Positions 1 to 64,000 of a DNA stretch of 64,000 nucleotides are shown in pieces (the stretch's first letter is position 1; the number at the start of each line of letters is the position of its first letter). Source of the stretch: Adineta vaga (taxonomy: Eukaryota > Animalia > Rotifera); contig CP075495.1 of assembly GCA_021613535.1 (NCBI GenBank), forward strand, positions 15,066,001 to 15,130,000, written 5' to 3'. A program made the position numbers and the translations under genes. The notes under the pieces were generated by a model. That model did no database searches. It saw only the letters and a list, made by a program, of their open reading frames with translations, and was not told where the DNA came from.

Positions 1-523
1 TGCCAAATGACAATATTCTTCACTGGAAGTGACACTTAACGGTTACTTTTTAAAAAAAAATTTTTTCTTTTCCGATTCAAAAACCATTATTTCTCACGCC
101 TCAAGTACTAGTATCAATTATATAATGGTAAAATTTTATGCAAAAAGTAATTACTTCTGACAAGCAACTATAAAGTGCCACCACTTTTTTTTACGCAGAT
201 AATTTGAAAGAAAAAAAATCACTGTTTACATAGAAAACTCAGGACATCAAAAGCAAATAATAGTAGACTCAATTCTTTTTTTTTCTCGCACCTTCTCTTC
301 GATAACTTTGTGAAGGAAAATGAAAAAACTCTTTATGAAAACCTAGACTATCTGGATGAGACAATGTCGTCAATAATTAATTCACTGTTTTGCTGCGTTG
401 TTTGTAAAGTGTTTGTTCTCTTCAGTTTGTTTTTGTATGACACTGGGAAAAAACTGACATAATTAAAGGTATAAAAACACTATCAAACGTCCATTTCTTA
501 TCATTGTTGAAAGATAACAGAGT

Positions 524-1642
524 ATGGCTTCAAATCAAGAACCTAGAGACTACTACGGTCCAAATCGTCGACCACGATCAAATTATAATACTAATAATTC
601 ATATGGAAGAGGACGTAACAGCAATCGAGGATCATTTCAAAGTCACCCTCATCATTACGAAAGTGATTCAAGATCTGAAGAATATATGTCCGATCAGCAA
701 AATCATCGAAGACAACGCCAGTTTGATAATTCTTCAACAGTTGAACTAAAACCAATTGATGATGACAAAAAAGCTTATGCTGTGAATCTTCAACTAGACC
801 CAGTTGAAATGGGTATCATAGCTCGAAATAATCGGTGGCATCAAGAATTCAAAGGTTTAGGCGCATTTAATCGTTATTTTGGTTTATTATCATCAGAACA
901 TGGTTTTGGTTATACACTTCCTGATATTTGGGATGGTTATTTTCATATAACACTTGCTAAATTTACTACTAAAATATCAGCGGAAAAACTCAAAGATAAA
1001 TTTCAACAATTTCGATATCCGATTGAAACGATTCCTTATATTCCGGATGTTGTTTTCCATACATCAACTATTGAAAGAATTCCGGGACCAAATCGTGGCA
1101 GAGGTCGAGAGAACATTGATTTTATTGTCTTGCCTATTGACATTACTCCTGAAGTTCAAACATTTTATGAAAGGATTCAATTATTACTTGATGCAATTAA
1201 AGAACTAGCCGGCAATCCAGAAGATTGGATCACAACAGAACTTAAGAAACTTCATGTTACTATAAGAAAATATTCAAATATTGATTATAATCTTTATCCA
1301 CTAAATAATATTCGAATTCAAGAATTTCCACTCGAATTTCGATGTTCATATGTCGGTGTTCGAGAACCACGAGACACAACAATTAATCGAATCATGCAGA
1401 ATGAAGATTTGTTTCGTGAATGGTTGTCTGGTGTAACTGAAATCCAGAGACATTGTTCAGGCTGTCAAACATTAATTACAACAAGGGATTGGCAAGGTTT
1501 CTGCTTTGCATGTGGAAACTACGAAATTATTAATCCTCTTTGGTCAAGTTTCGGTAATAATTCTAGTTTACGTCAAATTCAGCAAGCAAATTCTGAAAAT
1601 AGTGTTCTAAATCAATTAGTTGAAAATATATCTCTGAAATAA
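524..1642 (+). CDS. 2H phosphoesterase-like protein with C-terminal Zn ribbon (paralog 1)
   Basis: Intronless 372-aa ORF. Two HxT motifs (GYFHITLAKF, LHVTIRKY); C-terminal CSGC...CFAC; N-terminal R/G/N/S low-complexity region. Confidence 0.72.
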   Translation: MASNQEPRDYYGPNRRPRSNYNTNNSYGRGRNSNRGSFQSHPHHYESDSRSEEYMSDQQNHRRQRQFDNSSTVELKPIDDDKKAYAVNLQLDPVEMGIIARNNRWHQEFKGLGAFNRYFGLLSSEHGFGYTLPDIWDGYFHITLAKFTTKISAEKLKDKFQQFRYPIETIPYIPDVVFHTSTIERIPGPNRGRGRENIDFIVLPIDITPEVQTFYERIQLLLDAIKELAGNPEDWITTELKKLHVTIRKYSNIDYNLYPLNNIRIQEFPLEFRCSYVGVREPRDTTINRIMQNEDLFREWLSGVTEIQRHCSGCQTLITTRDWQGFCFACGNYEIINPLWSSFGNNSSLRQIQQANSENSVLNQLVENISLK

Positions 1643-1899
1643 TCCTTCATTAGCATATCAAAACTAAAAAAACTTTAACTTTATTCTGATTCAAACCTAT
1701 GGTTTTTTATTAAAAGAAGAATTAAAAAAGATATTTGGTTAAAGAATGAAATATTACTATTTATGATAGTAATCGCTTTCTTTCGCATGAAACTCATTAA
1801 TTGATTCAAATTGATTATGAGGCAAATTATAATAAATTCCACTTCGATTTCTGTTTACTATTTTATTTGATATAAATCAATTTCATTTTCTAGATTAAC

Positions 1900-2952
1900 A
1901 TGTCTAACAATAAGAGAAACAAAAAATATACACAAGACGCTGACGGTTGGAATCATCCTAATTCAAATGTCGAAGATAATACATGTACAACGAACAAGTC
2001 TTCTACTGATCCGGTGACTAGCACATCAAAACAAATTGATTATAATTATACAGTCACTTTACGTGTAGCACCAGTTGAACACGGTATAAAATGTTATAGT
2101 TCACCTTGGCATACTCATCAGTTCACCGGTATCAACGCTTTTAATTATTATTTTGATTATCTATTGTCGAAAGAAGAAGGTTTTACTTTACCGAATGTGT
2201 GGGATGGATATTTCCACGTGACTCTTGCTAAATTTCGACTTGATCCCAAGAGCAATCTTGAAAAAACAGAAAATGATTTGGTTATGCGTATCAAAGAGAA
2301 AGTCTTAGGTTCGAATCAACCTTCTTTTAAAAGAATCTTTCCATGCAGATTCAGAAGTGATGCACTCAACGTACACTCAGGTTCTGGGCGACATGCTGAG
2401 GCGGAAAATATCGATTTTGTTACATTGAATATAGTGGATCTTGAAAATGCTTTTGATAAACTACGTCCATTCCTTGACAATATTGAAGATGCAGTTAAAG
2501 CAGCCCATGGTATTTGGCAGTATAAACCATCTGAGAGCTATTTCACACAAGCACACGTTACCGTACGAAAATATAAACCAGACGACGATCTTCAAGATTG
2601 GTCATATAATCATATAAGACAATATCTTGTTGAACAACGCGTAAAAGATAATCCATTAGAATTCCAATGTGTAGCACTCGATATTGCACAAACTCGTCGA
2701 CAGGCTCGTCATCGAGGAACACAAACACAATGGTGGGCTGGTGTGACAGGAAATTTTCTAGATTGTGCCACATGTGGTACACAATTTAACGACGAATCTA
2801 AAGGTACTTGCGTAAAATGCCATACCAGAAGACAAATGTATGAATGTTCTGGATGTGGAAAAAAAGGAAATGAAGGGAAAATGTGGCCAGGATATTGTAA
2901 TAATTGTGGTAATTACGAACGTCTTAGACCTTTATGGTCCACCAAACCATAA
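1900..2952 (+). CDS. 2H phosphoesterase-like protein with double Zn ribbon (paralog 2)
   Basis: 350-aa ORF. WDGYFHVTLAKF and AHVTVRKY motifs; CATC/CVKC/CSGC/CNNC. Shares blocks AFNxYF, ENIDF, PLEFxC and CGNYE..PLWS with 524..1642. Confidence 0.72.
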   Translation: MSNNKRNKKYTQDADGWNHPNSNVEDNTCTTNKSSTDPVTSTSKQIDYNYTVTLRVAPVEHGIKCYSSPWHTHQFTGINAFNYYFDYLLSKEEGFTLPNVWDGYFHVTLAKFRLDPKSNLEKTENDLVMRIKEKVLGSNQPSFKRIFPCRFRSDALNVHSGSGRHAEAENIDFVTLNIVDLENAFDKLRPFLDNIEDAVKAAHGIWQYKPSESYFTQAHVTVRKYKPDDDLQDWSYNHIRQYLVEQRVKDNPLEFQCVALDIAQTRRQARHRGTQTQWWAGVTGNFLDCATCGTQFNDESKGTCVKCHTRRQMYECSGCGKKGNEGKMWPGYCNNCGNYERLRPLWSTKP

Positions 2953-3041
2953 TAAACGACGTTCATATAACAATATTGCTTTCTGAATATTTCTTATCAT
3001 CTTATGTGTCACTGTTACCTTTTCGTCATTATACTTCTGAA

Positions 3042-3841
3042 CAGGGTGGCCAGATCAAAAACTTGAAAATCAGAAAATTTTTATTAAAAATCAGAATTCA
3101 TCAGAATTTTTTTATCCAAAATCAGAAAGAAATCAGAAAACTCGATTTTGTAAGTTCCCGCAGTCTGTCCTTATGCATTGTTATTCAATAGTTCGTTGGT
3201 ATATTGTTCGTTCATTTATAATTTATTTGTAAAGAAATTTTGCTTCAATGTAGAGTCTCGAAAGCCAAAAGTATCAATAGGTGATAGAGAATACATATAA
3301 ATATGTTCGTAATTTCAAACGTTTTCACGTAACTCTGAAGCAGTTCACCAAGAAAAAACAAAACTAACTCGAAAACATAATATTTTGACAAAAGAGATTT
3401 TATCAGAAGAAATAAATAAAACGCAAAACATCATGTCGATACGATTGTTGATATTTTGTATTTTTTCGCATTTGTTTCAATAAATCTGTTCGAGGTAGAA
3501 TATGTTTATGAAATTCTTCACAAGAATAGTTATTAGAATTCATTCTTGTTGAAAGTTCAGCATGACCTAGTTGTATATCCATTCGATTACGATAATCTGA
3601 CTATAAATGTTTCATATGATTGAAAATGGAATCCACATAAGAATTGGAGCAAGGAATTGAAAAGATAAAAAAGCTGTACAGTGGAACAGTTTGTGATACT
3701 ACGAAAATAGAGAAAGTTCAGAAATCAGAAAAACAAGAAAAAATCGCAAGATCCGGAAAGAATCAGAACATCAGAAGAAAATCAGAAAGAGACTTAGATT
3801 TCAGAAATTTTCCTGACTTTTCAGAAGATCTGGCCACCCTG
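3042..3841. mobile_element. Non-autonomous hAT-type element (800 bp)
   Basis: Perfect 15-bp TIRs CAGGGTGGCCAGATC / GATCTGGCCACCCTG; 8-bp TSD CTTCTGAA (3034-3041, 3842-3849); subterminal AATCAGAA repeats. Confidence 0.92.
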
Positions 3842-4144
3842 CTTCTGAACATCATATGATATTTTATCCGCATCTCGCTTTGTGATTAGATTTCAGTTGT
3901 GGTTTTACTTCTTCTTTCTAATAAACGCATATATAGGTGCTGGTGCTGGTGAGGATATCGATTCATATTTGACTCAAATTCTTACACAAAAATAATTTAT
4001 GTATTCTAAACCATTTTTTATTCTAAATAATTGTTGTAATGGCACCAACAGAAAAAATATACAATTTGCACAAATAGGCTTTTTATTGCAATTATTTTCA
4101 GAAAAAAAGTTAACATTTATTGATAAGACGCAAACACATATAAC

Positions 4145-4790
4145 TTATTCATTAGTCTGATTAATTGACATATTTGTTGCTTTTTGATTGAGTTCAGTTA
4201 GTTTTTTATCGTAGGCTGATTTCAACATATTATCGAGTTTTTTGTACTGTTTATTTTCGATTTCAGTCCAGAGTTGTTGTAATTGTTCAAGTGTTACACA
4301 ACGCCTGACCTTTCTACAATAATTAAATTGTTCAATAGTTTCAGGCGGCACTGCTTCCGAACCAGTTAATTCACATGATGTTTCATTACATAGAAATGGG
4401 ACATCCTCAACATTAATTCTTTGATGAAATAGTTTTAAACCCGATCTTTTTTCAAGATCCTTAATTGATACTGCAAAATCAGTTAATGGACGATTTCGAT
4501 CAATTGGTTCATTTGGTACAACTAAATTACATTTGAATAAATGAGTAGGTACATGGACTTCATTCGGACCAATAACTGCATGTGTCATTTGTTTGCAGGG
4601 AATATTTAAATCATTGTTATCCTTCTAAATATATATATATATATAAATATATATAAAAGATTGAATTTTTAAAATGACTATGTATTTTAATAAAATCACC
4701 TTTTCTTTGCCCTCGACGGGAATAAACAAAGAGCCAGTTATAATATGAACAAAATCAAATTTTTGCAAACTTATATTGTGTGAAATGAAT
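4145..4790 (-). pseudogene. EndoG/EXOG-like non-specific endonuclease, 3' fragment
   Basis: FDFVHIITGSLFIP, VIGPNEVHVPTHLFK and PLTDFAVSIKDLEKRSGLKLF match the C-terminal half of the family. No DRGH catalytic segment was found upstream. Confidence 0.6.
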
Positions 4791-6343
4791 TTTCCTCGGT
4801 ACCATCGTCTCTCTGTCTGGTCTATTCTTTCATGCATCTTTTTCTTCTATTATTTTCTCTTGATACATTCCATGCTAGTACATTTGGTTTCTACATCATT
4901 TTCAAGCATCATTTGCATAGTAGAGAATCCTCATTTAAATTTAATACGTCCAATCCTTACAAATATAATTTAACACATTGTCGGACAGATTTAGATTATC
5001 ATTTGTGAAAATACAGTTTATGCGGTAATGACAGGAGATTCATTCTTACATTCTCGTCATGATGTTATAATATGTACACTTGAGGTAACATTACACCCAT
5101 CGAGTTTTATTTTTTTGATGAAATATCATTTCACAGTCGTTTACCTTTTCGTAATGTAATTCCTAATGAAATAAAACATCCTCCAGATCGTGATGTAATG
5201 ATTACTGAAAAGATCAGTCAAAGTAACGATAAAAATAAAAATGAAATTGAATGGATGATGATACATTTGTTTCTCTATCAAATTTTAATTTATTAGTTTC
5301 TCAACATGATGCTAGACTTTTACTTATGAAACATATGAAGTTGGCTTTTGTGGTGGGGCCAGATATCTTTTTTTCAAAATTGTACCTGTTTGTATTCAAA
5401 ATCATACAAAAATTCAATTTATCGATAGAAAAGAGTTTAATTTTCAATCACCAGAGTTTTATTCAAATGAATTAGGATATGAAGCATTTATGAAAGCACA
5501 TTAATCTATTCGATTATTCTAAATAACAAAGTTTGAAAATGTTTTGAATGATTGAGTTATATATTCAAAATATACTAAGCATTTTTCTTCATCAGGTTAT
5601 GAATCTACAAAATATCAATGAAGTATCACCCATGAATGTCCTCTATTCTCATTCTATAAGACACAGAACGAATGAAAAAATAAAGTTCATGTTCGTTTCT
5701 ATCACAATCATTTTACTCCATCAGTTACTATGTTTACGATAACATATGAAAGTATACATCATGCAGTTCATATGAATGGCGCAGCCGCTATCGTTGTATC
5801 GTTCTTGGTCTGCACCTTACATTTAGTGATGAATGTGAACGAACAGTTATGTAGACATACCCATTAGAAATGATCCCACACAATATTTGCATTTTGAACA
5901 AATGTATCCAAAAAAACAATTCCTAGTTATTATATGCTGTAAATCAATAGTTTGGATTTAGTGGACGTCGTCGAAATGATATATTCGCTTTACTGACCAT
6001 CAAATATAAAGTGGTACCGTAGAGCGTTTTATTTTTTGTTTGCTTGTAGAATTAATCTGATATTGAAATAAAAAATTTGAACTTTTCTAATTCATTACGA
6101 TTTCAAATTCAAAAAAAAAGAACATTTTGTTCGATAGATGATTTTATTATTGATGTTTGATGACATTCACTACAAATAATAACCCTTGATATCTTATCAT
6201 AAAAGAAAAGAGCAAAGACATTTTACCAAATAGATTACTATTTATTTCTTTTTCATCAAAGCTTATCTTTGAAGTAGAAAAGACAAAGAAAAAAAACTTC
6301 ATTTGTTCTTATTTCATTTCTATTTGAGTACATAATAAGGGTA

Positions 6344-7495
6344 ATGTCTACGTCACATAATCTACGACATTTAATTGATATTGCTGATCATCTAAGCAAT
6401 CGTTTATCATCTCTTGAACCATCTTCATTAGAACAATTAGAACAATGGCGTCAAACAGCATATCGTACGATTGATGAATATTGTGAACAAAAACGTCATG
6501 ATTTAATTGAAAAAAAACAAATTCATGAACAACGTGAAGTCGATCTTCTTCGATCACGAATTACACATTTAATCGATCGACATGATCAAAGTGAAGAATC
6601 TTATAATTCAATTCATCATGATCTTCAATTAGCTGAAATCAAAATTAATGAACTTGAACATCAAAGATTTACACTTCGTCCTTTCAATATTCAGGATGAA
6701 CATTTTATCATTCGTCGACGTCTTTTTCCATTATCAAATCCATATCAATCAATTCATTTAAAAGCTGGTTTAGAAAGTGCACTTGGTACAAATGATAAAC
6801 ATCTTCTTGTTGATCGAGAAGGAAAAGATTTATGTCTACTTGATCGAAATTTAACATTGATCGAAGAAATTCCTTTTATTCATAATGGTATCCATGGAGT
6901 ATGTTGGTCATCAACAATGTCACGTTTTATCATAATAACATTTAAAGAAATTCTTTTACTTGATGAAAAATCAATGAAATTAGAACGATGTTCTATCGTA
7001 CCTGCAAAAAATGATTGGTGGCGTGGCACATGCTCAAATGATACTCTATTTCTTTCTACAGTTGAATGGGGTTCATCAATTTATGAATTTCAACTAGGTG
7101 GTTCATTTAAATTAATGAAAGAATGGCATTCACCTATAACATGTGGAAAACATGAAATTATATGTGATTTAAAATATAATAATGGTTTTCTTGGTATTCC
7201 GATTTATAATAAAAATAAAGAAGATAGTCGATTTGAATTACGTTCAATTTCAACTATGGAAACGATTTGGTCTGCTCGTATTCATGGACGATGTCGTTGT
7301 TGTTCAATTGATGTTGATCAATGGCTTGTTATGGATCATGATGATTGTCGATTTTTTCATATATCAGCTGATGGAAAACTTTTAGAAGCAAATAAATATG
7401 ATCAACATGAACGATTAGAAGATATTATTCCATGGGGCAATGATGATATTGTTGTATTAACAAAGAAAAGTATTCATTTACATAAACTGGCTTGA
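6344..7495 (+). CDS. Uncharacterised protein: N-terminal coiled coil plus probable beta-propeller
   Basis: Intronless 383-aa ORF. Helical N-terminus, then beta-rich W/C/D-containing blades. Confidence 0.7.
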   Translation: MSTSHNLRHLIDIADHLSNRLSSLEPSSLEQLEQWRQTAYRTIDEYCEQKRHDLIEKKQIHEQREVDLLRSRITHLIDRHDQSEESYNSIHHDLQLAEIKINELEHQRFTLRPFNIQDEHFIIRRRLFPLSNPYQSIHLKAGLESALGTNDKHLLVDREGKDLCLLDRNLTLIEEIPFIHNGIHGVCWSSTMSRFIIITFKEILLLDEKSMKLERCSIVPAKNDWWRGTCSNDTLFLSTVEWGSSIYEFQLGGSFKLMKEWHSPITCGKHEIICDLKYNNGFLGIPIYNKNKEDSRFELRSISTMETIWSARIHGRCRCCSIDVDQWLVMDHDDCRFFHISADGKLLEANKYDQHERLEDIIPWGNDDIVVLTKKSIHLHKLA

Positions 7496-7544
7496 AAAAA
7501 ACAAACACATTTTATTTTTTTTTAATTTAAATAAAAAAATATCA

Positions 7545-7695
7545 GACTAAATATTCTCCTACTCGTACAAGTAATCCATAGGCAAGAAGTGTTGCTCGTC
7601 TATCTGTAAAATATTCCATTTCTTCATTAGATAAAAATAGACAAATTCGTTTCTTTGTAAGTCCAATTGTTTCAAGTTGAATTTGAAATGTACTT
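7545..7695 (-). pseudogene. 3' fragment of NEURL4-type ART gene (third copy)
   Basis: Nearly identical to 14425-14490 (CGTACAAGTAATCCATAGGCAAGAAGTGTTGCTCGTCTATCTGTAAAATATTCCAT). Confidence 0.8.
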
Positions 7696-8330
7696 GAAGA
7701 TAAAGTTTTAAAAAGAGATCAAATCGAACCATCAGATAATATAATAAATCCAGTAGTTTTTACAAAGATATTCGTGTTAATAAAACAATTGGCAATGATT
7801 CAGAAAATGATACATATTTCATTATTCTTCTATTCGCTACAGCCGTTTTCTCTGATACTGCCAGTGGAAATTGTACAAGAACGATTATATATGGAGTTAT
7901 TTATCTATTTTTTCGTATATGTTTGGTTTAGCTTGTACATTAGCTTGTAGTTTAGATTTAGTTATTATATTATCACGTCGAACATATTGATCAATAACGA
8001 ATCGAAACTTGTTGAATTTGTGATAGATGTATAATAATCAAGCTTTAATGAAATAAAATATTAGAGAAAGATCATATTATAATGTTTGAATCATTGTTTT
8101 TATTAGGTTGAGAGTTTAGGTAAAGATGGAGGAGAAGCACTATAACAGGTAACGAATGAATGAATGAGAATTTAATTTTTGACATTAAATACCATACTAA
8201 GATTCGTATTTTCTAAAACAAAGAATTATATTGAAAAAAAAGTCAATTTATTGAGATATTTAAAATAAATCATTTTCATATGAGAAAGAATCAAATATAG
8301 TTATTTTTGAAAATAATAATGAACATTTTG

Positions 8331-9547
8331 TTATTCTATAGAAACTATTGTTCTTTTTATTTTCGTTGGTTGTGATCGATAAAGATTTGCAATAGAAAGC
8401 AATGCAAAAAATGCTGTATATTCAATCAAGTCAGGTGGTATTAGAAATTCATGATAATGATAATAACCAAAAATAACTAGTGGTACGAATGAATAAATAT
8501 AATGATACATAGTAAGAAGAGCAATATTGATCAACAACCATGTTGAAAAAAGATAAATTTTTCGACTAGTTTTGAATAATTTATCAACACTTTCAACAGC
8601 AATTTCACGTCCTGTACCCATTAATAATATCAAAAACATTGTTGACGAAATATATTGTTGTCTTATTTTTCTATCCATATCACCGTGTATGAACACAAAA
8701 ATAGGTGGCAAAATATAAAGAACCCAAAGAATAATAGTGCGGAGCCATTGAATTTTGAATGAAGAGTATAGATATTTAACGTCCCTAATCATAATTTCAT
8801 ATGAACCACCAAGAAAAGGTAGAGAAACTTCATGATTTCGAAAATTATACCAAGGTTGCCAATCATTTTCATCTGAAATAACATTTAATAATATTCAGAC
8901 AAAAAATGGTAAAATCATTTGAAATCATCGAATATGATTAAAACAGTTTCTCATTGTCTTTCGCAGTTCTTTTAATTACAATATTTCTATAGTCAAAAAG
9001 GTGTTGTTACTAATCTTACCTACACATTTGAATGGTTCATTAATTACAAATAAGATAAAAAATAAATCATAATACAGTGTCCAAGGTGGACGAATCCACG
9101 TAATAAATATAAATTTTTTGCTGTTATAATAAGCATATACACTTAAAATAATCAATAGACTACAACTTAATAATTTGTTTATCCGTCTTTTAATTTGATT
9201 ATGTTCAATAGATCGAATCCATCGTTCAATAAACAATGACCAACATAAAATAATGAACGAAAATGTTTGATTATGAAAACTAATGAGCATACCAAGAATG
9301 GCAATTATCATCATGAAATAATCCATTTGATACAAACTGCATAGTTTAATTGCTGAGAGAAGAAATGTTATCCATGCATGTGATAATGAACGAGAGAAAG
9401 CTACAAGAGATGCGTAACTTGTTGTATAATAAAGCATAATATTATAAATTCGATCTTTGTAATCAACAGATCTATATGTATGATGTAGTTGAATGTAGAG
9501 TAAAATATCTGTGAGTATGGTGAAGATGAAAACAGCAATATAGTCAT
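8331..9547 (-). CDS. Multi-pass membrane protein, unknown; exon structure uncertain, possibly disrupted
   Basis: Two hydrophobic 153-aa ORFs (8331-8792, 8976-9437) on the same strand separated by an intron-sized gap. Confidence 0.4.
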
Positions 9548-10029
9548 CTTAATATAAAAAGAACAATATTATGTATGATTATACATAAGAGTATTGAGAA
9601 TGTTCCGTATCATTCTGCTTGTAAAAATACTACGCATTACCTTTATCATTCACATATCCATTGTAAAAATGAGCCACTAAAAGGCGAATAATAACAACAA
9701 AATAACAAAGATGTGTTTATTCCTTGCAAATAACCATGCATACGTATGTATGCAGGCAGTGAACAATTCCTTAGACAAATATATTTATCGTACGATTAAA
9801 TTCATGTCCGCCGTTGTCACATTTCGAGCAGAAGATCATTGAGAGGTTACATGCTTCATTTCTTCATTTACGATAAAGAGTTAACCAACAAAATCCGTGC
9901 GAACACACAATGATTGCTGATATTCACACAAAACGTACTGTAAGAAAGATGAGATTCATTTAAAAATTATCACATTTAAGCTGGTATGAGTTTATTATCT
10001 ATATGACTAGTAAAATGAATGAATATCTG

Positions 10030-10466
10030 TTACTAATTAAATCGTGGTTAAATCCAACTATTCAGAAGAAAGTGAAATTTATGCATAGTAATGAAGAACT
10101 ATCTCAGTATATTGATCCATCTGTTCTTCCTAAAAGATTAAATGGTTCACAACCTGATTTCAAATACACTCCACCAACAAAGGAAAAGCATTAGCCGAAA
10201 TAGCACATCGAAATGCTGTGCGAAGTTATTTAGATGCAACATTACTATGGGCAAATGGTGATGAAACTCGTCGAGTATTATCTGAAAAACGAAAAGCACG
10301 AAAAGAACTTCGAAATACGTTTGAAGAATTATCACCTTATATGAGTACTCGTACAGTTTATCATCGTCTTGGTGTTATTAAAGAACCTATTTTTGAACTT
10401 GCCTATGAACAATTAAAAACAAAAAAAAGAAGAAAATGGTCTAACATAGTTTTAATATATATATAA
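10030..10466 (+). pseudogene. CRAL-TRIO/Sec14 (Csr1-like) C-terminal fragment
   Basis: LIKSWLNPTIQKKVKF...YIDPSVLPKRLNG, then a frame break, then LSPYMSTRTVYHRLGVI. N-terminus is missing. Confidence 0.65.
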
Positions 10467-10999
10467 GTGTCATTTCTATTGAACATTGATTATTGCCATA
10501 ATATAAGATGTGAAACAGATATTATTTTCATATAATAAAAAGGAAAAAAAAGGATCTTCAATCGTAAAACAAATCATCTTGAGGGTGAGAGTTGAAGAGT
10601 AAAAAGACAGAATGGCGATGACAGTTAAAACATTATTACAATTGGTTTTTCTTTTCTTTTCCAATGATCGTATTAACGTCATATAATTTACATTTGCGAA
10701 GGATATATTTTGAAGTTCAAGTTTTCCTACGTGGAATATTTCTCCTAAACATCAATAATTGTCATAATAGTACATGTTAAACAGATATTATTTTCACTTA
10801 ATAAATGAAAACATTTTTAATCATAGACGAAAAAAACTTAACATAAATAGTCGAGTCAATTGGAAAAAACTATATTGAATGCAGAGAATCAGTCTTTGGT
10901 TTCTACACTACTAGTGGTGTTACCAGTAGTGCGCATAGTCCGTTCAGAGCGAAAATCCTGGCGCTGATTCTGAAATCAATGCGTTTCCCTTTTGCTTCA

Positions 11000-12400
11000 T
11001 TTGTTCATCTGCTACTGAGAAATACATACATGAGTTAGAATTTCTTTCAAAATTTGTTTCGCTCTTTAATTGATTGAGATGTTTTGTCAATCAATTATTC
11101 ACTTTTATTGAATGAAAGAACATATATTCAGTTTTTTGTTTTAACACAGAAAAATATCAGAAATTTTAGCATGCAAAGAGAACTGCGCATAATCGAGCAT
11201 AATTGGTTATAAAACCTGAGTCGAAATCGCTGGCTCCACTATTGGCAATAATATCACCTATATAAACAACATCAAGAAATAAATGTACATAGAAAAAATC
11301 ATCACTCACTAATTTTGACCAAAGTTTTCTTTAAAAAAATTCTTTTCGATGAAGTTGAATCTTCATTATCGAGTAAGTTCAGCTGATGATTTATATCGAT
11401 CAAAGATTTTTGCTCTACACATATATGCGCCATAAGTTCAGCTAAACGTTGGACTTTTGTGTCACTCTGTACTTGTGTAATATGTTGTAAAACATAAGAC
11501 ATGATTTTCTTCGATTTGACCGTCTGATTGTCAATTGATTCTTTTAACAATTCAATAGGATCATCAATAATAACCAATTTTTCCATTAGTATTTCAATTG
11601 TCATTTCCATATCTGATATCACCTGAAGAAAATAAACATTTTATTACGTTTTATATACTTTTCAATGAACAATGTCAGTCAGAAAGAACAATAGAAAGAA
11701 ACGTTTTGTATGATAACCTGTCTATAGATCAGATATATGATTCAATTTAAATGAGAAAAAAGAAAGACAAATTCTTCGTTCATATACGCCGTTCAGGTTC
11801 AGTAGAAGAAAAAACACTTACTTTTTGTTTTTGTTCGTTGTCGATCATTATATGAATGAGAGAACGACCATCGTCATCTAGAAGAAAAATCAGTTATTTG
11901 AAGTTCACTAATAAATATAAATGATCACATACTCAATTCAACTATTTTATTTATTAAAAGTTTTTGTTGTTTACTATTCAATTCGAAAATTGATTTAGAA
12001 GCAATATATTACCAAAATTTAACAATATATCTTCCTGTATAATTTGTTCGTATTTAATATCGAGCTTGTAATGAAATAAAGTTATCTTTAATCGCATTTA
12101 CCTTGCCAATCTTGAAATAACCTAAATAAAGCATTGATTGATTGATTCATTTGAATGTTAAAGGAACAAATCTTTATGAGCATACTTACCTTCGTCACAT
12201 TTGATTGCTAAGACATCATTTATTACAATCTGTTCGTTTGGTTTTATATCTCTATTACTATACTCATGATCGTCATGGTAAGGACTATTATTGTTTGAAG
12301 TAATGTATGAAGAATCACTTATTGTTTTGAATAGGCCAGAGATAACATGTGTGGATTCGTCGTTTTTTGTATTTCATTCATTTACTAATAGATGCAGTGA
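11000..12400 (-). other. Multi-exon coding remnant, unknown (possible ankyrin-like exon)
   Basis: Minus-strand splice sites flank short coding-like segments (DDDGRSLIHIMIDNE; ORF 11302-11622). Confidence 0.3.
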
Positions 12401-14412
12401 CATCTTTATATACTAAATCATAAAGTACGAAATCAGATTGTTTTTTATACGGTACATTCTACGACTGAAATAAACATTACAGTAGTTTACAGAGAGGAGT
12501 TTACATTAGTCATACGTCTAAAAAGAGATTGTCTCCAAGGAAACGAGCATGAAGATATATGACTATACTCGATACTATCCACATCCTATTTAAATATCTA
12601 TTGAACATTATTTTTAAATCATTGCGCTCGTATCAATAAATATTAAAGTTCATTTTTCTCGAGATAGAGTAATAATTAACAGGATGAATAGATAGGTTGA
12701 AGTTATATATAATTGCATTGATAATATTCATATTCTGCTCATTTGTATCAATTTTGTTTATTTCATATAAAAAGCAATTTAAAAATTTTAAAGTAGAGCT
12801 ACATAAAAAATAAAACTAAAATACAAAGTATAAAAATGTCTTCTTTATAAAGAAATAATAATGAAATCATAGTGCATAAAAGAATGAAAAGAAAAGATTG
12901 AACATTTTTTCACTCAATAAAAATACTTAGTTCACTCTCGGTAGAGTTTTACTAAAAAGAGACGAAGATACAATTCATTGACGCCGTAAAACTATACTTT
13001 GGGTTTGAAATATTCTCTTATCATAGATATATAAGCATTTTCGTTGTTCTATGAACTAATATATTTTATTTAAATCAAGTATTCTAGGTTTTACTACATA
13101 CAGAACAAACAGCAATATCAAACGTATCTATTGTTTGGTTCGAGTACACCGTCTTTTTTATTATCCGTTGTAGGCACATCTTTCCAGTCAACATAATAAC
13201 AATCAGAAAAATAGTATAATCATCATTGCGAAAGGAAGGAATCTCGTTTTAAGCTGTCTTTATCCTTGATCAAAATTATACTGTAAAAGTACATTATAAA
13301 ACAAACTGAATGAGTTGATTTTAGATTTTCTCGGGAATCATTCAAATCGCACTTAACCTTATAGTGTACGGATTGTTTAATTGTCTTCGTCGTTTTTCAT
13401 GTATATATCATCATGCTGTTCGTCATCTATTCTTTCTTCTTTATTAAAACAGTAAAAAATTACGTGTAGTTAACATGAAAGAAAAATAATCTACTTATAT
13501 GAGATTAAAAAAAGCAACAGAAGAGAGCAATTTGTGATACATTTGATAATAACCTAACAACATAATAAACGACGAGAATGATTTTGAAATGAAAATATAA
13601 AATAAAGATGAACAATAGAGAAAAATAATTAGTATTGATTTATTCAATTTAATTGTTCTTGGAAAAAAATATTTGTTTATAATTTGTTCACATTCAGATT
13701 TTGTTTTAGTTGTATCTTTTAATAAAACATGTAGATTATTTCTTTTTATCATATTGAGAACAATAATATCATGAATATCATAGATGTATATTCACCTCTA
13801 CTGGTTTCAATACTATATGAGTAAAATATAATGGCTGTAATCCATTCCATTTCTAATAATATTTATCAATTGAAAAATTTTCAATTTCACATTCATAAAC
13901 ATTTACTTGTGACAATAAATCATACATCATTTGTTTACCTTCTCTTATCATTTGATCAATAAATTCATTACTTGAAATAAATTTTCGTAACATAGCCAAA
14001 ATCTCTATTCCACGTTGATAATCTTGAAGATAAATACACGATTCACCAAGTTTATAAATAAGAGCTGGTTGATTATCAATCAATGATACATTACTCCTAT
14101 AATTATCAGTAATGTATGGAAAAATAGTGCATGGTACACCTTCATCGATAATGTCTGTAAGATACTCCGGTCAATGAGTGAAATGATAAATTGAATTCAA
14201 CTTTTAAGCTTGAAACTATACTAAGTTGTTGTTAAACCGACATAGACAAGTATAGAATATATTGGATGGCTTTAACTGACAGAGATGACGATTACTGCGT
14301 ATTAACAAAGAAGAATATTTATTTACGTAAGTTTATTTAAACGAAAAGAAAATATTTCAACAAACTGCATAATTATTTATTTGTTCTACTATTCAAAATA
14401 TATGAGAATATA

Positions 14413-15408
14413 TCATACTAAATGTTCTCCTATTCGTACAAGTAATCCATAGGCAAGAAGTGTTGCTCGTCTATCTGTAAAATATTCCATTTTATCATTG
14501 GATATATATGGACAGATTCGTTTTCTTCCAAGACCAATAGTTTCACGTTGAATATTATATGTGTTTGGCATTTGTCGACATTGAAGAACTAATTGAGCTT
14601 GATAAGTTTGATTATTTTCTTTTGATTGAAATGAATAAATAGGACTGTACACTCTTGAACTTGAATAGACAATTGTTGGTGATGTAAAAATATATTTTTG
14701 ATCAGGAATATGTCCTTCTCGTATACCTAAAACAGTTCCATCAATTAATGCATCACCGGGCAAACAAAAGTGTCGATGTTTAACGATTGATAATGCAGCT
14801 ATTTTTGTAGTTCCATGAAATGTCACAATTCCTTTATTCCAAATATCATGAGTTTCACAAAATACAGGATCAACACGAAGACCAAAACGTATCCATCCTC
14901 TTGGAACAACATATTTTCCACCGCCAGCTTCAATCACATCTTTCCAATCAAGAGGATAACATCTCGAACAATAACAGCGATCTTCTCCTGTGTCAAATAA
15001 TGTTTCAGGCCATTTTAATGATTTAACAAATTCACGTGGTAAAATCATTCTCGGACAATGTAAAGGATCATATTTATATCTAGTAGATTTACGTTTATCT
15101 ACGACATGCGATGTTTCTTGACCTTGTTCATCGCTAACTTCTCTTCCATTTCGCCATTCACATGAACGAATTTCTCCATTTGCATAATAAAATGTTCCTT
15201 GACCACTTCTTCTATTATTTGTCCAATTCCCTTCATACCGATCTCCATTTTGCCAAGTATTAATTCCATATCCGTGCCTTAGATCATTTTCCCAATTACC
15301 TTTATATTTTCCTCCGTTTGCATAGTATAGGGTTCCTTGACCATGTTTTTTTTCATTTTTAACTTCTCCCTCATAACGATTACGATTAGGATATGAAATC
15401 ACCACCAT
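14413..15408 (-). CDS. MORN-repeat protein fused to NEURL4-type ADP-ribosyltransferase-like domain
   Basis: MORN repeats (YEGEVKNEKKHGQGTLYYANG x3-4). Then CYCSRC, YVVPRGWIRFGL, FHGT, FTSPTIVYSS and QLVLQCRQ, as in the NEURL4 C-terminal ART fold. Confidence 0.8.
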   Translation of the reverse strand: MVVISYPNRNRYEGEVKNEKKHGQGTLYYANGGKYKGNWENDLRHGYGINTWQNGDRYEGNWTNNRRSGQGTFYYANGEIRSCEWRNGREVSDEQGQETSHVVDKRKSTRYKYDPLHCPRMILPREFVKSLKWPETLFDTGEDRCYCSRCYPLDWKDVIEAGGGKYVVPRGWIRFGLRVDPVFCETHDIWNKGIVTFHGTTKIAALSIVKHRHFCLPGDALIDGTVLGIREGHIPDQKYIFTSPTIVYSSSRVYSPIYSFQSKENNQTYQAQLVLQCRQMPNTYNIQRETIGLGRKRICPYISNDKMEYFTDRRATLLAYGLLVRIGEHLV

Positions 15409-15763
15409 TTTCACGAATTCTGATGATTTATAAAATCCACTTCCTCAGATTCTTATCGATTTATTTGGTGAATTTGAGAAGAAGAAAAAACATCTGACAC
15501 ACTATATAAACAACAGAATGAAAGAATTCTGTGTTGTTGGAAAAAAATCATGAAATATTTAAAATGTTCTCATTCAAATACGTCTTTTTATTTTGTGTAT
15601 GTTTCAACAGGCTATGTATGTTATGTTGTTTTCTACTGTGAGGTGGAATTTGTATTTTATCTTTTCTTTTGATTCTTAGTCAAACACGTTTTTTGCTTTT
15701 CTTTCTTTCCGTTCTTCTATAATAATAATAAAAGTAATTGTTTTACATTCGACAGTCAAGAAA

Positions 15764-16722
15764 ATGGCAAATAAACACTTCAATTTATCATCCTTACATC
15801 GTCGTTTTGCATCTCTTGCACTTTCATGTGTTCATCGTGAATATCCAAATAAAATTGCTCATGTTCTTACATCTGATGCCGATATTCAAGCACCTCGTCA
15901 ATTAACACCTGCATTTTATGGTTGTTTTGATTGGCATTCAGCGGTTCATGGTCATTGGTTATTAGCTCGTCTTGCACGTATTGATTCAAATCTAACAGAT
16001 GAATGTTGTCAAGCACTTCGACAAAGTTTAACAAAAGAAAATCTTGATAATGAAGTGAAATATATTGATAATAATCAACGACAAGCGTTTGAAAGACCAT
16101 ATGGATTAGCATGGTTATTGCAATTAACAATGGAATTAGATGAATGGTCAAAAGAAAAAAATGAGGAATGTTTTAACCATCTTTTGAAAGAAATACAACA
16201 ATGGCGTGAAAATCTTCGTTCATTAGAAGAACTTGTGGTGAAACGATTTTCATCTTGGTTACCAAAACTATCGTATCCTGTTCGAAGTGGTGAACATAGT
16301 CAAACAGCTTTTGCTCTTGGACTTTCTTTGGATTATGCTCGACATGTTAACAATGAAACATTTGCACAACTTATTGAAGAACAATCATTACGATTTTTTG
16401 CTCAAGATAAACTCTATCCATTTAATTATGAACCATCGGGAGAAGATTTTCTCTCAGCAGGTTTAGCTGAAGCTGATCTAATGCGACGTGTTATGAAGAA
16501 AAACATGGATAAATTTTATCGAATGGTTGAAAGAATTTTTACCAGAAAAAAATCAGTTACCATCGAGTCTTGAAGCACCTGCTATAGCAGATCCAACTGA
16601 TCCAAAATTGATTCATTTAGCTGGTCTATGTCTTAGTCGAGCATGGATGTTAGAAGGTATTATTCAAATGTTACCAGAAAATAATGAACAACAAAATCAA
16701 TTGAATCAATTAAGTCAAAGAA
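15764..16722 (+). pseudogene. DUF2891 family protein, copy A (frameshifted, 3'-truncated)
   Basis: REYPNK, FYGCFDWHSAVHGHW, FERPYG and EPSGEDFLS motifs. +1 frameshift near 16515. Homology with copy B stops at 16722. Confidence 0.85.
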
Positions 16723-16755
16723 GGGTGTGGGTGTGGGTGAGGGTGTGGGTGTAGG
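16723..16755 (+). repeat. Interstitial telomere-like tract GGG(TGTGGG)2 TGAGGG TGTGGG TGTAGG
   Basis: Read directly; G-rich hexamers in otherwise ~70% AT DNA. Confidence 0.8.
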
Positions 16756-18832
16756 TTCACTATAGTTGATTTAGTCGGTTAACATCATCGTATGAAGACA
16801 TCTATTCACTTGTGCTGCTCTTGAAAAATATCCTCCAACGATAAGAATAGAGAGGTCGCAATGGTACTTCTATTGTATTAATAAATCTAATAGATAGCAA
16901 TATAATTCAAAAGTTTATTATCACTATGAGTTCAGCAAGTATTGCCGATGCGACATATAAATTAATGCATGCAGAAATGTTCGATAAAAATTCGTTGTTG
17001 TACGAAGAAAGTGTTTTTAAAGTAATTATGTGTACAAAGTTCAAAGTTCTTTCGGTACTTGCTTTTTTTTGTTCAAAGCTTGTAGATGAAGCTCTCGAAA
17101 TTATTGATCGATCACCTATTTCGACTACTGAATCTAATCAAGAATCATGTTTGGAGGTACTCAATGAATCATTTATTAGTAAACTAAGAGCACGTGCACA
17201 TGCATTGCGACTATCTACATGGAATGGAGATGCTAAACGAATGTCTGGTAAACTTTGAAACCTTTGTCATTATGATTTACTTCTTTATTCTAGCTATTAA
17301 ATATAGCTGTAGTGAATTGGGTAAATTAAATTACATAATGAATGAATCAGAACAACATTTATTTAACAACAAACTGTAAGTAAGGATTTTGTTATTTCTT
17401 TAACCCATTTCTTCTTTTTTCAATTTCAAACATCAAGGAAAAAAGCATTTAATCAAACCATGTACGATTTCAGTACCATGATCAATGATCTGAAAATAAC
17501 TGGTAAGAATAAAATACTAATTGTTTTAGTTAACGATTTAACACATAATAAGTAAGAGAATGAAAGAAAGACATTCACTCTTCTAGCTGTTCTCGTTTTA
17601 TTGGACGTAGTTTCATGAAAATTGAAATATATGTTAACTTTTTTAGGTGGAATTATTAAACATAGTGGAAATAATTTGAAGGTACATGGTGGTAAATTTT
17701 GAGAACAAATATTCAACGGGTAGATAGACTTTGACTCTGATTAGATAAATAAGCATAAGGAAGGTTTTGGAGAAGTAGTTCTTTCTATCTCTTCAGTTGA
17801 TCAGAATAATTTTCAGCAGTTTTATCATTGTTTATTATATATTTTAGACCAATGAAATCCAGAAGTGTATCTTATTCACCACGTAAATCCAAGACTGCTA
17901 AAATCTCGTCGGATACATCTCATAAAAAATATGATAACAACGAAATTTCTTCATTGTCATCAATTAAAAAGAATATTAAAGAAAGTGTTATCTTGATGGA
18001 TGGAATTTTAAAGGAATCAACAATTACAACAGAACCACCAGGTGCTTTATGAACATTTTTTATTGATATTTTTTGATGAATGAACCGTCTGTTATGTTGG
18101 ATATTTCATACCTTTGATTTATTATTATTTTCTAACTCACGAAAAAAAATACACTGAAAACTTTTAGCTAATCGATACAGTAAACAAAAGAAGTTATTAC
18201 CATTAATATTGAAAAGAAAACGAAAAGTTTTCAATGCTAGAGTTTATATTCTAAATTGTGCGTAAGGTTAATGTTTTCGAGACATTATAAGAGTCAGGTT
18301 TTACAAGGAAAAGACTATATCGTTTATATCTCAATATTTTGTAATATATTCGTAACCTTCATAATATGGATTTCATGTAGAACAATATTGCAATTACACG
18401 AGAAATGAAATAAATAAACAAATTTTTATAAATATGTTTACAACTTACAAAATCTCGAATTCAACCACGGGACAGTTTTATTTACATTTCCTAAAGTATA
18501 GGTAAATTATACAGAACGTCGAAAAAGATGTCGAGTTTATTACAAGAAGGTTTTTTCACTGAGTACAATGAAGGTATTCGAAAATGCTAGGCGATCGTCT
18601 GAGTAGGAGATGTCTATCATCTTGCTAAAAGTTCAATAGATAATGTTGTTCATTGACAATTATTTTATTGATCCATTTTATTAGAAAAACCATCAAAAAG
18701 AAGAATTATAAGAAATGTATAAAGGCATTAAACAAGCATTCTTTAATATTCTGTAAAATGTGAGATTATTGTCAATTGAAAATAAAAGAAATTGTTTTCG
18801 TCGTCAATTAATCCAAGTATGTTTTAAAAAAA

Positions 18833-18996
18833 TCATTTTTTCCTAATCGTATATCGACATTGAGAGCAATATCATCAATGAGATTTGACCGATAAATTTG
18901 TTCCTAATACAGAAAGAGAATGAGTTTTGTTTGAGATAAATCTTACATTATTAGAACCTCCGCTATAAAATGGAGTACTTACATTTGCATGTCCAC
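18833..18996 (-). pseudogene. Deleted paralog of the nested secreted peptide gene at 31544-32030
   Basis: GHANVSTPFYSGGSNN|intron|EQIYRSNLIDDIALNVDIRLGKK*, with the same intron position as the intact gene. Confidence 0.7.
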
Positions 18997-19027
18997 TAAA
19001 AGAAAAAAGCGAAAGTTAAAGTGTTAA

Positions 19028-19399
19028 ATCGATGTGACTAGCACCATTTTCAGCTAGCACCACAAAATCAAGAATTTTCTCAAAACGAATTCCCGTCCAT
19101 GTAAAACAGTCTATCCGACGCAGAATTCAATTATGCATCGAATGATGTCACTTTTACTCACGGGAAAACGTATGGAAAAATTTAGTGAGAATCTTTCTTT
19201 TGTACATGTATGTATACAACAAAAAATAAAAATTGAGGTAAGCTCTGTTCCGATCGTTTTCCCGTGAGTAAAAGTGACACCATTCGACTTAGAATTTATT
19301 TCTGAATCTAATGAACTAGTTTTTATGGGCGGGAATTCGTTTTGAGAAAATTCTTGATTTTGTGGTGCGAGCTGAAAATGGTGCTAGCTTCACATCGAT
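19028..19399. mobile_element. Palindromic MITE/foldback element
   Basis: Long imperfect inverted arms (ATCGATGTGA..CTAGCACCATTTTCAGCT..CACAAAATCAAGAATTTTCTCAAAACGAATTCCCG and its reverse complement). Confidence 0.85.
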
Positions 19400-19547
19400 A
19401 AAGTTTTAATCGATGTTAACTAAGAAATCTATATACATCATAAAGATGAAATTTGATTAATAGTTAAGATTTATAAAGAAGAACAGATCGTGTAAAATAT
19501 GATTGATTTGCATACAAAATTTAAATATTTGTTTTACTTTTCTTTAG

Positions 19548-21110
19548 TTTATGGTGCTCGTCCATTGAAACGTTATCTTGAAAAATATATTACAACTGAA
19601 TTATCAAAACTATTAATTCAAACAAAACATGCACCACATAGTCGTGTAACAATCGATAAAAATACAAATGATCAATTTCAATTTCATATTAAACAATTAC
19701 AACGAACAACATCTAATTCACCAACTAAATCAGCATATGGTCGTTGTAACGATAATGATATCGTTCATCTCTTCCTGTTCTCTATTCTCTCACCTCTATA
19801 TCATATTGTCTCCGGGTCATCTCTCTCTTTCCTCTTCTCTATATAAACGTGTGTCTTATTGTGAAATCGGGACATTCTGGTCATGTAGAGTAGTCAATAA
19901 ACATCATACCGTGAGAGGCGGTTAGCTACTCAACCAGTTTGTCATTACATGGCGACCCTGGCTAGTGAATCTTCGCAAATCTATTCTAAGCAGATTCTCT
20001 AGTAAACACCAACAACATGGAAGATCAATCAATGAATCAATGGAAACTTAATGGTCAATCAGTCACTGTCATGTATGCAAAATAGCAAGTATGGATTTTG
20101 GATTAATGTGATGATGAACCTCCTCAACGGCATGAACGACATCGTGATCGCGTGGGCAAGCGTTGGCAGGAATATTGATTTGGAAATAATTATTTGAAAG
20201 AAAGACAATTTAAGAATTTTATTGATGTGTAGCTGCGAGAACGACCCAACGACCGAACAGCCGAGTTATCCGTGAGAAGAATGACATGGAAGTGTTCCCC
20301 TTCTACTGCGTGGCGATTCATTTTATTGGCACAAGATTCGTTCGAATAAAGTTGCATACAGAAGAGTGCACTAACTGACTCATTATATTTTTATTTTTTT
20401 TGCTTTGTATGAAACATCGAGGTAATCGATTTAAGCAAGAGGATGAGGAAAAGTCGTAGTAAATATCTCTTTTTAATGCGTATGTGTTTGATATTGCGCT
20501 AATTTTTTTTGTATGAACATCGTAGTTGTTTGATCGCAGTTTATTTAAACTATTTCGTTTTATGTAAACGTTTATAAATCGCATTTTTTGTTGAGATATT
20601 TTAATGTATTCGATGAGTTTATATTGTTCGTAGTCATGTGACCTTTCTCATGATCATTATCTACTCATCTTCATTTTTTTTTCGCTTTCGACTTTATATT
20701 GTAAAGACGCTCAGGAGCGCGTCTAATCTGAATGGGAGGGTGTAACGATAATGATATCGTTCATCTCTTCCTGTTCTCTATTCTCTCACCTCTATATCAT
20801 ATTGTCTCCGGGTCATCTCTCTCTTTCCTCTTCTCTATATAAACGTGTGTCTTATTGTGAAATCGGGACATTCTGGTCATGTAGAGTAGTCAATAAACAT
20901 CATACCGTGAGAGGCGGTTAGCTACTCAACCAGTTTGTCATTACAGTCGTAAGTGTATTTTTTAATTTCGGAATTAATTTTATCTCGAATTCTTTTCTAT
21001 TCTTAGGTCGTCGCACATGCATATGAAGGTTTAGATGAAGACGAAGATTATGATAACAATTATACACGAAAACAAGAGAAAATTATAGATATATAAGAAA
21101 CAACAATGAC
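19548..21110 (+). pseudogene. Duplicated last two exons of Hsp104/ClpB, interrupted by an LTR element
   Basis: [21 protein letters not shown] matches 32231 onward; last-exon remnant [13 protein letters not shown] at ~21007-21110. Confidence 0.85.
19745..20945 (+). mobile_element. Non-autonomous LTR retroelement (TRIM-like, 1201 bp)
   Basis: Two apparently identical 205-bp TG...CA LTRs (19745-19949, 20741-20945); 5-bp TSD GTCGT; PBS-like TGGCGACCCTGG at 19950; PPT AATGGGAGGG at 20731-20740; no gag/pol ORF. Confidence 0.93.
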
Positions 21111-21429
21111 AATGAAATGTTGACAAGTAATAAACATCTGACATAAAGAATAACAAAGAAAAAACTCAGGTGAATAAATACAGATATACAATATAGTTAA
21201 CAGGAAGGAAAAATAATCTATTTATATAAAACAAAAAAAACGATAGAAGGGAATAATTTGTGATATCCACAATAGTAAATTCACAATATAACAAAAAAGA
21301 AACAATCGATTTAACAACAAAACTAAACGCAAAATACATACGTTCATCACATATCAAGGAGAAATATATTTGAACAGTAATGAATGTAACAATACCATTT
21401 TTTCAAAGAGAAAAAAAATCAAAAAATAT

Positions 21430-21679
21430 TTAGTCTTCACAAATTGTTTCTTCTCGTATGCGTTCAATCAATAGCAATTGTTCACGTTTAATAAAATTAA
21501 CAGATGGTTTTAAATTATTTTTTGCAATACATTCATCCATACAGGCAATATATTGTGTTCGTTTGTGTCTTTCAACGATCATAGGTAATAAATCATATTT
21601 CATGAGTATTTTACTGGATAACAAACGACCTAAATGACCATTACTATCGACAAACGGATGGATACGAATGAATTCTGCA
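21430..21679 (-). pseudogene. Fic/Doc domain fragment
   Basis: AEFIRIHPFVDSNGHLGRLL is a degenerate HPFxDGNGRxxR motif. The 5' part is disrupted by insertions. Confidence 0.75.
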
Positions 21680-21937
21680 TCCAAGGACGATGGTTCCTGG
21701 AAGCAGAATTCCGCTTATTTCCGGTGAAAATCTGCAGGATAACATGAGAAGGTGCCTGGAATCCTGCTGAGAGAACTGGTGATCGTATCCGACTATCGAT
21801 TATGGCAGGTTCTTGTCGGTTTCCAATAAAACCGAGTAAATCCGATGACAGGATTCGGTCACTGGAATACTGCTCCCATGAAATCTCCGGAACGTCCTGA
21901 AATTGGACGGTTCCAGACTGAATGGTTTGATCTTGGA
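21680..21937. mobile_element. MITE of the CC(C/A)AGGACGA family
   Basis: GC-rich island with TCCAAG...CTTGGA ends; resembles 54492-54815. Confidence 0.6.
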
Positions 21938-21965
21938 TGGATCATTATATTTTGTAAGGTTAGTT

Positions 21966-23311
21966 AACAAGTAACGCTCATCTTTAGATTCGCTGACCCT
22001 TTTTCTGAAAGAATGATAAGAGTGCTCAGCAAACCCATAAAGCGGGACCTGGATCTGACCGGATTCGTTCTCGTAGATCATCAAGTAGGCGCCTCCTGAG
22101 AAACGTCCAAACCACGTGAAAGTAATTCAAATCCATATTCTGAAGTATCACTCTCTAGATCAACGTCTAGACGTTCGTCGGCCACTCACGGCTAGCCGTT
22201 AACATAGACGTCTTTATTGTTTCGTCTACTTTTGATTCATTTCCCAAACAAATAAGTGAATTTCTTTTGTTCTCCTCTTGAAAAGGCACATACTTTGTAT
22301 TACTATGATTCTCGTAAAGAGAATAGAAAGGCCAAGTACTATCTTATGAGTCGCTAGAATTAGAGAATATTTTACTAGAATAGTTTTTTTCATGCTTGAA
22401 ATATTATTTCCATTTTTGGCGCACAGCTGCATCCGACAAGACAATCACAAACATCCATCTGGTTTTTATACGAATATTTATTGAAAAAATTCCATCAAAT
22501 GATCTGATGTATAGTGGTCGACCACGAAAAGATGGTTAACCCTTTCGAGCCGGATGCATCCATATGGATATATTTTGCCGTAGGGGGTACAGCATTTTCC
22601 AAATAGCCGGCCGGAAAGGGTTAAAAAAGCTGACATAAGTATCGTACCTATTCTGTCAAGTACCTGAAGTGCAGTTTTTTCTATCAATTTCTTACTAAAT
22701 CCTATACTCAGAAGTCGTAAATGATTCAAATGGCACATACAGCCCACGAACACTAGCCCATTCATTAGTTTCTATCACCCTTTTAAAGGGAGATATACAC
22801 TGAGATATTTATCTTGGAGAGAGAGGTAAATAACAATGGTGGAATCGATCCCATAGAACTAGCATCAGATTCAAATTCGTTAGTATCGATAATTTTTTAT
22901 AGAATTTGACCAAACACTCATGAAACATTGAGTTTTCTGGGAGGGAAAGACCAAAATAGGTCTCAGATAAATAATTCATCGAAAATTAGCATCGGATTCG
23001 AGATCCTTGACCTCGATTACCCATCGGTCAACCCTTACTTCACAGTATAAAAATTTATCATTAGTTAATTAGTTAATTAGCTAATTAGGAAATCAGTATT
23101 TCGGAAAACTAACGTCAGATTCGAGATCCTTGACCTCGATTACCTTTGGTGAATCATTTCCAGATCGCCATCATTAAGTTTTCAGTAGTTTATAAAATGC
23201 TGCAATCTGATTGGCTTGGACAAACTCACAAACTCACAAACGCACAAAATTTTAGCATTTTATTGAGCGTAATTTTTACGCTATAACCCTTTCTTTCAGA
23301 AAAGGGAATAA
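21966..23311 (-). mobile_element. Helentron-associated non-autonomous element (HINE/DINE-1-like)
   Basis: On the minus strand it starts TTATTCCCTTTTCTGAAAGAAAGGGTTATA (subTIR plus short IR), has a GTTTGTGA microsatellite and an internal repeat, and ends with the inverted subTIR CTTTCAGAAAAAGGG, a small hairpin and GCGTTACTTGTT. No TSD; TT target. Confidence 0.72.
22540..22620. mobile_element. 81-bp piggyBac-type MITE nested in the HINE
   Basis: TTAA|CCCTTTCGAGCCGG...CCGGCCGGAAAGGG|TTAA. Confidence 0.8.
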
Positions 23312-23869
23312 GTGCGATAATCTTTCATTTGTTGATATTTCGAATTCATAGAGACGACATACATGAAGAAGATAAATTTCGTTTGTCGAAACGTTACAAA
23401 AGCCAGTATCAATACAATTTTATCCGTTTGATAATTAAAAATTTTTTAGTTTTATCTAATAATTTAAGTTTATAATTTTAAATTTATTAATTATTTGATT
23501 GGTCCAATTTTTCAAATTTTATTATTATTAATTTTATTCAATTTGATTTAAATCAAGTAAAATTTTTACTCTATTTATTCTTTTTATTTGAATTTATCTT
23601 ATATTAATTTTGATTTTATTAATTTTACTTTATTTAATTTTTAATTTATTTATTATAATTTCTTTTTGAAATAAAAAGAAAAAGAAAAGATTTCTCTTAA
23701 TTGAATTTTATAAAAATAAAATTAATTGATTGAATTTCCTGAGAATTAAAAAACTCAATTCAATATAACTGAAGAAGACAAATCAACTAATTAGTATTTC
23801 AATTATTCATCAACCTGATCAATAAATATTGAAAACAAAGGAAGAGATTTTCTGAAAACTATTAAATAT

Positions 23870-24250
23870 TATGACCTTCCAGTTAACAAGAACCCAATCT
23901 TCTATCTGTAGTAAAGTATTCTATTTTTTCATTAGAAATAATTGGAAAAATTCGTTTTTTTCCAAGTCCAACTGTTTCAGGTTGGATTTAGAATGTATTT
24001 GGCATTTGTCGACATTGTAGAACCAATTGAGTTTGATAAGTTCGATTAGTTTCATCTGAATGAAATGTATAGACGAGACTATAAGCTCTTGAACTTGAAT
24101 AGGCAATAGTAGGTGTAGTAAAAAAATATTTTTGTCGATATTTTAGAATTGATAACGCTGCTACATTTTTTTGTTCCATGAAATGTAATAAGCCATTTAT
24201 TCCAAACTTATGAGTATAACAAAATGCAACATCAACTTGGAACAACATTC
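23870..24250 (-). pseudogene. Degenerate NEURL4-type ART gene, copy B
   Basis: KYFFTTPTIAYSSSRAYS..QTQLVLQCRQMPNTF* is homologous to 14413-15408; it has deletions, frameshifts and a stop. Confidence 0.85.
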
Positions 24251-24607
24251 AAACTAAGAAAATAATGAAGTTGCTTCATGTTTAGGATATTTATGTTTGT
24301 CTGGTAAAGCGAAAGCCTTTGAATTGGATTTTTTCCCTGACTAACTTCCTTTATGATGTATAATTTATTGTTTTTCCAATTTCCTACCTATCAATGTCCA
24401 TCTTCCCAAATATTTACTACCTGTATACTTTCTACCGTCTCCAAACAAATGAATTTTTTCATAGGATAATAAGCTTCTTTCTCGTTTCTAGTCAAATATA
24501 TTTATTTGTTGCTTTTTTTTTCTTTTCTGTTATTCTTAGTCAAACACGTATTTTTTATCTTTTCTCTATAACAAATAAATGTAATCATTACACGTGTAGA
24601 AATTAAA

Positions 24608-25711
24608 ATGGCAAGTAAACGTTTAGATTTATCTGCATTACATCGTCGTTTTGTATCTCTTGCACTTTCATGTGTTCATCGTGAATATCCAAATAAAATC
24701 GCTCATGTTTTAACATCTGATGCCGATATTCAAGCACCTCGTCAATTAACACCTGCATTTTATGGTTGTTTTGATTGGCATTCAGCGGTTCATGGTCATT
24801 GGTTATTAGCTCGTCTTGCACGTATTGATTCAAATCTAACAGATGAATGTTGTCAAGCACTTCGACAAAGTTTAACAAAAGAAAATCTTGATAATGAAGT
24901 GAAATATATTGATAATAATCAACGACAAGCGTTTGAAAGACCATATGGATTAGCATGGTTATTGCAATTAACAATGGAATTAGATGAATGGTCAAAAGAA
25001 GAAAATCATCAAGTATCTTTTTTCAGTTTTCCTTTAGCAATGAAATATGGATTTTGTTCTCTTTTATAGATTTTAAAAGAAGTTAAACAATGGCGTGAAA
25101 ATCTTCGTACATTAGAAGAACTTGTTGTGAAACGATTATCGTTATGGCTTCCAAAATTATCCTATCCTGTTCGTAGTGGTGAACATAGTCAAACAGCTTT
25201 TGCTCTAGGTCTTTCATTGGACTATGCTCGTCATGTAAACAATGACATATTTGCACAACTTATTGAACAACAATCATTACGATTTTTTACTCAAGATAAA
25301 TTCTATCCATTTAATTATGAACCATCGGGAGAAGATTTTCTATCGGCTGGATTGGCTGAAGCTGATTTGATGCGTCGTGTAATGAAGAGAAATTCTGAAA
25401 GATTTCTTCAATGGTTTAAAGAATTTTTACCTGAAAATAATTTACCAATAAATCTCGAACCACCTTCTATAGCTGATCCAACTGATCCAAAATTGATTCA
25501 TTTAGCTGGTCTATGTCTTAGTCGAGCATGGATGTTAGAAGGTATTATTCAAATGTTACCAGAAAACAGTGAACAACGAAATCAATTGAAAGATTTAAGT
25601 CAAAGAAATGCTCAAGCTGGTTTAACAGCAATTGATGAAAGTCATTATGAAGGTGGACATTGGCTCGGAACATTTGCTGTGTATTTGATAACACGACGAG
25701 GGATTAATTGA
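24608..25711 (+). CDS. DUF2891 family protein, copy B (intact; bacterial-type gene with one intron, 25013-25069)
   Basis: Exons 24608-25012 and 25070-25711 join in frame across a GT..AG intron. Ends HYEGGHWLGTFAVYL, typical of the family. Confidence 0.9.
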
Positions 25712-25989
25712 GATGAAATCCGTTATAAGAAGAAGAAGAAAAAAAAATGATTGTCTGATTTTTAATCTATCTATCGATGTGTAAAAGTAGTAAAATGCGT
25801 GATTGTTAAATAACACATTAAACCTTTGAATTTCGTTCTTAGAAATCATCGAGAATATTCTAAGACGGATTATCTGTTAAAAACTGCTTAGATTTAGATA
25901 AAGACAGTATTTCAAGATCGAAACATGTATTCATATATAACAGATACTGATCATTCATTTCATCTTCATTATTTTTCTACGGAAAGAAA

Positions 25990-27245
25990 ATGTCGTTTAA
26001 TAATTCATCACTCATTGATATACCTTCCGATGATTCATTATTTTCGGGTCGTCCAACACCAATTGATTGTCGCACTGTACGAATTATTGGCATATTCTTA
26101 TGTCTCACTTCATTTGTTGGTATTTTTCTAAATAGTTCTCTTTTGATTAGTTTTTCTCGACATAAAGAATTACGTACACCACAAAATATATTTATTATAT
26201 TTACAGCAATAGTTGGTCTCATTGCTTCTTGCATTAATCTTCCTGCATCAGGTTCATCATCAGTTTTTTGCTATTGGTTATATGGTCGAGTTGGATGTCA
26301 GTTAGAAGGTTTAATTGCATTTCTATACGGATGTTCAAGTTGTTATCTACTCTGTACCGTTAGTCTTAGTCGATGTTATATCATCATTCGACCATTCAAT
26401 GCGAAAGATGTGACAGTAAGTTTAAAATAGTTTTATAATTATATATCAAGAAAAAATATTTTAATCATTGTTAGGTTATGAAATGTGTTTTCATTTCATG
26501 TATAGCTGTGTTAGTTGCACTTCTTTGGACAATATTACCATTAGTTGGATGGAATGAATATACTTTAGAAGTTTGTATAAAACTTTCTTGTCTTTAATTT
26601 AATCAATGAAATATATTTATAGAGATCTCTTACATCCTGTTGTACAAATTTGTATGATCGTCGTCGATCATTTGTAGCATTCAATCTATTTATATTTGTC
26701 GTTGTATATTGTGTACCATTGATTATTTTAATCACAACAAATTCAATTATTTATACGGGACTTAAACGTATGCGTGAGAAAATTGCGCATGGAGTTAAAG
26801 CAGAATTGAGTCAAAGAAGAGTTGAAATGGAACGACGTATTTTTAAGAGTAAATTTCTTTTTTTCTTTTTGAAAAAAGATTTAATGAAAGATATCAATTT
26901 GATCTTTTAGGTATTGTTATGACAATTTTTGGTTTTATTTTTACTTGGACACCATATGCAATAACATTTTTTATATCTGCATTTGGTAGAAATAATTATG
27001 ATGTTCCACCAATGGCAACATTTATTTGTGCTTGTTTTGCAAAAACATCTGTAGTTTGGATTCCAATACTTTATATGAGTACATCAAAACAATTTCGACT
27101 TAGTTTAGTTGATAAAGGTACACTTGAGAAACTCGGTGGAACAAATTCAGCTGCTGGAGAAGTCGCAAATCTTGCCGTTATTTCTCGTAACGTAGACAAA
27201 GCAGTGGTACATATTAAACAAGAAATTTCAAATAAGGATGAATAA
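25990..27245 (+). CDS. Opsin (7TM, retinal-binding Lys in TM7)
   Basis: Exons 25990-26415, 26475-26570, 26623-26848, 26911-27245. Motifs LRTPQN, GCQLEG, GWNEYTLE, WTPYA and FAKTS...SKQFR. Confidence 0.88.
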
Positions 27246-27410
27246 ATCAAAAAACCCCTCTCTCCCTTAAATGTATAGTTGTACCTTTGCTTTGTATATT
27301 GTTTGTTTATATTGTAAAGTAGAGATTAGTTATTAGAAGTTCTAAGAAAAAAAAAGGATGAAATTATCAATTTAAAGTCTAGAAGATATTGATTTGTCAA
27401 TTGATGAGAT

Positions 27411-27847
27411 TTATGTTGGCTAGAAAAAAGTGAATCGATTTGATAAGATTAAATATTTTTCTGAAGAAAGAATCTTACAGTAAAATTCATAATAACATGA
27501 AGTTCACCATGATTCGATAGACCAAGATGAGCAGGTAATTTAACCCAATCATCAAATTTTCCATCATCAAAAACATTTTTAAGTTTTACCTTTCCACTTC
27601 CAATAGCATCTCGATCAGCAACATCAGAATCATAAACATCAAAATGGATGGTATCATCATCGGAATGAATATTAAATGTAAAACGTTCATTCCATACAGG
27701 ATCGTTTGTATTTTGAAGTGTTGTTGTACGTTGTTTATATTTCTTTTGAGTATAAATTTCAACAAATGGATCACTTTGTCCAACAGTATCTTTATCCTTA
27801 AAACGACGACCTTCAACAATAATCACTTCAAGCGTTCCGGTAGGCAT
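27411..27847 (-). CDS. Single C2-domain protein
   Basis: GTLEVIIVEG..DKDTVGQSDPFV..TNDPVWNERFTF..VYDSD..DAIG with the Ca-binding Asp residues retained; tiny last exon 27411-27419. Confidence 0.88.
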
Positions 27848-28314
27848 TGTATAGTCAATGAAGCGAAAAAGTAAATGACTTGTTTGAAAATATCGATGAA
27901 TATACAATGATTTTTCTTTTACCTTGAAACGATAAGAAAAACGTATTTTTCCTCATTCATTCGTATGAGATCAAAATACGATTAACTCAAAAAACAACAC
28001 TTGTGCAACAAACACGTGAATTGTAACATATTTATCCTAACTATAATATATAATTTTCAAAGATTATAATAATTCTTAATTCTATTGAACTCATACAAGA
28101 AACAAGTATAAATTATCAAAATTTAATTGAATAAAATGTATTGAGATATCGACGAGCATAGCTCTCTACTTCATCACTTTTTTTCGTTCTGTTGACATGT
28201 CTACATGACAGACGTGCACGTCCGTTGTTTTTTCTCGTTCTACACGTAAATCAGTTATAGAAGGAAATTTTCTTTTTCTCTTCTGTTCTCCATTATCTGC
28301 GTTGATACCACAGA

Positions 28315-28364
28315 CTTCTCGAACGTTCCAGAAAATTCTTCTTTCTTTTTGAAATTTATATAAA
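28315..28364 (+). promoter_or_regulatory. Five-unit heat shock element plus TATA box
   Basis: cTTCtcGAAcgTTCcaGAAaaTTCt (28315-28339) followed by TATATAAA (28357-28364), upstream of Hsp104. Confidence 0.9.
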
Positions 28365-28615
28365 TATACTTTTGATCGTCAGCTGGAAATCAATTGTTCA
28401 TATAACTGTGTACAAACGCCCTCCACTTCACTTTAATTTATTCTCTGTAAGTATCAGAAAGCAAATGATTCTTTTTCTTGACACTAAAACCTATTCTAGC
28501 GTCATCTTGTCTATAAGACTAGGATCCAATAATATATTTTCTTTCTATACTCGATAACGATAAGAACATATATTTATTTTTATCTTTATTCATTTCTTTT
28601 AGTAATTAACAAATA

Positions 28616-31600
28616 ATGTCTTATTCTCCAGAAGACTTTACTGATCAAAGCAATAAAGCAATATCATTAGCATTGGAATATGCTCAAGAACAAAAACATA
28701 TTGAACTTGTACCATTACATTTAGCACATGTACTTGTCGAAGATGAACAAGGTTTAGCAAGACAATTAATAAAAAAAGCTGAATTTAATGTACAAGAAGT
28801 CATCGATGCAATCGATATCAAATTACGAAAATTATCGAAACAAGATCCACCACCAAGCAAACTTTATCCGAATGCATCATTTATGAATGTATTAAAACAA
28901 GCAAAAAAGTTATCGAAATCACAAAAAGATTCTCATACAGCAATTGATCATATTTTGGTTGCTTTATATGAAGATTCTGATGCAACATCAGCATTTGTTT
29001 CAGTTGGATTAAGTAAAAAACGTATGGAAGAAGTTGTAAAACAAATTCGACAAAATAAAAATGTGACATCAGCTAAAGCTGAACAAACCTATCAAGCATT
29101 GGAAAAATATGGTCATGATTTAGTTGCTGATGCTGAATCAGGAAAATTAGATCCAGTTATTGGTCGTGATCAAGAAATTCGACGTTGTATTCAAGTTTTA
29201 TCACGACGAACAAAAAATAATCCTGTTCTCATTGGTGAACCTGTAAGATTTTAATGAAAAAAATTTGAAAAGAAAATTTCAGCTTTGATTTCTAATAGGG
29301 TGTGGGTAAAACAGCTATTGTTGAAGGTCTAGCTCAACGTATTGTTCATCAAGATGTTCCAGATACATTACCACGACGTTTAATTGCATTAGATATGGGT
29401 GCTTTAGTTGGTAAGATTTAAGAAGGAGAAAAAGAAAACAAAACAAATTGATTTTAATGATTTTTTTTTCTTTTCAGCTGGTGCAAGTCATCGTGGTGAA
29501 TTTGAAGAACGTTTGAAATCAGTTTTGAAAGAAATTGAAAGTTCAAATGGTGGAATTATTTTATTTATTGATGAAATACATTTAGTGCTTGGTGCTGGAA
29601 AAGCTGAAGGTGCCATGGATGCTGCTAATCTATTAAAACCAATGTTAGGTAAGTTATGATGAATTATTTTCATTGAAATATTTCTATTTTTGTTTTATTA
29701 AGCTCGTGGTGAACTTCGTTGTATTGGTGCAACAACTTTAGATGAATATAGAAAATATATTGAAAAAGATCCAGCATTTGAACGACGTTTTCAACAAGTT
29801 ATGGTTAAAGAACCAAATGTTGCTGATTGTGTTTCAATTTTACGTGGTCTTAAAGATCGTTATGAATCACATTTTGGTGGTATGTTCTATTACATTCTCA
29901 TTTCTTTCATATTCTTTTCTCTTTTACTAGTTCGAATTCTCGATTCATCTTTGGTCATTGCTGCACAATTATCGAATCGTTATATTACCAATCGATTTCT
30001 TCCGGATAAAGCTATTGGTAAGAAAATGCACTGGAAAATCAACTTTTTAATCATATTTTTTCTTCTTCTTGTTCAATAGATTTAATTGATGAAGCATGTG
30101 CAAGTATTCGTGTTCAATTGGATAGTCAACCGGAAATTATTGATCAATTAGAACGTCGTGAATTACAATTAGATGTTGAAGCAACAGCTTTATCTCAAGA
30201 AAAAGATGACGCATCAAAACAACGTTTGAAACAAGTTAAAGAAGAATTAGCTAAAATTCGTGAAGAATTAAAACCATTGAAATTGCGACATCGAGCAGAA
30301 AAAGAACGTGTTGATGAATTGAGAAAATTGAAACAAAAGATGGAAAATCTTCAAGTTAAAATGGCACAAGCTGAACGAGAGAAAAATTTGGCGTTAGTTG
30401 CTGATATGAAATATGGAGCTATTCCTGATCTTGAAAAGAAAATTGCTGAAACAGAACATCGTATTACAGAAGAAAATAAACAACAACAAGATCGATTATT
30501 AACTGAAGTTGTCGGACCAAATGCCATTGCTGAAATAGTCAGTCGTTGGACAGGTATTCCTGTATCGAAATTATCTCAAACAGAACGTGAACGTTTATTA
30601 AAATTAAGTGAACATTTACATAAGAAAGTTGTTGGTCAAGATGATGCTGTTGATAGTGTATCTGAAGCTGTACTTCGAAGCCGTGCTGGTCTTTCAAGAG
30701 AAAATCAACCGATTGGTTCATTCTTATTTTTGGGTCCAACAGGTGTTGGTAAAACTGAATTAGCAAAAACATTAGCTTTAGAATTATTTGATTCAGTTAA
30801 ATCAATGGTTCGAATTGATATGAGTGAATATACAGAATCACATTCAGTTGCTCGATTAATTGGTGCACCACCAGGTAAGTTATTTATGATTTGTATTCAT
30901 GTTCTAAAAATGTTTTGTTTAGGTTATGTTGGTTTCGAACAAGGTGGTCAATTAACTGAAGCAGTTCGACGACAACCTTATGCAGTTATTTTGTTTGATG
31001 AAGTTGAAAAAGCTCATCCACAAATTTGGAATACGTTATTACAAGTTTTGGATGATGGTCGTTTAACTGTAAGTTTTTTCGTAAGGAAAAAAAAAGTTAA
31101 AGTTATTTTGATGAATCAATATTTAGGATGGCAAAGGACGAACTGTTGATTTTACAAATACAATTATTGTATTAACATCAAATATTGGTGCACAATATAT
31201 TTTAGAAGAAGTCGAACATCCTACAAAGACTTCTGATGGAAAATTATCTCAAGCAATTAAAGATCGTGTTATGAAAGAAGTTCGTCTTCATTTTCGACCA
31301 GAATTTTTAAATCGTTTGGATGATATTGTCTTCTTTCAACCATTGAATGTCAATCAATTATCATCAATTGTTCATCTTCAATTAAAATCATTAGAAGAAC
31401 GTTTGAAAGAACAAGATATCGAAATTAGTTTAACTGATCGAGCAATTCAATCAACACTCAAGAAATCTTATAATCCAGGTATGTTAAAGAATATTCTTGA
31501 TTTTTTATTCATAGTTAGATTTTACAGAAGACAAAACAAACATTTATTTCTTTCCCAATGGAATATTTATACCAAGACCGATATCATAGTTTGGATTTGG

Positions 31601-32644
31601 TGCATTAATTTGTCCCTAATTGAGAAAGAGCAGATGTGTTTTTTCTAGATAGTTTGTATGAAAAAGAAGAGACTTACATTATTAGAACTCAAACTTGCAT
31701 CGACAGTTCCACCAAGACCAACTGAAGGTTTATCAGAACCTCCATTGTAGATTGGAATACCAACATTTGCATGTCCATTAACATCATAAGTATTTAGATT
31801 ACTGAGACCAGCACTGCCTTCTATATCTGATGTCCACTAGAATGCAAACATGAAAGTTAGAAAAATGAGTAGATCAATATGTATTTAAATACTTGTCCCG
31901 ATTGAGCAGCAGCAAGAGCTAATTGTGATGCAAGTTGTTGTTGAGATAGTTGAAAAGTTATTGGAAAAGCTTCTACTACCATACCGAACATTAATACATA
32001 CAAACAGAGGGTAGATCCTAAGGAATGCATAGTGGATATAATGTTCGGTCGATAATAAATGTTTTATGAATATTGATCATCGATATTTATAGGAGAAAAC
32101 ATCGAGTAACTTAATATTGATTTGGATCCAAAATGTAAATATTTTTTATCAATATAACACCTTCAAAATCAATTTAAAATACAAATATTTATATAAATTG
32201 TTTTTGAATTAATAATTTCTTTGATTTTAGTTTATGGTGCTCGTCCATTGAAACGTTATCTTGAAAAATATATTACAACTGAATTATCAAAATTATTAAT
32301 TCAAACGAAACTTGCACCACATAGTCATGTTACAATTGATACAGATACGAATGATCAATTTCAATTTCATATTAAACAATTACAAAGAACAACATCGAAT
32401 TCACCAACAAAACCAGCATATAATCGTAAGTCTTTCAAATGATCGAATGAGTTTAATTTAGATCGATTTTTCTAATAAGTTAGGTCGTCGAACATATGAA
32501 GGTTTAGACGAAGAGCCAATGATGGATGTCGATGAAGATGAAGATTATGATAATAATAATCAATTTAGTGGTTATGACAACAATATGAATCCATCATCAG
32601 GAATTTCAAAACGAATGAAACAATCACCAAGAACATACAAATGA
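28616..32644 (+). CDS. HSP104: Hsp104/Hsp101/ClpB disaggregase (cytosolic type), multi-exon
   Basis: Clp-N domain; [10 protein letters not shown]; Walker A GEPGVGKT and GPTGVGKT; FIDEIH; coiled-coil M domain; [10 protein letters not shown]; YGARPL. Short GT-AG introns plus one long intron (31479-32230). Confidence 0.95.
31544..32030 (-). CDS. Nested 122-aa secreted Gly-rich protein (not in ORF track)
   Basis: Exons 32030-31893, 31836-31678 and 31615-31544 with phase-0 GT-AG introns give an open frame with a signal peptide and a stop. Confidence 0.82.
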
Positions 32645-33889
32645 TGAATGATTTTTCGTGCAATAAAATTGACATTATAATCTGGAAGGAATTTTCTTTC
32701 ATTTAGCGTATTTTATTTTTAAGCTTAGTTATGTAGTATCTCGTGTGTTATTTTCTTTTCTCTTGTTAATAAACATTCTTTAACTCATTTAAATATCGAA
32801 TGAAGAGTTGTTCGTAAGCACAATCAGAACAAAAATAATGAGAAGATGAAGATTAATGAATCGTTTGACTGCTATTCGACAGATGATGATGAGCACGACT
32901 AAATAAGATACTTTGGAATTACTTATCTTCATTATGATGAAAAATTAAAGTGATAATAACTACAATATAGTTTCCTCTTTTATGATTTTCTTCTAACGAT
33001 GAACACGGAAAAGCGACGATCTGCAGAAGAAGCCCAAAACTTAATTGCTGCACTGGCGATTAATATCGCCGCATGGGATGACCAAGAGATGGACGAAGAT
33101 GAAGAGAAAAAGTGAATAATTTTTCGAACAGTCAGCGAAGTCGACACAAGATACGCATATATATATGACTCCATCTTTCTTTTCTAGATAAGTATGTGCA
33201 AAAACACCGAACTTATTAATCAGATATCTGTTGATATCACAACAACAAATACGACGAATAATGTAAGTTCCTTACATAGTTATCCCATATCAATAATTCA
33301 TGTGTGAAGGTGCGCAGGAATTAACATGAAGCTTTCTTCTATCAGATCCATGAATGCTTATTAATTATTACTTTTAGACATCATCGAACGAACAAAAACT
33401 ACTTCGTATTATGAATCAACAAGAATTAACAGATTATTTTCAACAAAAACTTATGATCGAATGACTCCATCGAGATGTAGAAGTTGCTGAAAAGAATTTA
33501 ATTGTTGGTCAAATGAACTTTCACAAAAAGATAAAGGAAATTCTATATAAACATTTGGAAAAAGTCATGCTACATTATGAACTGTGGAATAACTTTCTTC
33601 TCTTTTTCTTCATATCAAATATATGCTTTGTCCAAATTAAGTTTTTTGCGATATACAATTTTCACACAGAAAAAGAGCTCACATGATTAGAACTAAAACT
33701 TACATTAATAATACTATCTATACCACCTAATGATTTATCAAAATCTCTATTGTACATTGAAATACCAATCTTTACATACGCCCTCATATAATAGTAGTTG
33801 AGACTATTAAGAACAGTAGTCGATATACTATATCAGATGTTCACTAAAAGAAAAAATATATAGATCAAGAAGATGATTAGATCAATATG

Positions 33890-34250
33890 TTACAACTGAA
33901 TTATCAAAATCATTAATTCAAACAAAACTTGCACCACATAGTCATGTTACGATTGATACAGATGCAAATGATGTATTTCAATTTCATATTAAACAATTAC
34001 AAAGAACAACATCGAATTCACCAACAAAACCAGCATATAATCGTAAGTCATCTTAATCATCAAACCAAATTCATTTAATTTTTTTTTGCTAGGTCGTCGA
34101 ACATATGAAGGTTTAGATGAAGAACCAATGATGGATGTCGATGAAGATGAAGATTATGATAGCAATCAATTTACTGGATATGACAATAATATGAGTCCAG
34201 CATCGGGAATTTCAAAACGAATGAAACAATCACCAAGAACACGCAAATGA
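33890..34250 (+). repeat. Duplicate of Hsp104 3' exons
   Basis: [19 protein letters not shown]..., intron, then an intact last exon [20 protein letters not shown]...PRTRK*. Confidence 0.88.
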
Positions 34251-34954
34251 TGAATTATTTCTCATGCAATAAAATTGACATTTAAACCCTGAAAAGGTCT
34301 AATTTTTATTCCATATTTATTTTCAAGCATTTTTATATAGTATACCGTGTGTATGTTTTCTTGATAATAAACAAAATATACATTAGAATCTTTTCTTTGA
34401 ATGATGTCATATCGAATGTAGACCTAGTAGAAAGTATAATCAAAATAAATATGCGATTTATTGTTGAATAAAAACGATGAGCATAAACAAGCATATTACA
34501 AAAGGTTTTTTGCAAATGTATATTTGATTAGTAATCGGATGTCTGTAGATTTCCTTGCGATCGAAACCTCTTGAGGGAGGGGGTGACAGCATTTTTCGAA
34601 TAGCCGAACGAAATGGGAAAAGAATAAATAGACGAATTAGATTCATTGATCCCATTCGATTTTTTGCAGTCTGTTCGGATCTCCATCTCTTGTCTTTTGA
34701 GCTTTTAGATTAGTCAACATGAGAAAAACACGGGTAGCGAAGCAGGAAGCGCAAAATAACATGGCTGCGCTTACAATCACGCTGTGTAAGTTAACTTCGT
34801 ACGATATCCAATCTAAACTACGTGTTATCGTTTTAGCAAGTGAAAGTGAACGCTCGGATACAACAGTTTCCAAAAAACGGATTTCGACGGATCCGACAGG
34901 TGGCCACAAGACCACAATAAAATATAGCTTAAAAGAACGCTCATAAAATTTGCA

Positions 34955-35080
34955 GCTTCCGACGGAAATTCTACTGACGGAATCCAATACAGATCCGTCA
35001 CCAGGAATCCGATAGGATTTTGTCGGAACGTTGGATCCTATAGGATCCTATCGAATCCAATATCGGATTCGTCGACCTGG
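34955..35080. mobile_element. MITE remnant ending TCGACCTGGG
   Basis: Same 3' terminus as 54492-54815; palindromic GGATCC/TCCGA-rich interior. Confidence 0.55.
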
Positions 35081-35699
35081 GTTATCGCTCCAAGACATCA
35101 AAAGCTGCATAGTTGAAAACTCGAATACTCGATTTATAAGTTGAATAGTTGAAGAGGAACTTTAAGACTCGAATCGCGTTAACGATTTCTACACTACTCA
35201 ACTTATTGCTATAGAAAAAACAGTGGCGGAGAAAAATGCGGCAATTGCAGAGAAAAACCTACAAGCTGCTGAAACAAATTTATACAAAATCATCAACGAT
35301 TTTCTCTTTCAACGTGTAAATGGAGATGATTCTATTGACTTAACTACGATCATGTAGAATTTTTTTTTGTTTCTCACATTATGTTGTTTGACAGATATTC
35401 TGTATTTGAAACGAATATATTAAAACGAAAATTTCCATTGAATATATCTATTTATTATCATAGTAGATGTGACTGAATACAAGTGAAGAATAGATCTCAG
35501 CGTATTTTGATTGATAGCAGATGTTGCATAAAGATTGATAAACAATATTTATGAGAGAAATCAATGAGTATATTAAAAATTGATTTCGTACAAAAATAAA
35601 TCTTTTTTTTTATAAATATAACACATTGAAAATCAATTTAAAATATTAATTCAAATATTTGAATATGTCGCTAAATGAGTCAATAATATTCTTTCTTAG

Positions 35700-35860
35700 A
35701 TCGTCGAACAGATGAAGGTTTAGATGAACAATCAATGATAGATGTCGATGAAGATGAAGATTATGATAATAATAATCAATTTAGTGGTTATGACAACAAT
35801 ATGAATTCATCATCAGGAATTTCAAAACGAATGAAACAGTCACCAAGAACATACAAATGA
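35700..35860 (+). repeat. Further duplicate of the Hsp104 last exon
   Basis: Acceptor TTCTTAG retained; open frame to PRTYK*; followed by AATAAA. Confidence 0.88.
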
Positions 35861-36003
35861 TGAATGATTTATCTCTCATACAATAAAATAAAATTGACAT
35901 TAGATTTACTTTTTTTTTATTTCATATTTAATTTTCAAAATAAGTGTTGAAGTGAGTCTTTTCTCTATTGTTAATAAATATCCTTCCGAATTATGCATAT
36001 ATA

Positions 36004-36387
36004 TCAGCCACATTCGGAACAGTAATATGAACAACAAGAATAATTTCGATAAGACGGGGATCGATATAAACAGCAACAACAACAATTTCGTACATCATTG
36101 TAGCATGAACATGAGGAATAATTTAAAGATTCAGAAGAAGGTGATTCAAAAAGATCTGTTGAAGAAGGATAATCACAACGACAAACAGTACGTTGTCGAC
36201 TACAATCTGCACAGAGATGTTCATAACGAGCATAATAAGGACAATCAGCAATAATACCATCACATCGAACACAAATTGGGATACGAATATCTACAAAAGA
36301 TTGTGAACCACAAGATCTGCATACATTTGTACCATGATTAAGTAATGGATTGATATACCATTGTGGTAATGTCGATCGATAAGTCAT
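36004..36387 (-). CDS. Small Cys/Tyr-rich protein (putative metal-binding)
   Basis: 127 aa with CRSC, CVRC, CADC, CRC, CCCCC and CSECG. Confidence 0.65.
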   Translation of the reverse strand: MTYRSTLPQWYINPLLNHGTNVCRSCGSQSFVDIRIPICVRCDGIIADCPYYARYEHLCADCSRQRTVCRCDYPSSTDLFESPSSESLNYSSCSCYNDVRNCCCCCLYRSPSYRNYSCCSYYCSECG

Positions 36388-36797
36388 ACTTAACTAAAGA
36401 AAAGGTTATTTAAGCAAGATAGATTTCTAAAAGGAATAAAATAACATCATTAAATATTTCTAAAAGTAACAACAAGAAAAAAAAATCCGTCGTAAAAAGT
36501 GGCTATTGGTTGCAATGACAAAGATTCCAATCAGATTTCTTCTCTTTCAGTTTATTAATGCAGAAGCCAACAGAAAGCCTGAGTTTCATTTCTTTTTTTC
36601 TTCTCTTTATTATTCATCTATCTCAATAGTTGATTGTATATCGGCTAATAAAGTGCGAATATTTCTGACGATTCATAAAAAAATAAACGTTTATAAGTTT
36701 TGTCAAAAGAAAAAAAACTTAAAAATACATCTCTTGTCTAAAATATAAGCAGAAAAAAAGAACACAATCAAAGGAAATCATAATAATGAAGTCATTG

Positions 36798-39365
36798 TTA
36801 TTGCGTTGATGCACCTCGTCTGATATAGAAAAGAAGATAAGCATCTCGTGAAACAATATCATCTTGAAAATAATTTGTATCGACAAATGGATCATCGAAT
36901 TTATACCAAGAACTTTTCCTATTTGCTTCATGTTGTGCATATGCAATATAATGACCACCGTAGATTGAACCAATATGTTTAGTAACAGCAAATAAATCAT
37001 AAATAGCTTGTTTTGGTGAAGATAAGAATTGACTTAAATCAAGTCCTTGAATAGGATAATCAACAAAGGTGTCGATTTTTTCTCGAAATCCATCTTTATG
37101 TGAAAATCGTTTTAATTGAATGATAAGAATTTGTGGAAGACGAAAGAATTGCAATTGTTTTGTAGCTTTTGTATCCTTTTTACATGTCTCTTGTTGACAA
37201 AACCATGAATCTTCAAGTTTTTCAAGTGAACAAAATTCTCGAAGACAACCATCCAAAGTCAATGGTTTCGCTTTTTGATTATAATTTCTATACGGTGCAC
37301 TACCCGTGAAAGAGTCTTGTTCAATAAGAAGTACTTCATTGACAGCTAATTGACTTAATGGTGTATCCAAATCAAGTGTTCCTTCATCGGTCATTATTAA
37401 GATAGCATAAAAAAAACAATATGAGATTCGAGATTCAATATAAGCTTGTAAAAGATCCTTAACTTGACCATTTTCAGGCACATGTACAGTTCTTACATCT
37501 CTTTCACCATTTTTTTCAATAAATGTTATTTGAAATTGACGACCCGATTGAATAAGTGGTAATGGTAAAATACTAATTGGATTAGTTGTTTTTACGGCAT
37601 GCCCACATTCAGTACATGTTATAGTTGATTCAATTATTCCAAAAAATAATTCTTCAATGATAGTACTTGAATCATTACCATGTTTTTCTTTCATTTCTTT
37701 ATGAATTTCATCAAGAAGAAATATTAAAAATTCTTGAGCATCTTGCTGATCCATTGTAGCAAATCGTGGTGCTCGAACACCAATTGTTTCTTTCATCTGA
37801 TCTGGACAGAATGCTGAGAGATACGAAGAAGAAGAAGAAGAAGAAGAAAAACTTCGTTTTGGTAACCATAAATTCTGTATGACATTAGCAAAAGCTCCTG
37901 TTACTGAACCAACGTCATAGAATGGATTCCAATCAGGTTCAATAGCTTTACTGTCCACCGAACTGTTTTCAGCTAGACCATTTAAAAAGAATTGTGTTAA
38001 TGGTGCTACATGAGCAAGACATTGTAGTGCACTATTCATGTAACAAGTATTCCCGATATTGCGCAATCCAATAGGCGAATCATTAAATCTTCGATTTGTT
38101 GTCGATAATTCATTGGTAAGAGTAGATTTTTTGAAATATCTATCATTGTTGTCAGATAGTCGAATAGGCGTTAAGTTCATGAGTTTAATAGTAACTACAT
38201 CACCAGATTGTATGCCATAAGTTGATAAACGTCGATGTGGTTCATCATTCGTAAAAGATTTCGATCCACATAAGAATTGAAATCGAGATGATGAATTAAT
38301 TTCTTTATGACATTGAAGAAGTGTAATAACTTCAGTTACAGTGTTATTTACGGAAGCTTTAGTTGTAAATGAATCAAATTCAGAAACGTGGCATGAAATA
38401 ATCACTTCATTTGGTCGTTGTTTCGTAATCAATGACGTCGATTTTATCGTCGAATCATTTCGAGTATTTGAAAGTAATGAAGGATGTCCTGAATATGCTA
38501 GACGAAGAGTAGCATAGATAGTCTGACCAGGTTTAACACCATAATCACAAAGCATTTGATGTGGATTATTTTGATTGATTATTTTATGCATACGATCATA
38601 TAATACGAAATCAAGTAGAAGACAACCCTTTAATCGCTTTTCGATTTGAATCTTTAATTCGTTAATCGATGTTATAAACGAAACATCCAAAAATAGATTT
38701 CCATTTGTATGAGCACAATCAACACGAACTGTTGATGTTATTGGAGAAGATGATTCAATAGTTTGAACAAAAATAGTATCATTAGTAAGTCCTAATGTTG
38801 ATAATAATTTATCTGAATCTGCAATAAGATTGAGTTCAGTATCATACATCGTTAAGAGATGTATCTGTTCACGTTCTATTGATTGTAATGAAAATACTTC
38901 GATAACATACTCAAATAACATTTGCAATGTTGTTACATTTTTATTCCATTTGAAAAGTGTTTTTGTTCGACAATCTGGTGCAATTATTGTTAAATACGAA
39001 AGTCCTGATGATATAGAACTCGTCGATGATTCAAAATAAAGAATATCATTTTCCTTAATTTTCAAATCATCTAACGTCTTGTATTTATTATCTGAAGGTA
39101 CATTTCTACGTTGATTTCCAGAAACTATTTTAACTAGTGAAATGTCTGTTGACAGAATGTCTTTAATAGGTAGAATTTGTAGAAATTTTCTAATAACATC
39201 AGAAATAGTTTCCAGTGATGAAATTGTCAGAACTGCACAATTTACCGTGCTATTATGATTATTTTTGAATTGAATTTGAATAGTTAAATCGAATAATGAT
39301 ACATCATTTCGAATAGGTTCTATTATGGTAAGATCGCCGATTCTCGACATACGTCCTTGAGACAT
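36798..39365 (-). CDS. Ubiquitin-specific protease (C19) with N-terminal ubiquitin-like domains
   Basis: GLRNIGNTCYMNSALQCL, QQDAQEFL, LKRF, HIGSIYGGHY and WYKFDD; about four Ubl-like units; intronless. Confidence 0.9.
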   Translation of the reverse strand: MSQGRMSRIGDLTIIEPIRNDVSLFDLTIQIQFKNNHNSTVNCAVLTISSLETISDVIRKFLQILPIKDILSTDISLVKIVSGNQRRNVPSDNKYKTLDDLKIKENDILYFESSTSSISSGLSYLTIIAPDCRTKTLFKWNKNVTTLQMLFEYVIEVFSLQSIEREQIHLLTMYDTELNLIADSDKLLSTLGLTNDTIFVQTIESSSPITSTVRVDCAHTNGNLFLDVSFITSINELKIQIEKRLKGCLLLDFVLYDRMHKIINQNNPHQMLCDYGVKPGQTIYATLRLAYSGHPSLLSNTRNDSTIKSTSLITKQRPNEVIISCHVSEFDSFTTKASVNNTVTEVITLLQCHKEINSSSRFQFLCGSKSFTNDEPHRRLSTYGIQSGDVVTIKLMNLTPIRLSDNNDRYFKKSTLTNELSTTNRRFNDSPIGLRNIGNTCYMNSALQCLAHVAPLTQFFLNGLAENSSVDSKAIEPDWNPFYDVGSVTGAFANVIQNLWLPKRSFSSSSSSSSYLSAFCPDQMKETIGVRAPRFATMDQQDAQEFLIFLLDEIHKEMKEKHGNDSSTIIEELFFGIIESTITCTECGHAVKTTNPISILPLPLIQSGRQFQITFIEKNGERDVRTVHVPENGQVKDLLQAYIESRISYCFFYAILIMTDEGTLDLDTPLSQLAVNEVLLIEQDSFTGSAPYRNYNQKAKPLTLDGCLREFCSLEKLEDSWFCQQETCKKDTKATKQLQFFRLPQILIIQLKRFSHKDGFREKIDTFVDYPIQGLDLSQFLSSPKQAIYDLFAVTKHIGSIYGGHYIAYAQHEANRKSSWYKFDDPFVDTNYFQDDIVSRDAYLLFYIRRGASTQ

Positions 39366-40782
39366 AATAAGATTAATGAAAAATTTCAAATTTTAATTTC
39401 ATTCGAAAAATTTATTCATCTAAAATCACATCAAAAAGAAAAATTGTCATTCCGTAAATGTAATGTAACATACAAGAAATGCTTAAGTGTTGACTCATAT
39501 AAACCTCACTTTTATTACCTGTAAATGAAATACTTGATATGCAAAGATTACCTGATACTTATACTGATTTACACATTTCTAGTGAAATAAAATCATTGTT
39601 TCTTTGTTTTTCATACTTGTAGTATTCGTTGTCTTCGTCTACTTCTTTTTTCTTCTATGTGCATTATAAAAAAGATTTGATGTCATCGACAACAACAAAA
39701 GAATGAAGTTTGAAAAGAATGGCAACAGTAGGATGTAGAAAAAAAGAAAGAAACAAATTTATCGTCTCGTATTTTTCTTTCTTGCTCTGCGTTTGTTCGT
39801 CTTCGTCTAACGAAAGTTTTTCATAACTCATACGTGTTATTTTTGTCTTTTGACTCATTTTATAGTTATCCTAAATGAAAATTCTTGTTATTTTTTCTGT
39901 CCAACATAAGATCTCAAAAATTGATATTTCATCAACAAGTTTCCTAAATATGTAAGTCGCTTTCTTATTTCTGAAAATCATCGTTTCATATCAAGCAAAA
40001 GTTTGTATGATATAAATCTGAAACGTATACACTGGTTTGATGATTTATTTAGTTGTTCTTTTCCTTCTGTAAGTGTAAGGATGAGTAAATTAAAGTCACT
40101 TCTTTTGTACTATCAGAAAAAAGATCTGATGTCATCAAGCGACATCTATTCCATTGATCTTCTTGCCATTTTTTGATTAGTACGATGGTTGTCGAGACAA
40201 AAATCTGTTTATTTGATAAAAAAAATGGTAAAACTTTGACTGACGTTTGAATAATTTATTTACTTTTTCTGTTCTTTTTTTCTTCTTTTTGGAGCACTAC
40301 AATCTAAAAATTCAATATAATTACAAACTTTTCTTTTCTTTTCTTTTTTTTCTTCTTCTTCACTAACAATATTTTCACGACAAAAGTACCCGTTTTCATC
40401 AGTTTGTCAATTAAAACGCAACATTTTCCTTTCCATACTGATCAGTACAGGTAAATAACTATCTGTATTGTATATTCAAAAATCATCTGTCCGTATCATC
40501 AACACAAGGAGAAACCCTGTCGGAAGGTTATCGAACATTCGTCGTCGACGATGAAAAAAAGAAAGACAAACTATTTAAGTTTATTTGCTGTAGGAGACGT
40601 ACAAAAAAAACCTGACTAAGAGAAAGAGAGAAAAAGAGAACGACCGTGATCATAAGCATACATGTTTTGTATGATATACTCATTTTATACACATTTTCTA
40701 CCCTCTATTTCAAAGGATTTTACTCGTTAATATCGACTGTACGACAAAATTCTTTTTTCTTCTAGATTGTTTTGATTTCATC

Positions 40783-43700
40783 ATGAATTTATTTCTTATC
40801 GTTTTATCATTAATTCTCTTCAATGGAAATTTAATTTTCGGAGCGAATGATGATGAATTAGAGGCGATTGATGTTTTAGCAACATTGAAAAGTTCATCGC
40901 CAACTTGTGATCTTCATTTTTTTGTTAAAAATGAAAATGATTTCAAAGCATTGAACAGCGATTTAGCAAAACTTTGTCCAGCATCAGGATCTAAAAAGCA
41001 ATGTCGGATCTTATGTAATATGGTCGCTTATGAATTGAAAAAAGCTTGTAAACTCGATGAGAAATTACGTCCATCAAAAGTCATATATACAAATAAAATG
41101 ACAGCACAAGAAATATGTAATTTAAAAAATATTCAATTGACTAATCAATGGATATTCAAAGCAATTACAAATAATGAAGAAAAACAAATTGGTGTCACGG
41201 CAAAAGATTTATGCACCAAAGTCACAAGTGACGAAGATGCACTTCCATTAGCAAGATTTTTTTACAAGGCAGCAACCCGTGTAAGACAATCGGAGCTTTC
41301 AAAAACAGCTACTAGTAAGTTGAAATCAATATCTGATAAAAAATATATGAGACATTCATAAAAAAAAAAGAAAACATGCTTCGAATGTCTGGAATCATTC
41401 GGAATTTAAGTTTTGGGTCAAATACATTTCATTTTCTCATGATTTTTAAAGAAAATTCCATTTCAAATATAATCATTTGTTTTTAGATGATGCAAAATCC
41501 AATTCAAGTAAACAAACATTGGGTGAATCGGTTTCCAATGCAGTCAAAGAAGCTAAAGATGCTGTTGTTGACGCAGCTACTGCACTTAAAGATAAAACAA
41601 AAGAGGCTCTTACTGGTGCCAAAGATAAAGTCGATGAAACCGTCGAAGCAGCGAAAGACAAAGCGAAAGATATTAAAGATAAAACTTCTGATGTTGTTGA
41701 TGATGCCAAAGACAAATTGGTTGCCGGTGGTAAAAGTCTTAGCAAGAAAATCAATGAAACTGCCAAAAATGTACGAGATAAAGTCGCAGAGACTGGTGAT
41801 AACATTGGCGAAAAAACAAAGGAAGCTGTTTCAAGTGGAAAAAGTAAAACTGTTCAAGCTTTGGATAAGGCAAGAGATGAAGCTGGTGCCGCTGCTGATG
41901 CCATGAAAGAAAGACTTAGTGGCGAAGGTGAAGCTGCAAAAGACAAAGCTGATGACGATGATGATAAAGTTAAAACAAAAACCGATGATAATAACGATGA
42001 TGATGATGATACTGCTGCTGCTGACAAAAAGAAAAGCAGAACAAATACTGATGATGATAATGATAATGACAAAGTTGATGAAGGAACAAATGATGGCAAG
42101 AAGAAAAATGAAGGAATAATTGATGGTGGAAAAAAAGTTTTATCGAATATTGGTAAGAAAAGAGAAGATTTTGTTATTTTTATTTTTCTTTCTTTTTTTC
42201 CAGGCAATGCAACAAAGGAAGGTCTCAAGAAAGCAAAAGAACTTGGTGAAAAAATTGTTAATGCAACTGTTGATGCAGTTAAACCTGCTGGTAAAAAATA
42301 ATTATTCATAAAAAGAACTTGTTAATCGATTTATTCTTTAGATGGAAAAGATCAAAAAGTTTTAGATGTAAAACCAGTCAAAAAACCAGAACCAAATGAT
42401 GATGATGATGATGATGATGAAGAAAAAAAAGATGTAAATGATAATACAAATAATAAACCAAAAGATGGTGAACAAAGTATGACTAATTTTGATTTATCTT
42501 AAATTTTATTATCTAATTTAGACAAACAAATTGGAAAACCAGCTGAACCAAAAGGTATGTTTTACATTTCATTTCTTCATTTTATTCGAGAAATTACAAA
42601 AATCCTGATAAAAATGAGTTTCCTTTGAGTTGAGCATTCAGTTTTGATGAATAAGAATTTGTATTCTCGATTAATTCTATTTATAAAATTTAGATAATAC
42701 TGAAACTTCAATATCTCGTAAGTTTTCATCGATTGATTTAATTCTCTCTCTCTCTTAATCATCTCTCTTCATAATTTAAAAAATATAAAGCAGTTGGTAA
42801 TACAACAGTAGTCATAGGAGTAGCAACGTTGAATAAAACATCCGATGTTATTGCTCCTAATGGTAAATTTCATCCATTAAAATCGAATTCAATCTCGATG
42901 TTATTATTTTTTTCTGTCTCTCTCTCTCTTTCTCAGCAATTGATTTGAATCCACAGAAAATCAATGATACTGGTAACAATGGTTTTGCACTATGATTTAA
43001 TAGTTAATTTGTGATTCTCTTTTTCAAATATCACATGCGTTTCTTCTCCGCTTAGTTTTATTGCTTCTTCTTTCTTTGCAACATCTTTTCTGTTGCAAAG
43101 ACTACGATTAATTTCCTACATATAAATAAAACTTTATTAATCTATTTCATTTCTTGCTTTTTTTAGCTAAGAAACCAACGGATACAAACAAAGATAAAGT
43201 TCAAGATCCAGATGATGACGACGAAGGTGAAGAGAAAGTATCTGATGATGGTGCACGAAATCAACTCAATGAACAGAATAAAAAAGATTCGAAAATCTCT
43301 CCAAATACACAAGATAAAACAGGTTTGTTGAAATCGAATCTCTTAGTTTTTTCTTATAATCAATATAGGAAGTAATGAACCTGTATCTCATGATGATTAT
43401 GATGCAGCTCTTACACCTGCCAATCAAAATGAGTTAGAAAATCCACCTAACAACAACGAAGATGAAGAATATCAAGGTTTCATTGAAATTTAAAAAAAAA
43501 CGAATCAGAGCATGATTTGTTTTTCTTGTCTATTTATTCATCTCAGTGTTTTATCCAAATCTAAATAGAAAGCCTTCTCTTTTTCTGCTTTGGTATTAGA
43601 TAAAACACTGACCTATCCCCTTAGTTGAAATGTATCTTGAAAGGAATGCTTATTTCAATGTGTTATCTGTTTATTGCTAACTAAACTAATCTTTTTTAAA

Positions 43701-44715
43701 GATTTGTTTATGTTTTACTCAAAGAAGATTTTCTCATTTTTCTTTGTCTTTTAGGTTTAAATAAAGATGGAGATGAAATAGAGTTTAAAAAAACAGCTGA
43801 CACAAGTAAATAGATATTCAAATCGTTTTTTATTTTCATCGAATAAATAAATTCGTTTTTTAAATCATTTAGAAGACTCTCGTAATCAACAGCCCAAAGG
43901 AGGTATGTTTGATCTCTCAAAGACTATTTCATCTGATTTATTTTCTTTCAGATGCTAGTAAAATCAAAACACGACCAAGTAAGCAATTATTTACTTAATC
44001 ATTGTTTAATGTTAAAACAATTCTTCTTTTAGAATTAACACCAAGTCGTAAATATAGTGGTGATGATGGTTGGTCGGGCAATTTCATAACTTACTTCCTT
44101 CTATTTACTTTATTTGTTGTTGTTGGCTATTTGGTTTTACATAATAAGAACAAAGTAGGCGGCTAGTTTTTTTATTTTAATGCTTTTATTTCCAAAGAAT
44201 GAAAGAGAATAGAAGACGGACGTTGTTGTTTTTCTCTTTTCTAATGATTCTTTTAGGTTTTGGGCTTATTAATCGAAGGTTGTAGACGAAATCGTTCATC
44301 ACATGGTCGTCGTAATGGTAGCAGTTCGAGTTCAACACGTTATCAACGTTTATCTCAGTCATCCTAGATAAAAAAAAATAATAATTTAAAAAAAAGAAAA
44401 ATCAACGTCCGTCTTCAAATCTCTTTTCAAATTTGTCTTTGTCTCTCTGTATTCTCTCTTTAACGAATATTGTACCCTTAATTGCTTCTTTGTATTTGCT
44501 TTCCAATTTGTATTTGTCGTTTTTTTCATTGTTTTTCTTTTTCTTTTCTCAAGTTAATGGCATATGCTCTCGAAGGTAGTCGATCAAGTGGAAAACGTAC
44601 TGGTAGTCGACCATCTCATCGTGGTTATGAAAAATTAAAAAATATTAATGATATCATACCAATTGATGATACAAATCCAGTATCAGATAAAGATACTGTT
44701 ATCTTAAAAGCTTAA
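40783..44715 (+). CDS. TGN38/TGN46-like type I membrane protein with LEA-like repeats; two alternative last exons
   Basis: Signal peptide, Cys-rich domain, A/K/D-rich 11-mer repeats and acidic stretches. TM NFITYFLLFTLFVVVGYLVLHNKNK. Tails VLGLLIEG...YQRL (44257-44367) or LMAYALEG...YEKL (44554-44715). Confidence 0.78.
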
Positions 44716-45283
44716 ATTAAATTATTTCAATTGTTTTTCTTCGTATTGAACAGAAAACATACATACATACATACATACACACAAACAAAAACAAACTGTG
44801 ATTAAATCTTCTTTTCATTTATCGTGTGTTTTTTTTCTTGTTGGTCTTTCAAAAAATTTTTTCCTTTTGGTTTTTGTTTGGTATTTATCTCTCTCTTTTT
44901 TTTGATTATTCTCATTGTTTTCTCACGCATCTAGTTCAAGCTTATTGTTCTCGTAGAAATTCAACGTTTGGTCTTATGGAGTTATTACTATTATTACCAA
45001 TCACATCGTCTTTGTTCGTTGGTTTAAGTTATATGTAACAAAAGAAATAAAAATATTCTCTTTCTGAACAAATTTATTCGTTTCAGTAGGAATTCTGTTG
45101 TTCATAAACTTTTTTTTTCTTTAATGTATAAGTCGTTTTAAGATTATGATAGTTTTCATCTGACGATGAAGGTTATTGAAAAGGAAAATTAAAGCGACAT
45201 GCATCGTTAGTAACGAATCTTTTATAATGATAAAAAGAAGCTAACCTTGATCTACTCGATGATTATATTTGCAAATAACATTA

Positions 45284-46225
45284 TTTCATGAGAAAGCAGC
45301 AGCAGCAGTTCCATTTCTAATTGAATTTGATAATGAAACACGTAAAGGTATTACTCGATTTCGTCTCCAATTTTTCATAACCATATTTTTCAATTGTGGT
45401 GTCATCAAAACCATCAATATACTCAATATTACCATAGAAATATCTGTCGATAACCATGTAATTCTATAACTAAAATATTAACAATAACGAGAATACGTTT
45501 TATAATTAATAAATCTCTTTCTTGTCGACGTTTGGTTGCAATTGTTTGATTATTTACTTGTTGACGAATGAATCTAATAATAAGTACATAGATTATTGAT
45601 AAACATATTAGAGAAGTTCCAAAATTGACAGTCCGTGTCCAAACTGTCGCACGAATATTTTTGAATGGAGCATAACAATAATGTTCATTTGGTAAATAAA
45701 TAATATCTTGCCAAATAAGTAAAGGACATAGAAAAATCAAACCAAGAAATAATTGAATAGGAACTGCAATGATATATAACCAAGAGAATTGAAGTGATTG
45801 GTGTGAAAAATACACAATACGACTAAAACGAAAAAATGCCTATTTGAAAAAACGTTTTTCCAGTAAAAATCTTCATGTCATTTGCTTACTTGAACTACAA
45901 AAGCATTGTATAAAGCAGATAGCATTACAGATACAAAATAACCTCGTAATTTACACCAAATTGAATCAAAATTTTGTTCAACAAGATCATCTACGATTGT
46001 ATAAATATTAAGCATGACTAATGTTATTGAATATAAAAAGATTAATAGATAAATATTAGCAGAAAGAATAAGAGTAATTCTTGTCTCATGTTTCATTCGA
46101 TCTTTATAATAATGATAAATAATTAGAATGAAAACTAACATAGAAATAATACATGCAATTGAACCATGAATAAGTGCAATGAAACTTATTACGAATGCAC
46201 TGATAGAATTAGAGATATTGCTCAT
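45284..46225 (-). pseudogene. Class A GPCR-like gene, frameshifted in TM6
   Basis: Two exons (WCKLRGYF; AFFRFSRIVY; HYCY; QERDL). TM7 (WLSTDISMVILSILMVLMTPQLK) lies in another frame. Confidence 0.65.
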
Positions 46226-46669
46226 GTTTTAATGCATTTGCAACTAGAAATGATGTCTTTTATATATGAAAAAGTTTTGTTTTATAATAAAATGTCTACA
46301 CGAGAATAATATCTGTATGTCAGATATAATGGACGTCATGTGAATATCCGACAACAGCAGATTTAGAGACCATTGAAATGTTGATGATGTATTGTTTACA
46401 TTATTTTTATATATTTTCTTATTCAAATAAGATACTAGAAGTAATGTCCAACGCGATTGTAGAATTTCCTTTTTTTTACGATCGTTTTTAACTGACAATA
46501 TGATTTGTATTCATTTATCTTAAATATGAATGCGTATGAAACAATCAAACTATACAGTATTCAAACAACAATTGTATTTCATCATGATAAATCATGCAGA
46601 ACATTGAAACAATATCGTCACGCATTTATACAGAAACAAATACAAAGGTAAAGTAAACACTAAATCCAT

Positions 46670-48300
46670 ATGGCCAAGGTATGTTATGATTTATGTTTTC
46701 TAAATGTACTTAATCTCAATATTTGAGAAAGAATAAATGAAGAGTTTATCACTAGATGAAGCACACTACGGATTCTATAACGTTTACTTAAATATTATTA
46801 TTGTTATTCCTAGGCTGCAAAAACTCGTGCACAAAGACAACAGCGAGGTGATTCTTTTCATCGTCCACCAACTCCTATTACCTTTGAACGTGTATTTTAT
46901 AATAGTAACTTAACAAATCAAATTAATAATCATCAGTATCCTTTCACTAAATCAGATGGTGAAAATCCACATTATTATTCAAATAAAACTAAAAATAAAT
47001 TCAATAATAATATCGATTTACGAAATGTAAAAGTTAATATTTCAATGGCTGCTATGAATTATGCTGTTCAACAATATCTTCCATCAATTCGTATTTGTTG
47101 TATACCAAAAATTTTTAATGATTCAATAGCCGAAGACTTAATTGATGAATTATTTGTATATATTGAAAAATATTTTCATGCTTTACATGAAGATTTTGAT
47201 TATCCATTAAATTTTGATTATTGGCATCTTGATCGAACAGGTGATATCGTTTGTTATACACGAAATATTGAATTATATGTTTATTTTTGTGATTCTCGAA
47301 ATTATCCATCATCATTAACAACAACAGATATTTTTATTCCTCCACCGAAACATTTACCGTGGCAACGAATGATTCGATTAAATTTTGTACCAAATTATAT
47401 AACATTGGAAGAAATTCAACATACATTATCTTTATATTTTCGATCTATATTTCATTTACAAGAAATTTTTAAAACACAAACACATCGTTGGCGACATTTA
47501 CAACTTGAACTTCTTTCAAAAAGAGAATATGAACAATTCGTTCATGATGGAGAAATTATGATTAATGCTCATTTAATTCATATAGAACCATTTGTTGCTC
47601 CATTACGTCTTCTTCTATGTTCGAAATGTAATGATCCAGGACATTTTAATTCAATTTGTGACTTTTATTATAATGCTTGTCCACGATGTGGAGAAGATCG
47701 AACAATTGGTAATCATCATAATTGTTCAATTTGTTGCCATCGATGTTTACAAGCACATCTTTCAACGAATCAACGTGTCCATATTTAGAAAAATATCGAC
47801 GTGCTCTTTATGTTCAAGTAGCCGAACAACGATATTTATTAACACCTAGTATTCGAACATTTATTCCGAAGGAACATCGAAGGGAATATCAGAAATATGA
47901 ACGTACTTCGAATAGAATTACTTTTATTGAAAATAACGATATATCAAAACGACAAATTTCTCCTGTATCATTCAATATCAATGATCATGTATGGTTAGAA
48001 TTGAGCAGAAAATCATTTGATAAACTTATTTTTCGATCAAACAAAAAGATACAAAGTGAACCTATTGAAACAAACAAAGTTGATAGTAGAGTAACGCAAA
48101 ATGTTATGGAAAATATAAAACCAACGAAGTCAATCGTTTCAGATCAAACAATACACTGCGAACAATGCTATAAACCATCGGATGAAATACAGGATGTTCA
48201 AAATACAGAACCAAATGAAAATCAAACACGAATTACATTTCGAGAAGCTTGCAATAATTTGTATAACGAAAATGACATGAATAACAGTGAAAGAAATTAA
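46670..48300 (+). CDS. Solo gag/LINE-ORF1-like zinc-knuckle protein (one frameshift near 47765)
   Basis: MAK|intron 46679-46813|open frame into 47045. CSKCNDPGHFNSIC (CCHC), CPRCG..H..C and CHRC...H. No RT downstream. Confidence 0.6.
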
Positions 48301-48689
48301 TTAATACGATAAATTATTCTTTTAATTATACATTGTTCTATAATATATTTTCATCGATTAGATACGACAATAAATACTCCATAGTTTATGAAATATTTGA
48401 GATATTTAAATATTCATTGACTATCTAATCATAAATAATGATTTGATTTGTACTCATATTGCCTATTTAGTGAGAATGAGTGAGTGTGGATGCTGCAGAA
48501 AATGTTATCTAGGAAACAGGACTAAACCGATAACGTCAGACCGGATTCTGTCGGAATCCGTTACTTAGGATTCAAGATTGTCTTTTGATCATTGTAATTA
48601 TTTGCATATTACCTATTTTCAATTTGTTTAATATAATAAACGAAACAGTAACAAAAATACGTGATTGAAAAAAGAAGGTTTATCACTAT

Positions 48690-51600
48690 TCAGAAATAAT
48701 CATTACATGAACACCGACCATTTTTATCGAAATGATGAATTCTATTAGCATCACGAATAACTATTTCACATTGACGAATAGCAGCGATCAGTTTCGTTGC
48801 TTGATCTTAAAGATAAAAATCAAATAGGATGATGAAAATTAATAATTGAATAATATATTAGTTACGGCAATCACCGCAAATACGTAAGTTTTTTGTTATT
48901 TGTATTATTTTAGCATTGGGATTGACTACAAAGTTCCAAGCAATTGCTAATCTTTCACTATGTCCACAAAGTACTGATTCAATAGTTTCATCTTCTCCAA
49001 GTGGACGTGTTATCCAGGTAGAATCATATTCATGACCATGTAGAATCAATTCTTGTGAGATCTTCTCCGATTCCAGATGGATATCACTACTTCGTGGATG
49101 AGATCGATCATGAGCATGAAAGCGCTAGACAGAAAAATCAATTTATTTTGCTTTTATAAGACATTTTAATGTCAAGACTTCAAACTTACATAAATCTCAC
49201 CATTGACTGCAGTCCAACTCAAACCAGGCTTTTTCTTAGCACCAGATTTACTTAATTGATTTCGAACACTGAACGCTTTTTCCAATTCACCGGAAGATGC
49301 ATAAACATTGGCAAGAAGAATTGCAGCTGGTGTGAGTAAATTAGACAGTTGAGGGAAAAGCTTCTTCATATTTTGATATATCTTTTCGGCTAAGTCTTTG
49401 TTTTTCTGATTTCTAGCACCTGATAATAAGGACACTAGAAGAAAAATACTCCATTTATAATTTGAGTTCTTTCAAAGGCTAAATCTATTTGTGTGAGAAA
49501 GAGACTACTAAATTCATTCACTAATAATAATATATTGTAAAAGAATATATTTATTGAATAACAATGGTAGTAGTTTGCTCAAACAGAACTTATACAAAAG
49601 ATCTGTCTTTAACAAGCTGATCAATTTAATATATGAATTTAGTTTCATTATTTGGGATAAAATACTTACTGTACATAACCGGTGAAGGTGAATGATTCTG
49701 TTCATATTGATCAATTAGTTGTTGTGCTTCATCAAAAAATGATCCACGACTAAGACAATCAATCTTTGAAAAAGAAATACAGGAACAAGCAGAGCATTAA
49801 TCAATCACAAATTAGAGAGTATATGTCACTTATTATTTACCATTGTAATATAATTTTTTTCTGTTTTCATTTCAATGTTTGTGAAAATAGAACGAGCTTT
49901 ATCGACAAGTCCTGAATGTGAGCATGCATTGAGAACAGAAACATAAGTAGAATCACCAATTAATGATTGTGGAACTTGATCAAAAAGTTTGACCGCTTTC
50001 AAACCCATTCCATTTATACCATAAGTATTAACTAAATAAATAAAGATCAGTATAAATGACAGTCAATGCTTGTAAAATAAAATTGAAACAAACTCATTGA
50101 TGTATAACCAATCCGGTCAATTGAAGATAGTCTGTTGAAAACTTGTTCAGCTTTTTCGACACAACCAACTTTACCCTATAAGAATAATTGAATAACTTGC
50201 TATATCTCATTCTCTGTTCAAGACTTGCCCACATATCAATTAAAGCGTTAGAAATTTTATCATTAGAAAATATATGTTGTGGAATTTCATCTACAATTGA
50301 CTGACATTCTGACGCAATAGCAACTTGTGATAATGCATTGATTGCAAGTAAATAAATGATGACATTTGATTGTGTTGATTTGTTGTCTGAATGCATAGAT
50401 TAAATAGACTTAAGTGATTGAAAATCTTTTACTTTTAATTTGATGATAAAGATGGAGAGTATTGCTTGGCATTTCGTTGACAAGATATCCTGAAAAACAA
50501 GACATCTTCAAATCAAATTTTTGATAAATATGAAAAATGATGGCAACCTTTCATCATTGCTCCATACATAGGTGACACTTTGTTTGGTGATTTATTAAAA
50601 ACAACTTCTGCATTTTTAACATCACCACATCTCATTAGAGCATCGATAAGAGAAGTTAATGCGTGATTACTAAGAACAGATGTGCTCTGGTATTGTTTCC
50701 AAATGTTTTTAATCAAGTTCAATGATTGTTCTGATGGTAATTGAGCACAAGCATTGAATAAGAGTGTGATCATAACTTCACTAGGGTTCTTGATTTGTTT
50801 AAAAAGATCAATTGCTTTTTCCGGCATCTGATTTGTTATGTAACCTTTCATCATTGCTCCAAACATTTCCAATGTTTTCTGTTCTGCAAGATTAAAGATC
50901 GATTCAGCTTTTTCAGCATCACCACATTTCATTAATACATCGATTAGAGAGGATACAAAATTCATATTTGAAAAATAATTTCTTGGCATTTCAATTAATA
51001 TTTTATTCACTAAATTCAATGATTCCTTTGATGGTAACTGAGCACATGCATTGAATAGAAGTAGTGTTGTAATACTATCTGGCTTTTCGATCAAATGAAA
51101 GAAATGAATAGCTTTTTGAGGCATATTATTTTCAATAAAACCTACAAGAAATGAACAACACAATTAAATTCAATCCCGATAATAATCAGGAAATAACAAT
51201 ACCTTTCATCATTGTTCCATACATTTCCAACGTTTTCTCCTTTCTTACATTAAAGATCGATTCAGCTTTTTCAACATCACCACACTTCATTAGAGCATTA
51301 ATCAAAGAAGTTAATGCGTGATTATTAAGAAGAGATGTGCTTTGGTATTTCTTCCAAATGTTTTTGACTAAATTCAATGATTGTTCTGAGGGTAATTGAG
51401 CACAAGCTTTGAATAGAAGTATGATCATAACTTCACTTGGATTGTTCACTTGTTTGAAAAGATCAATCGCTTTCTCCGACATCTGATTTTTTATGTAACC
51501 TGCAAATAACAAACAATACAAGTAAAGTAGATTATACTAAAAGAAAACAAGCACAACACCTGTCATCATTGCTCCATACATAGGTGACACCTTGTTTGGT

Positions 51601-52759
51601 GATTTATTAAAAACAACTTCTGCATTTTTAACATCACCACATTTCATTAAAGCATCAATCAGAGAAGTTAATACGTGATTATTACGAAGATATGTGCTTT
51701 GGTATTGTTTCCAGATGTTTTTGACTAAAATCAATGATTGTTCTGATGGTAATTGAGCACAAGCATTGAACAGCAGTGTAATAAGAACTGCATCAGGATT
51801 GTTCACGTGTTTGAAAAGATCAATTGCTTTTTCTGGCATCTGATTTTTAATGTAACCTACAAAAACGACAGAAATTTCAATTGAATCATATAAATGATTG
51901 CAAGAGAAGGATACCTTTTATCATTGCTCCATACATTGGTAATATTTTGTTTGGTGATTTATCAAAAACAACTTCTGCATTCTTAACATCACCACATTTC
52001 ATTAAAGCATCAGTCAAAGAAGTTAATGCGTGATTATTAAGAAGAGATGTTGTGTGGTATTTCTTCCAAATGTTTTTGACTAAATTCAATGATTGTTCTG
52101 ATGGTAATTGAGCACAAGCGTTGAACAGCAGTGTGATAAGAACTTCATCAGGATTGTTTGCGTGTTTGAAAAGATCAATCGCTTTTTCCGACATCTGATT
52201 TTCAATATATCCTAAATACAATTCGAACGGATCACGAAATTTTATTAGTATAAGACAAAAGAAAAGTGCAAACCTTTCATCATAGTACCATAAATATACA
52301 ATGTTTTCTCTGTTGACATATTATATAGAGCTTCAGCTGATTTCACATCATGACATTGCACTAGAATAAACTGTTAAATTAAAACGACGTAATTTTATTT
52401 TCAATGAATTTACTATAGAAATGGATGAGCGATTTAACTAACGAAGAATCAGTTTTCAATCGATTTTGAATCAGATGATGAATATCTTGTCCACGTTGAA
52501 CATCACGAAGTTGTATACATGCTTTCAAAGCTTGCTGGATAGTTAAACTAGATAGTTGTTTCGTATTTTTTTGCTTTTCTCTATTAAACAAATCAATTGC
52601 TTGTTTGAATTGCTTTTTTTGATTTAATATTTTCATCTGTTGTCCAGGATCTACATCTGATCGGCTTGGAAATAATGATGATGAGAAACATGTTATTTCT
52701 TTTCTAATAATGAATAGATCTTTCAGATTTACATGAGTATAAATGAATCTGTTGAACAT
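48690..52759 (-). CDS. PPR-E-DYW protein (cytidine deaminase-type domain, ends DYF)
   Basis: PPR repeats; LNACSHSGLVD; LLANVYASSG; KKPGLSW; CGHSERLAIA; KNLRICGDCH; RDANRIHHFDKNGRCSCNDYF*. Confidence 0.93.
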
Positions 52760-53494
52760 GATATGATTTTGTATTACTAATATAAAATCTAAAAGCAAAG
52801 TCTGATTTTAACTCTTCACAATTTATTGAATATCGACATTGGAGGTTTATGAAAAATATTTATACATTTTTCTTTTCAACTTTTCGATTCATAGTTATCA
52901 TTACTTAGATCGGGTTTAAGAAAGAAAAAAAAGACAAAACATAATTCATTGGCTATCTTAAATATTCATGCTATCGACGAATATTCGTTGTCGTCTATAA
53001 AGTAAAAAAAATGTTTCAATAGCTGTCATTAGCAGCTGAAGAGTGTTTTCGTGAATGAGAATGAGATATTTTTAGAAAATCTTTTCAAAATGAATAAATG
53101 AGTGAATTGCAACTTTATTGTACCGTTCGTAGTTCCATATGCAAAACTTTAATAACTCCAGTTTCTCTTGGTCAATCTTTATGAAAATTTCAGAGTATGT
53201 TTCCCTAATTGATGCTCACTACCATACAAAAAATCACGAATTTATGATTAGTCTATCCCGAGATACTCCATACACAAGGTTAAAATCACTGATTTCTTCT
53301 ACTACCTGTACAGAGAAAATAGCCCATAACTAGCTGGTTTCTTTTATAAGAGTTTTCACAGTTGTTGACATTTATAGAAGACAGTATATACATCACAGAT
53401 ATAGGACTAGTTAATTCTTTCATCACAGCTTATGTCATATGTTTCTTGAAATATAAGATGTTCTGCTAATAATCAATATGATGTCACACGAGAT

Positions 53495-53655
53495 TTAACC
53501 CTAGAACTACCAACCAGGGCCCAAACGGACCCTGTTTTTGAAAACCAAGAAAATACTAAACCACCCCTGCGTATTAAAAGACCCGGGGTCTTCTATTATA
53601 TTTTTCACACAAGTTTTTCAGGGGGGTCTTCTATTATGGGGGGTCTTCTAATATG
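53495..53655. mobile_element. DNA transposon end fragments
   Basis: TTAACCCTAGAACTACC (piggyBac-like end) and three GGGGTCTTCTA repeats; no matching second end found. Confidence 0.4.
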
Positions 53656-53990
53656 ATTTCGTCTCTCTAAACAATATAAAATTACAGTTACATGTTACAA
53701 AGACTTTATTAAATTAGTTCATGATAAGTAAATTCCTGTAAGTATATCCGTCCTCTTATTTTACTCTAATCGAAAATTTATTGTTGCCCTGCATAGATAA
53801 GCCGTTTGTCACGTCATGCAGTTCCACGTAATGATCGTATATATTTATATAAATATATGAAGAGTTCTTTATTGGAAAATAATCAGATAAATAGATCGGG
53901 AAGAGAGAGAGAGAGAGAGAGAGAAGAGAAGTGTAAGATATATGTATATCTTCACAAACACATATACATATAGAGAAACGTATATATATA

Positions 53991-54093
53991 CAGTAAAACC
54001 TCTCTATAGTGGACACTCTCGGGACCATTCAAAAGTGTCCACTGTAGAGAGGTGTCCACTATATAGGAGTGTCCACTATGAGAGGTTCTACTG
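53991..54093. mobile_element. Tc1/mariner (pogo/Tigger-like) MITE
   Basis: TA|CAGTAAAACCTCTCTATAGTGGACACTC...GAGTGTCCACTATGAGAGGTTCTACTG|TA. Confidence 0.88.
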
Positions 54094-54491
54094 TATATTT
54101 TTTCTTACTTTATACCATTTGTAAGTTTTGTTTTGAAAAATTAAAAGAAATTTTTTTGTCAACCATTCTTTTTTATCTAGATTTTGATATTGGTGCTAAT
54201 AGTAATGAAAATATTCGATTTTCATAAATCAAATGTTTCCTACATGTCGATATTAATAATGATTTATTTCCTGATGTATGCAATCTACTTAGCTGGTATA
54301 GCGATACGGAAACTCAGATTATTGTACTTGTTTAAAATGAACAATCGTCGACTAAATACATATATATACAAAACATGGGTATACGTATATCCGATTATTT
54401 TACAATCACAATTTTATTTTTGACTATAGGAATTGATAACCCGAACGGTAACTTTAGCCATAAATAGTATTATTGCAGTTTATTATATCTA

Positions 54492-54815
54492 CCCAGGACG
54501 ATGTTTCCCGGCTACGGATCCGCACGGAACCTGCCGGAAATCACGCCTTTCCGAGGATATTCCGGACAGTTCCAGCTAGTTCCAAAAGGTTCCAACCGGA
54601 AAACCCAGGACAATGGAAGCAGTATTCCGATCGGAATTTCTCGGACTGTTCCGGTGAATTCTAGTCGGAATTGTCGGAAAACGACTGAAACTTACTGGAA
54701 GTTAGTCAGAAGCGAGCGGAAAAATCCGAAAATATCTGGTTCGGAATCCTGCTTCCATGAAATTGCCGGAATGTTCTGGTTCCGGCGGGATCCGGCTCGG
54801 ATTTTTCGACCTGGG
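54492..54815. mobile_element. MITE with CCCAGG(A/T)CGA termini
   Basis: TA|CCCAGGACGA...TCGACCTGGG|TA; GC-rich CCGGAA motifs inside. Confidence 0.85.
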
Positions 54816-55079
54816 TATTATCATGAAACAATACAAGCAGTAAGCAAAATGAAGATTAAGAGCATAAAAGTTTCTATTAATCTCTTTTTCTTGTAGATAT
54901 TCTGCGCAGTATTAGCTTTTGTCAATATTCTTGATATATGCTGTTACACATATATAAAAATCGTGGTTTATAATGAAACTGAATCATAATTATCCTATAT
55001 GTGTTATAGATTTTTTTTATTAGATGTTCTTTTGTTTTCTTCAAAGTCAGATTTTTCTTTCTTTTGATATATTTTCAGA

Positions 55080-55470
55080 TGAATACTAAAGAAATTCAAA
55101 CAAATTCATTATTGACACCAAGCGAAGAAAATCGTCAATTGCATCCACAGTGGTCTCCGTTCCACCCATTAGTCTTTATTCCAGGTTGGATTGCCGTTTT
55201 TGTAATTTGGATTAACCTTTTTGTAGCTATGATATATTTCATTGTATGTATATGACATATATCAAATAAAATAACTTATATTATAAATGATTTTTAGAAT
55301 ACAACTAATGGTCCAACAAGATTGGTGGGTTATATTATGCTGATCATGGTATTAATTGGAATTATATTATTATTCTTTCCTTTGATCAAGTATCTCACAG
55401 ATAAGAACGTAAATATAGTTTTAATAAAAACGAAAGGTTTCTTTATTATATCATTTATACAAATAAATGA
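55080..55470 (+). CDS. Small two-TM protein, two exons
   Basis: MNTKEIQ...WIAVFVIWINLFVAMIYFI|intron|NTTNGPTRLVGYIMLIMVLIGIILLFFPL. Confidence 0.45.
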
Positions 55471-57287
55471 TAATCTTTTATAATTAGACTTCTTTTCTTT
55501 CTCTTTGTAAAGTATACGAAAATGAAACTTTTTTTCGAAGATCTTTTAGGATTTTTCGATAGATAGTTTATTTTTTCCCAGTTGAATAAGACAAATAATT
55601 TCTATTCAATCTTTTAAAAACCATTTGAAAGAAAAAAAAAGGTGTGTTGTTTCGATGATAGACATATGAAAAGAAAGAGAGACTAAAAATGATTGTTATA
55701 AATGTCGAAAAATAATTTTATTTTGAGAAAATGCTCTGATTCTTTATAGTTAAATAAGATGAATTAATATTTGTTATGAATGGAAATTTATTTATTCTTT
55801 TAAATTTTATATATTAATTAGATGATCTACGTCGATAACAATATGTCTTTGAATGCATCTAATGAACAATCTGAAAGATTATCTCTTTTATTTATTATTA
55901 ATTCTCATATTCAAAAATGGAAACATCCGTCTTTTTTTTCGAATTGAAAAATGAACATAAACAAAATGGAAGTATTATTCTTGGAAATAATAACATTTAA
56001 CAGTTGTACTATTAGTTTTGTGTATATATGTACATGTATATGTATTATTTGTATTGTATTCTGACGAGTTAATTTATATCGTTCCATTATGTAATCTTAG
56101 CAATGTCGTTTTGTCTGACTAGTCAATCGAATAAAATAATCTATACAATACATGAAACAGCTTTTTAAGCAAATTTTATATCTAAGCATGCTCTATGATG
56201 AAATATTCCATCAGTAAATATCTATCTAATTTCGGATATCAAAGGTAGGGGTGGTGGAACATTTTTTTATGAAGCAAAGTTCAACTGATGACCGTGACGG
56301 AAGAATGAAAGTTTCAGTTTAGTTTATATCGAATCAAAAACGTTTCATTACCACAATGTGTTAATCTACGTTATTATATTAGAGTAGATTCCTAGATCTT
56401 TTGAAAAGAAAGTTTGACCATAGTTTATTCTCACATTTATTTCTATCAATTATTTTAGCAATTTTATCATCTTCGATAGCTTTCATCTTAGTTATTTGTG
56501 TTTAAATTAAGTACATCGATAATATTGATGAAGCCTTGATTGAAAAAAGTTCTGATGAAATAATTTCATAGAAATCGAATTAAAATGCAGATAAATGCTA
56601 GCAGTGAAATATCATTGTAAAACAGAACACATGGTATTCTTCCGTAAATACAATTTCTTATGTGATAACTTGATTGAATTGTAGAGATATCTTTTATTTT
56701 GAATAAAACAATAATATATTACAATCGCCTTAGAACAGGATTTGGAGCAGATGCATTATTGTCTGATAAATTTAGAATAAAGGAATATCCACATTTATGT
56801 CTTTTCCGATATTTTTAATCTTAAAAAAATATTTGCTTAACAGTCATAATATGCTCTTCGTCGCATGACTTTCTAACATTGTGTATTACTTTTCGTTCTT
56901 ATTTCATGGTGTAGTGAAGTTCGACTAGGAATAGTTTTTTTCGTTTTATTACAATATTTATAATTTTTTATGTGTTAAAAACAATTATAAACATGAATAC
57001 TAATGCGATAGGAATAATAAAAACATTATGATTTATGAAGTTTGATGTTATATATCATCTAACGACCTCTATATAATTTATTCGATTAAAACTTTCTACA
57101 AATTACAAATAATATTAAATTTTCTTTGTCTAAAATCGACAGATTGATTGCAAAATCAATTAATTCAAAGGATTTTCGATTAGAAAATGATGTTGTTATT
57201 AGCAACAAGTATTAAAATGGTAGATGTTATTGATTAATGCGTAATATTAAACTTTAATTTAATTTTCAAAAAAAAGATAGATTGATC

Positions 57288-57329
57288 ATGTTCAAGTCAT
57301 CTGATTCTGCTCATTCGAATGTCACTTCC

Positions 57330-57360
<31 letters not shown>

Positions 57361-60300
57361 GATATTCTTCCGAATTTGAAATTGATGATGTTCAAGTTTG
57401 GACAAAGTAGGAGATCCGTTCGAAAAGATTCTTCGTGTTCAAATATTCTTGTTTTGAAATTTAGATTTTTTGACCGATCACAAATACCTAACGAGAAAGA
57501 TCATCATCGAATTAATCATATATTTAATAAACTTGTCACAAGTATTGTTAAATATGAGCGGTAATTTTATTTAATAGAGCTTTGAAATAAAGATATTCTT
57601 ATATAACTATAGAGAACAAGACTTCCAATTACTTGAGGCACTTGCAAAACGAATCTTAACTCCTGATAATGATAGAGAAGAAGATGAAGAACCGACAATA
57701 TTGACTATATTTGATCAAGAACGACTGATAAAACTTCGTACACTTTGTAAACGTTCAAAACATTATGATTTTATTGAAAAATTACTTTCAACTATGTTTA
57801 CACGAGTATTTAAATAGTTTTAATTTTTTCTTTCACAAAATTGAATTGTATTTCTCTTTTAGGAAAAATCAAACGAATTAATTCTTCCACCAATCAACAA
57901 AACAAATCAACGCGCTCGTTTATCATTTGATGAAGCTCGAATTTCTTTACCATTGAAGAAAAAACAACGAATATCCGTCACACAATCTCCAACATCAGTA
58001 AGCCAAATATTTTACATAAATTCTCTCATGAAATGTACACAGTTACCATTCATCATCTAGACTTTCACAGTTCATTATTAATCGGTAAAGAAGAACTACT
58101 CAATTTTCGCTCCGCTCGCTTTTCTTTCGGTTTCCTCTTTCCTATCTGAATAAGTATGAATTGATTTTTTAGATTCAAACGAAATGTAAACCAACAATCA
58201 TGATGCATGGTCCATTAACATTACAAAACATTTATCAAGCCATTCCAGCCGCTACTCTTCAGTTTGCCGAAGGTAAATTCCTTAATATAAATACAAAATA
58301 GTTCTCTCATTTCGTTCTAGATGAATATGTTTGGCATGTTAATCGTCCTGTAAATATGATTTTGGCAACAGGAGTTCAATTACCAAACGTTTTAACTGAA
58401 CCAGCGGCAAATACAAATATTGAAAGTGAACAATTTTTTAATAAAATGATTGAAGAAGTTATTCGTGATTATGAAAAACGACATCCAAGTGATCATTATG
58501 CTGCATTAAAACAATGGAAAGAAAAACACGTAAGAAGATATGAAATAAATCACTTGTGTCTATATGTGTAAGTTTATTTTAAAGAATGTTGATCATTATA
58601 CGGAATCGATAACACCAAATCGAATGAATGGATTTGAAACACTTCTTGATGTTGTACAACGACGTCATTTAGGAAAATTACAACGATATTTGCTTAATGT
58701 TGTTTCAACGAATCGTCATTTCAATCCTTATGATTTAATTACAGTTCCTGATAATAAAGTAGAATTCTTTAACGGTTCTCATCTATAAGAAATTAGATTT
58801 CTTTTTTTTCGAATTGATAGGCTGATCCAGAAAATCATTATGTATTTTCTGTTTTTGGAGTATTAAATGTTCGAAAAAATGGACAAGATGTCGAATTTCT
58901 TGAATTAGCTGAATGGTATCGACATGCAAAATTATGGCATGCATGTCGACAAATTCCTTTTTTTCGAGATTACCTCGTTAGAAAACAATTTAATCGGTAA
59001 ATTATCTGTAAACGTTAAATGCAAACTATTATCTATTTTTCTTGTTATTAGATGGTTATCGAATGCTCGTTTTGCTCGATTTGCACGACGTCGCTATGAA
59101 GTTAGTAGCAAACATCTTTTATTTGCACAGAATCCAATATTTCAAATGGCCATTCTTGAAATTCGTCGAGTTATTTGTGAATATCAACGTTTAACATTAC
59201 TTCCACCATTCCTTCCGTAGATGAAAATAAAATCCTATTGTTTCAATTAAATCTTGAATATCTTTTCTAGAGACATGTCATTATCCTTAAATGATCTCGA
59301 ATTACTTGTTAATCAACATACCATGCATACGATTGAATATACAAAAAAATTCTATAATCATATTAAAACAATTATTAATATGACACGTGAAAGTTGTGGA
59401 AAAAAATTACATGTTATTTTAAAATGTCTCGAAGAAGATTCTCTGATGTTGTAAGTATAGATTATTTTCTTTAATAAAGACAAAATATTTGATTTGATTT
59501 TAACTTCAAGTGATCCAGCATCTGGTTCATTGTATGAACAACGAATAAGAAAAGAAAATCTTCGAAAAGAACTTGAACAACTACAAAATGATCTTCGGTA
59601 AAAAGAAATATTTAATATTAAAATCATGTTGTTGCTTTTGTTTGTTCTAGAAATATGTGTCCATTTCTCAATCTTTGTTCAGCAATGTTAGCATCTTGTT
59701 TATGTGATATACAACGCGATGCGTTAGCTCATTTTGGATTATCAACTGCCGTATTTTTAACAAAACTTCATTTTAATGAAGCTAATTGTAAGTTTAGTTT
59801 GGTAGAAACAAAATCAAAAATGAAATTAGAATATCGTTTTTTAGCAAATCCGATACTTCAGTATTTTCCATCACGAGATGATTATCTTGAAATACTTCAA
59901 TCAGTTTTACAACAACCACAACAGATGCTTACGGAATATTGGCAACAAATTTTAGAATTAAATATTTGTTTGAAAGATACAGATAAATTTGGAGAAACTG
60001 TTCGAAAAGAAGGGTAAGATAATGTGCTTGAATGATCTCTTCAGGAAATCTCTTATTTTGCTTTTTCAAGATTAACGAATGAATGTGAAATATGCGGAAA
60101 AGAACTTTATCCAGGTTTACAAGAAACATCAACTAAATCGTGTAAATGTAAAAAACAGCAATCAAAAGGTTTGTTTCTCTTAATTCTGTATTTTGACTGA
60201 AAGTTTTGTTTTTATTTGAAACAGGTTTTACTAATGAATCAAATGATTTGGTAATCAAAGGTCATGGGTTTTTTGGTAGTACAACACGAAATGAAGTTCT

Positions 60301-63300
60301 TCCGTTTGAATTAATCTTTACTACCGAGTATGTTTTAGTTTTCTCGATCAAATTCTTTTCTTTCAATTTTGTTTTTAGTTTGAAATATCAAGACGAAATA
60401 AAGAATATTCTTTTACAATTTGGTATATCTTTTGATGAATTGGATAATTATTGTGAATCAAACGAATGGCTATGTGAAATAAAACGTTTTTGTTTACAAT
60501 GGACCCCAAATCAAATGAAGGAAATGACTGAAACTAAACAAGTTTTTCCCATTGAAGTTTGTCATGAAGAAACAATCGAGAATTTATTTTTGTTAACATG
60601 TAATTTGTTTTCTTTAAATAGGAACAATTGAAACTTTTTCGTGGTTGGATTGATAAAACTCGTACATTTGAAATGACATATACTACATCAAGTTCACCCT
60701 ATGTTATACAAATCGATTGTTCAATTATCAGAGGGGATCTTTATAAAACAGTGAATACAATTTATTCAGAATTTGGAAAATATCTTTATACTTATGCTTT
60801 GACGAATGCACAATATCTTATCGAAAAATTTCAACAAGCTTCGGATGTTCGTTTGTAATTTAGAAGAAAATTCCTTCATTTACTTTTCTTTCTAGGTACT
60901 TGATCAACGACCGACACTTTTAGAAGATTATGCTCGATATGTTAGTTTTCTAACACCACATAAAACAGAATTAGCATCCAATCAACAGACTATTGATTAT
61001 TTTACAAGTCTTTTCGAAGTAATTTTCTATGATTTCAACCATAAAATTCATTCTGATTTTATTAGATTATCTTCACTCATTTTGGTCATTTCCGTTTGGA
61101 AACTGAAGAAGATCCAATTGATAAATCATTAGTTGATACATGGAAATTATTTCAAAAGAAATTATCTGATGCTGCTGATTTTATCGTTCAAGAAATGTTA
61201 ATTGTCAAAGAACGTTTACGTGAAATATTCGAAGTAAATATTCCATTCACACATAAACTTAAACTGTCGTTTATTTTCTTTAGAAATATTTTCATGAATG
61301 TGAAATCATTTATCATCAATCGACAACTGGAATTTTTCTCGATCCAACGCAAGATCCATTAGAAATGATAAAACAATTACGAAAAGTATTAATAATTACT
61401 TTTCTCTTTTTTTCGAACTAATTTTTACAAAATTTAGAATTGTATTCAATTCGAAGCGGAAGAAAAACAATTGAAACAATATGCTGATTGGCGTGCTTCT
61501 ATTGCGGCAAATAGTTTAAATTCAAGTTATGATGAAGATGCCGATTTAAATGATTTGAATACAGTTGCTGATTGGTCAATGGAAATTGATTATCGAAAAG
61601 ATCTATGGAAATATGTTGAAATAACATCAAGTACGATTAAAGAATGGAAATTGACATTTATTAATAAAGTAATTAATTGATTTTGTTTTGAATGAAAAGA
61701 AATTTTGTTCGTTTCTTAGTTTAATATTCCTCGTTCACGAGAAAAAATCGAATGTTGGTTGAGAATTGCTGAAGATTTTAATGATAAAATCGCTTCGGAT
61801 GATCCTGTACTTTGTTATTGGATTCAAATGCTCAAAGATTTCGAACAAAATATCAATTTACTTGAGAAACTATTGAGTGATGCAATGACAGTAAGATATT
61901 TTTCTTTTTGTTAAAACACTAAAACAATCTCTCTTTTTCTAAAGCCTGAACAATGGCGATTATTATTCCGTGCTAATGGACATGATTATGATCCTCATTT
62001 TAATTATCGTATTCAAGATTTAATCGATTTAAATATTCTTCGAATTGAAAATTTCGATGTCTTTTTACAAATACATAAACATGCAATGCGAGAACAGAAA
62101 TTAAAAGAAAAATTAGCACAAATGCAAACATGGATCAATGAACTTTATTATCGAATGATTAAATATGGATCTGCACATAAAACTACTACAAGTAAAATCG
62201 ATTTCCTGGAATGATTAATATTAAATTTTTGATTTTAGTTCAAAATCGATTAACATCATCTTATCGTCAAAGATTAAGTCGATATCGTGAATTACGTGCT
62301 CGACAATCAGCAAGTCAAGAAAATCCATCAAAGACCATTTCCGCTACGGAAACATCAATTGGACTCAATGAAGAATCCTATTTAATGATTAATTCTCAAG
62401 AAATTTTTCGTTTAATTGAAGATCGTTTATTATTATTACATACAAATGAACCATTTCATATTGATATTGATAATTGTCGAGAACAATTTCAACGATATTA
62501 TACTTTCTTTGATGAGATTAAAATTTTAACACAATTATGGTATGAAACACAAAATAAATGGATATTTATTCGAAATGCTTTAGCGAATTTAATGGAAATC
62601 AATGATGATCGAATAGTTTTAAAAGAACTTTATCAAAAATTTATCGTTGTTGATCAAGCTTTTCGAGTAAGAAATATACAAATTCCTATTAAATGAAATT
62701 AATAAATTTCTTGTTTTCAACAGAGTTTTCAAAAAACAGCTTTTCAAAATCCATCAATTGCTGGTTTAATTAAAGGTGAAACAAATCAAAAACTATTTAA
62801 AACCTGGCTCAATACTTTCGTAAGTAAAAATTCAATGTCTATCAATCAAATTCATCTTTAGTTTTAGAATGAATTAACTGTTGAACTTGAATTTTATTTG
62901 AATGAACAATATCGATCGAATTTCGGTCGATTTTATTTCTTATCAACAGATGAATTAATTGATTTAATATCTTTTGGTCTTGATCCAAGATACTACATAC
63001 CATATGTCAGACAATTATTCAAAGGTATTCATAATATTCAATTTCAATTACCTGATCAATCAATTGGTGCATCAACAAATCAACAGGTCAATTCCGCTGC
63101 AATTGATATCTATGGTAAAATATTCAATACGGAATTCATATTAATCAAAACATTCTTTTTCTTTGTCTTGTAGCTTATCGTTTACAAGGTGCATCAATTT
63201 CAAATCGATATCATGAAGAATTGCCGTTAATATCGAAATTAAAATTAAGTTTACCAACAGTTGATTCATCTGGATTGAATACTCATCTAATTAGTAGTCA

Positions 63301-64000
63301 AAGTTTAACACAATGGTTTCAATCATTAGAAAATTTAATGAAATATTCATTAGCAAAATTAGTTTTTGAATTATTCGATGAAAAGATTAACGAACAATTA
63401 AATCAAATTCTTTTCAAACAAACAGCAAAAATATCCAATGAGAAATCGTATCCATTACAAGTACAATTACTTGTTGAACATATCTTCTTTTGTTTAAACA
63501 TTCAAAAACATCTTGAAAATCAATCGATTTCTTCCATTAGAAAAATCAAGTTTGTTCGTATTCTTTCTCGATCAAAACTAATTATTCATTTAGATCTGAA
63601 ATCGATAATACATTGATGAAAAACTCGAATAACCAACACGATTGTTTAATTATTCAACGATTATATTTTCGAGATATTTTAACAAGTAAAGAATATAACA
63701 AGATCAAATTTTATCGTATTTTTTTGTTAATTTTTCGATAGAATTTATTGAAAATGAAACAAATTTAACATTGAATAGTTATGAATGGTTGTCATTTATT
63801 AAATATGAAATTGATCCAAATGTTCGAACAGATAAAAAAATTCATTTTGTTCAATTCTCAAATCGTATTCATTATAATTTTGAATATATCGGTATGATGA
63901 GTTTTTCTTTATATGAAATTTAAATTTTATCTTTTATGTAGAACCATCATCAACCTTTATTATTTCACCATTAATGGAACGAACATTATTTCAATTAACT
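57288..64000 (+). CDS. Dynein heavy chain-like protein (DNHD1/axonemal type), 5' portion; runs off the window
   Basis: Many short introns. NPYDL, RQIPFFRDY, WYETQNKWIFI, RSNFGRFYFLSTDELIDLIS, LFKGI, WFQSLENLMK and YNFEYI motifs. Confidence 0.82.

What the first reader, a model, noticed from the sequence alone, without database searches (positions are those of the whole stretch)
524..2952. Tandem pair of an unrecognised 2H-phosphoesterase + Zn-ribbon family
Seen: two diverged intronless paralogs conserve precisely the two HxT motifs (FH[I/V]TL, HVT[I/V]R), a long upstream block and C-terminal CxxC pairs (one ribbon in paralog 1, two in paralog 2). Known: paired HxT/S motifs define 2H phosphoesterases (LigT, USB1, AKAP7, ASCC1, viral 2',5'-PDEs, Acb1), which act on 2',3'-cyclic or 2'-5'-linked nucleotides. 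Inference: this architecture matches none of those I recognise, and could be a new RNA-end or cyclic-nucleotide processing or immune enzyme family.
Basis: partly seen in the sequence, partly recalled or inferred. Interest (0 to 1): 0.85.

Follow-up and report, generated by a model that had tools for sequence, protein, structure and literature searches.

The report
Rotifer RNA enzyme beside cap methylase
Bdelloid rotifers have their own, undescribed family of two-histidine RNA-phosphate-cutting enzymes with a zinc finger built into the fold, and in all eight named species examined its gene sits next to an extra mRNA cap-methylating enzyme, which suggests that the two work together on RNA ends.

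Summary
Confirmed. Both intronless ORFs (372 and 350 aa, Adineta vaga) are real, probably transcribed and under purifying selection. AlphaFold models of both match 2H phosphoesterases (AKAP18, ASCC1, Usb1, LigT; Z about 10) at 9-18% identity; no curated family recognises them. Correction: the Zn ribbons are inserted inside the 2H domain, before its last strand, not appended. Every named homologue is bdelloid; none was found in bacteria, archaea or viral contigs. New: a third copy 11.6 kb upstream (noted earlier by this scan, s1-490006) lies head-to-head with a CMTR2-like cap 2'-O-methyltransferase (G-patch, WW; nearest non-bdelloid kin fungal). This pairing holds in eight named bdelloid species, three times over in Rotaria sordida, while outer neighbours change, and an A. 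steineri 2H copy has captured the methyltransferase's G-patch and WW. Best reading (0.4): a 2'-OH-dependent RNA-end phosphodiesterase coupled to cap methylation. Rivals: 2-5A or cyclic-nucleotide breakdown; RNA repair with passive linkage. Substrate untested.

The parts
524..1642 (+). Paralog 1 (type a): low-complexity R/G/N/S-rich head, 2H phosphoesterase domain with one inserted Zn ribbon, short tail
524..775 (+). 84-residue poorly conserved head with a short xRPxS/G motif and RG/GR dipeptides; probably disordered (inference)
944..955 (+). First H-x-T-hydrophobic motif of paralog 1 (H141, T143), at the start of a predicted strand
1253..1273 (+). Second motif of paralog 1 (H244, T246) followed by invariant R-K-Y
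1454..1513 (+). Single Zn ribbon (two CxxC) inserted before the last 2H strand
1514..1543 (+). Closing strand of the 2H fold (G-x-Y-E ... P-L-W), aligned to the C-terminal end of LigT, AKAP18, ASCC1
1900..2952 (+). Paralog 2 (type b): 2H domain with a double Zn ribbon insertion; type b also in A. ricciae, R. sordida and an unnamed bdelloid
2215..2226 (+). First H-x-T motif of paralog 2 (H106, T108)
2554..2574 (+). Second motif of paralog 2 (H219, T221) with R-K-Y
2764..2907 (+). Two Zn ribbons (four CxxC) inserted before the last 2H strand
1..1545 (+). Part of a 1.78 kb stretch (starting 233 bases before the window) that is 99.2% identical to the third copy 12.2 kb upstream; that copy (G000:C2:15054351-15055460) faces the CMTR2-like gene head-to-head, outside the window

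Best explanation
A bdelloid-specific family of catalytically intact 2H phosphoesterases that acts on RNA ends in the same pathway as the neighbouring cap 2'-O-methyltransferase. Shown here: 2H fold, intact HxT/HxT tetrad, ribbon insertion, conserved gene pairing. From established chemistry (Usb1, Acb1): one histidine deprotonates a ribose 2'-OH, which attacks the adjacent phosphate, and the other protonates the leaving group, through a 2',3'-cyclic phosphate, without metal. Inferred: the Zn ribbon(s) and the invariant W, R and K residues shape an RNA-binding surface next to the cleft; the two genes are co-expressed from a divergent promoter; the enzyme cuts or trims RNA ends, and 2'-O-methylation by the partner, which removes the nucleophile, would protect the marked nucleotide. 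Types a and b probably differ in substrate reach; a His-lacking type c is a non-catalytic offshoot.
For: Fold. Tetrad intact in 44 of 53 rows, with 8 degenerate and 1 fragment. Gene pairing with the FtsJ/G-patch/WW methyltransferase seen in DNA for A. vaga, A. ricciae, Rotaria sp. Silwood1, R. sordida, Didymodactylos carnosus and an unnamed bdelloid contig, and by neighbouring accessions or equal contig lengths for R. socialis, R. magnacalcarata, Rotaria sp. Silwood2, A. steineri. Three separate pairs in R. sordida; identities of the two genes track each other over 13 pairs (Spearman 0.94). Across the named genera no other gene within the loci is shared. A. steineri 2H copies carry a G-patch and a WW taken from that methyltransferase (WW region about 90% identical); in human CMTR1 these modules bind DHX15 and the Pol II tail (PMC6071836 and own knowledge). 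2'-OH chemistry: PMC6265477, PMC9117128.
Against: Adjacent genes are co-inherited and co-duplicated whether or not they work together, so the mirrored trees are not independent proof, and no genome-wide synteny baseline was measured. The fungal relatives of the methyltransferase have no 2H gene within their 14-16 kb contigs, so the methylase does not need it. No conserved promoter element was found across genera. The fusion is seen in one species, and the G-patch of one copy is drifting. No 2H protein is known (to me) to act at the cap.
Confidence: 0.4

Rival explanations
1. A phosphodiesterase for immune signalling nucleotides (2'-5' oligoadenylate or cyclic dinucleotides), like AKAP7, rotavirus VP3-CTD, coronavirus NS2 or Acb1; the ribbon acts as a lid. 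Cap 2'-O-methylase plus 2H PDE would then repeat the kit that rotavirus VP3 carries in one chain.
For: AKAP18 is among the tied top structural matches. A. vaga has an OAS-like nucleotidyltransferase. The 2H gene evolves faster than its neighbours (dN/dS 0.38-0.50 against 0.16; 76% against 95% identity between two Rotaria species), as conflict genes do. VP3 precedent: PMC8406329. Lids arose repeatedly in viral 2H PDEs (10.1101/2025.08.21.671373).
Against: No STING domain found and only two Mab-21 genes (the STING blank has no positive control). The OAS-like gene is on another chromosome. A. vaga already has AKAP7-family genes. Viral PDEs score lower (Z 6-8) than cellular RNA-processing ones. 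G-patch and WW capture point to RNP substrates.
Confidence: 0.25
2. A general 2',3'-cyclic phosphodiesterase for RNA end healing after desiccation or radiation (LigT/CPDase-like); the neighbour is a passenger on a shared divergent promoter.
For: LigT and CPDases are in the same structural band. A. vaga induces RNA ligases after radiation (PMC10809525). Head-to-head pairs are often kept without shared function (own knowledge).
Against: No ligase or kinase among the neighbours. Several LigT-like genes exist elsewhere. Does not explain the ribbon insertion, three subtypes, fast evolution or the G-patch/WW capture. No expression data could be tied to these genes.
Confidence: 0.25
3. A non-catalytic nucleotide- or RNA-binding adaptor built on the 2H fold.
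For: Eight homologues have lost one or both motifs yet keep the ribbon; a trypanosome mitoribosomal subunit is among the best structural matches.
Against: All four catalytic residues are invariant in types a and b, including both window genes.
Confidence: 0.07

Closest known systems
AKAP18/AKAP7 central domain (2vfk) and ASCC1 PDE domain (8tly, 8tuk)
   Same: 2H fold over the whole domain (Z 10.1-10.7, 186-200 residues aligned, rmsd about 4 A), two H-x-T-hydrophobic motifs
   Different: 9-13% identity; no AKAP7_NLS match; no KH or RII-binding part; motifs 103-113 residues apart against about 80; Zn ribbon insertion; separate AKAP7-family genes exist in A. vaga
Usb1 (5uqj, 5v1m, 6pfq)
   Same: 2H fold (Z 8-9.5); model for 2'-OH-dependent cleavage of RNA ends
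   Different: HxT rather than HxS; no HVSL match; the USB1 gene of A. vaga is on another chromosome
LigT / RNA 2',3'-cyclic phosphodiesterases (4qak, 1vgj, 2d4g, 5h7f)
   Same: Same topology, including the closing strand (Z 8-9.5); weak Pfam hits below cut-off in a few members (best E 0.004)
   Different: About 80-120 extra residues, inserted ribbon(s), no prokaryotic homologue found
Rotavirus VP3 (capping enzyme with C-terminal 2',5'-PDE), coronavirus NS2, Acb1, poxvirus cGAMP PDE
   Same: 2H core (Z 6-8); VP3 also joins a cap methyltransferase to a 2H domain
   Different: Cellular genes, separate ORFs, CMTR2-type methylase, no viral homologue or viral context found

Membership tests
2H phosphoesterase superfamily | Two H-hydrophobic-S/T-hydrophobic motifs | tested here: met
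   Invariant in 37 homologues; definition from PMC11214414
2H phosphoesterase superfamily | Bilobed 2H fold with the motifs on central strands | tested here: met
   Both models: each His opens a strand; top 20 structural matches are 2H proteins
2H phosphoesterase superfamily | The two histidines face each other in the cleft at catalytic distance | tested here: inconclusive
   Implied by whole-domain superposition; atomic coordinates were not returned
2H phosphoesterase superfamily | Metal-independent phosphoesterase activity | not testable with these tools
   Needs an assay
AKAP7/ASCC1 (PF10469) | Profile match above cut-off; KH or RII-binding partner domain | tested here: not met
   No hit at this locus; seven hits elsewhere in the genome
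USB1 (PF09749) | HVSL profile match, orthology | tested here: not met
   Single hit at C3:7082259, not here
LigT / 2'-5' RNA ligase (PF02834, PF13563, TIGR02258) | Profile match above cut-off | tested here: not met
   Best E 0.0037 in 4 of 36 members, none for the window genes
Viral 2',5'-PDE / Acb1 | Sequence match or viral context | tested here: not met
   No relative in IMG/VR or PHROGs; Acb1 profile E 0.08 in one member
Viral 2',5'-PDE / Acb1 | Cleavage of 2-5A or cGAMP | not testable with these tools
   Needs an assay

The most novel reading that the evidence does not exclude
An RNA counterpart of restriction-modification in an animal: the acquired cap 2'-O-methyltransferase marks the rotifer's own transcripts, and the linked 2H enzyme, whose chemistry needs a free 2'-OH, cuts RNA ends that lack the mark (foreign or faulty RNA). 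The two genes stay together and duplicate together because they are a mark and its reader.
Probability: 0.12. Interest if true: 0.92.

Novelty: new variant of a known kind. Interest (0 to 1): 0.66.

Why it matters
It adds an undescribed branch to the 2H superfamily, with Zn ribbons built into the fold, invisible to Pfam, NCBIfam and PHROGs. Its class-wide pairing with an extra cap 2'-O-methyltransferase gives a concrete test of whether animals can read the cap-proximal 2'-O-methyl mark with a nuclease. It also bears on how bdelloids, in which no STING domain was found here, tell self from foreign RNA or repair RNA after drying. If the linkage proves passive, it is still a new enzyme family, of moderate interest.

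Tried and rejected
Sequence searches of PDB, Pfam, NCBIfam, PHROGs gave nothing at cut-off. No relative in viral or prokaryotic contigs; the fish proteins P0050 and P0059 are repeat artefacts. The ESM Atlas gave only LigT-like leads at 0.81-0.83. The A. steineri '2H-PCIF1 fusion' (P0055) was rejected as a fusion: the 2H ORF is complete in the DNA and the PCIF1 part starts 2.6 kb further on; only adjacency remains. A conserved non-coding element or small RNA between the methylase and the 2H gene was sought and not found. Co-transfer of both genes from Endogonales fungi is unsupported: no 2H ORF on two fungal contigs. Published expression tables could not be tied to these genes: files are cut and gene numbers do not map. 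The first tblastx synteny run was too noisy and was redone. The 2002 classification paper was not held.

Full report
Observation. The window holds two + strand ORFs, 524-1642 (372 aa) and 1900-2952 (350 aa), 30% identical. The genome is Adineta vaga, a bdelloid rotifer (100.8 Mb in 6 contigs; source name of the nearest protein). In 37 aligned homologues H141, T143, H244, T246, the R-K-Y after the second motif, four cysteines and several W, G and R residues are invariant. Contigs from three runs guessed to be RNA lie over the ORFs with no joint and stop outside them, while a DNA-like run covers everything: both genes are intronless and probably transcribed. For paralog 1 most signal cannot be told from the upstream copy, but one run holds its own 3' end. 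Against A. ricciae, dN/dS is 0.38 (paralog 1) and 0.50 (paralog 2), compared with 0.16 for a neighbouring gene: purifying selection on fast-evolving genes.

Fold. No library names the proteins. AlphaFold models are confident (pLDDT 88.4 and 89.1), and in both the top 20 structural matches are 2H phosphoesterases: AKAP18 (Z 10.7), ASCC1 (10.1-10.4), a trypanosome mitoribosomal subunit (10.2-10.3), Usb1, LigT and CPDases (8-9.5), viral PDEs and Acb1 (6-8), at 8-15% identity (Foldseek agrees). The top rows are tied, so the fold does not name a substrate. The alignments run to the end of each model and end on the last strand of LigT, AKAP18 and ASCC1, with about 190-200 residues aligned in both paralogs although paralog 2 has 39 more. 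So the Zn ribbons are an insertion before the closing strand of the 2H domain, not a tail. Their place relative to the cleft could not be inspected because coordinates are not returned; a lid-like or RNA-binding role is inference.

Distribution. Every named homologue is bdelloid: Adineta, Rotaria, Didymodactylos. Unnamed ones come from metagenomes and sequencing runs; one divergent example sits beside an intron-rich ABC transporter gene 77% identical to A. vaga's, and two (P0042, P0046) have no assignable host. Nothing was found in GTDB genomes or IMG/VR (pattern-based searches of limited reach). A. vaga has USB1, AKAP7/ASCC1-type and LigT-like genes elsewhere, so these are not their orthologues. 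There are three copies, all at this locus, none on another chromosome. The tree (quick method) shows type a (one ribbon), type b (two ribbons; paralog 2) and a His-lacking type c; 44 of 53 rows keep both motifs. The a-b tandem is old: it is also in A. ricciae, an unnamed bdelloid and R. sordida.

Neighbourhood. The third copy, 11.6 kb upstream of the window, is 99.2% identical over 1.78 kb but has its own homologous tail, which suggests an older duplicate homogenised by recent conversion (inference). A remnant of the methylase lies 4 kb before the window, so the module was probably duplicated whole. The same pairing is seen in DNA for A. ricciae, Rotaria sp. Silwood1, an unnamed bdelloid and R. 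sordida (head-to-head) and Didymodactylos (two 2H genes between two methylase genes), and by neighbouring accessions or equal contig lengths in R. socialis, R. magnacalcarata, Rotaria sp. Silwood2 and A. steineri. R. sordida has three separate pairs. Over 13 pairs, identities of the two genes are correlated (Spearman 0.94), paralogous pairs included. Between the named genera no other gene in the loci is shared; only the unnamed contig and one A. steineri locus also share RNase T and TPR neighbours. In A. steineri, 2H copies end in a G-patch and a WW domain copied from the methylase with its catalytic parts left out. Caveats: linked genes share history whatever they do; no genome-wide baseline was measured; the fungal methylases have no 2H neighbour; some 2H copies lie away from a methylase. 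The spliced A. vaga methylase was handled exon by exon; the joined step was left out.

Mechanism. 2H enzymes act on 2',3'-cyclic, 1'',2''-cyclic, 2'-5' and 3'-5' phosphodiesters (PMC6265477). Usb1 and Acb1 use one histidine to activate a ribose 2'-OH against the neighbouring phosphate; a 2'-O-methyl group removes that nucleophile (chemical inference). With an intact tetrad, conserved basic and aromatic residues, Zn ribbons, and a partner that 2'-O-methylates cap-proximal ribose, the most likely reading is an RNA-end phosphodiesterase in the same pathway as the methylase (0.40); its sharpest form is a mark-and-reader pair (0.12, included in that figure). A signalling-nucleotide PDE is the main rival (0.25): AKAP18 is a top match, A. 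vaga has an OAS-like gene, the genes evolve fast, and rotavirus VP3 joins capping and 2-5A cleavage in one chain (PMC8406329); against it, no STING domain was found (no positive control). RNA repair with passive linkage is as likely (0.25). A non-catalytic role is unlikely for these two genes (0.07).

Known and new. It works like a 2H phosphoesterase and meets the superfamily's sequence and fold criteria; it fails membership of USB1, AKAP7/ASCC1, LigT and the viral families. Literature searches found no description of it, in a library that lacks most subscription journals. Verdict: a real, new, bdelloid-restricted 2H family with an unusual ribbon insertion and a conserved link to a cap methyltransferase; new variant of a known kind; interest 0.66. 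Substrate, co-function and origin remain untested.

Noticed in passing
window 4145-4840 (-) and L006:6158-7330 (-): Endonuclease G-like gene (PF01223) upstream of the window, with a partial 91% identical duplicate just after paralog 2; not present at the A. ricciae locus.
   Followed up: partly
G000:C5:9523083-9524414 (L072:1042-2373): Intronless 443-aa OAS-like nucleotidyltransferase (OAS1_C over cut-off; human OAS1 E 2e-4): bdelloids may make 2'-5' oligonucleotides.
   Followed up: partly
P0236 (A. steineri, 1734 aa): A copy of the cap methyltransferase is annotated as joined to an ADP-ribosyltransferase; may be a gene-model artefact.
   Followed up: no
L017:9872-14425 (A. steineri): His-lacking 2H copy lies 2.6 kb before a PCIF1-like (cap m6Am methyltransferase family) gene, with an adenosylhomocysteinase gene upstream; a second cap-related neighbour, seen in one species only.
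   Followed up: partly
L020:4236-19579 (A. steineri): RNase T-family exonuclease and DcpS scavenger decapping genes flank the 2H-G-patch-WW fusion and a His-lacking copy.
   Followed up: no
L035:3994-7263, L036:10001-13351, L018:117-3182: The Endogonales and Didymodactylos methyltransferase genes are single-exon although fungal neighbours are intron-rich; direction of transfer is open.
   Followed up: no
window 6344-7495 (+): 383-aa intronless gene with a coiled-coil start and no Pfam match, 82% identical and syntenic in A. ricciae; used as dN/dS control.
   Followed up: partly
L004:7843 to L005:1902 (-): LINE-like element (gag-like and reverse transcriptase ORFs) between duplicated F-box gene and methylase 3' ends.
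   Followed up: no
L070:12833-13902 (R. sordida): His-lacking type c copy split over two reading frames between intact type a and type b genes.
   Followed up: partly

Follow-up and report, generated by a model that had tools for sequence, protein, structure and literature searches.

A telomeric-repeat tract on the broken end of a DUF2891 gene in Adineta vaga, probably left by telomerase capping and later rejoining

Why does a gene in the interior of an Adineta vaga chromosome run, from one base to the next, into telomeric repeats? The window, a 64,000-nucleotide stretch of DNA analyzed here at its full length (C2:15,066,001-15,130,000; chromosome C2 has 16,274,841 bases, and gene tags begin with I4U23), reads, across 16712-16765 of the + strand, AAGTCAAAGAA, followed directly by the tract GGGTGTGGGTGTGGGTGAGGGTGTGGGTGTAGG (16723-16755) and then by TTCACTATAG. 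The tract lies 1,192,086 bases (~1.19 Mb) from the right end of chromosome C2. A preliminary description of this DNA proposed that a double-strand break had been capped by telomerase and then extended or rejoined, and that the sequence past the repeats might derive from a Terminon retroelement. The features on which the first of these proposals turns are as follows.

15764-16722, + strand: DUF2891 copy A (DUF2891-A), a pseudogene (Pfam PF11199; alignments with copy B, A. ricciae, A. steineri and the chromosome-4 copy)
16723-16755, + strand (G-strand): interstitial telomeric tract, 33 nt, 5.5 units
24608-25711, + strand: the intact, expressed DUF2891 copy B (I4U23_010508; 348 aa), in two exons (24608-25012, 25070-25711)

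The tract consists, in order, of GGG TGTGGG TGTGGG TGAGGG TGTGGG TGTAGG, starting with GGG and having TGAGGG as its third unit. It was the sole 15-mer repeat match (at most 2 mismatches) in the window, where shuffles expect 0.00, and a regular-expression scan of the window and the next 20 kb found no further telomeric tracts. The motif (TGTGGG)n is telomeric in bdelloids and in A. vaga itself (PMC7943196, PMC13564844), and the left end of chromosome C4 opens with ~124 nt of CCCACA units, with CCCTCA (TGAGGG on the other strand) among them, oriented as expected at a true end; the species repeat is therefore TGTGGG, as the telomerase proposal needs. No telomere repeat was found in the terminal 10 kb at either assembled end of C2. 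The preliminary description took both TGTGGG and TGAGGG to be reported bdelloid repeats, which is correct for TGTGGG; the literature searched contained no mention of TGAGGG in rotifers, and its support comes from the genome sequence. There, TGTGGG-TGAGGG-TGTGGG occurs 73 times, nearly always within 2-3 Mb of a chromosome end, and the TGTAGG variant occurs 12 times. Bdelloid subtelomeres characteristically contain short stretches of telomeric repeat (PMC2861651, citing Gladyshev and Arkhipova 2007).

The DNA to the left of the tract belongs to a duplicated, bacterial-type, horizontally acquired gene. Two open reading frames, 15764-16573 and 16527-16754, are two frames of this one gene, DUF2891-A, and both match PF11199 above the Pfam gathering score (1.7e-89, 300.5 bits; 1.1e-13, 51.3 bits). 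Within the 325 positions of the profile, the match extends up to 298 in copy A versus 324 in copy B. With the exons of copy B joined for alignment only, copies A and B align as far as 16722 (B 25607) and share no similarity beyond, B continuing for another 104 nt to its stop codon at 25709-25711. The preliminary description had DUF2891-A tracking copy B as far as CAAAGAA and then switching abruptly to telomeric repeat, and the end of this alignment one base before the tract bears it out. In a five-way alignment, copy B, A. ricciae, A. steineri and the chromosome-4 copy all carry a conserved ATGCTCA.GC.GG... after AAGTCAAAGAA. Since four intact relatives stay conserved past this point, it is a true breakpoint in copy A, directly past the first base of the residue-315 codon, and the C-terminal 34 codons and the stop are gone.

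Copy A carries other lesions relative to copy B: a +1 frameshift at 16514, a 3-nt in-frame insertion, and 12 nt at the site of B's 57-nt intron (a 45-nt deletion). Intron gain in B was considered for this last difference and rejected, as an intron occupies this position in A. steineri and in the chromosome-4 copy too, and A. ricciae has lost it. The genome holds one more DUF2891 copy, on C4, and A. ricciae and A. steineri have one A/B-type orthologue each. Because A and B are 91.6% identical to one another and each only ~85% identical to A. ricciae, their duplication is placed later than the A. vaga/A. ricciae split. Counted at sites with the same base in A. ricciae and A. steineri, changes at codon positions 1, 2 and 3 number 2, 1 and 12 for A and 6, 6 and 11 for B. 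The pattern in A indicates that purifying selection acted on the gene over most of its lifetime, and it makes the disabling lesions look recent; judged by these counts, the break in DUF2891-A looks recent as well. Gene conversion from B could blur this argument, given that A and B share one identical run of ~100 nt. The RNA-like run X12 showed no exact copy-A contig among its listed pieces, and exact-protein look-ups returned no database record for the DUF2891-A open frame, the open frame of the first exon of gene X (described below) or copy A of a neighboring MORN/ART-like gene. Reads of a further organism hold a DUF2891 relative and are uninformative on the junction.

The DNA to the right of the tract has a different history, to which three entries apply.

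16756-18790, + strand: X-locus fragment, homologous to A. ricciae contig L026, 996-3011
16926-17855, + strand: coding part of orphan gene X (I4U23_010505, 158 aa), with ATG at 16926 and stop at 17853-17855
16765-17247, 17294-17375, 17438-17502 and 17848-18164, + strand: exons of the gene X transcript, from an X12 contig

Gene X is spliced and expressed, with three GT..AG joints (three introns) in a contig of a single run, X12, and its open frame is that of the annotated protein I4U23_010505. Searches used exon 1; the full protein of 158 aa was taken from a database match (P0121), and the exons were joined only for a frame check. No Pfam family matched the protein, which has nine relatives among 1.84 billion representative proteins, the named ones being from A. 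ricciae and Rotaria sordida. Reads of another organism hold exon 1 of X at 99% identity and are likewise uninformative on the junction. The region 16756-19000 is low-copy, with 2-3 diverged local paralogues (60-73% nucleotide identity) situated 57-68 kb further along the chromosome. X differs by ~27% from the nearest of these and so is no fresh copy of a source that still survives. Homology to the A. ricciae contig begins at the first base past the tract, and that contig has no telomeric repeat and other DNA upstream; the right flank of the tract is therefore also a breakpoint, ~170 nt upstream of the X start codon. No microhomology was found at 16755/16756. In comparison with intact homologues, then, both flanks of the tract are breakpoints.

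Could this right-hand DNA be a telomeric retroelement, as had been suggested for the open reading frame at 16926-17258? Athena and Terminon elements attach by reverse-complement repeats that adjoin a hammerhead ribozyme at the element 3' end (PMC8557442), and EN-deficient PLEs attach to G-rich overhangs in bdelloids (PMC8557442, PMC3846280), so that an element attached in this way would be expected rightward of the G tract and in minus orientation. The suggested frame is instead exon 1 of the spliced, expressed, low-copy gene X, with its homologue in A. ricciae. A check for hammerhead ribozymes at 16756-18800, which the preliminary description had called for, gave no match at E<=10 across 16600-19000; none was found at E<=1 in 10000-30000, and the scanned open reading frames of 16756-24600 contained no reverse transcriptase (RT) or other element domain. 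A loose positive control, tract L035, did give a hammerhead-like match, below threshold but in the expected geometry, on the minus strand and ~180 nt rightward of that tract. Together with the attachment of EN-deficient PLEs to G-rich overhangs, that control is what speaks for a Terminon or Athena element having joined the healed end here and supplied 16756-18800. Against it stand the lack of RT and hammerhead, a gene on the + strand (the wrong one) with three introns, the low copy number and a non-repeat homologue in A. ricciae, and this origin, rejected here, is the least probable of the explanations considered. Athena and Terminon also adjoin G-strand tracts elsewhere in the A. vaga genome, but their hallmarks (RT, hammerhead, 3' reverse-complement repeats, minus-strand orientation and multi-copy distribution) are missing at this locus, and no Athena or Terminon element is involved in it.

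The arrangement of neighboring genes gives a view of what was lost. A single order is found in A. ricciae, G383 - G347 - MORN/ART - DUF2891 - GPCR - C2 - Hsp104 (C2 being here a gene), and the unit of A. vaga that contains copy B retains it. The unit that contains copy A is flanked as follows.

14413-15414, - strand: MORN/ART-like gene copy A, left neighbor of DUF2891-A as in A. ricciae (Pfam MORN 2.6e-17; A. ricciae L021 8656-9678)
18827-21041, + strand: segment duplicating the long intron, last exon and 3' flank of Hsp104, with colinear counterparts at window 31538-32649 and A. ricciae L021 18189-19164

The Hsp104 segment includes a ClpB_D2-small match in an open reading frame at 19499 and an internal duplication spaced by 996 nt (19728-19949 and 20725-20945). 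Nearby, Hsp104 3' fragments are repeated three times and there is an exact 205-nt duplication. A mir-3688 match at 19148-19277 corresponds to a 140-nt inverted repeat, does not reach the gathering score and was treated as chance. Where the B unit has 25608-31537 (5.9 kb; 7.2 kb in A. ricciae), the A unit has the tract and the 2.05-kb X fragment, and it has lost the DUF2891 tail and the stretch that holds the GPCR gene, the C2 gene and most of Hsp104 in B and in A. ricciae. Because the A unit keeps both its left part (MORN/ART and DUF2891) and its right part (Hsp104), the event was internal and the chromosome continues beyond it. On this gene order, X may either have pre-existed in the A unit, in which case a deletion was sealed via the capped end, or have moved in. 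The chromosome-4 DUF2891 region (30 kb to either side) shared nothing with this locus but the gene itself and yielded no ancestral order, which A. ricciae supplied.

The direction of the tract bears directly on its origin. Its G-strand reads 5' to 3' onward from the 3' end of the broken DUF2891-A and is joined to the gene's last base; a G-strand on the + strand thus prolongs the broken gene at its 3' end, as expected when telomerase acts at the proximal end of a break. Our data suggest, with a probability of about 0.65, that 16723-16755 is a fossil neotelomere, or short interstitial telomeric sequence, in which a break capped by telomerase was later rejoined without participation of Athena or Terminon. 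By this account, a double-strand break would have struck DUF2891-A past the first base of codon 315, and telomerase would have added at least 5.5 repeats straight onto the exposed 3' end. The capped end would then have been joined, most likely by end joining, to a DNA edge ~170 nt upstream of X, the net outcome being an internal deletion with rearrangement, for which the telomerase-capped end provided the seal. The earlier proposal of capping followed by extension or rejoining is thereby supported in the form "capped, then rejoined" by the species repeat, the G-strand direction and the breakpoint relative to four homologues. The tract is a scar that itself serves no function, and X remains expressed, separated from the tract by a short stretch of native upstream DNA.

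Comparison with other tracts in the genome helps to distinguish telomerase products from templated units. Many of the 20 other tracts that were fetched open with a constant ATCTTGA right before GGGTG, and several of the same 20 are head-to-head pairs with a C-rich arm. Genome-wide, the exact ATCTTGA leader with the tract start was counted 417 times versus 0 in the control, and tract starts without the leader number ~377, including those of a ~535-bp satellite near the end of C1. Hundreds of tracts are 25-36 nt long, and their orientation shows no strict polarity towards the chromosome ends. The leader-bearing class looks templated. Head-to-head seams of the form (TGTGGG)n-spacer-(CCCACA)n with ATCTTGA resemble the present tract in having the same repeat, a similar arm (~25-36 nt) and a position at junctions of unrelated or truncated DNA, but 16723-16755 has a single arm joined to the gene's last base, with no opposing C-rich arm and no ATCTTGA leader upstream. 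The absence of both fits direct telomerase addition better than a templated unit. We would venture, tentatively, that the leaderless single-arm tracts (~300) may record a routine repair path of this holocentric and desiccation-tolerant animal, distinct from the leader-bearing class, in which telomerase seeds ~5 repeats wherever a broken 3' end happens to lie, before ligation joins the capped end to any available one; the probability of this generalization is low.

Alternatively, the healed end could have served as a real chromosome end for generations, with the distal DNA restored by break-induced replication/BIHER and with template switches to the X locus and then to the Hsp104 region, instead of a simple ligation. 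A. vaga has holocentric chromosomes, fragments of which are transmissible, and multi-generation repair of broken chromosomes, BIHER and transient neotelomeres have been reported or proposed for it (PMC13564844). The right side of the junction also has the look that replicative repair would give, a patchwork of nearby pieces in which the X paralogues, the repeated Hsp104 3' fragments and the 205-nt duplication all figure. However, the ~27% distance of X from every surviving paralogue argues against recent copying from those, and 16755/16756 offers no microhomology for priming. Although ligation and copying are inseparable by sequence alone, we consider this replicative route unlikely. A second alternative, that the tract already existed as an interstitial tract or retroelement-derived tail, traveled with the X fragment and was ligated along with it to the broken gene, draws on the abundance of 25-36-nt tracts, many of them clearly templated with a constant leader. 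It is distinctly improbable, however, because the A. ricciae X locus is tractless at the homologous point, the A. vaga X-paralogous loci in the 20 kb beyond the window are tractless too, and 16723-16755 lacks the leader. Furthermore, its G-strand ends at X rather than starting there, so the tract cannot be X's own telomere.

A junction of this kind could also be an artifact, the gene and the tract having been brought together by the assembly and present in no molecule. The region 16200-17300 is contained wholly or partly in 20 runs from nine studies, with 0.81-0.98 of its sampled 31-mers present in runs of several studies and 0.98 in three runs. In the 2013 run X3, a 2,364-nt contig begins at 16723 and is identical through 19000; it carries the entire tract and 2.2 kb to its right without differences and so confirms the right junction. 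No contig among the listed pieces bridges 16722/16723, which is what a chimera would predict, and support for this left junction consists of the 0.98 share of words and the long-read assembly. Contigs are nevertheless expected to break at 16723, since other loci, L028 among them, contain the tract's initial 29-30 nt, and we judge an assembly chimera very unlikely. In the 2013 run, contig depth was 62-71 for A-specific and X sequence versus 107-122 for B-specific sequence; depth is a poor measure, but these values hint that the scar may sit on one homologue only, with A present once and B twice. If so, the event would be recent and still datable.

Telomerase-capped then rejoined, the preferred reading, places this locus beside two known kinds of telomeric sequence away from chromosome ends. 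Neotelomeres at deletion breakpoints have been described in A. vaga by Houtain et al. 2026 (PMC13564844), where mutation-accumulation lines carry telomeric repeats and Athena fragments at such breakpoints. Those cases share with ours the species, the (TGTGGG)n repeat, a non-telomeric breakpoint and a position in the distal 1-2 Mb. They differ in that they are fresh, soft-clipped ends, whereas the present tract is an internal scar of some age, fixed or at any rate present in the assembly, with both flanks mapped to the base through a paralogue and a sister species and with the end rejoined and no longer terminal. The phenomenon is thus already published for A. vaga, and this locus is an unusually clean further example.

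The other comparison lies in vertebrates, where short interstitial telomeric sequences were reportedly inserted during the repair of double-strand breaks, in work attributed to Nergadze et al. from 2004 and 2007. The likeness consists of few units at a repair junction, non-telomeric flanks and the likely involvement of telomerase. In the vertebrate cases, however, the flanks are contiguous in related species and the repeat is a pure insertion, whereas here the flanks are non-contiguous and a deletion or rearrangement accompanies the tract.

Since the intact sequence is known on both sides (from the paralogue and sister species on the left and from A. ricciae X on the right), the junction can be read without guesswork. 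A single locus adds little to what has been published; its value is that of a calibrated reference for sorting tracts into those made by telomerase and those templated by retroelements. It would provide a base-resolved natural case of an internal break on which telomerase has acted, in an animal noted for surviving massive DNA breakage. The event also illustrates how such repair may shape the genome, since a horizontally acquired gene lost one of its two copies here while the orphan gene X was kept running beside the tract.

The intron of DUF2891 differs among the copies compared. In the intact copy B it is 57 nt long (25013-25069) and is spliced in RNA, and sequence comparison (loci L023, L005 and L021) places an intron at this same site in copy B, the chromosome-4 copy and A. 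steineri, while the A. ricciae gene has lost it cleanly. In copy A, which ends at the telomeric scar, 45 nt of the intron are deleted and the residual 12 nt (16165-16176) are read through in frame. In run X3, the 2013 sequencing run, a B-like contig alone matched copy A at 15778-16126 (depth of all contigs and of other contigs both 93.5), and exact A contigs were found further right at a depth of 62-69. The missing exact A contig could reflect gene conversion, samples that differ in haplotype, or a filter in the tool.

Further sequence features lie in and around the A unit. The 3' flank of G383, which lies two genes left of MORN/ART in the ancestral order, is fused to the MORN/ART 3' end twice, 6.9 kb apart (7450-7690 and 14285-14567), so the region underwent at least one further duplication or insertion besides that of A and B. 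The A-unit Hsp104 3' fragment contains an exact 205-nt direct duplication (19745-19949 and 20741-20945, spacing 996 nt), which arose very recently or else is a product of the assembly. A 140-nt inverted repeat, 84% complementary with a 70-nt loop (19038-19177 and 19248-19387), has the X fragment on one side and the last-exon fragment of Hsp104 on the other; the microRNA-like Rfam matches there are spurious, produced by the repeat itself. Minus-strand ORFs run from 21166 to 22765 between the A and B units, among them:

21433-21684, minus strand, ORF that matches Fic/DOC weakly (E 2e-4, short of the gathering score)

X, the orphan gene right of the scar (I4U23_010505), has a paralogue, X', on the same chromosome:

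C2:15138640-15141441 (window-equivalent 72640-75441), minus strand, X', colinear with both ends of the homologous A. ricciae contig L026

X' is without the part matching about 280-1877 of L026, where exons 1-3 of X sit. The 5' half is lost from this X copy and retained in the copy at the scar.

At the left assembly end of chromosome 4 (L024, C4:1-124), the first 124 nt or so consist of CCCACA units interspersed with CCCTCA and short-unit variants and are a real terminal array. The telomere repeat was absent from the last 10 kb at both assembly ends of chromosome 2. Chromosome 1 has, close to its right end, a tandem satellite of about 535-bp units (C1:18106492-18132816), each unit of which carries ATGGGTGAGGGTGTGGGTG once, in dozens of copies.

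Genome-wide, an ATCTTGA leader stands directly 5' of GGGTG(T/A)GGGTG in 417 telomeric tracts (reversed control, 0), for example:

C2:14915628-14916148 and others (loci L029, L031, L033, L039 and L040), leader-bearing telomeric tracts

The sequence upstream of the leader differs from site to site and is unique at each. About 377 tract starts are leaderless. Leader-bearing and leaderless tracts look like two classes, one templated and one direct.

Follow-up and report, generated by a model that had tools for sequence, protein, structure and literature searches.

The DNA analysed here, referred to as the window, is a stretch of 64,000 nucleotides from the genome of Adineta vaga (contig CP075495.1 of assembly GCA_021613535.1). 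It carries an Hsp104 gene, one intron of which holds a second, smaller gene on the opposite strand. Hsp104 is a stress-inducible chaperone and an unusual gene to find in an animal. The original prediction had placed three antisense exons in this intron. Indeed, reading and translating the minus strand yielded three exons whose splice sites are canonical and which together encode, in an open frame, a protein of 122 residues that matches the earlier translation residue for residue. The features of the locus, in coordinates of the window, are as follows.

31479..32230, plus strand: host Hsp104 intron, 752 nt, phase 1, GTATGT..TTTTAG
32155..32175, minus strand: 21-nt block AAATTGATTTTGAAGGTGTTA upstream of the nested gene, a putative regulatory site
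32084..32091, minus strand: TATA box TATAAATA, 61 nt upstream of the nested-gene ATG
32030..31893, minus strand: nested-gene exon 1, 46 codons from the ATG, encoding a predicted signal peptide and a Gln/Ala-rich helical segment
31892..31837, minus strand: nested-gene intron 1, 56 nt, phase 0, GTATTT..CTAAC..TCTAG, with CTAAC as the branch motif
31836..31678, minus strand: nested-gene exon 2, 53 codons, the core of the Gly-rich beta region
31677..31616, minus strand: nested-gene intron 2, 62 nt, phase 0, GTAAGT..AATTAG
31615..31544, minus strand: nested-gene exon 3, 23 codons and a TAA stop, encoding the last strands and the C-terminal Gly-Lys-Lys
31504..31509, minus strand: AATAAA poly(A) signal, 35 nt past the nested-gene stop and ~25 nt from the host donor

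The two introns of the nested gene have a size that is typical for this gene region. The host intron has its donor after ..AAT CCA G and its acceptor before TT TAT GGT.., and the Hsp104 exons on either side of it share 92-97% amino acid identity with the Hsp104 exons of A. ricciae. It is the only long intron among those located in Hsp104, the other eight measuring 48-67 nt. Since the coding sequence (32030..31544), the TATA box and the AATAAA signal all lie within 31479..32230 on the opposite strand, and the unit as a whole fills the 752 nt available, the earlier suggestion that the nested gene accounts for the long Hsp104 intron was substantiated.

The same nesting in the same Hsp104 intron was observed in A. 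ricciae, which has two gene copies (loci L005, L009, L010 and L011), and on two metagenome contigs of a close relative (L013 and L014). Nested genes of other animals likewise form a complete transcription unit within a host intron, on the strand opposite the host gene, in an arrangement that is kept between species. As such, the layout is ordinary, and its special point is the host gene, Hsp104. Literature searches for this gene, for attacin-like proteins of rotifers and for nesting within Hsp104 returned no reports. At A. ricciae L009 we also encountered an apparent deletion in Hsp104, where exon 1 seems fused in frame to the exon preceding the host intron and the nested gene is intact. Because the join consists of a single N, we regard this as an assembly join and not as a deletion.

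The control elements of the nested gene are conserved as well. The TATA box sits in a 17-nt block, ATTTTCTCCTATAAATA, that the window shares unchanged with L009, L010 and L013, and the place in A. ricciae that matches the poly(A) signal also reads AATAAA. Further upstream, the 21-nt block AAATTGATTTTGAAGGTGTTA shows no difference between the window and the two A. ricciae copies, although the gapped sequence around it is 72-73% identical, and this block is possibly a regulatory site.

Conceivably, the open frame could have arisen by chance, or the intron could give rise to an antisense transcript without coding function; the small size of the family and its confinement to one genus would fit such a reading. 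This was assessed by comparison with A. ricciae. Exons 2 and 3 aligned free of gaps at 81-82% and 83-85% nucleotide identity, respectively, whereas intron 1 (58-62%) and intron 2 (63-65%) aligned only with gaps, and the introns and flanks of the nested gene taken together showed 58-65% identity, again with gaps. Over 101 codons, dN/dS was 0.27-0.33 in the coding frame versus 1.2 and 1.9 in the two alternative frames, the frame-specific pattern of substitution was significant (Fisher p = 1.3e-5), and exon 3 alone gave a dN/dS of 0.15. The comparison of L009 with L010 was uninformative on selection, since these loci are 94-98% identical everywhere. Start codon, splice sites, stop codon, TATA box and AATAAA were all conserved. 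In other words, A. ricciae retains the exons, the splice sites, the TATA box and the poly(A) signal with substitutions of the coding type, which is far beyond what chance would produce. A low dN/dS (~0.28) in one frame against values above 1 in the other two argues against a non-functional frame, as do the gap-free exons beside gapped introns and a ~40% identical homologue that retains both intron positions. The non-functional reading is thus strongly disfavoured and appears extremely improbable. From these sequence comparisons, we conclude that the antisense unit is very probably a real gene for a secreted protein under selection.

The original prediction had named a lack of conserved homologues among the grounds for abandoning it. 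Such homologues were found in A. ricciae, in the environmental relative and in A. steineri. The A. ricciae annotation independently predicts an unnamed product of 120 amino acids, CAF1109361.1 (UniProt A0A814PQC1, P0011), which is the positional orthologue: it lies in the same Hsp104 intron, has the same two introns and shares 72-83% amino acid identity over exons 2 and 3. Two A. ricciae models of 187 amino acids differ from it in an extra N-terminal part that is absent from both the 120-residue model and the window. In A. steineri, an unnamed product of 118 amino acids (CAF1538129.1) is a family member with ~40% identity (46-49% at the amino acid level for exon 2). Both phase-0 intron positions are common to the window gene and the genes of A. 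ricciae and A. steineri, and the environmental relative retains the two positions as well. No Hsp104 exon was found in the 313 nt upstream or the 4 kb downstream of the A. steineri gene, which is free-standing; the nesting was not observed for it.

Searches for further relatives were run exon by exon for the joined protein, and in addition with the orthologues P0004 and P0008-P0011. When 1.84 billion representatives were searched with exon 2 using HMMER, P0004 was the only relative retrieved; the candidates P0001-3 and P0005-7, which are proteins such as ankyrin and laminin-G, were dismissed as chance matches. With P0004 and two profiles as queries, word-indexed searches (candidate lengths of 59-210 amino acids) retrieved only Adineta proteins and the metagenome open reading frame P0012, and nothing from other rotifer genera. 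Scans of metagenomes by profile and with a 25-nt exon-3 pattern gave no matches. By sequence, the family appears to be small and has to date been found only in Adineta, a genus of rotifers.

Within the A. vaga genome itself, no second intact copy was found, only two decayed ones, which are located as follows.

33683..33811, minus strand: decayed copy of exon 2, within a partial duplicate of the Hsp104 3' end (33670-34282)
18838..19015, minus strand: decayed copies of exons 2 and 3, adjoining another Hsp104 3' fragment (19543-19744)

The former shares 35% amino acid identity over 43 residues and 71% DNA identity with the intact gene, and neither exon 1 nor exon 3 was found next to it. The latter copies show 50% identity over 22 amino acids and 48% over 21 amino acids.

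The protein was predicted to carry a signal peptide of 21 residues (32030..31968, minus strand) with a hydrophobic core at residues 7-19 (mean Kyte-Doolittle value of 2.3) and cleavage before Phe-Pro. This core is conserved, and small residues at -3 and -1, together with Phe-Pro at +1 and +2, are kept in all family members. Across the family, Gly makes up 14-25%, Asn 10-11% and Ser 9-12% of the residues, and the mature part contains no Cys. Exon 2 encodes the family motif P-[IV]-Y-N-G-G-x-x-x-P-S-[VI]-G, and exon 3 encodes P-N-Y-x-x-G-x-G followed by the C-terminal Gly-Lys-Lys. The net charge of the window protein is -3, or -5 when the terminal Lys residues are left out. These data were in agreement with the predicted signal peptide, the Cys-free and Gly-rich composition, the predicted alternating beta-strands and the non-cationic charge described in the original prediction. 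No conserved cleavage site delimits its 'pro-like segment'. Searches against Pfam, PHROGs, NCBIfam and the sequences of the PDB gave no significant match.

The C-terminus reads ..P-L-G-K-K or ..P-F-G-R-K in all members, such that G-[KR]-K is kept. Ends of the Gly-Lys-Lys type are converted to an amide by a carboxypeptidase and a peptidylglycine monooxygenase. A Cu2_monooxygen domain of the PHM/DBH type is present in the genome above the cut-off, although dopamine beta-hydroxylase has the same domain. With the Gly and basic residues and this candidate amidating-enzyme domain, C-terminal amidation is predicted. A signal peptide, a conserved Gly followed by two basic residues and a monooxygenase domain of this type could also belong with the precursor of an amidated signalling peptide or a small hormone-like protein. 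However, the family has no conserved internal dibasic cleavage sites, and its conserved part is a beta-rich domain of ~75 residues and not a short peptide, which makes a precursor of this kind very unlikely.

According to the original prediction, the mature region resembles attacin and diptericin, insect polypeptides to which, together with gloverin, it was compared. In common with these, the nested protein has a predicted signal peptide, a Cys-free Gly-rich region of ~100 residues and predicted beta-strands. The motifs PIYNGG..PSVG and PNY..G.G...P.G-K-K, however, are the Adineta family's own, and its bearers are rotifers and not insects. The A. steineri relative (24.5% Gly, no acidic residues) is cationic (+7), like the attacin/diptericin/gloverin class, while the window protein, like its A. 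ricciae orthologue, is anionic (-3) and in this respect unlike classical cationic antimicrobial peptides. To our knowledge, glycine-rich immune effectors of the attacin/diptericin type have so far been tied to insects.

The Pfam profiles Attacin_C (PF03769), Attacin_N (PF03768) and Gloverin (PF10793) gave no hmmscan match at E<=10, either with the exon peptides or with full-length orthologues (queries P0008:87-187, P0004 and P0008). PF03769 and PF10793 likewise matched nothing when the entire genome was scanned in six frames, and the control genomes also lacked attacin. Membership of these families is therefore not supported. In protein-language-model searches with two members that are ~40% identical, on the other hand, diptericin, attacin and gloverin clusters were among the nearest named neighbours at scores of 0.89-0.92, where a score of 0.9 is also reached by 4-10% of shuffled proteins and may reflect composition. 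These clusters shared 163-178 of 256 features with the two queries; at least 170 shared features are typical of same-family matches, in a calibration that applies to whole proteins and may follow composition. Given that the queries are relatives of each other, their results amount to a single line of evidence. Hypothetical proteins of phages scored as high as the diptericin and attacin clusters or above them. We therefore take the language-model neighbours as a lead, and the likeness to insect attacin and diptericin as more than a hunch.

The recurrence of the Diptericin-D, Attacin_C and Gloverin clusters for two members, together with the similar general build, would also be expected if the protein truly belonged to the attacin/diptericin (Attacin_C) superfamily as a highly diverged member, whether by ancient descent or by transfer. 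In view of the empty profile searches, genome-wide scans included, and of a calibration that may follow composition, such kinship is unlikely.

The top named neighbour of both queries, at 0.92-0.93, was a cluster of glycine-rich 'secreted salivary gland peptides' from ticks. This points in another direction, namely to a secreted glycine-rich protein with a structural or adhesive task, for example in the pedal-gland cement, the cuticle-like integument or the egg shell, its strands stacking into fibres or sheets instead of acting against microbes. The abundance of Gly, Asn and Ser and the lack of Cys fit this explanation, and the nested orthologues, being anionic, suit it at least as well as they suit an antimicrobial role. 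Structural glycine-rich proteins, however, are usually repetitive and multi-copy, whereas the window protein is single-copy, short and non-repetitive. Moreover, strictly conserved non-repetitive motifs and an amidation-type C-terminus argue for a defined fold or processing. A structural or adhesive function thus seems rather unlikely, if still a reasonable contender.

The original prediction had also raised the idea of a membrane beta-pore. The structure model was of low confidence (pLDDT 53.6) and shows a helix and a meander of amphipathic strands of 10-15 residues; the predicted beta-hairpins agree with the alternation of hydrophobic residues and Gly in the sequence. Atlas comparisons from this low-confidence model gave TM scores (by query) of 0.55-0.66 to pieces of outer-membrane barrels. 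Foldseek found no match in the PDB at E<=0.001, the best VIA Z score of 7.3 lay within the background (typical best Z of 7-8), and the Pfam families OEP and DUF3996 matched below threshold only. The model superposes, at Z scores of 5-7.3, on hairpins of the pore forms of gasdermin/RCD-1 and MACPF proteins, of trimeric-autotransporter anchors and of small outer-membrane barrels, but these formers of transmembrane beta-hairpins have no sequence similarity to the nested protein and the structural scores are within background. The beta-pore idea thus draws on a low-confidence model, the best structural matches of which all lie within the background.

Viewed broadly, the protein is most likely a lineage-restricted secreted effector or a structural protein. 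As an explanation of the whole, we tentatively favour, at somewhat short of an even chance, an antisense nested gene for a secreted effector that acts like the glycine-rich immune polypeptides of insects. The nested gene would be driven by its own TATA promoter and ended by its own poly(A) signal. The preprotein of ~122 residues would lose its 21-residue signal peptide before Phe-Pro to give a mature protein of ~100 residues, in which Gly, Asn and Ser are abundant and a short amphipathic helix precedes four or five long amphipathic beta-strands, with the C-terminal Gly-Lys-Lys possibly converted to an amide. Outside the cell, its beta-hairpins may associate with membranes or microbial envelopes, in the manner of attacin, diptericin and gloverin but without demonstrable membership of their family. 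A role in defence or at membranes, taken by itself, is possible and is proposed with greater reserve. A more elaborate scheme, in which Adineta harbours a very diverged branch of attacin/diptericin-type effectors and in which Hsp104 transcription upon heat or desiccation collides with the nested copy, thereby gating its expression and coupling stress to surface defence, is speculative and quite improbable.

The gene adds a selected, unstudied family of secreted proteins to the bdelloid rotifers, animals that are actively studied for how they survive drying and fend off fungi and bacteria. Should the likeness to attacin and diptericin reflect homology or a genuine analogy of function, glycine-rich immune effectors would not be limited to the arthropods; if the protein is structural, the locus would hold an ordinary nested orphan gene. 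Placed within Hsp104, the nested gene also offers an uncomplicated setting in which to test whether transcription of a stress gene and of a gene nested in it interfere. Published RNA-seq of Rotiferophthora infection covers A. ricciae and A. steineri (PMC11258130). Lastly, the anionic nested copies and the cationic free-standing copy provide a natural contrast within the family.

The Hsp104/ClpB-type gene of the window is a disaggregase gene of a family that is unusual for animals, and it is the single full copy in the 100.8-Mb assembly (six contigs, ~30% GC); a search with its penultimate exon matched only fragments within the window. Eight of its introns measure 48-67 nt, while the ninth (31479..32230) is 752 nt long. 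The original prediction placed a three-exon antisense gene within this long intron, for which the following features were read:

28616-32644, plus strand: Hsp104/ClpB-type gene, host of the nested gene
32091..32084, minus strand: TATA box, within the host intron
32030, minus strand: ATG start codon, within the host intron
32030-31893, minus strand: exon 1, translated
between exons 1 and 2, minus strand: intron 1, 56 nt, GT-AG, with a CTAAC branch motif
31836..31678, minus strand: exon 2, translated
between exons 2 and 3, minus strand: intron 2, 62 nt, GTAAGT..AG
31615..31544, minus strand: exon 3, translated, ending with TAA
31509..31504, minus strand: AATAAA, within the host intron

The ordered exon translations reproduced the predicted protein exactly, which bore out both the three-exon model and its coordinates.

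When the window was compared with A. ricciae, nested exons 2 and 3 showed 81-85% nucleotide identity without gaps, whereas the introns of the nested gene were only 58-65% identical and gapped, as was its 3' flank (63-65%). The Hsp104 exons were 87-93% identical, with few or no gaps, a level in keeping with species of one genus. By the Nei-Gojobori method, counted per exon and summed over 101 codons, dN/dS between the window and A. ricciae amounted to 0.27-0.33 in the proposed frame, and to 1.2 and 1.9 in the other two; the comparison of synonymous with non-synonymous change gave a Fisher p of 1.3e-5. Conservation extends to the AATAAA, a TATA block of 17 nt and an upstream block of 21 nt. Neither an open frame arisen by chance nor an antisense RNA with no coding role can account for the exon/intron contrast, the frame-specific dN/dS and these conserved signals. 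The nested gene is conserved and under selection, and its product has a signal-peptide-like N-terminus.

All A. ricciae contigs (L005, L009, L010 and L011) carry the nested exons on the opposite strand between the same two Hsp104 exons, and the same antisense position was found in two metagenome contigs from a close relative (L013 and L014). This shared position in A. ricciae, together with the conserved exons and the frame-specific dN/dS, verified that there is an antisense gene within the Hsp104 intron. Nesting of this kind is commonplace. When exon 2 was searched exhaustively with HMMER, a sole small relative was retrieved, the A. steineri protein P0004 (CAF1538129.1, 118 aa), whose similarity covers all three window exons and both exon junctions; on its contig, both introns match those of the window gene in codon position and phase. 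A profile search retrieved the A. ricciae model P0008, whose cluster includes the 120-aa model P0011 (CAF1109361.1) with a start Met equivalent to that of the window gene. Conserved homologues are thus present in A. ricciae, A. steineri and the metagenome relative. Existing annotations of A. ricciae and A. steineri already contain the product as an unnamed prediction. No A. vaga entry for it came up among candidates of 59-210 aa, a set that may have excluded records of this genome. In the literature we found no mention of the nested gene or of rotifer proteins resembling attacins. No Hsp104 exon was present within 313 nt upstream and 4-6 kb downstream of the A. steineri relative, which has its own TATAAAAG; the family thus does not depend on a location in Hsp104. 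The A. steineri contigs L012 (314-783) and L003 (25-461) have 579 bp around the gene in common and are divergent beyond.

Searches of the own genome showed one intact copy of the nested gene. Near the intact Hsp104 gene there are three partial duplicates of its 3' end, with exons 86-92% identical to the parent at the amino acid level; one carries a TGA, and in one an insertion of ~1.25 kb separates the last two exons. Two of the three contain decayed remnants of the nested gene:

33683-33811: decayed nested-gene copy, adjoining a partial Hsp104 3'-end duplicate (33670-34282)
18838-19015: decayed nested-gene copy, adjoining a partial Hsp104 3'-end duplicate (18838-19744 and 20993-21063 region)
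35513-35902: third Hsp104 fragment, reduced to the last host exon and promoter-like sequence

Since the decayed copies lie beside Hsp104 3' duplicates, the host intron and its guest were copied as a block several times. Only the nested copy in the intact Hsp104 gene stayed open.

For full-length analyses of the protein we used the database orthologues P0004 and P0008-P0011, while the window protein was searched exon by exon. Residues 1-21 contain a hydrophobic core whose mean Kyte-Doolittle value is 2.3; positions -3 and -1 are occupied by small residues, and the Phe-Pro after the predicted signal cut is invariant across the family; judged from its sequence, the product is probably secreted. 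As originally described, the mature part is Cys-free, Gly-rich and non-cationic: its 101 residues include no Cys, 14% Gly, 11% Asn and 11% Ser, and its net charge is -3 (-5 without the terminal Lys-Lys), as in the A. ricciae orthologue. The A. steineri relative has 24.5% Gly, nearly double that of the nested copies, no Asp or Glu, a net charge of +7, and, behind its signal peptide, an R-x-x-R motif absent from the nested copies. Invariant in the family are P-[IV]-Y-N-G-G-x-x-x-P-S-[VI]-G, P-N-Y-x-x-G-x-G, N-G-Q at the exon 2/3 junction and a C-terminal P-x-G-[KR]-K. C-terminal amides are normally made from ends of this type, a Gly with basic residues behind it, and the genome encodes a copper monooxygenase domain of PHM/DBH type; the product may accordingly be read as a candidate for amidation. 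AlphaFold2 gave a weak model of the A. ricciae mature protein from a five-row alignment (pLDDT 53.6), in which the Gln/Ala-rich segment is helical and precedes hairpins built of 10-15-residue strands. These hairpins agree with the alternation of hydrophobic residues and Gly in the sequence, and a beta-hairpin fold would be consistent with the model.

The original prediction likened the product to attacins and diptericins. Pfam Attacin_C, Attacin_N and Gloverin gave no match at E<=10 with exon peptides, full orthologues or a six-frame genome scan; OEP and DUF3996 were matched only below threshold, and sequence searches of PHROGs, NCBIfam and PDB returned no match. Protein-language-model searches, run separately with the A. 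ricciae and A. steineri mature proteins, gave as the nearest named clusters a tick glycine-rich salivary peptide cluster (0.92-0.93), a Diptericin-D/Attacin_C cluster (0.92; 177-178 shared features), a Gloverin/Attacin_C cluster (0.90-0.91) and an Attacin cluster (0.88-0.89), on a scale where 4-10% of shuffled proteins reach 0.9 and whose calibration does not cover protein parts. Unnamed phage clusters equalled or exceeded these scores in the unfiltered search. Given the shuffled background, the scope of the calibration and the mutual relatedness of the queries, the neighbours count as one moderate lead, and composition may explain part of the likeness. Run with the weak model, structure searches returned outer-membrane barrel pieces (TM 0.55-0.66 by query), autotransporter anchors (E about 0.1), and pore-form gasdermins, RCD-1 and a complement pore (Z 6.3-7.3), all within background; such matches would mean only 'long beta-hairpins'. 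The likeness thus stood at the level of language-model neighbours (0.88-0.92) and found no counterpart in the three profiles, and membership in Attacin_C is not established. As to the role, our first guess is an effector that would bind membranes or envelopes outside the cell and work in the manner of attacins and diptericins. The nested copies are anionic, which speaks against a classical cationic mechanism. Our second guess would be a glycine-rich secretion with a structural or adhesive function, and our third an amidated signalling protein.

Some A. ricciae models and contigs showed irregularities. The 187-aa models P0008 and P0010 (L005:619-2240 and L010:8001-9620) join a Cys-rich exon from further upstream to the nested gene by splicing over the 3' exons of Hsp104; because the corresponding exon in L009 is part of a separate 127-aa gene, this fusion probably stems from faulty gene prediction. 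In L009 (CAJNOJ010000100.1), one N at 8636-8638 separates Hsp104 exon 1 (residue 52) from the exon preceding the host intron (residue 33). We rejected an in-frame deletion gutting Hsp104 with the nested gene intact, since a single N at the junction provides no evidence for it; the junction is probably a scaffold or assembly join. In L010 (CAJNOJ010000551.1), where the annotated Hsp104 product has 1159 aa, the end of Hsp104 exon 1, exons 2-3 and the start of the large exon are repeated in tandem (11470-13910), either because the gene is internally duplicated or because the assembly is faulty there.
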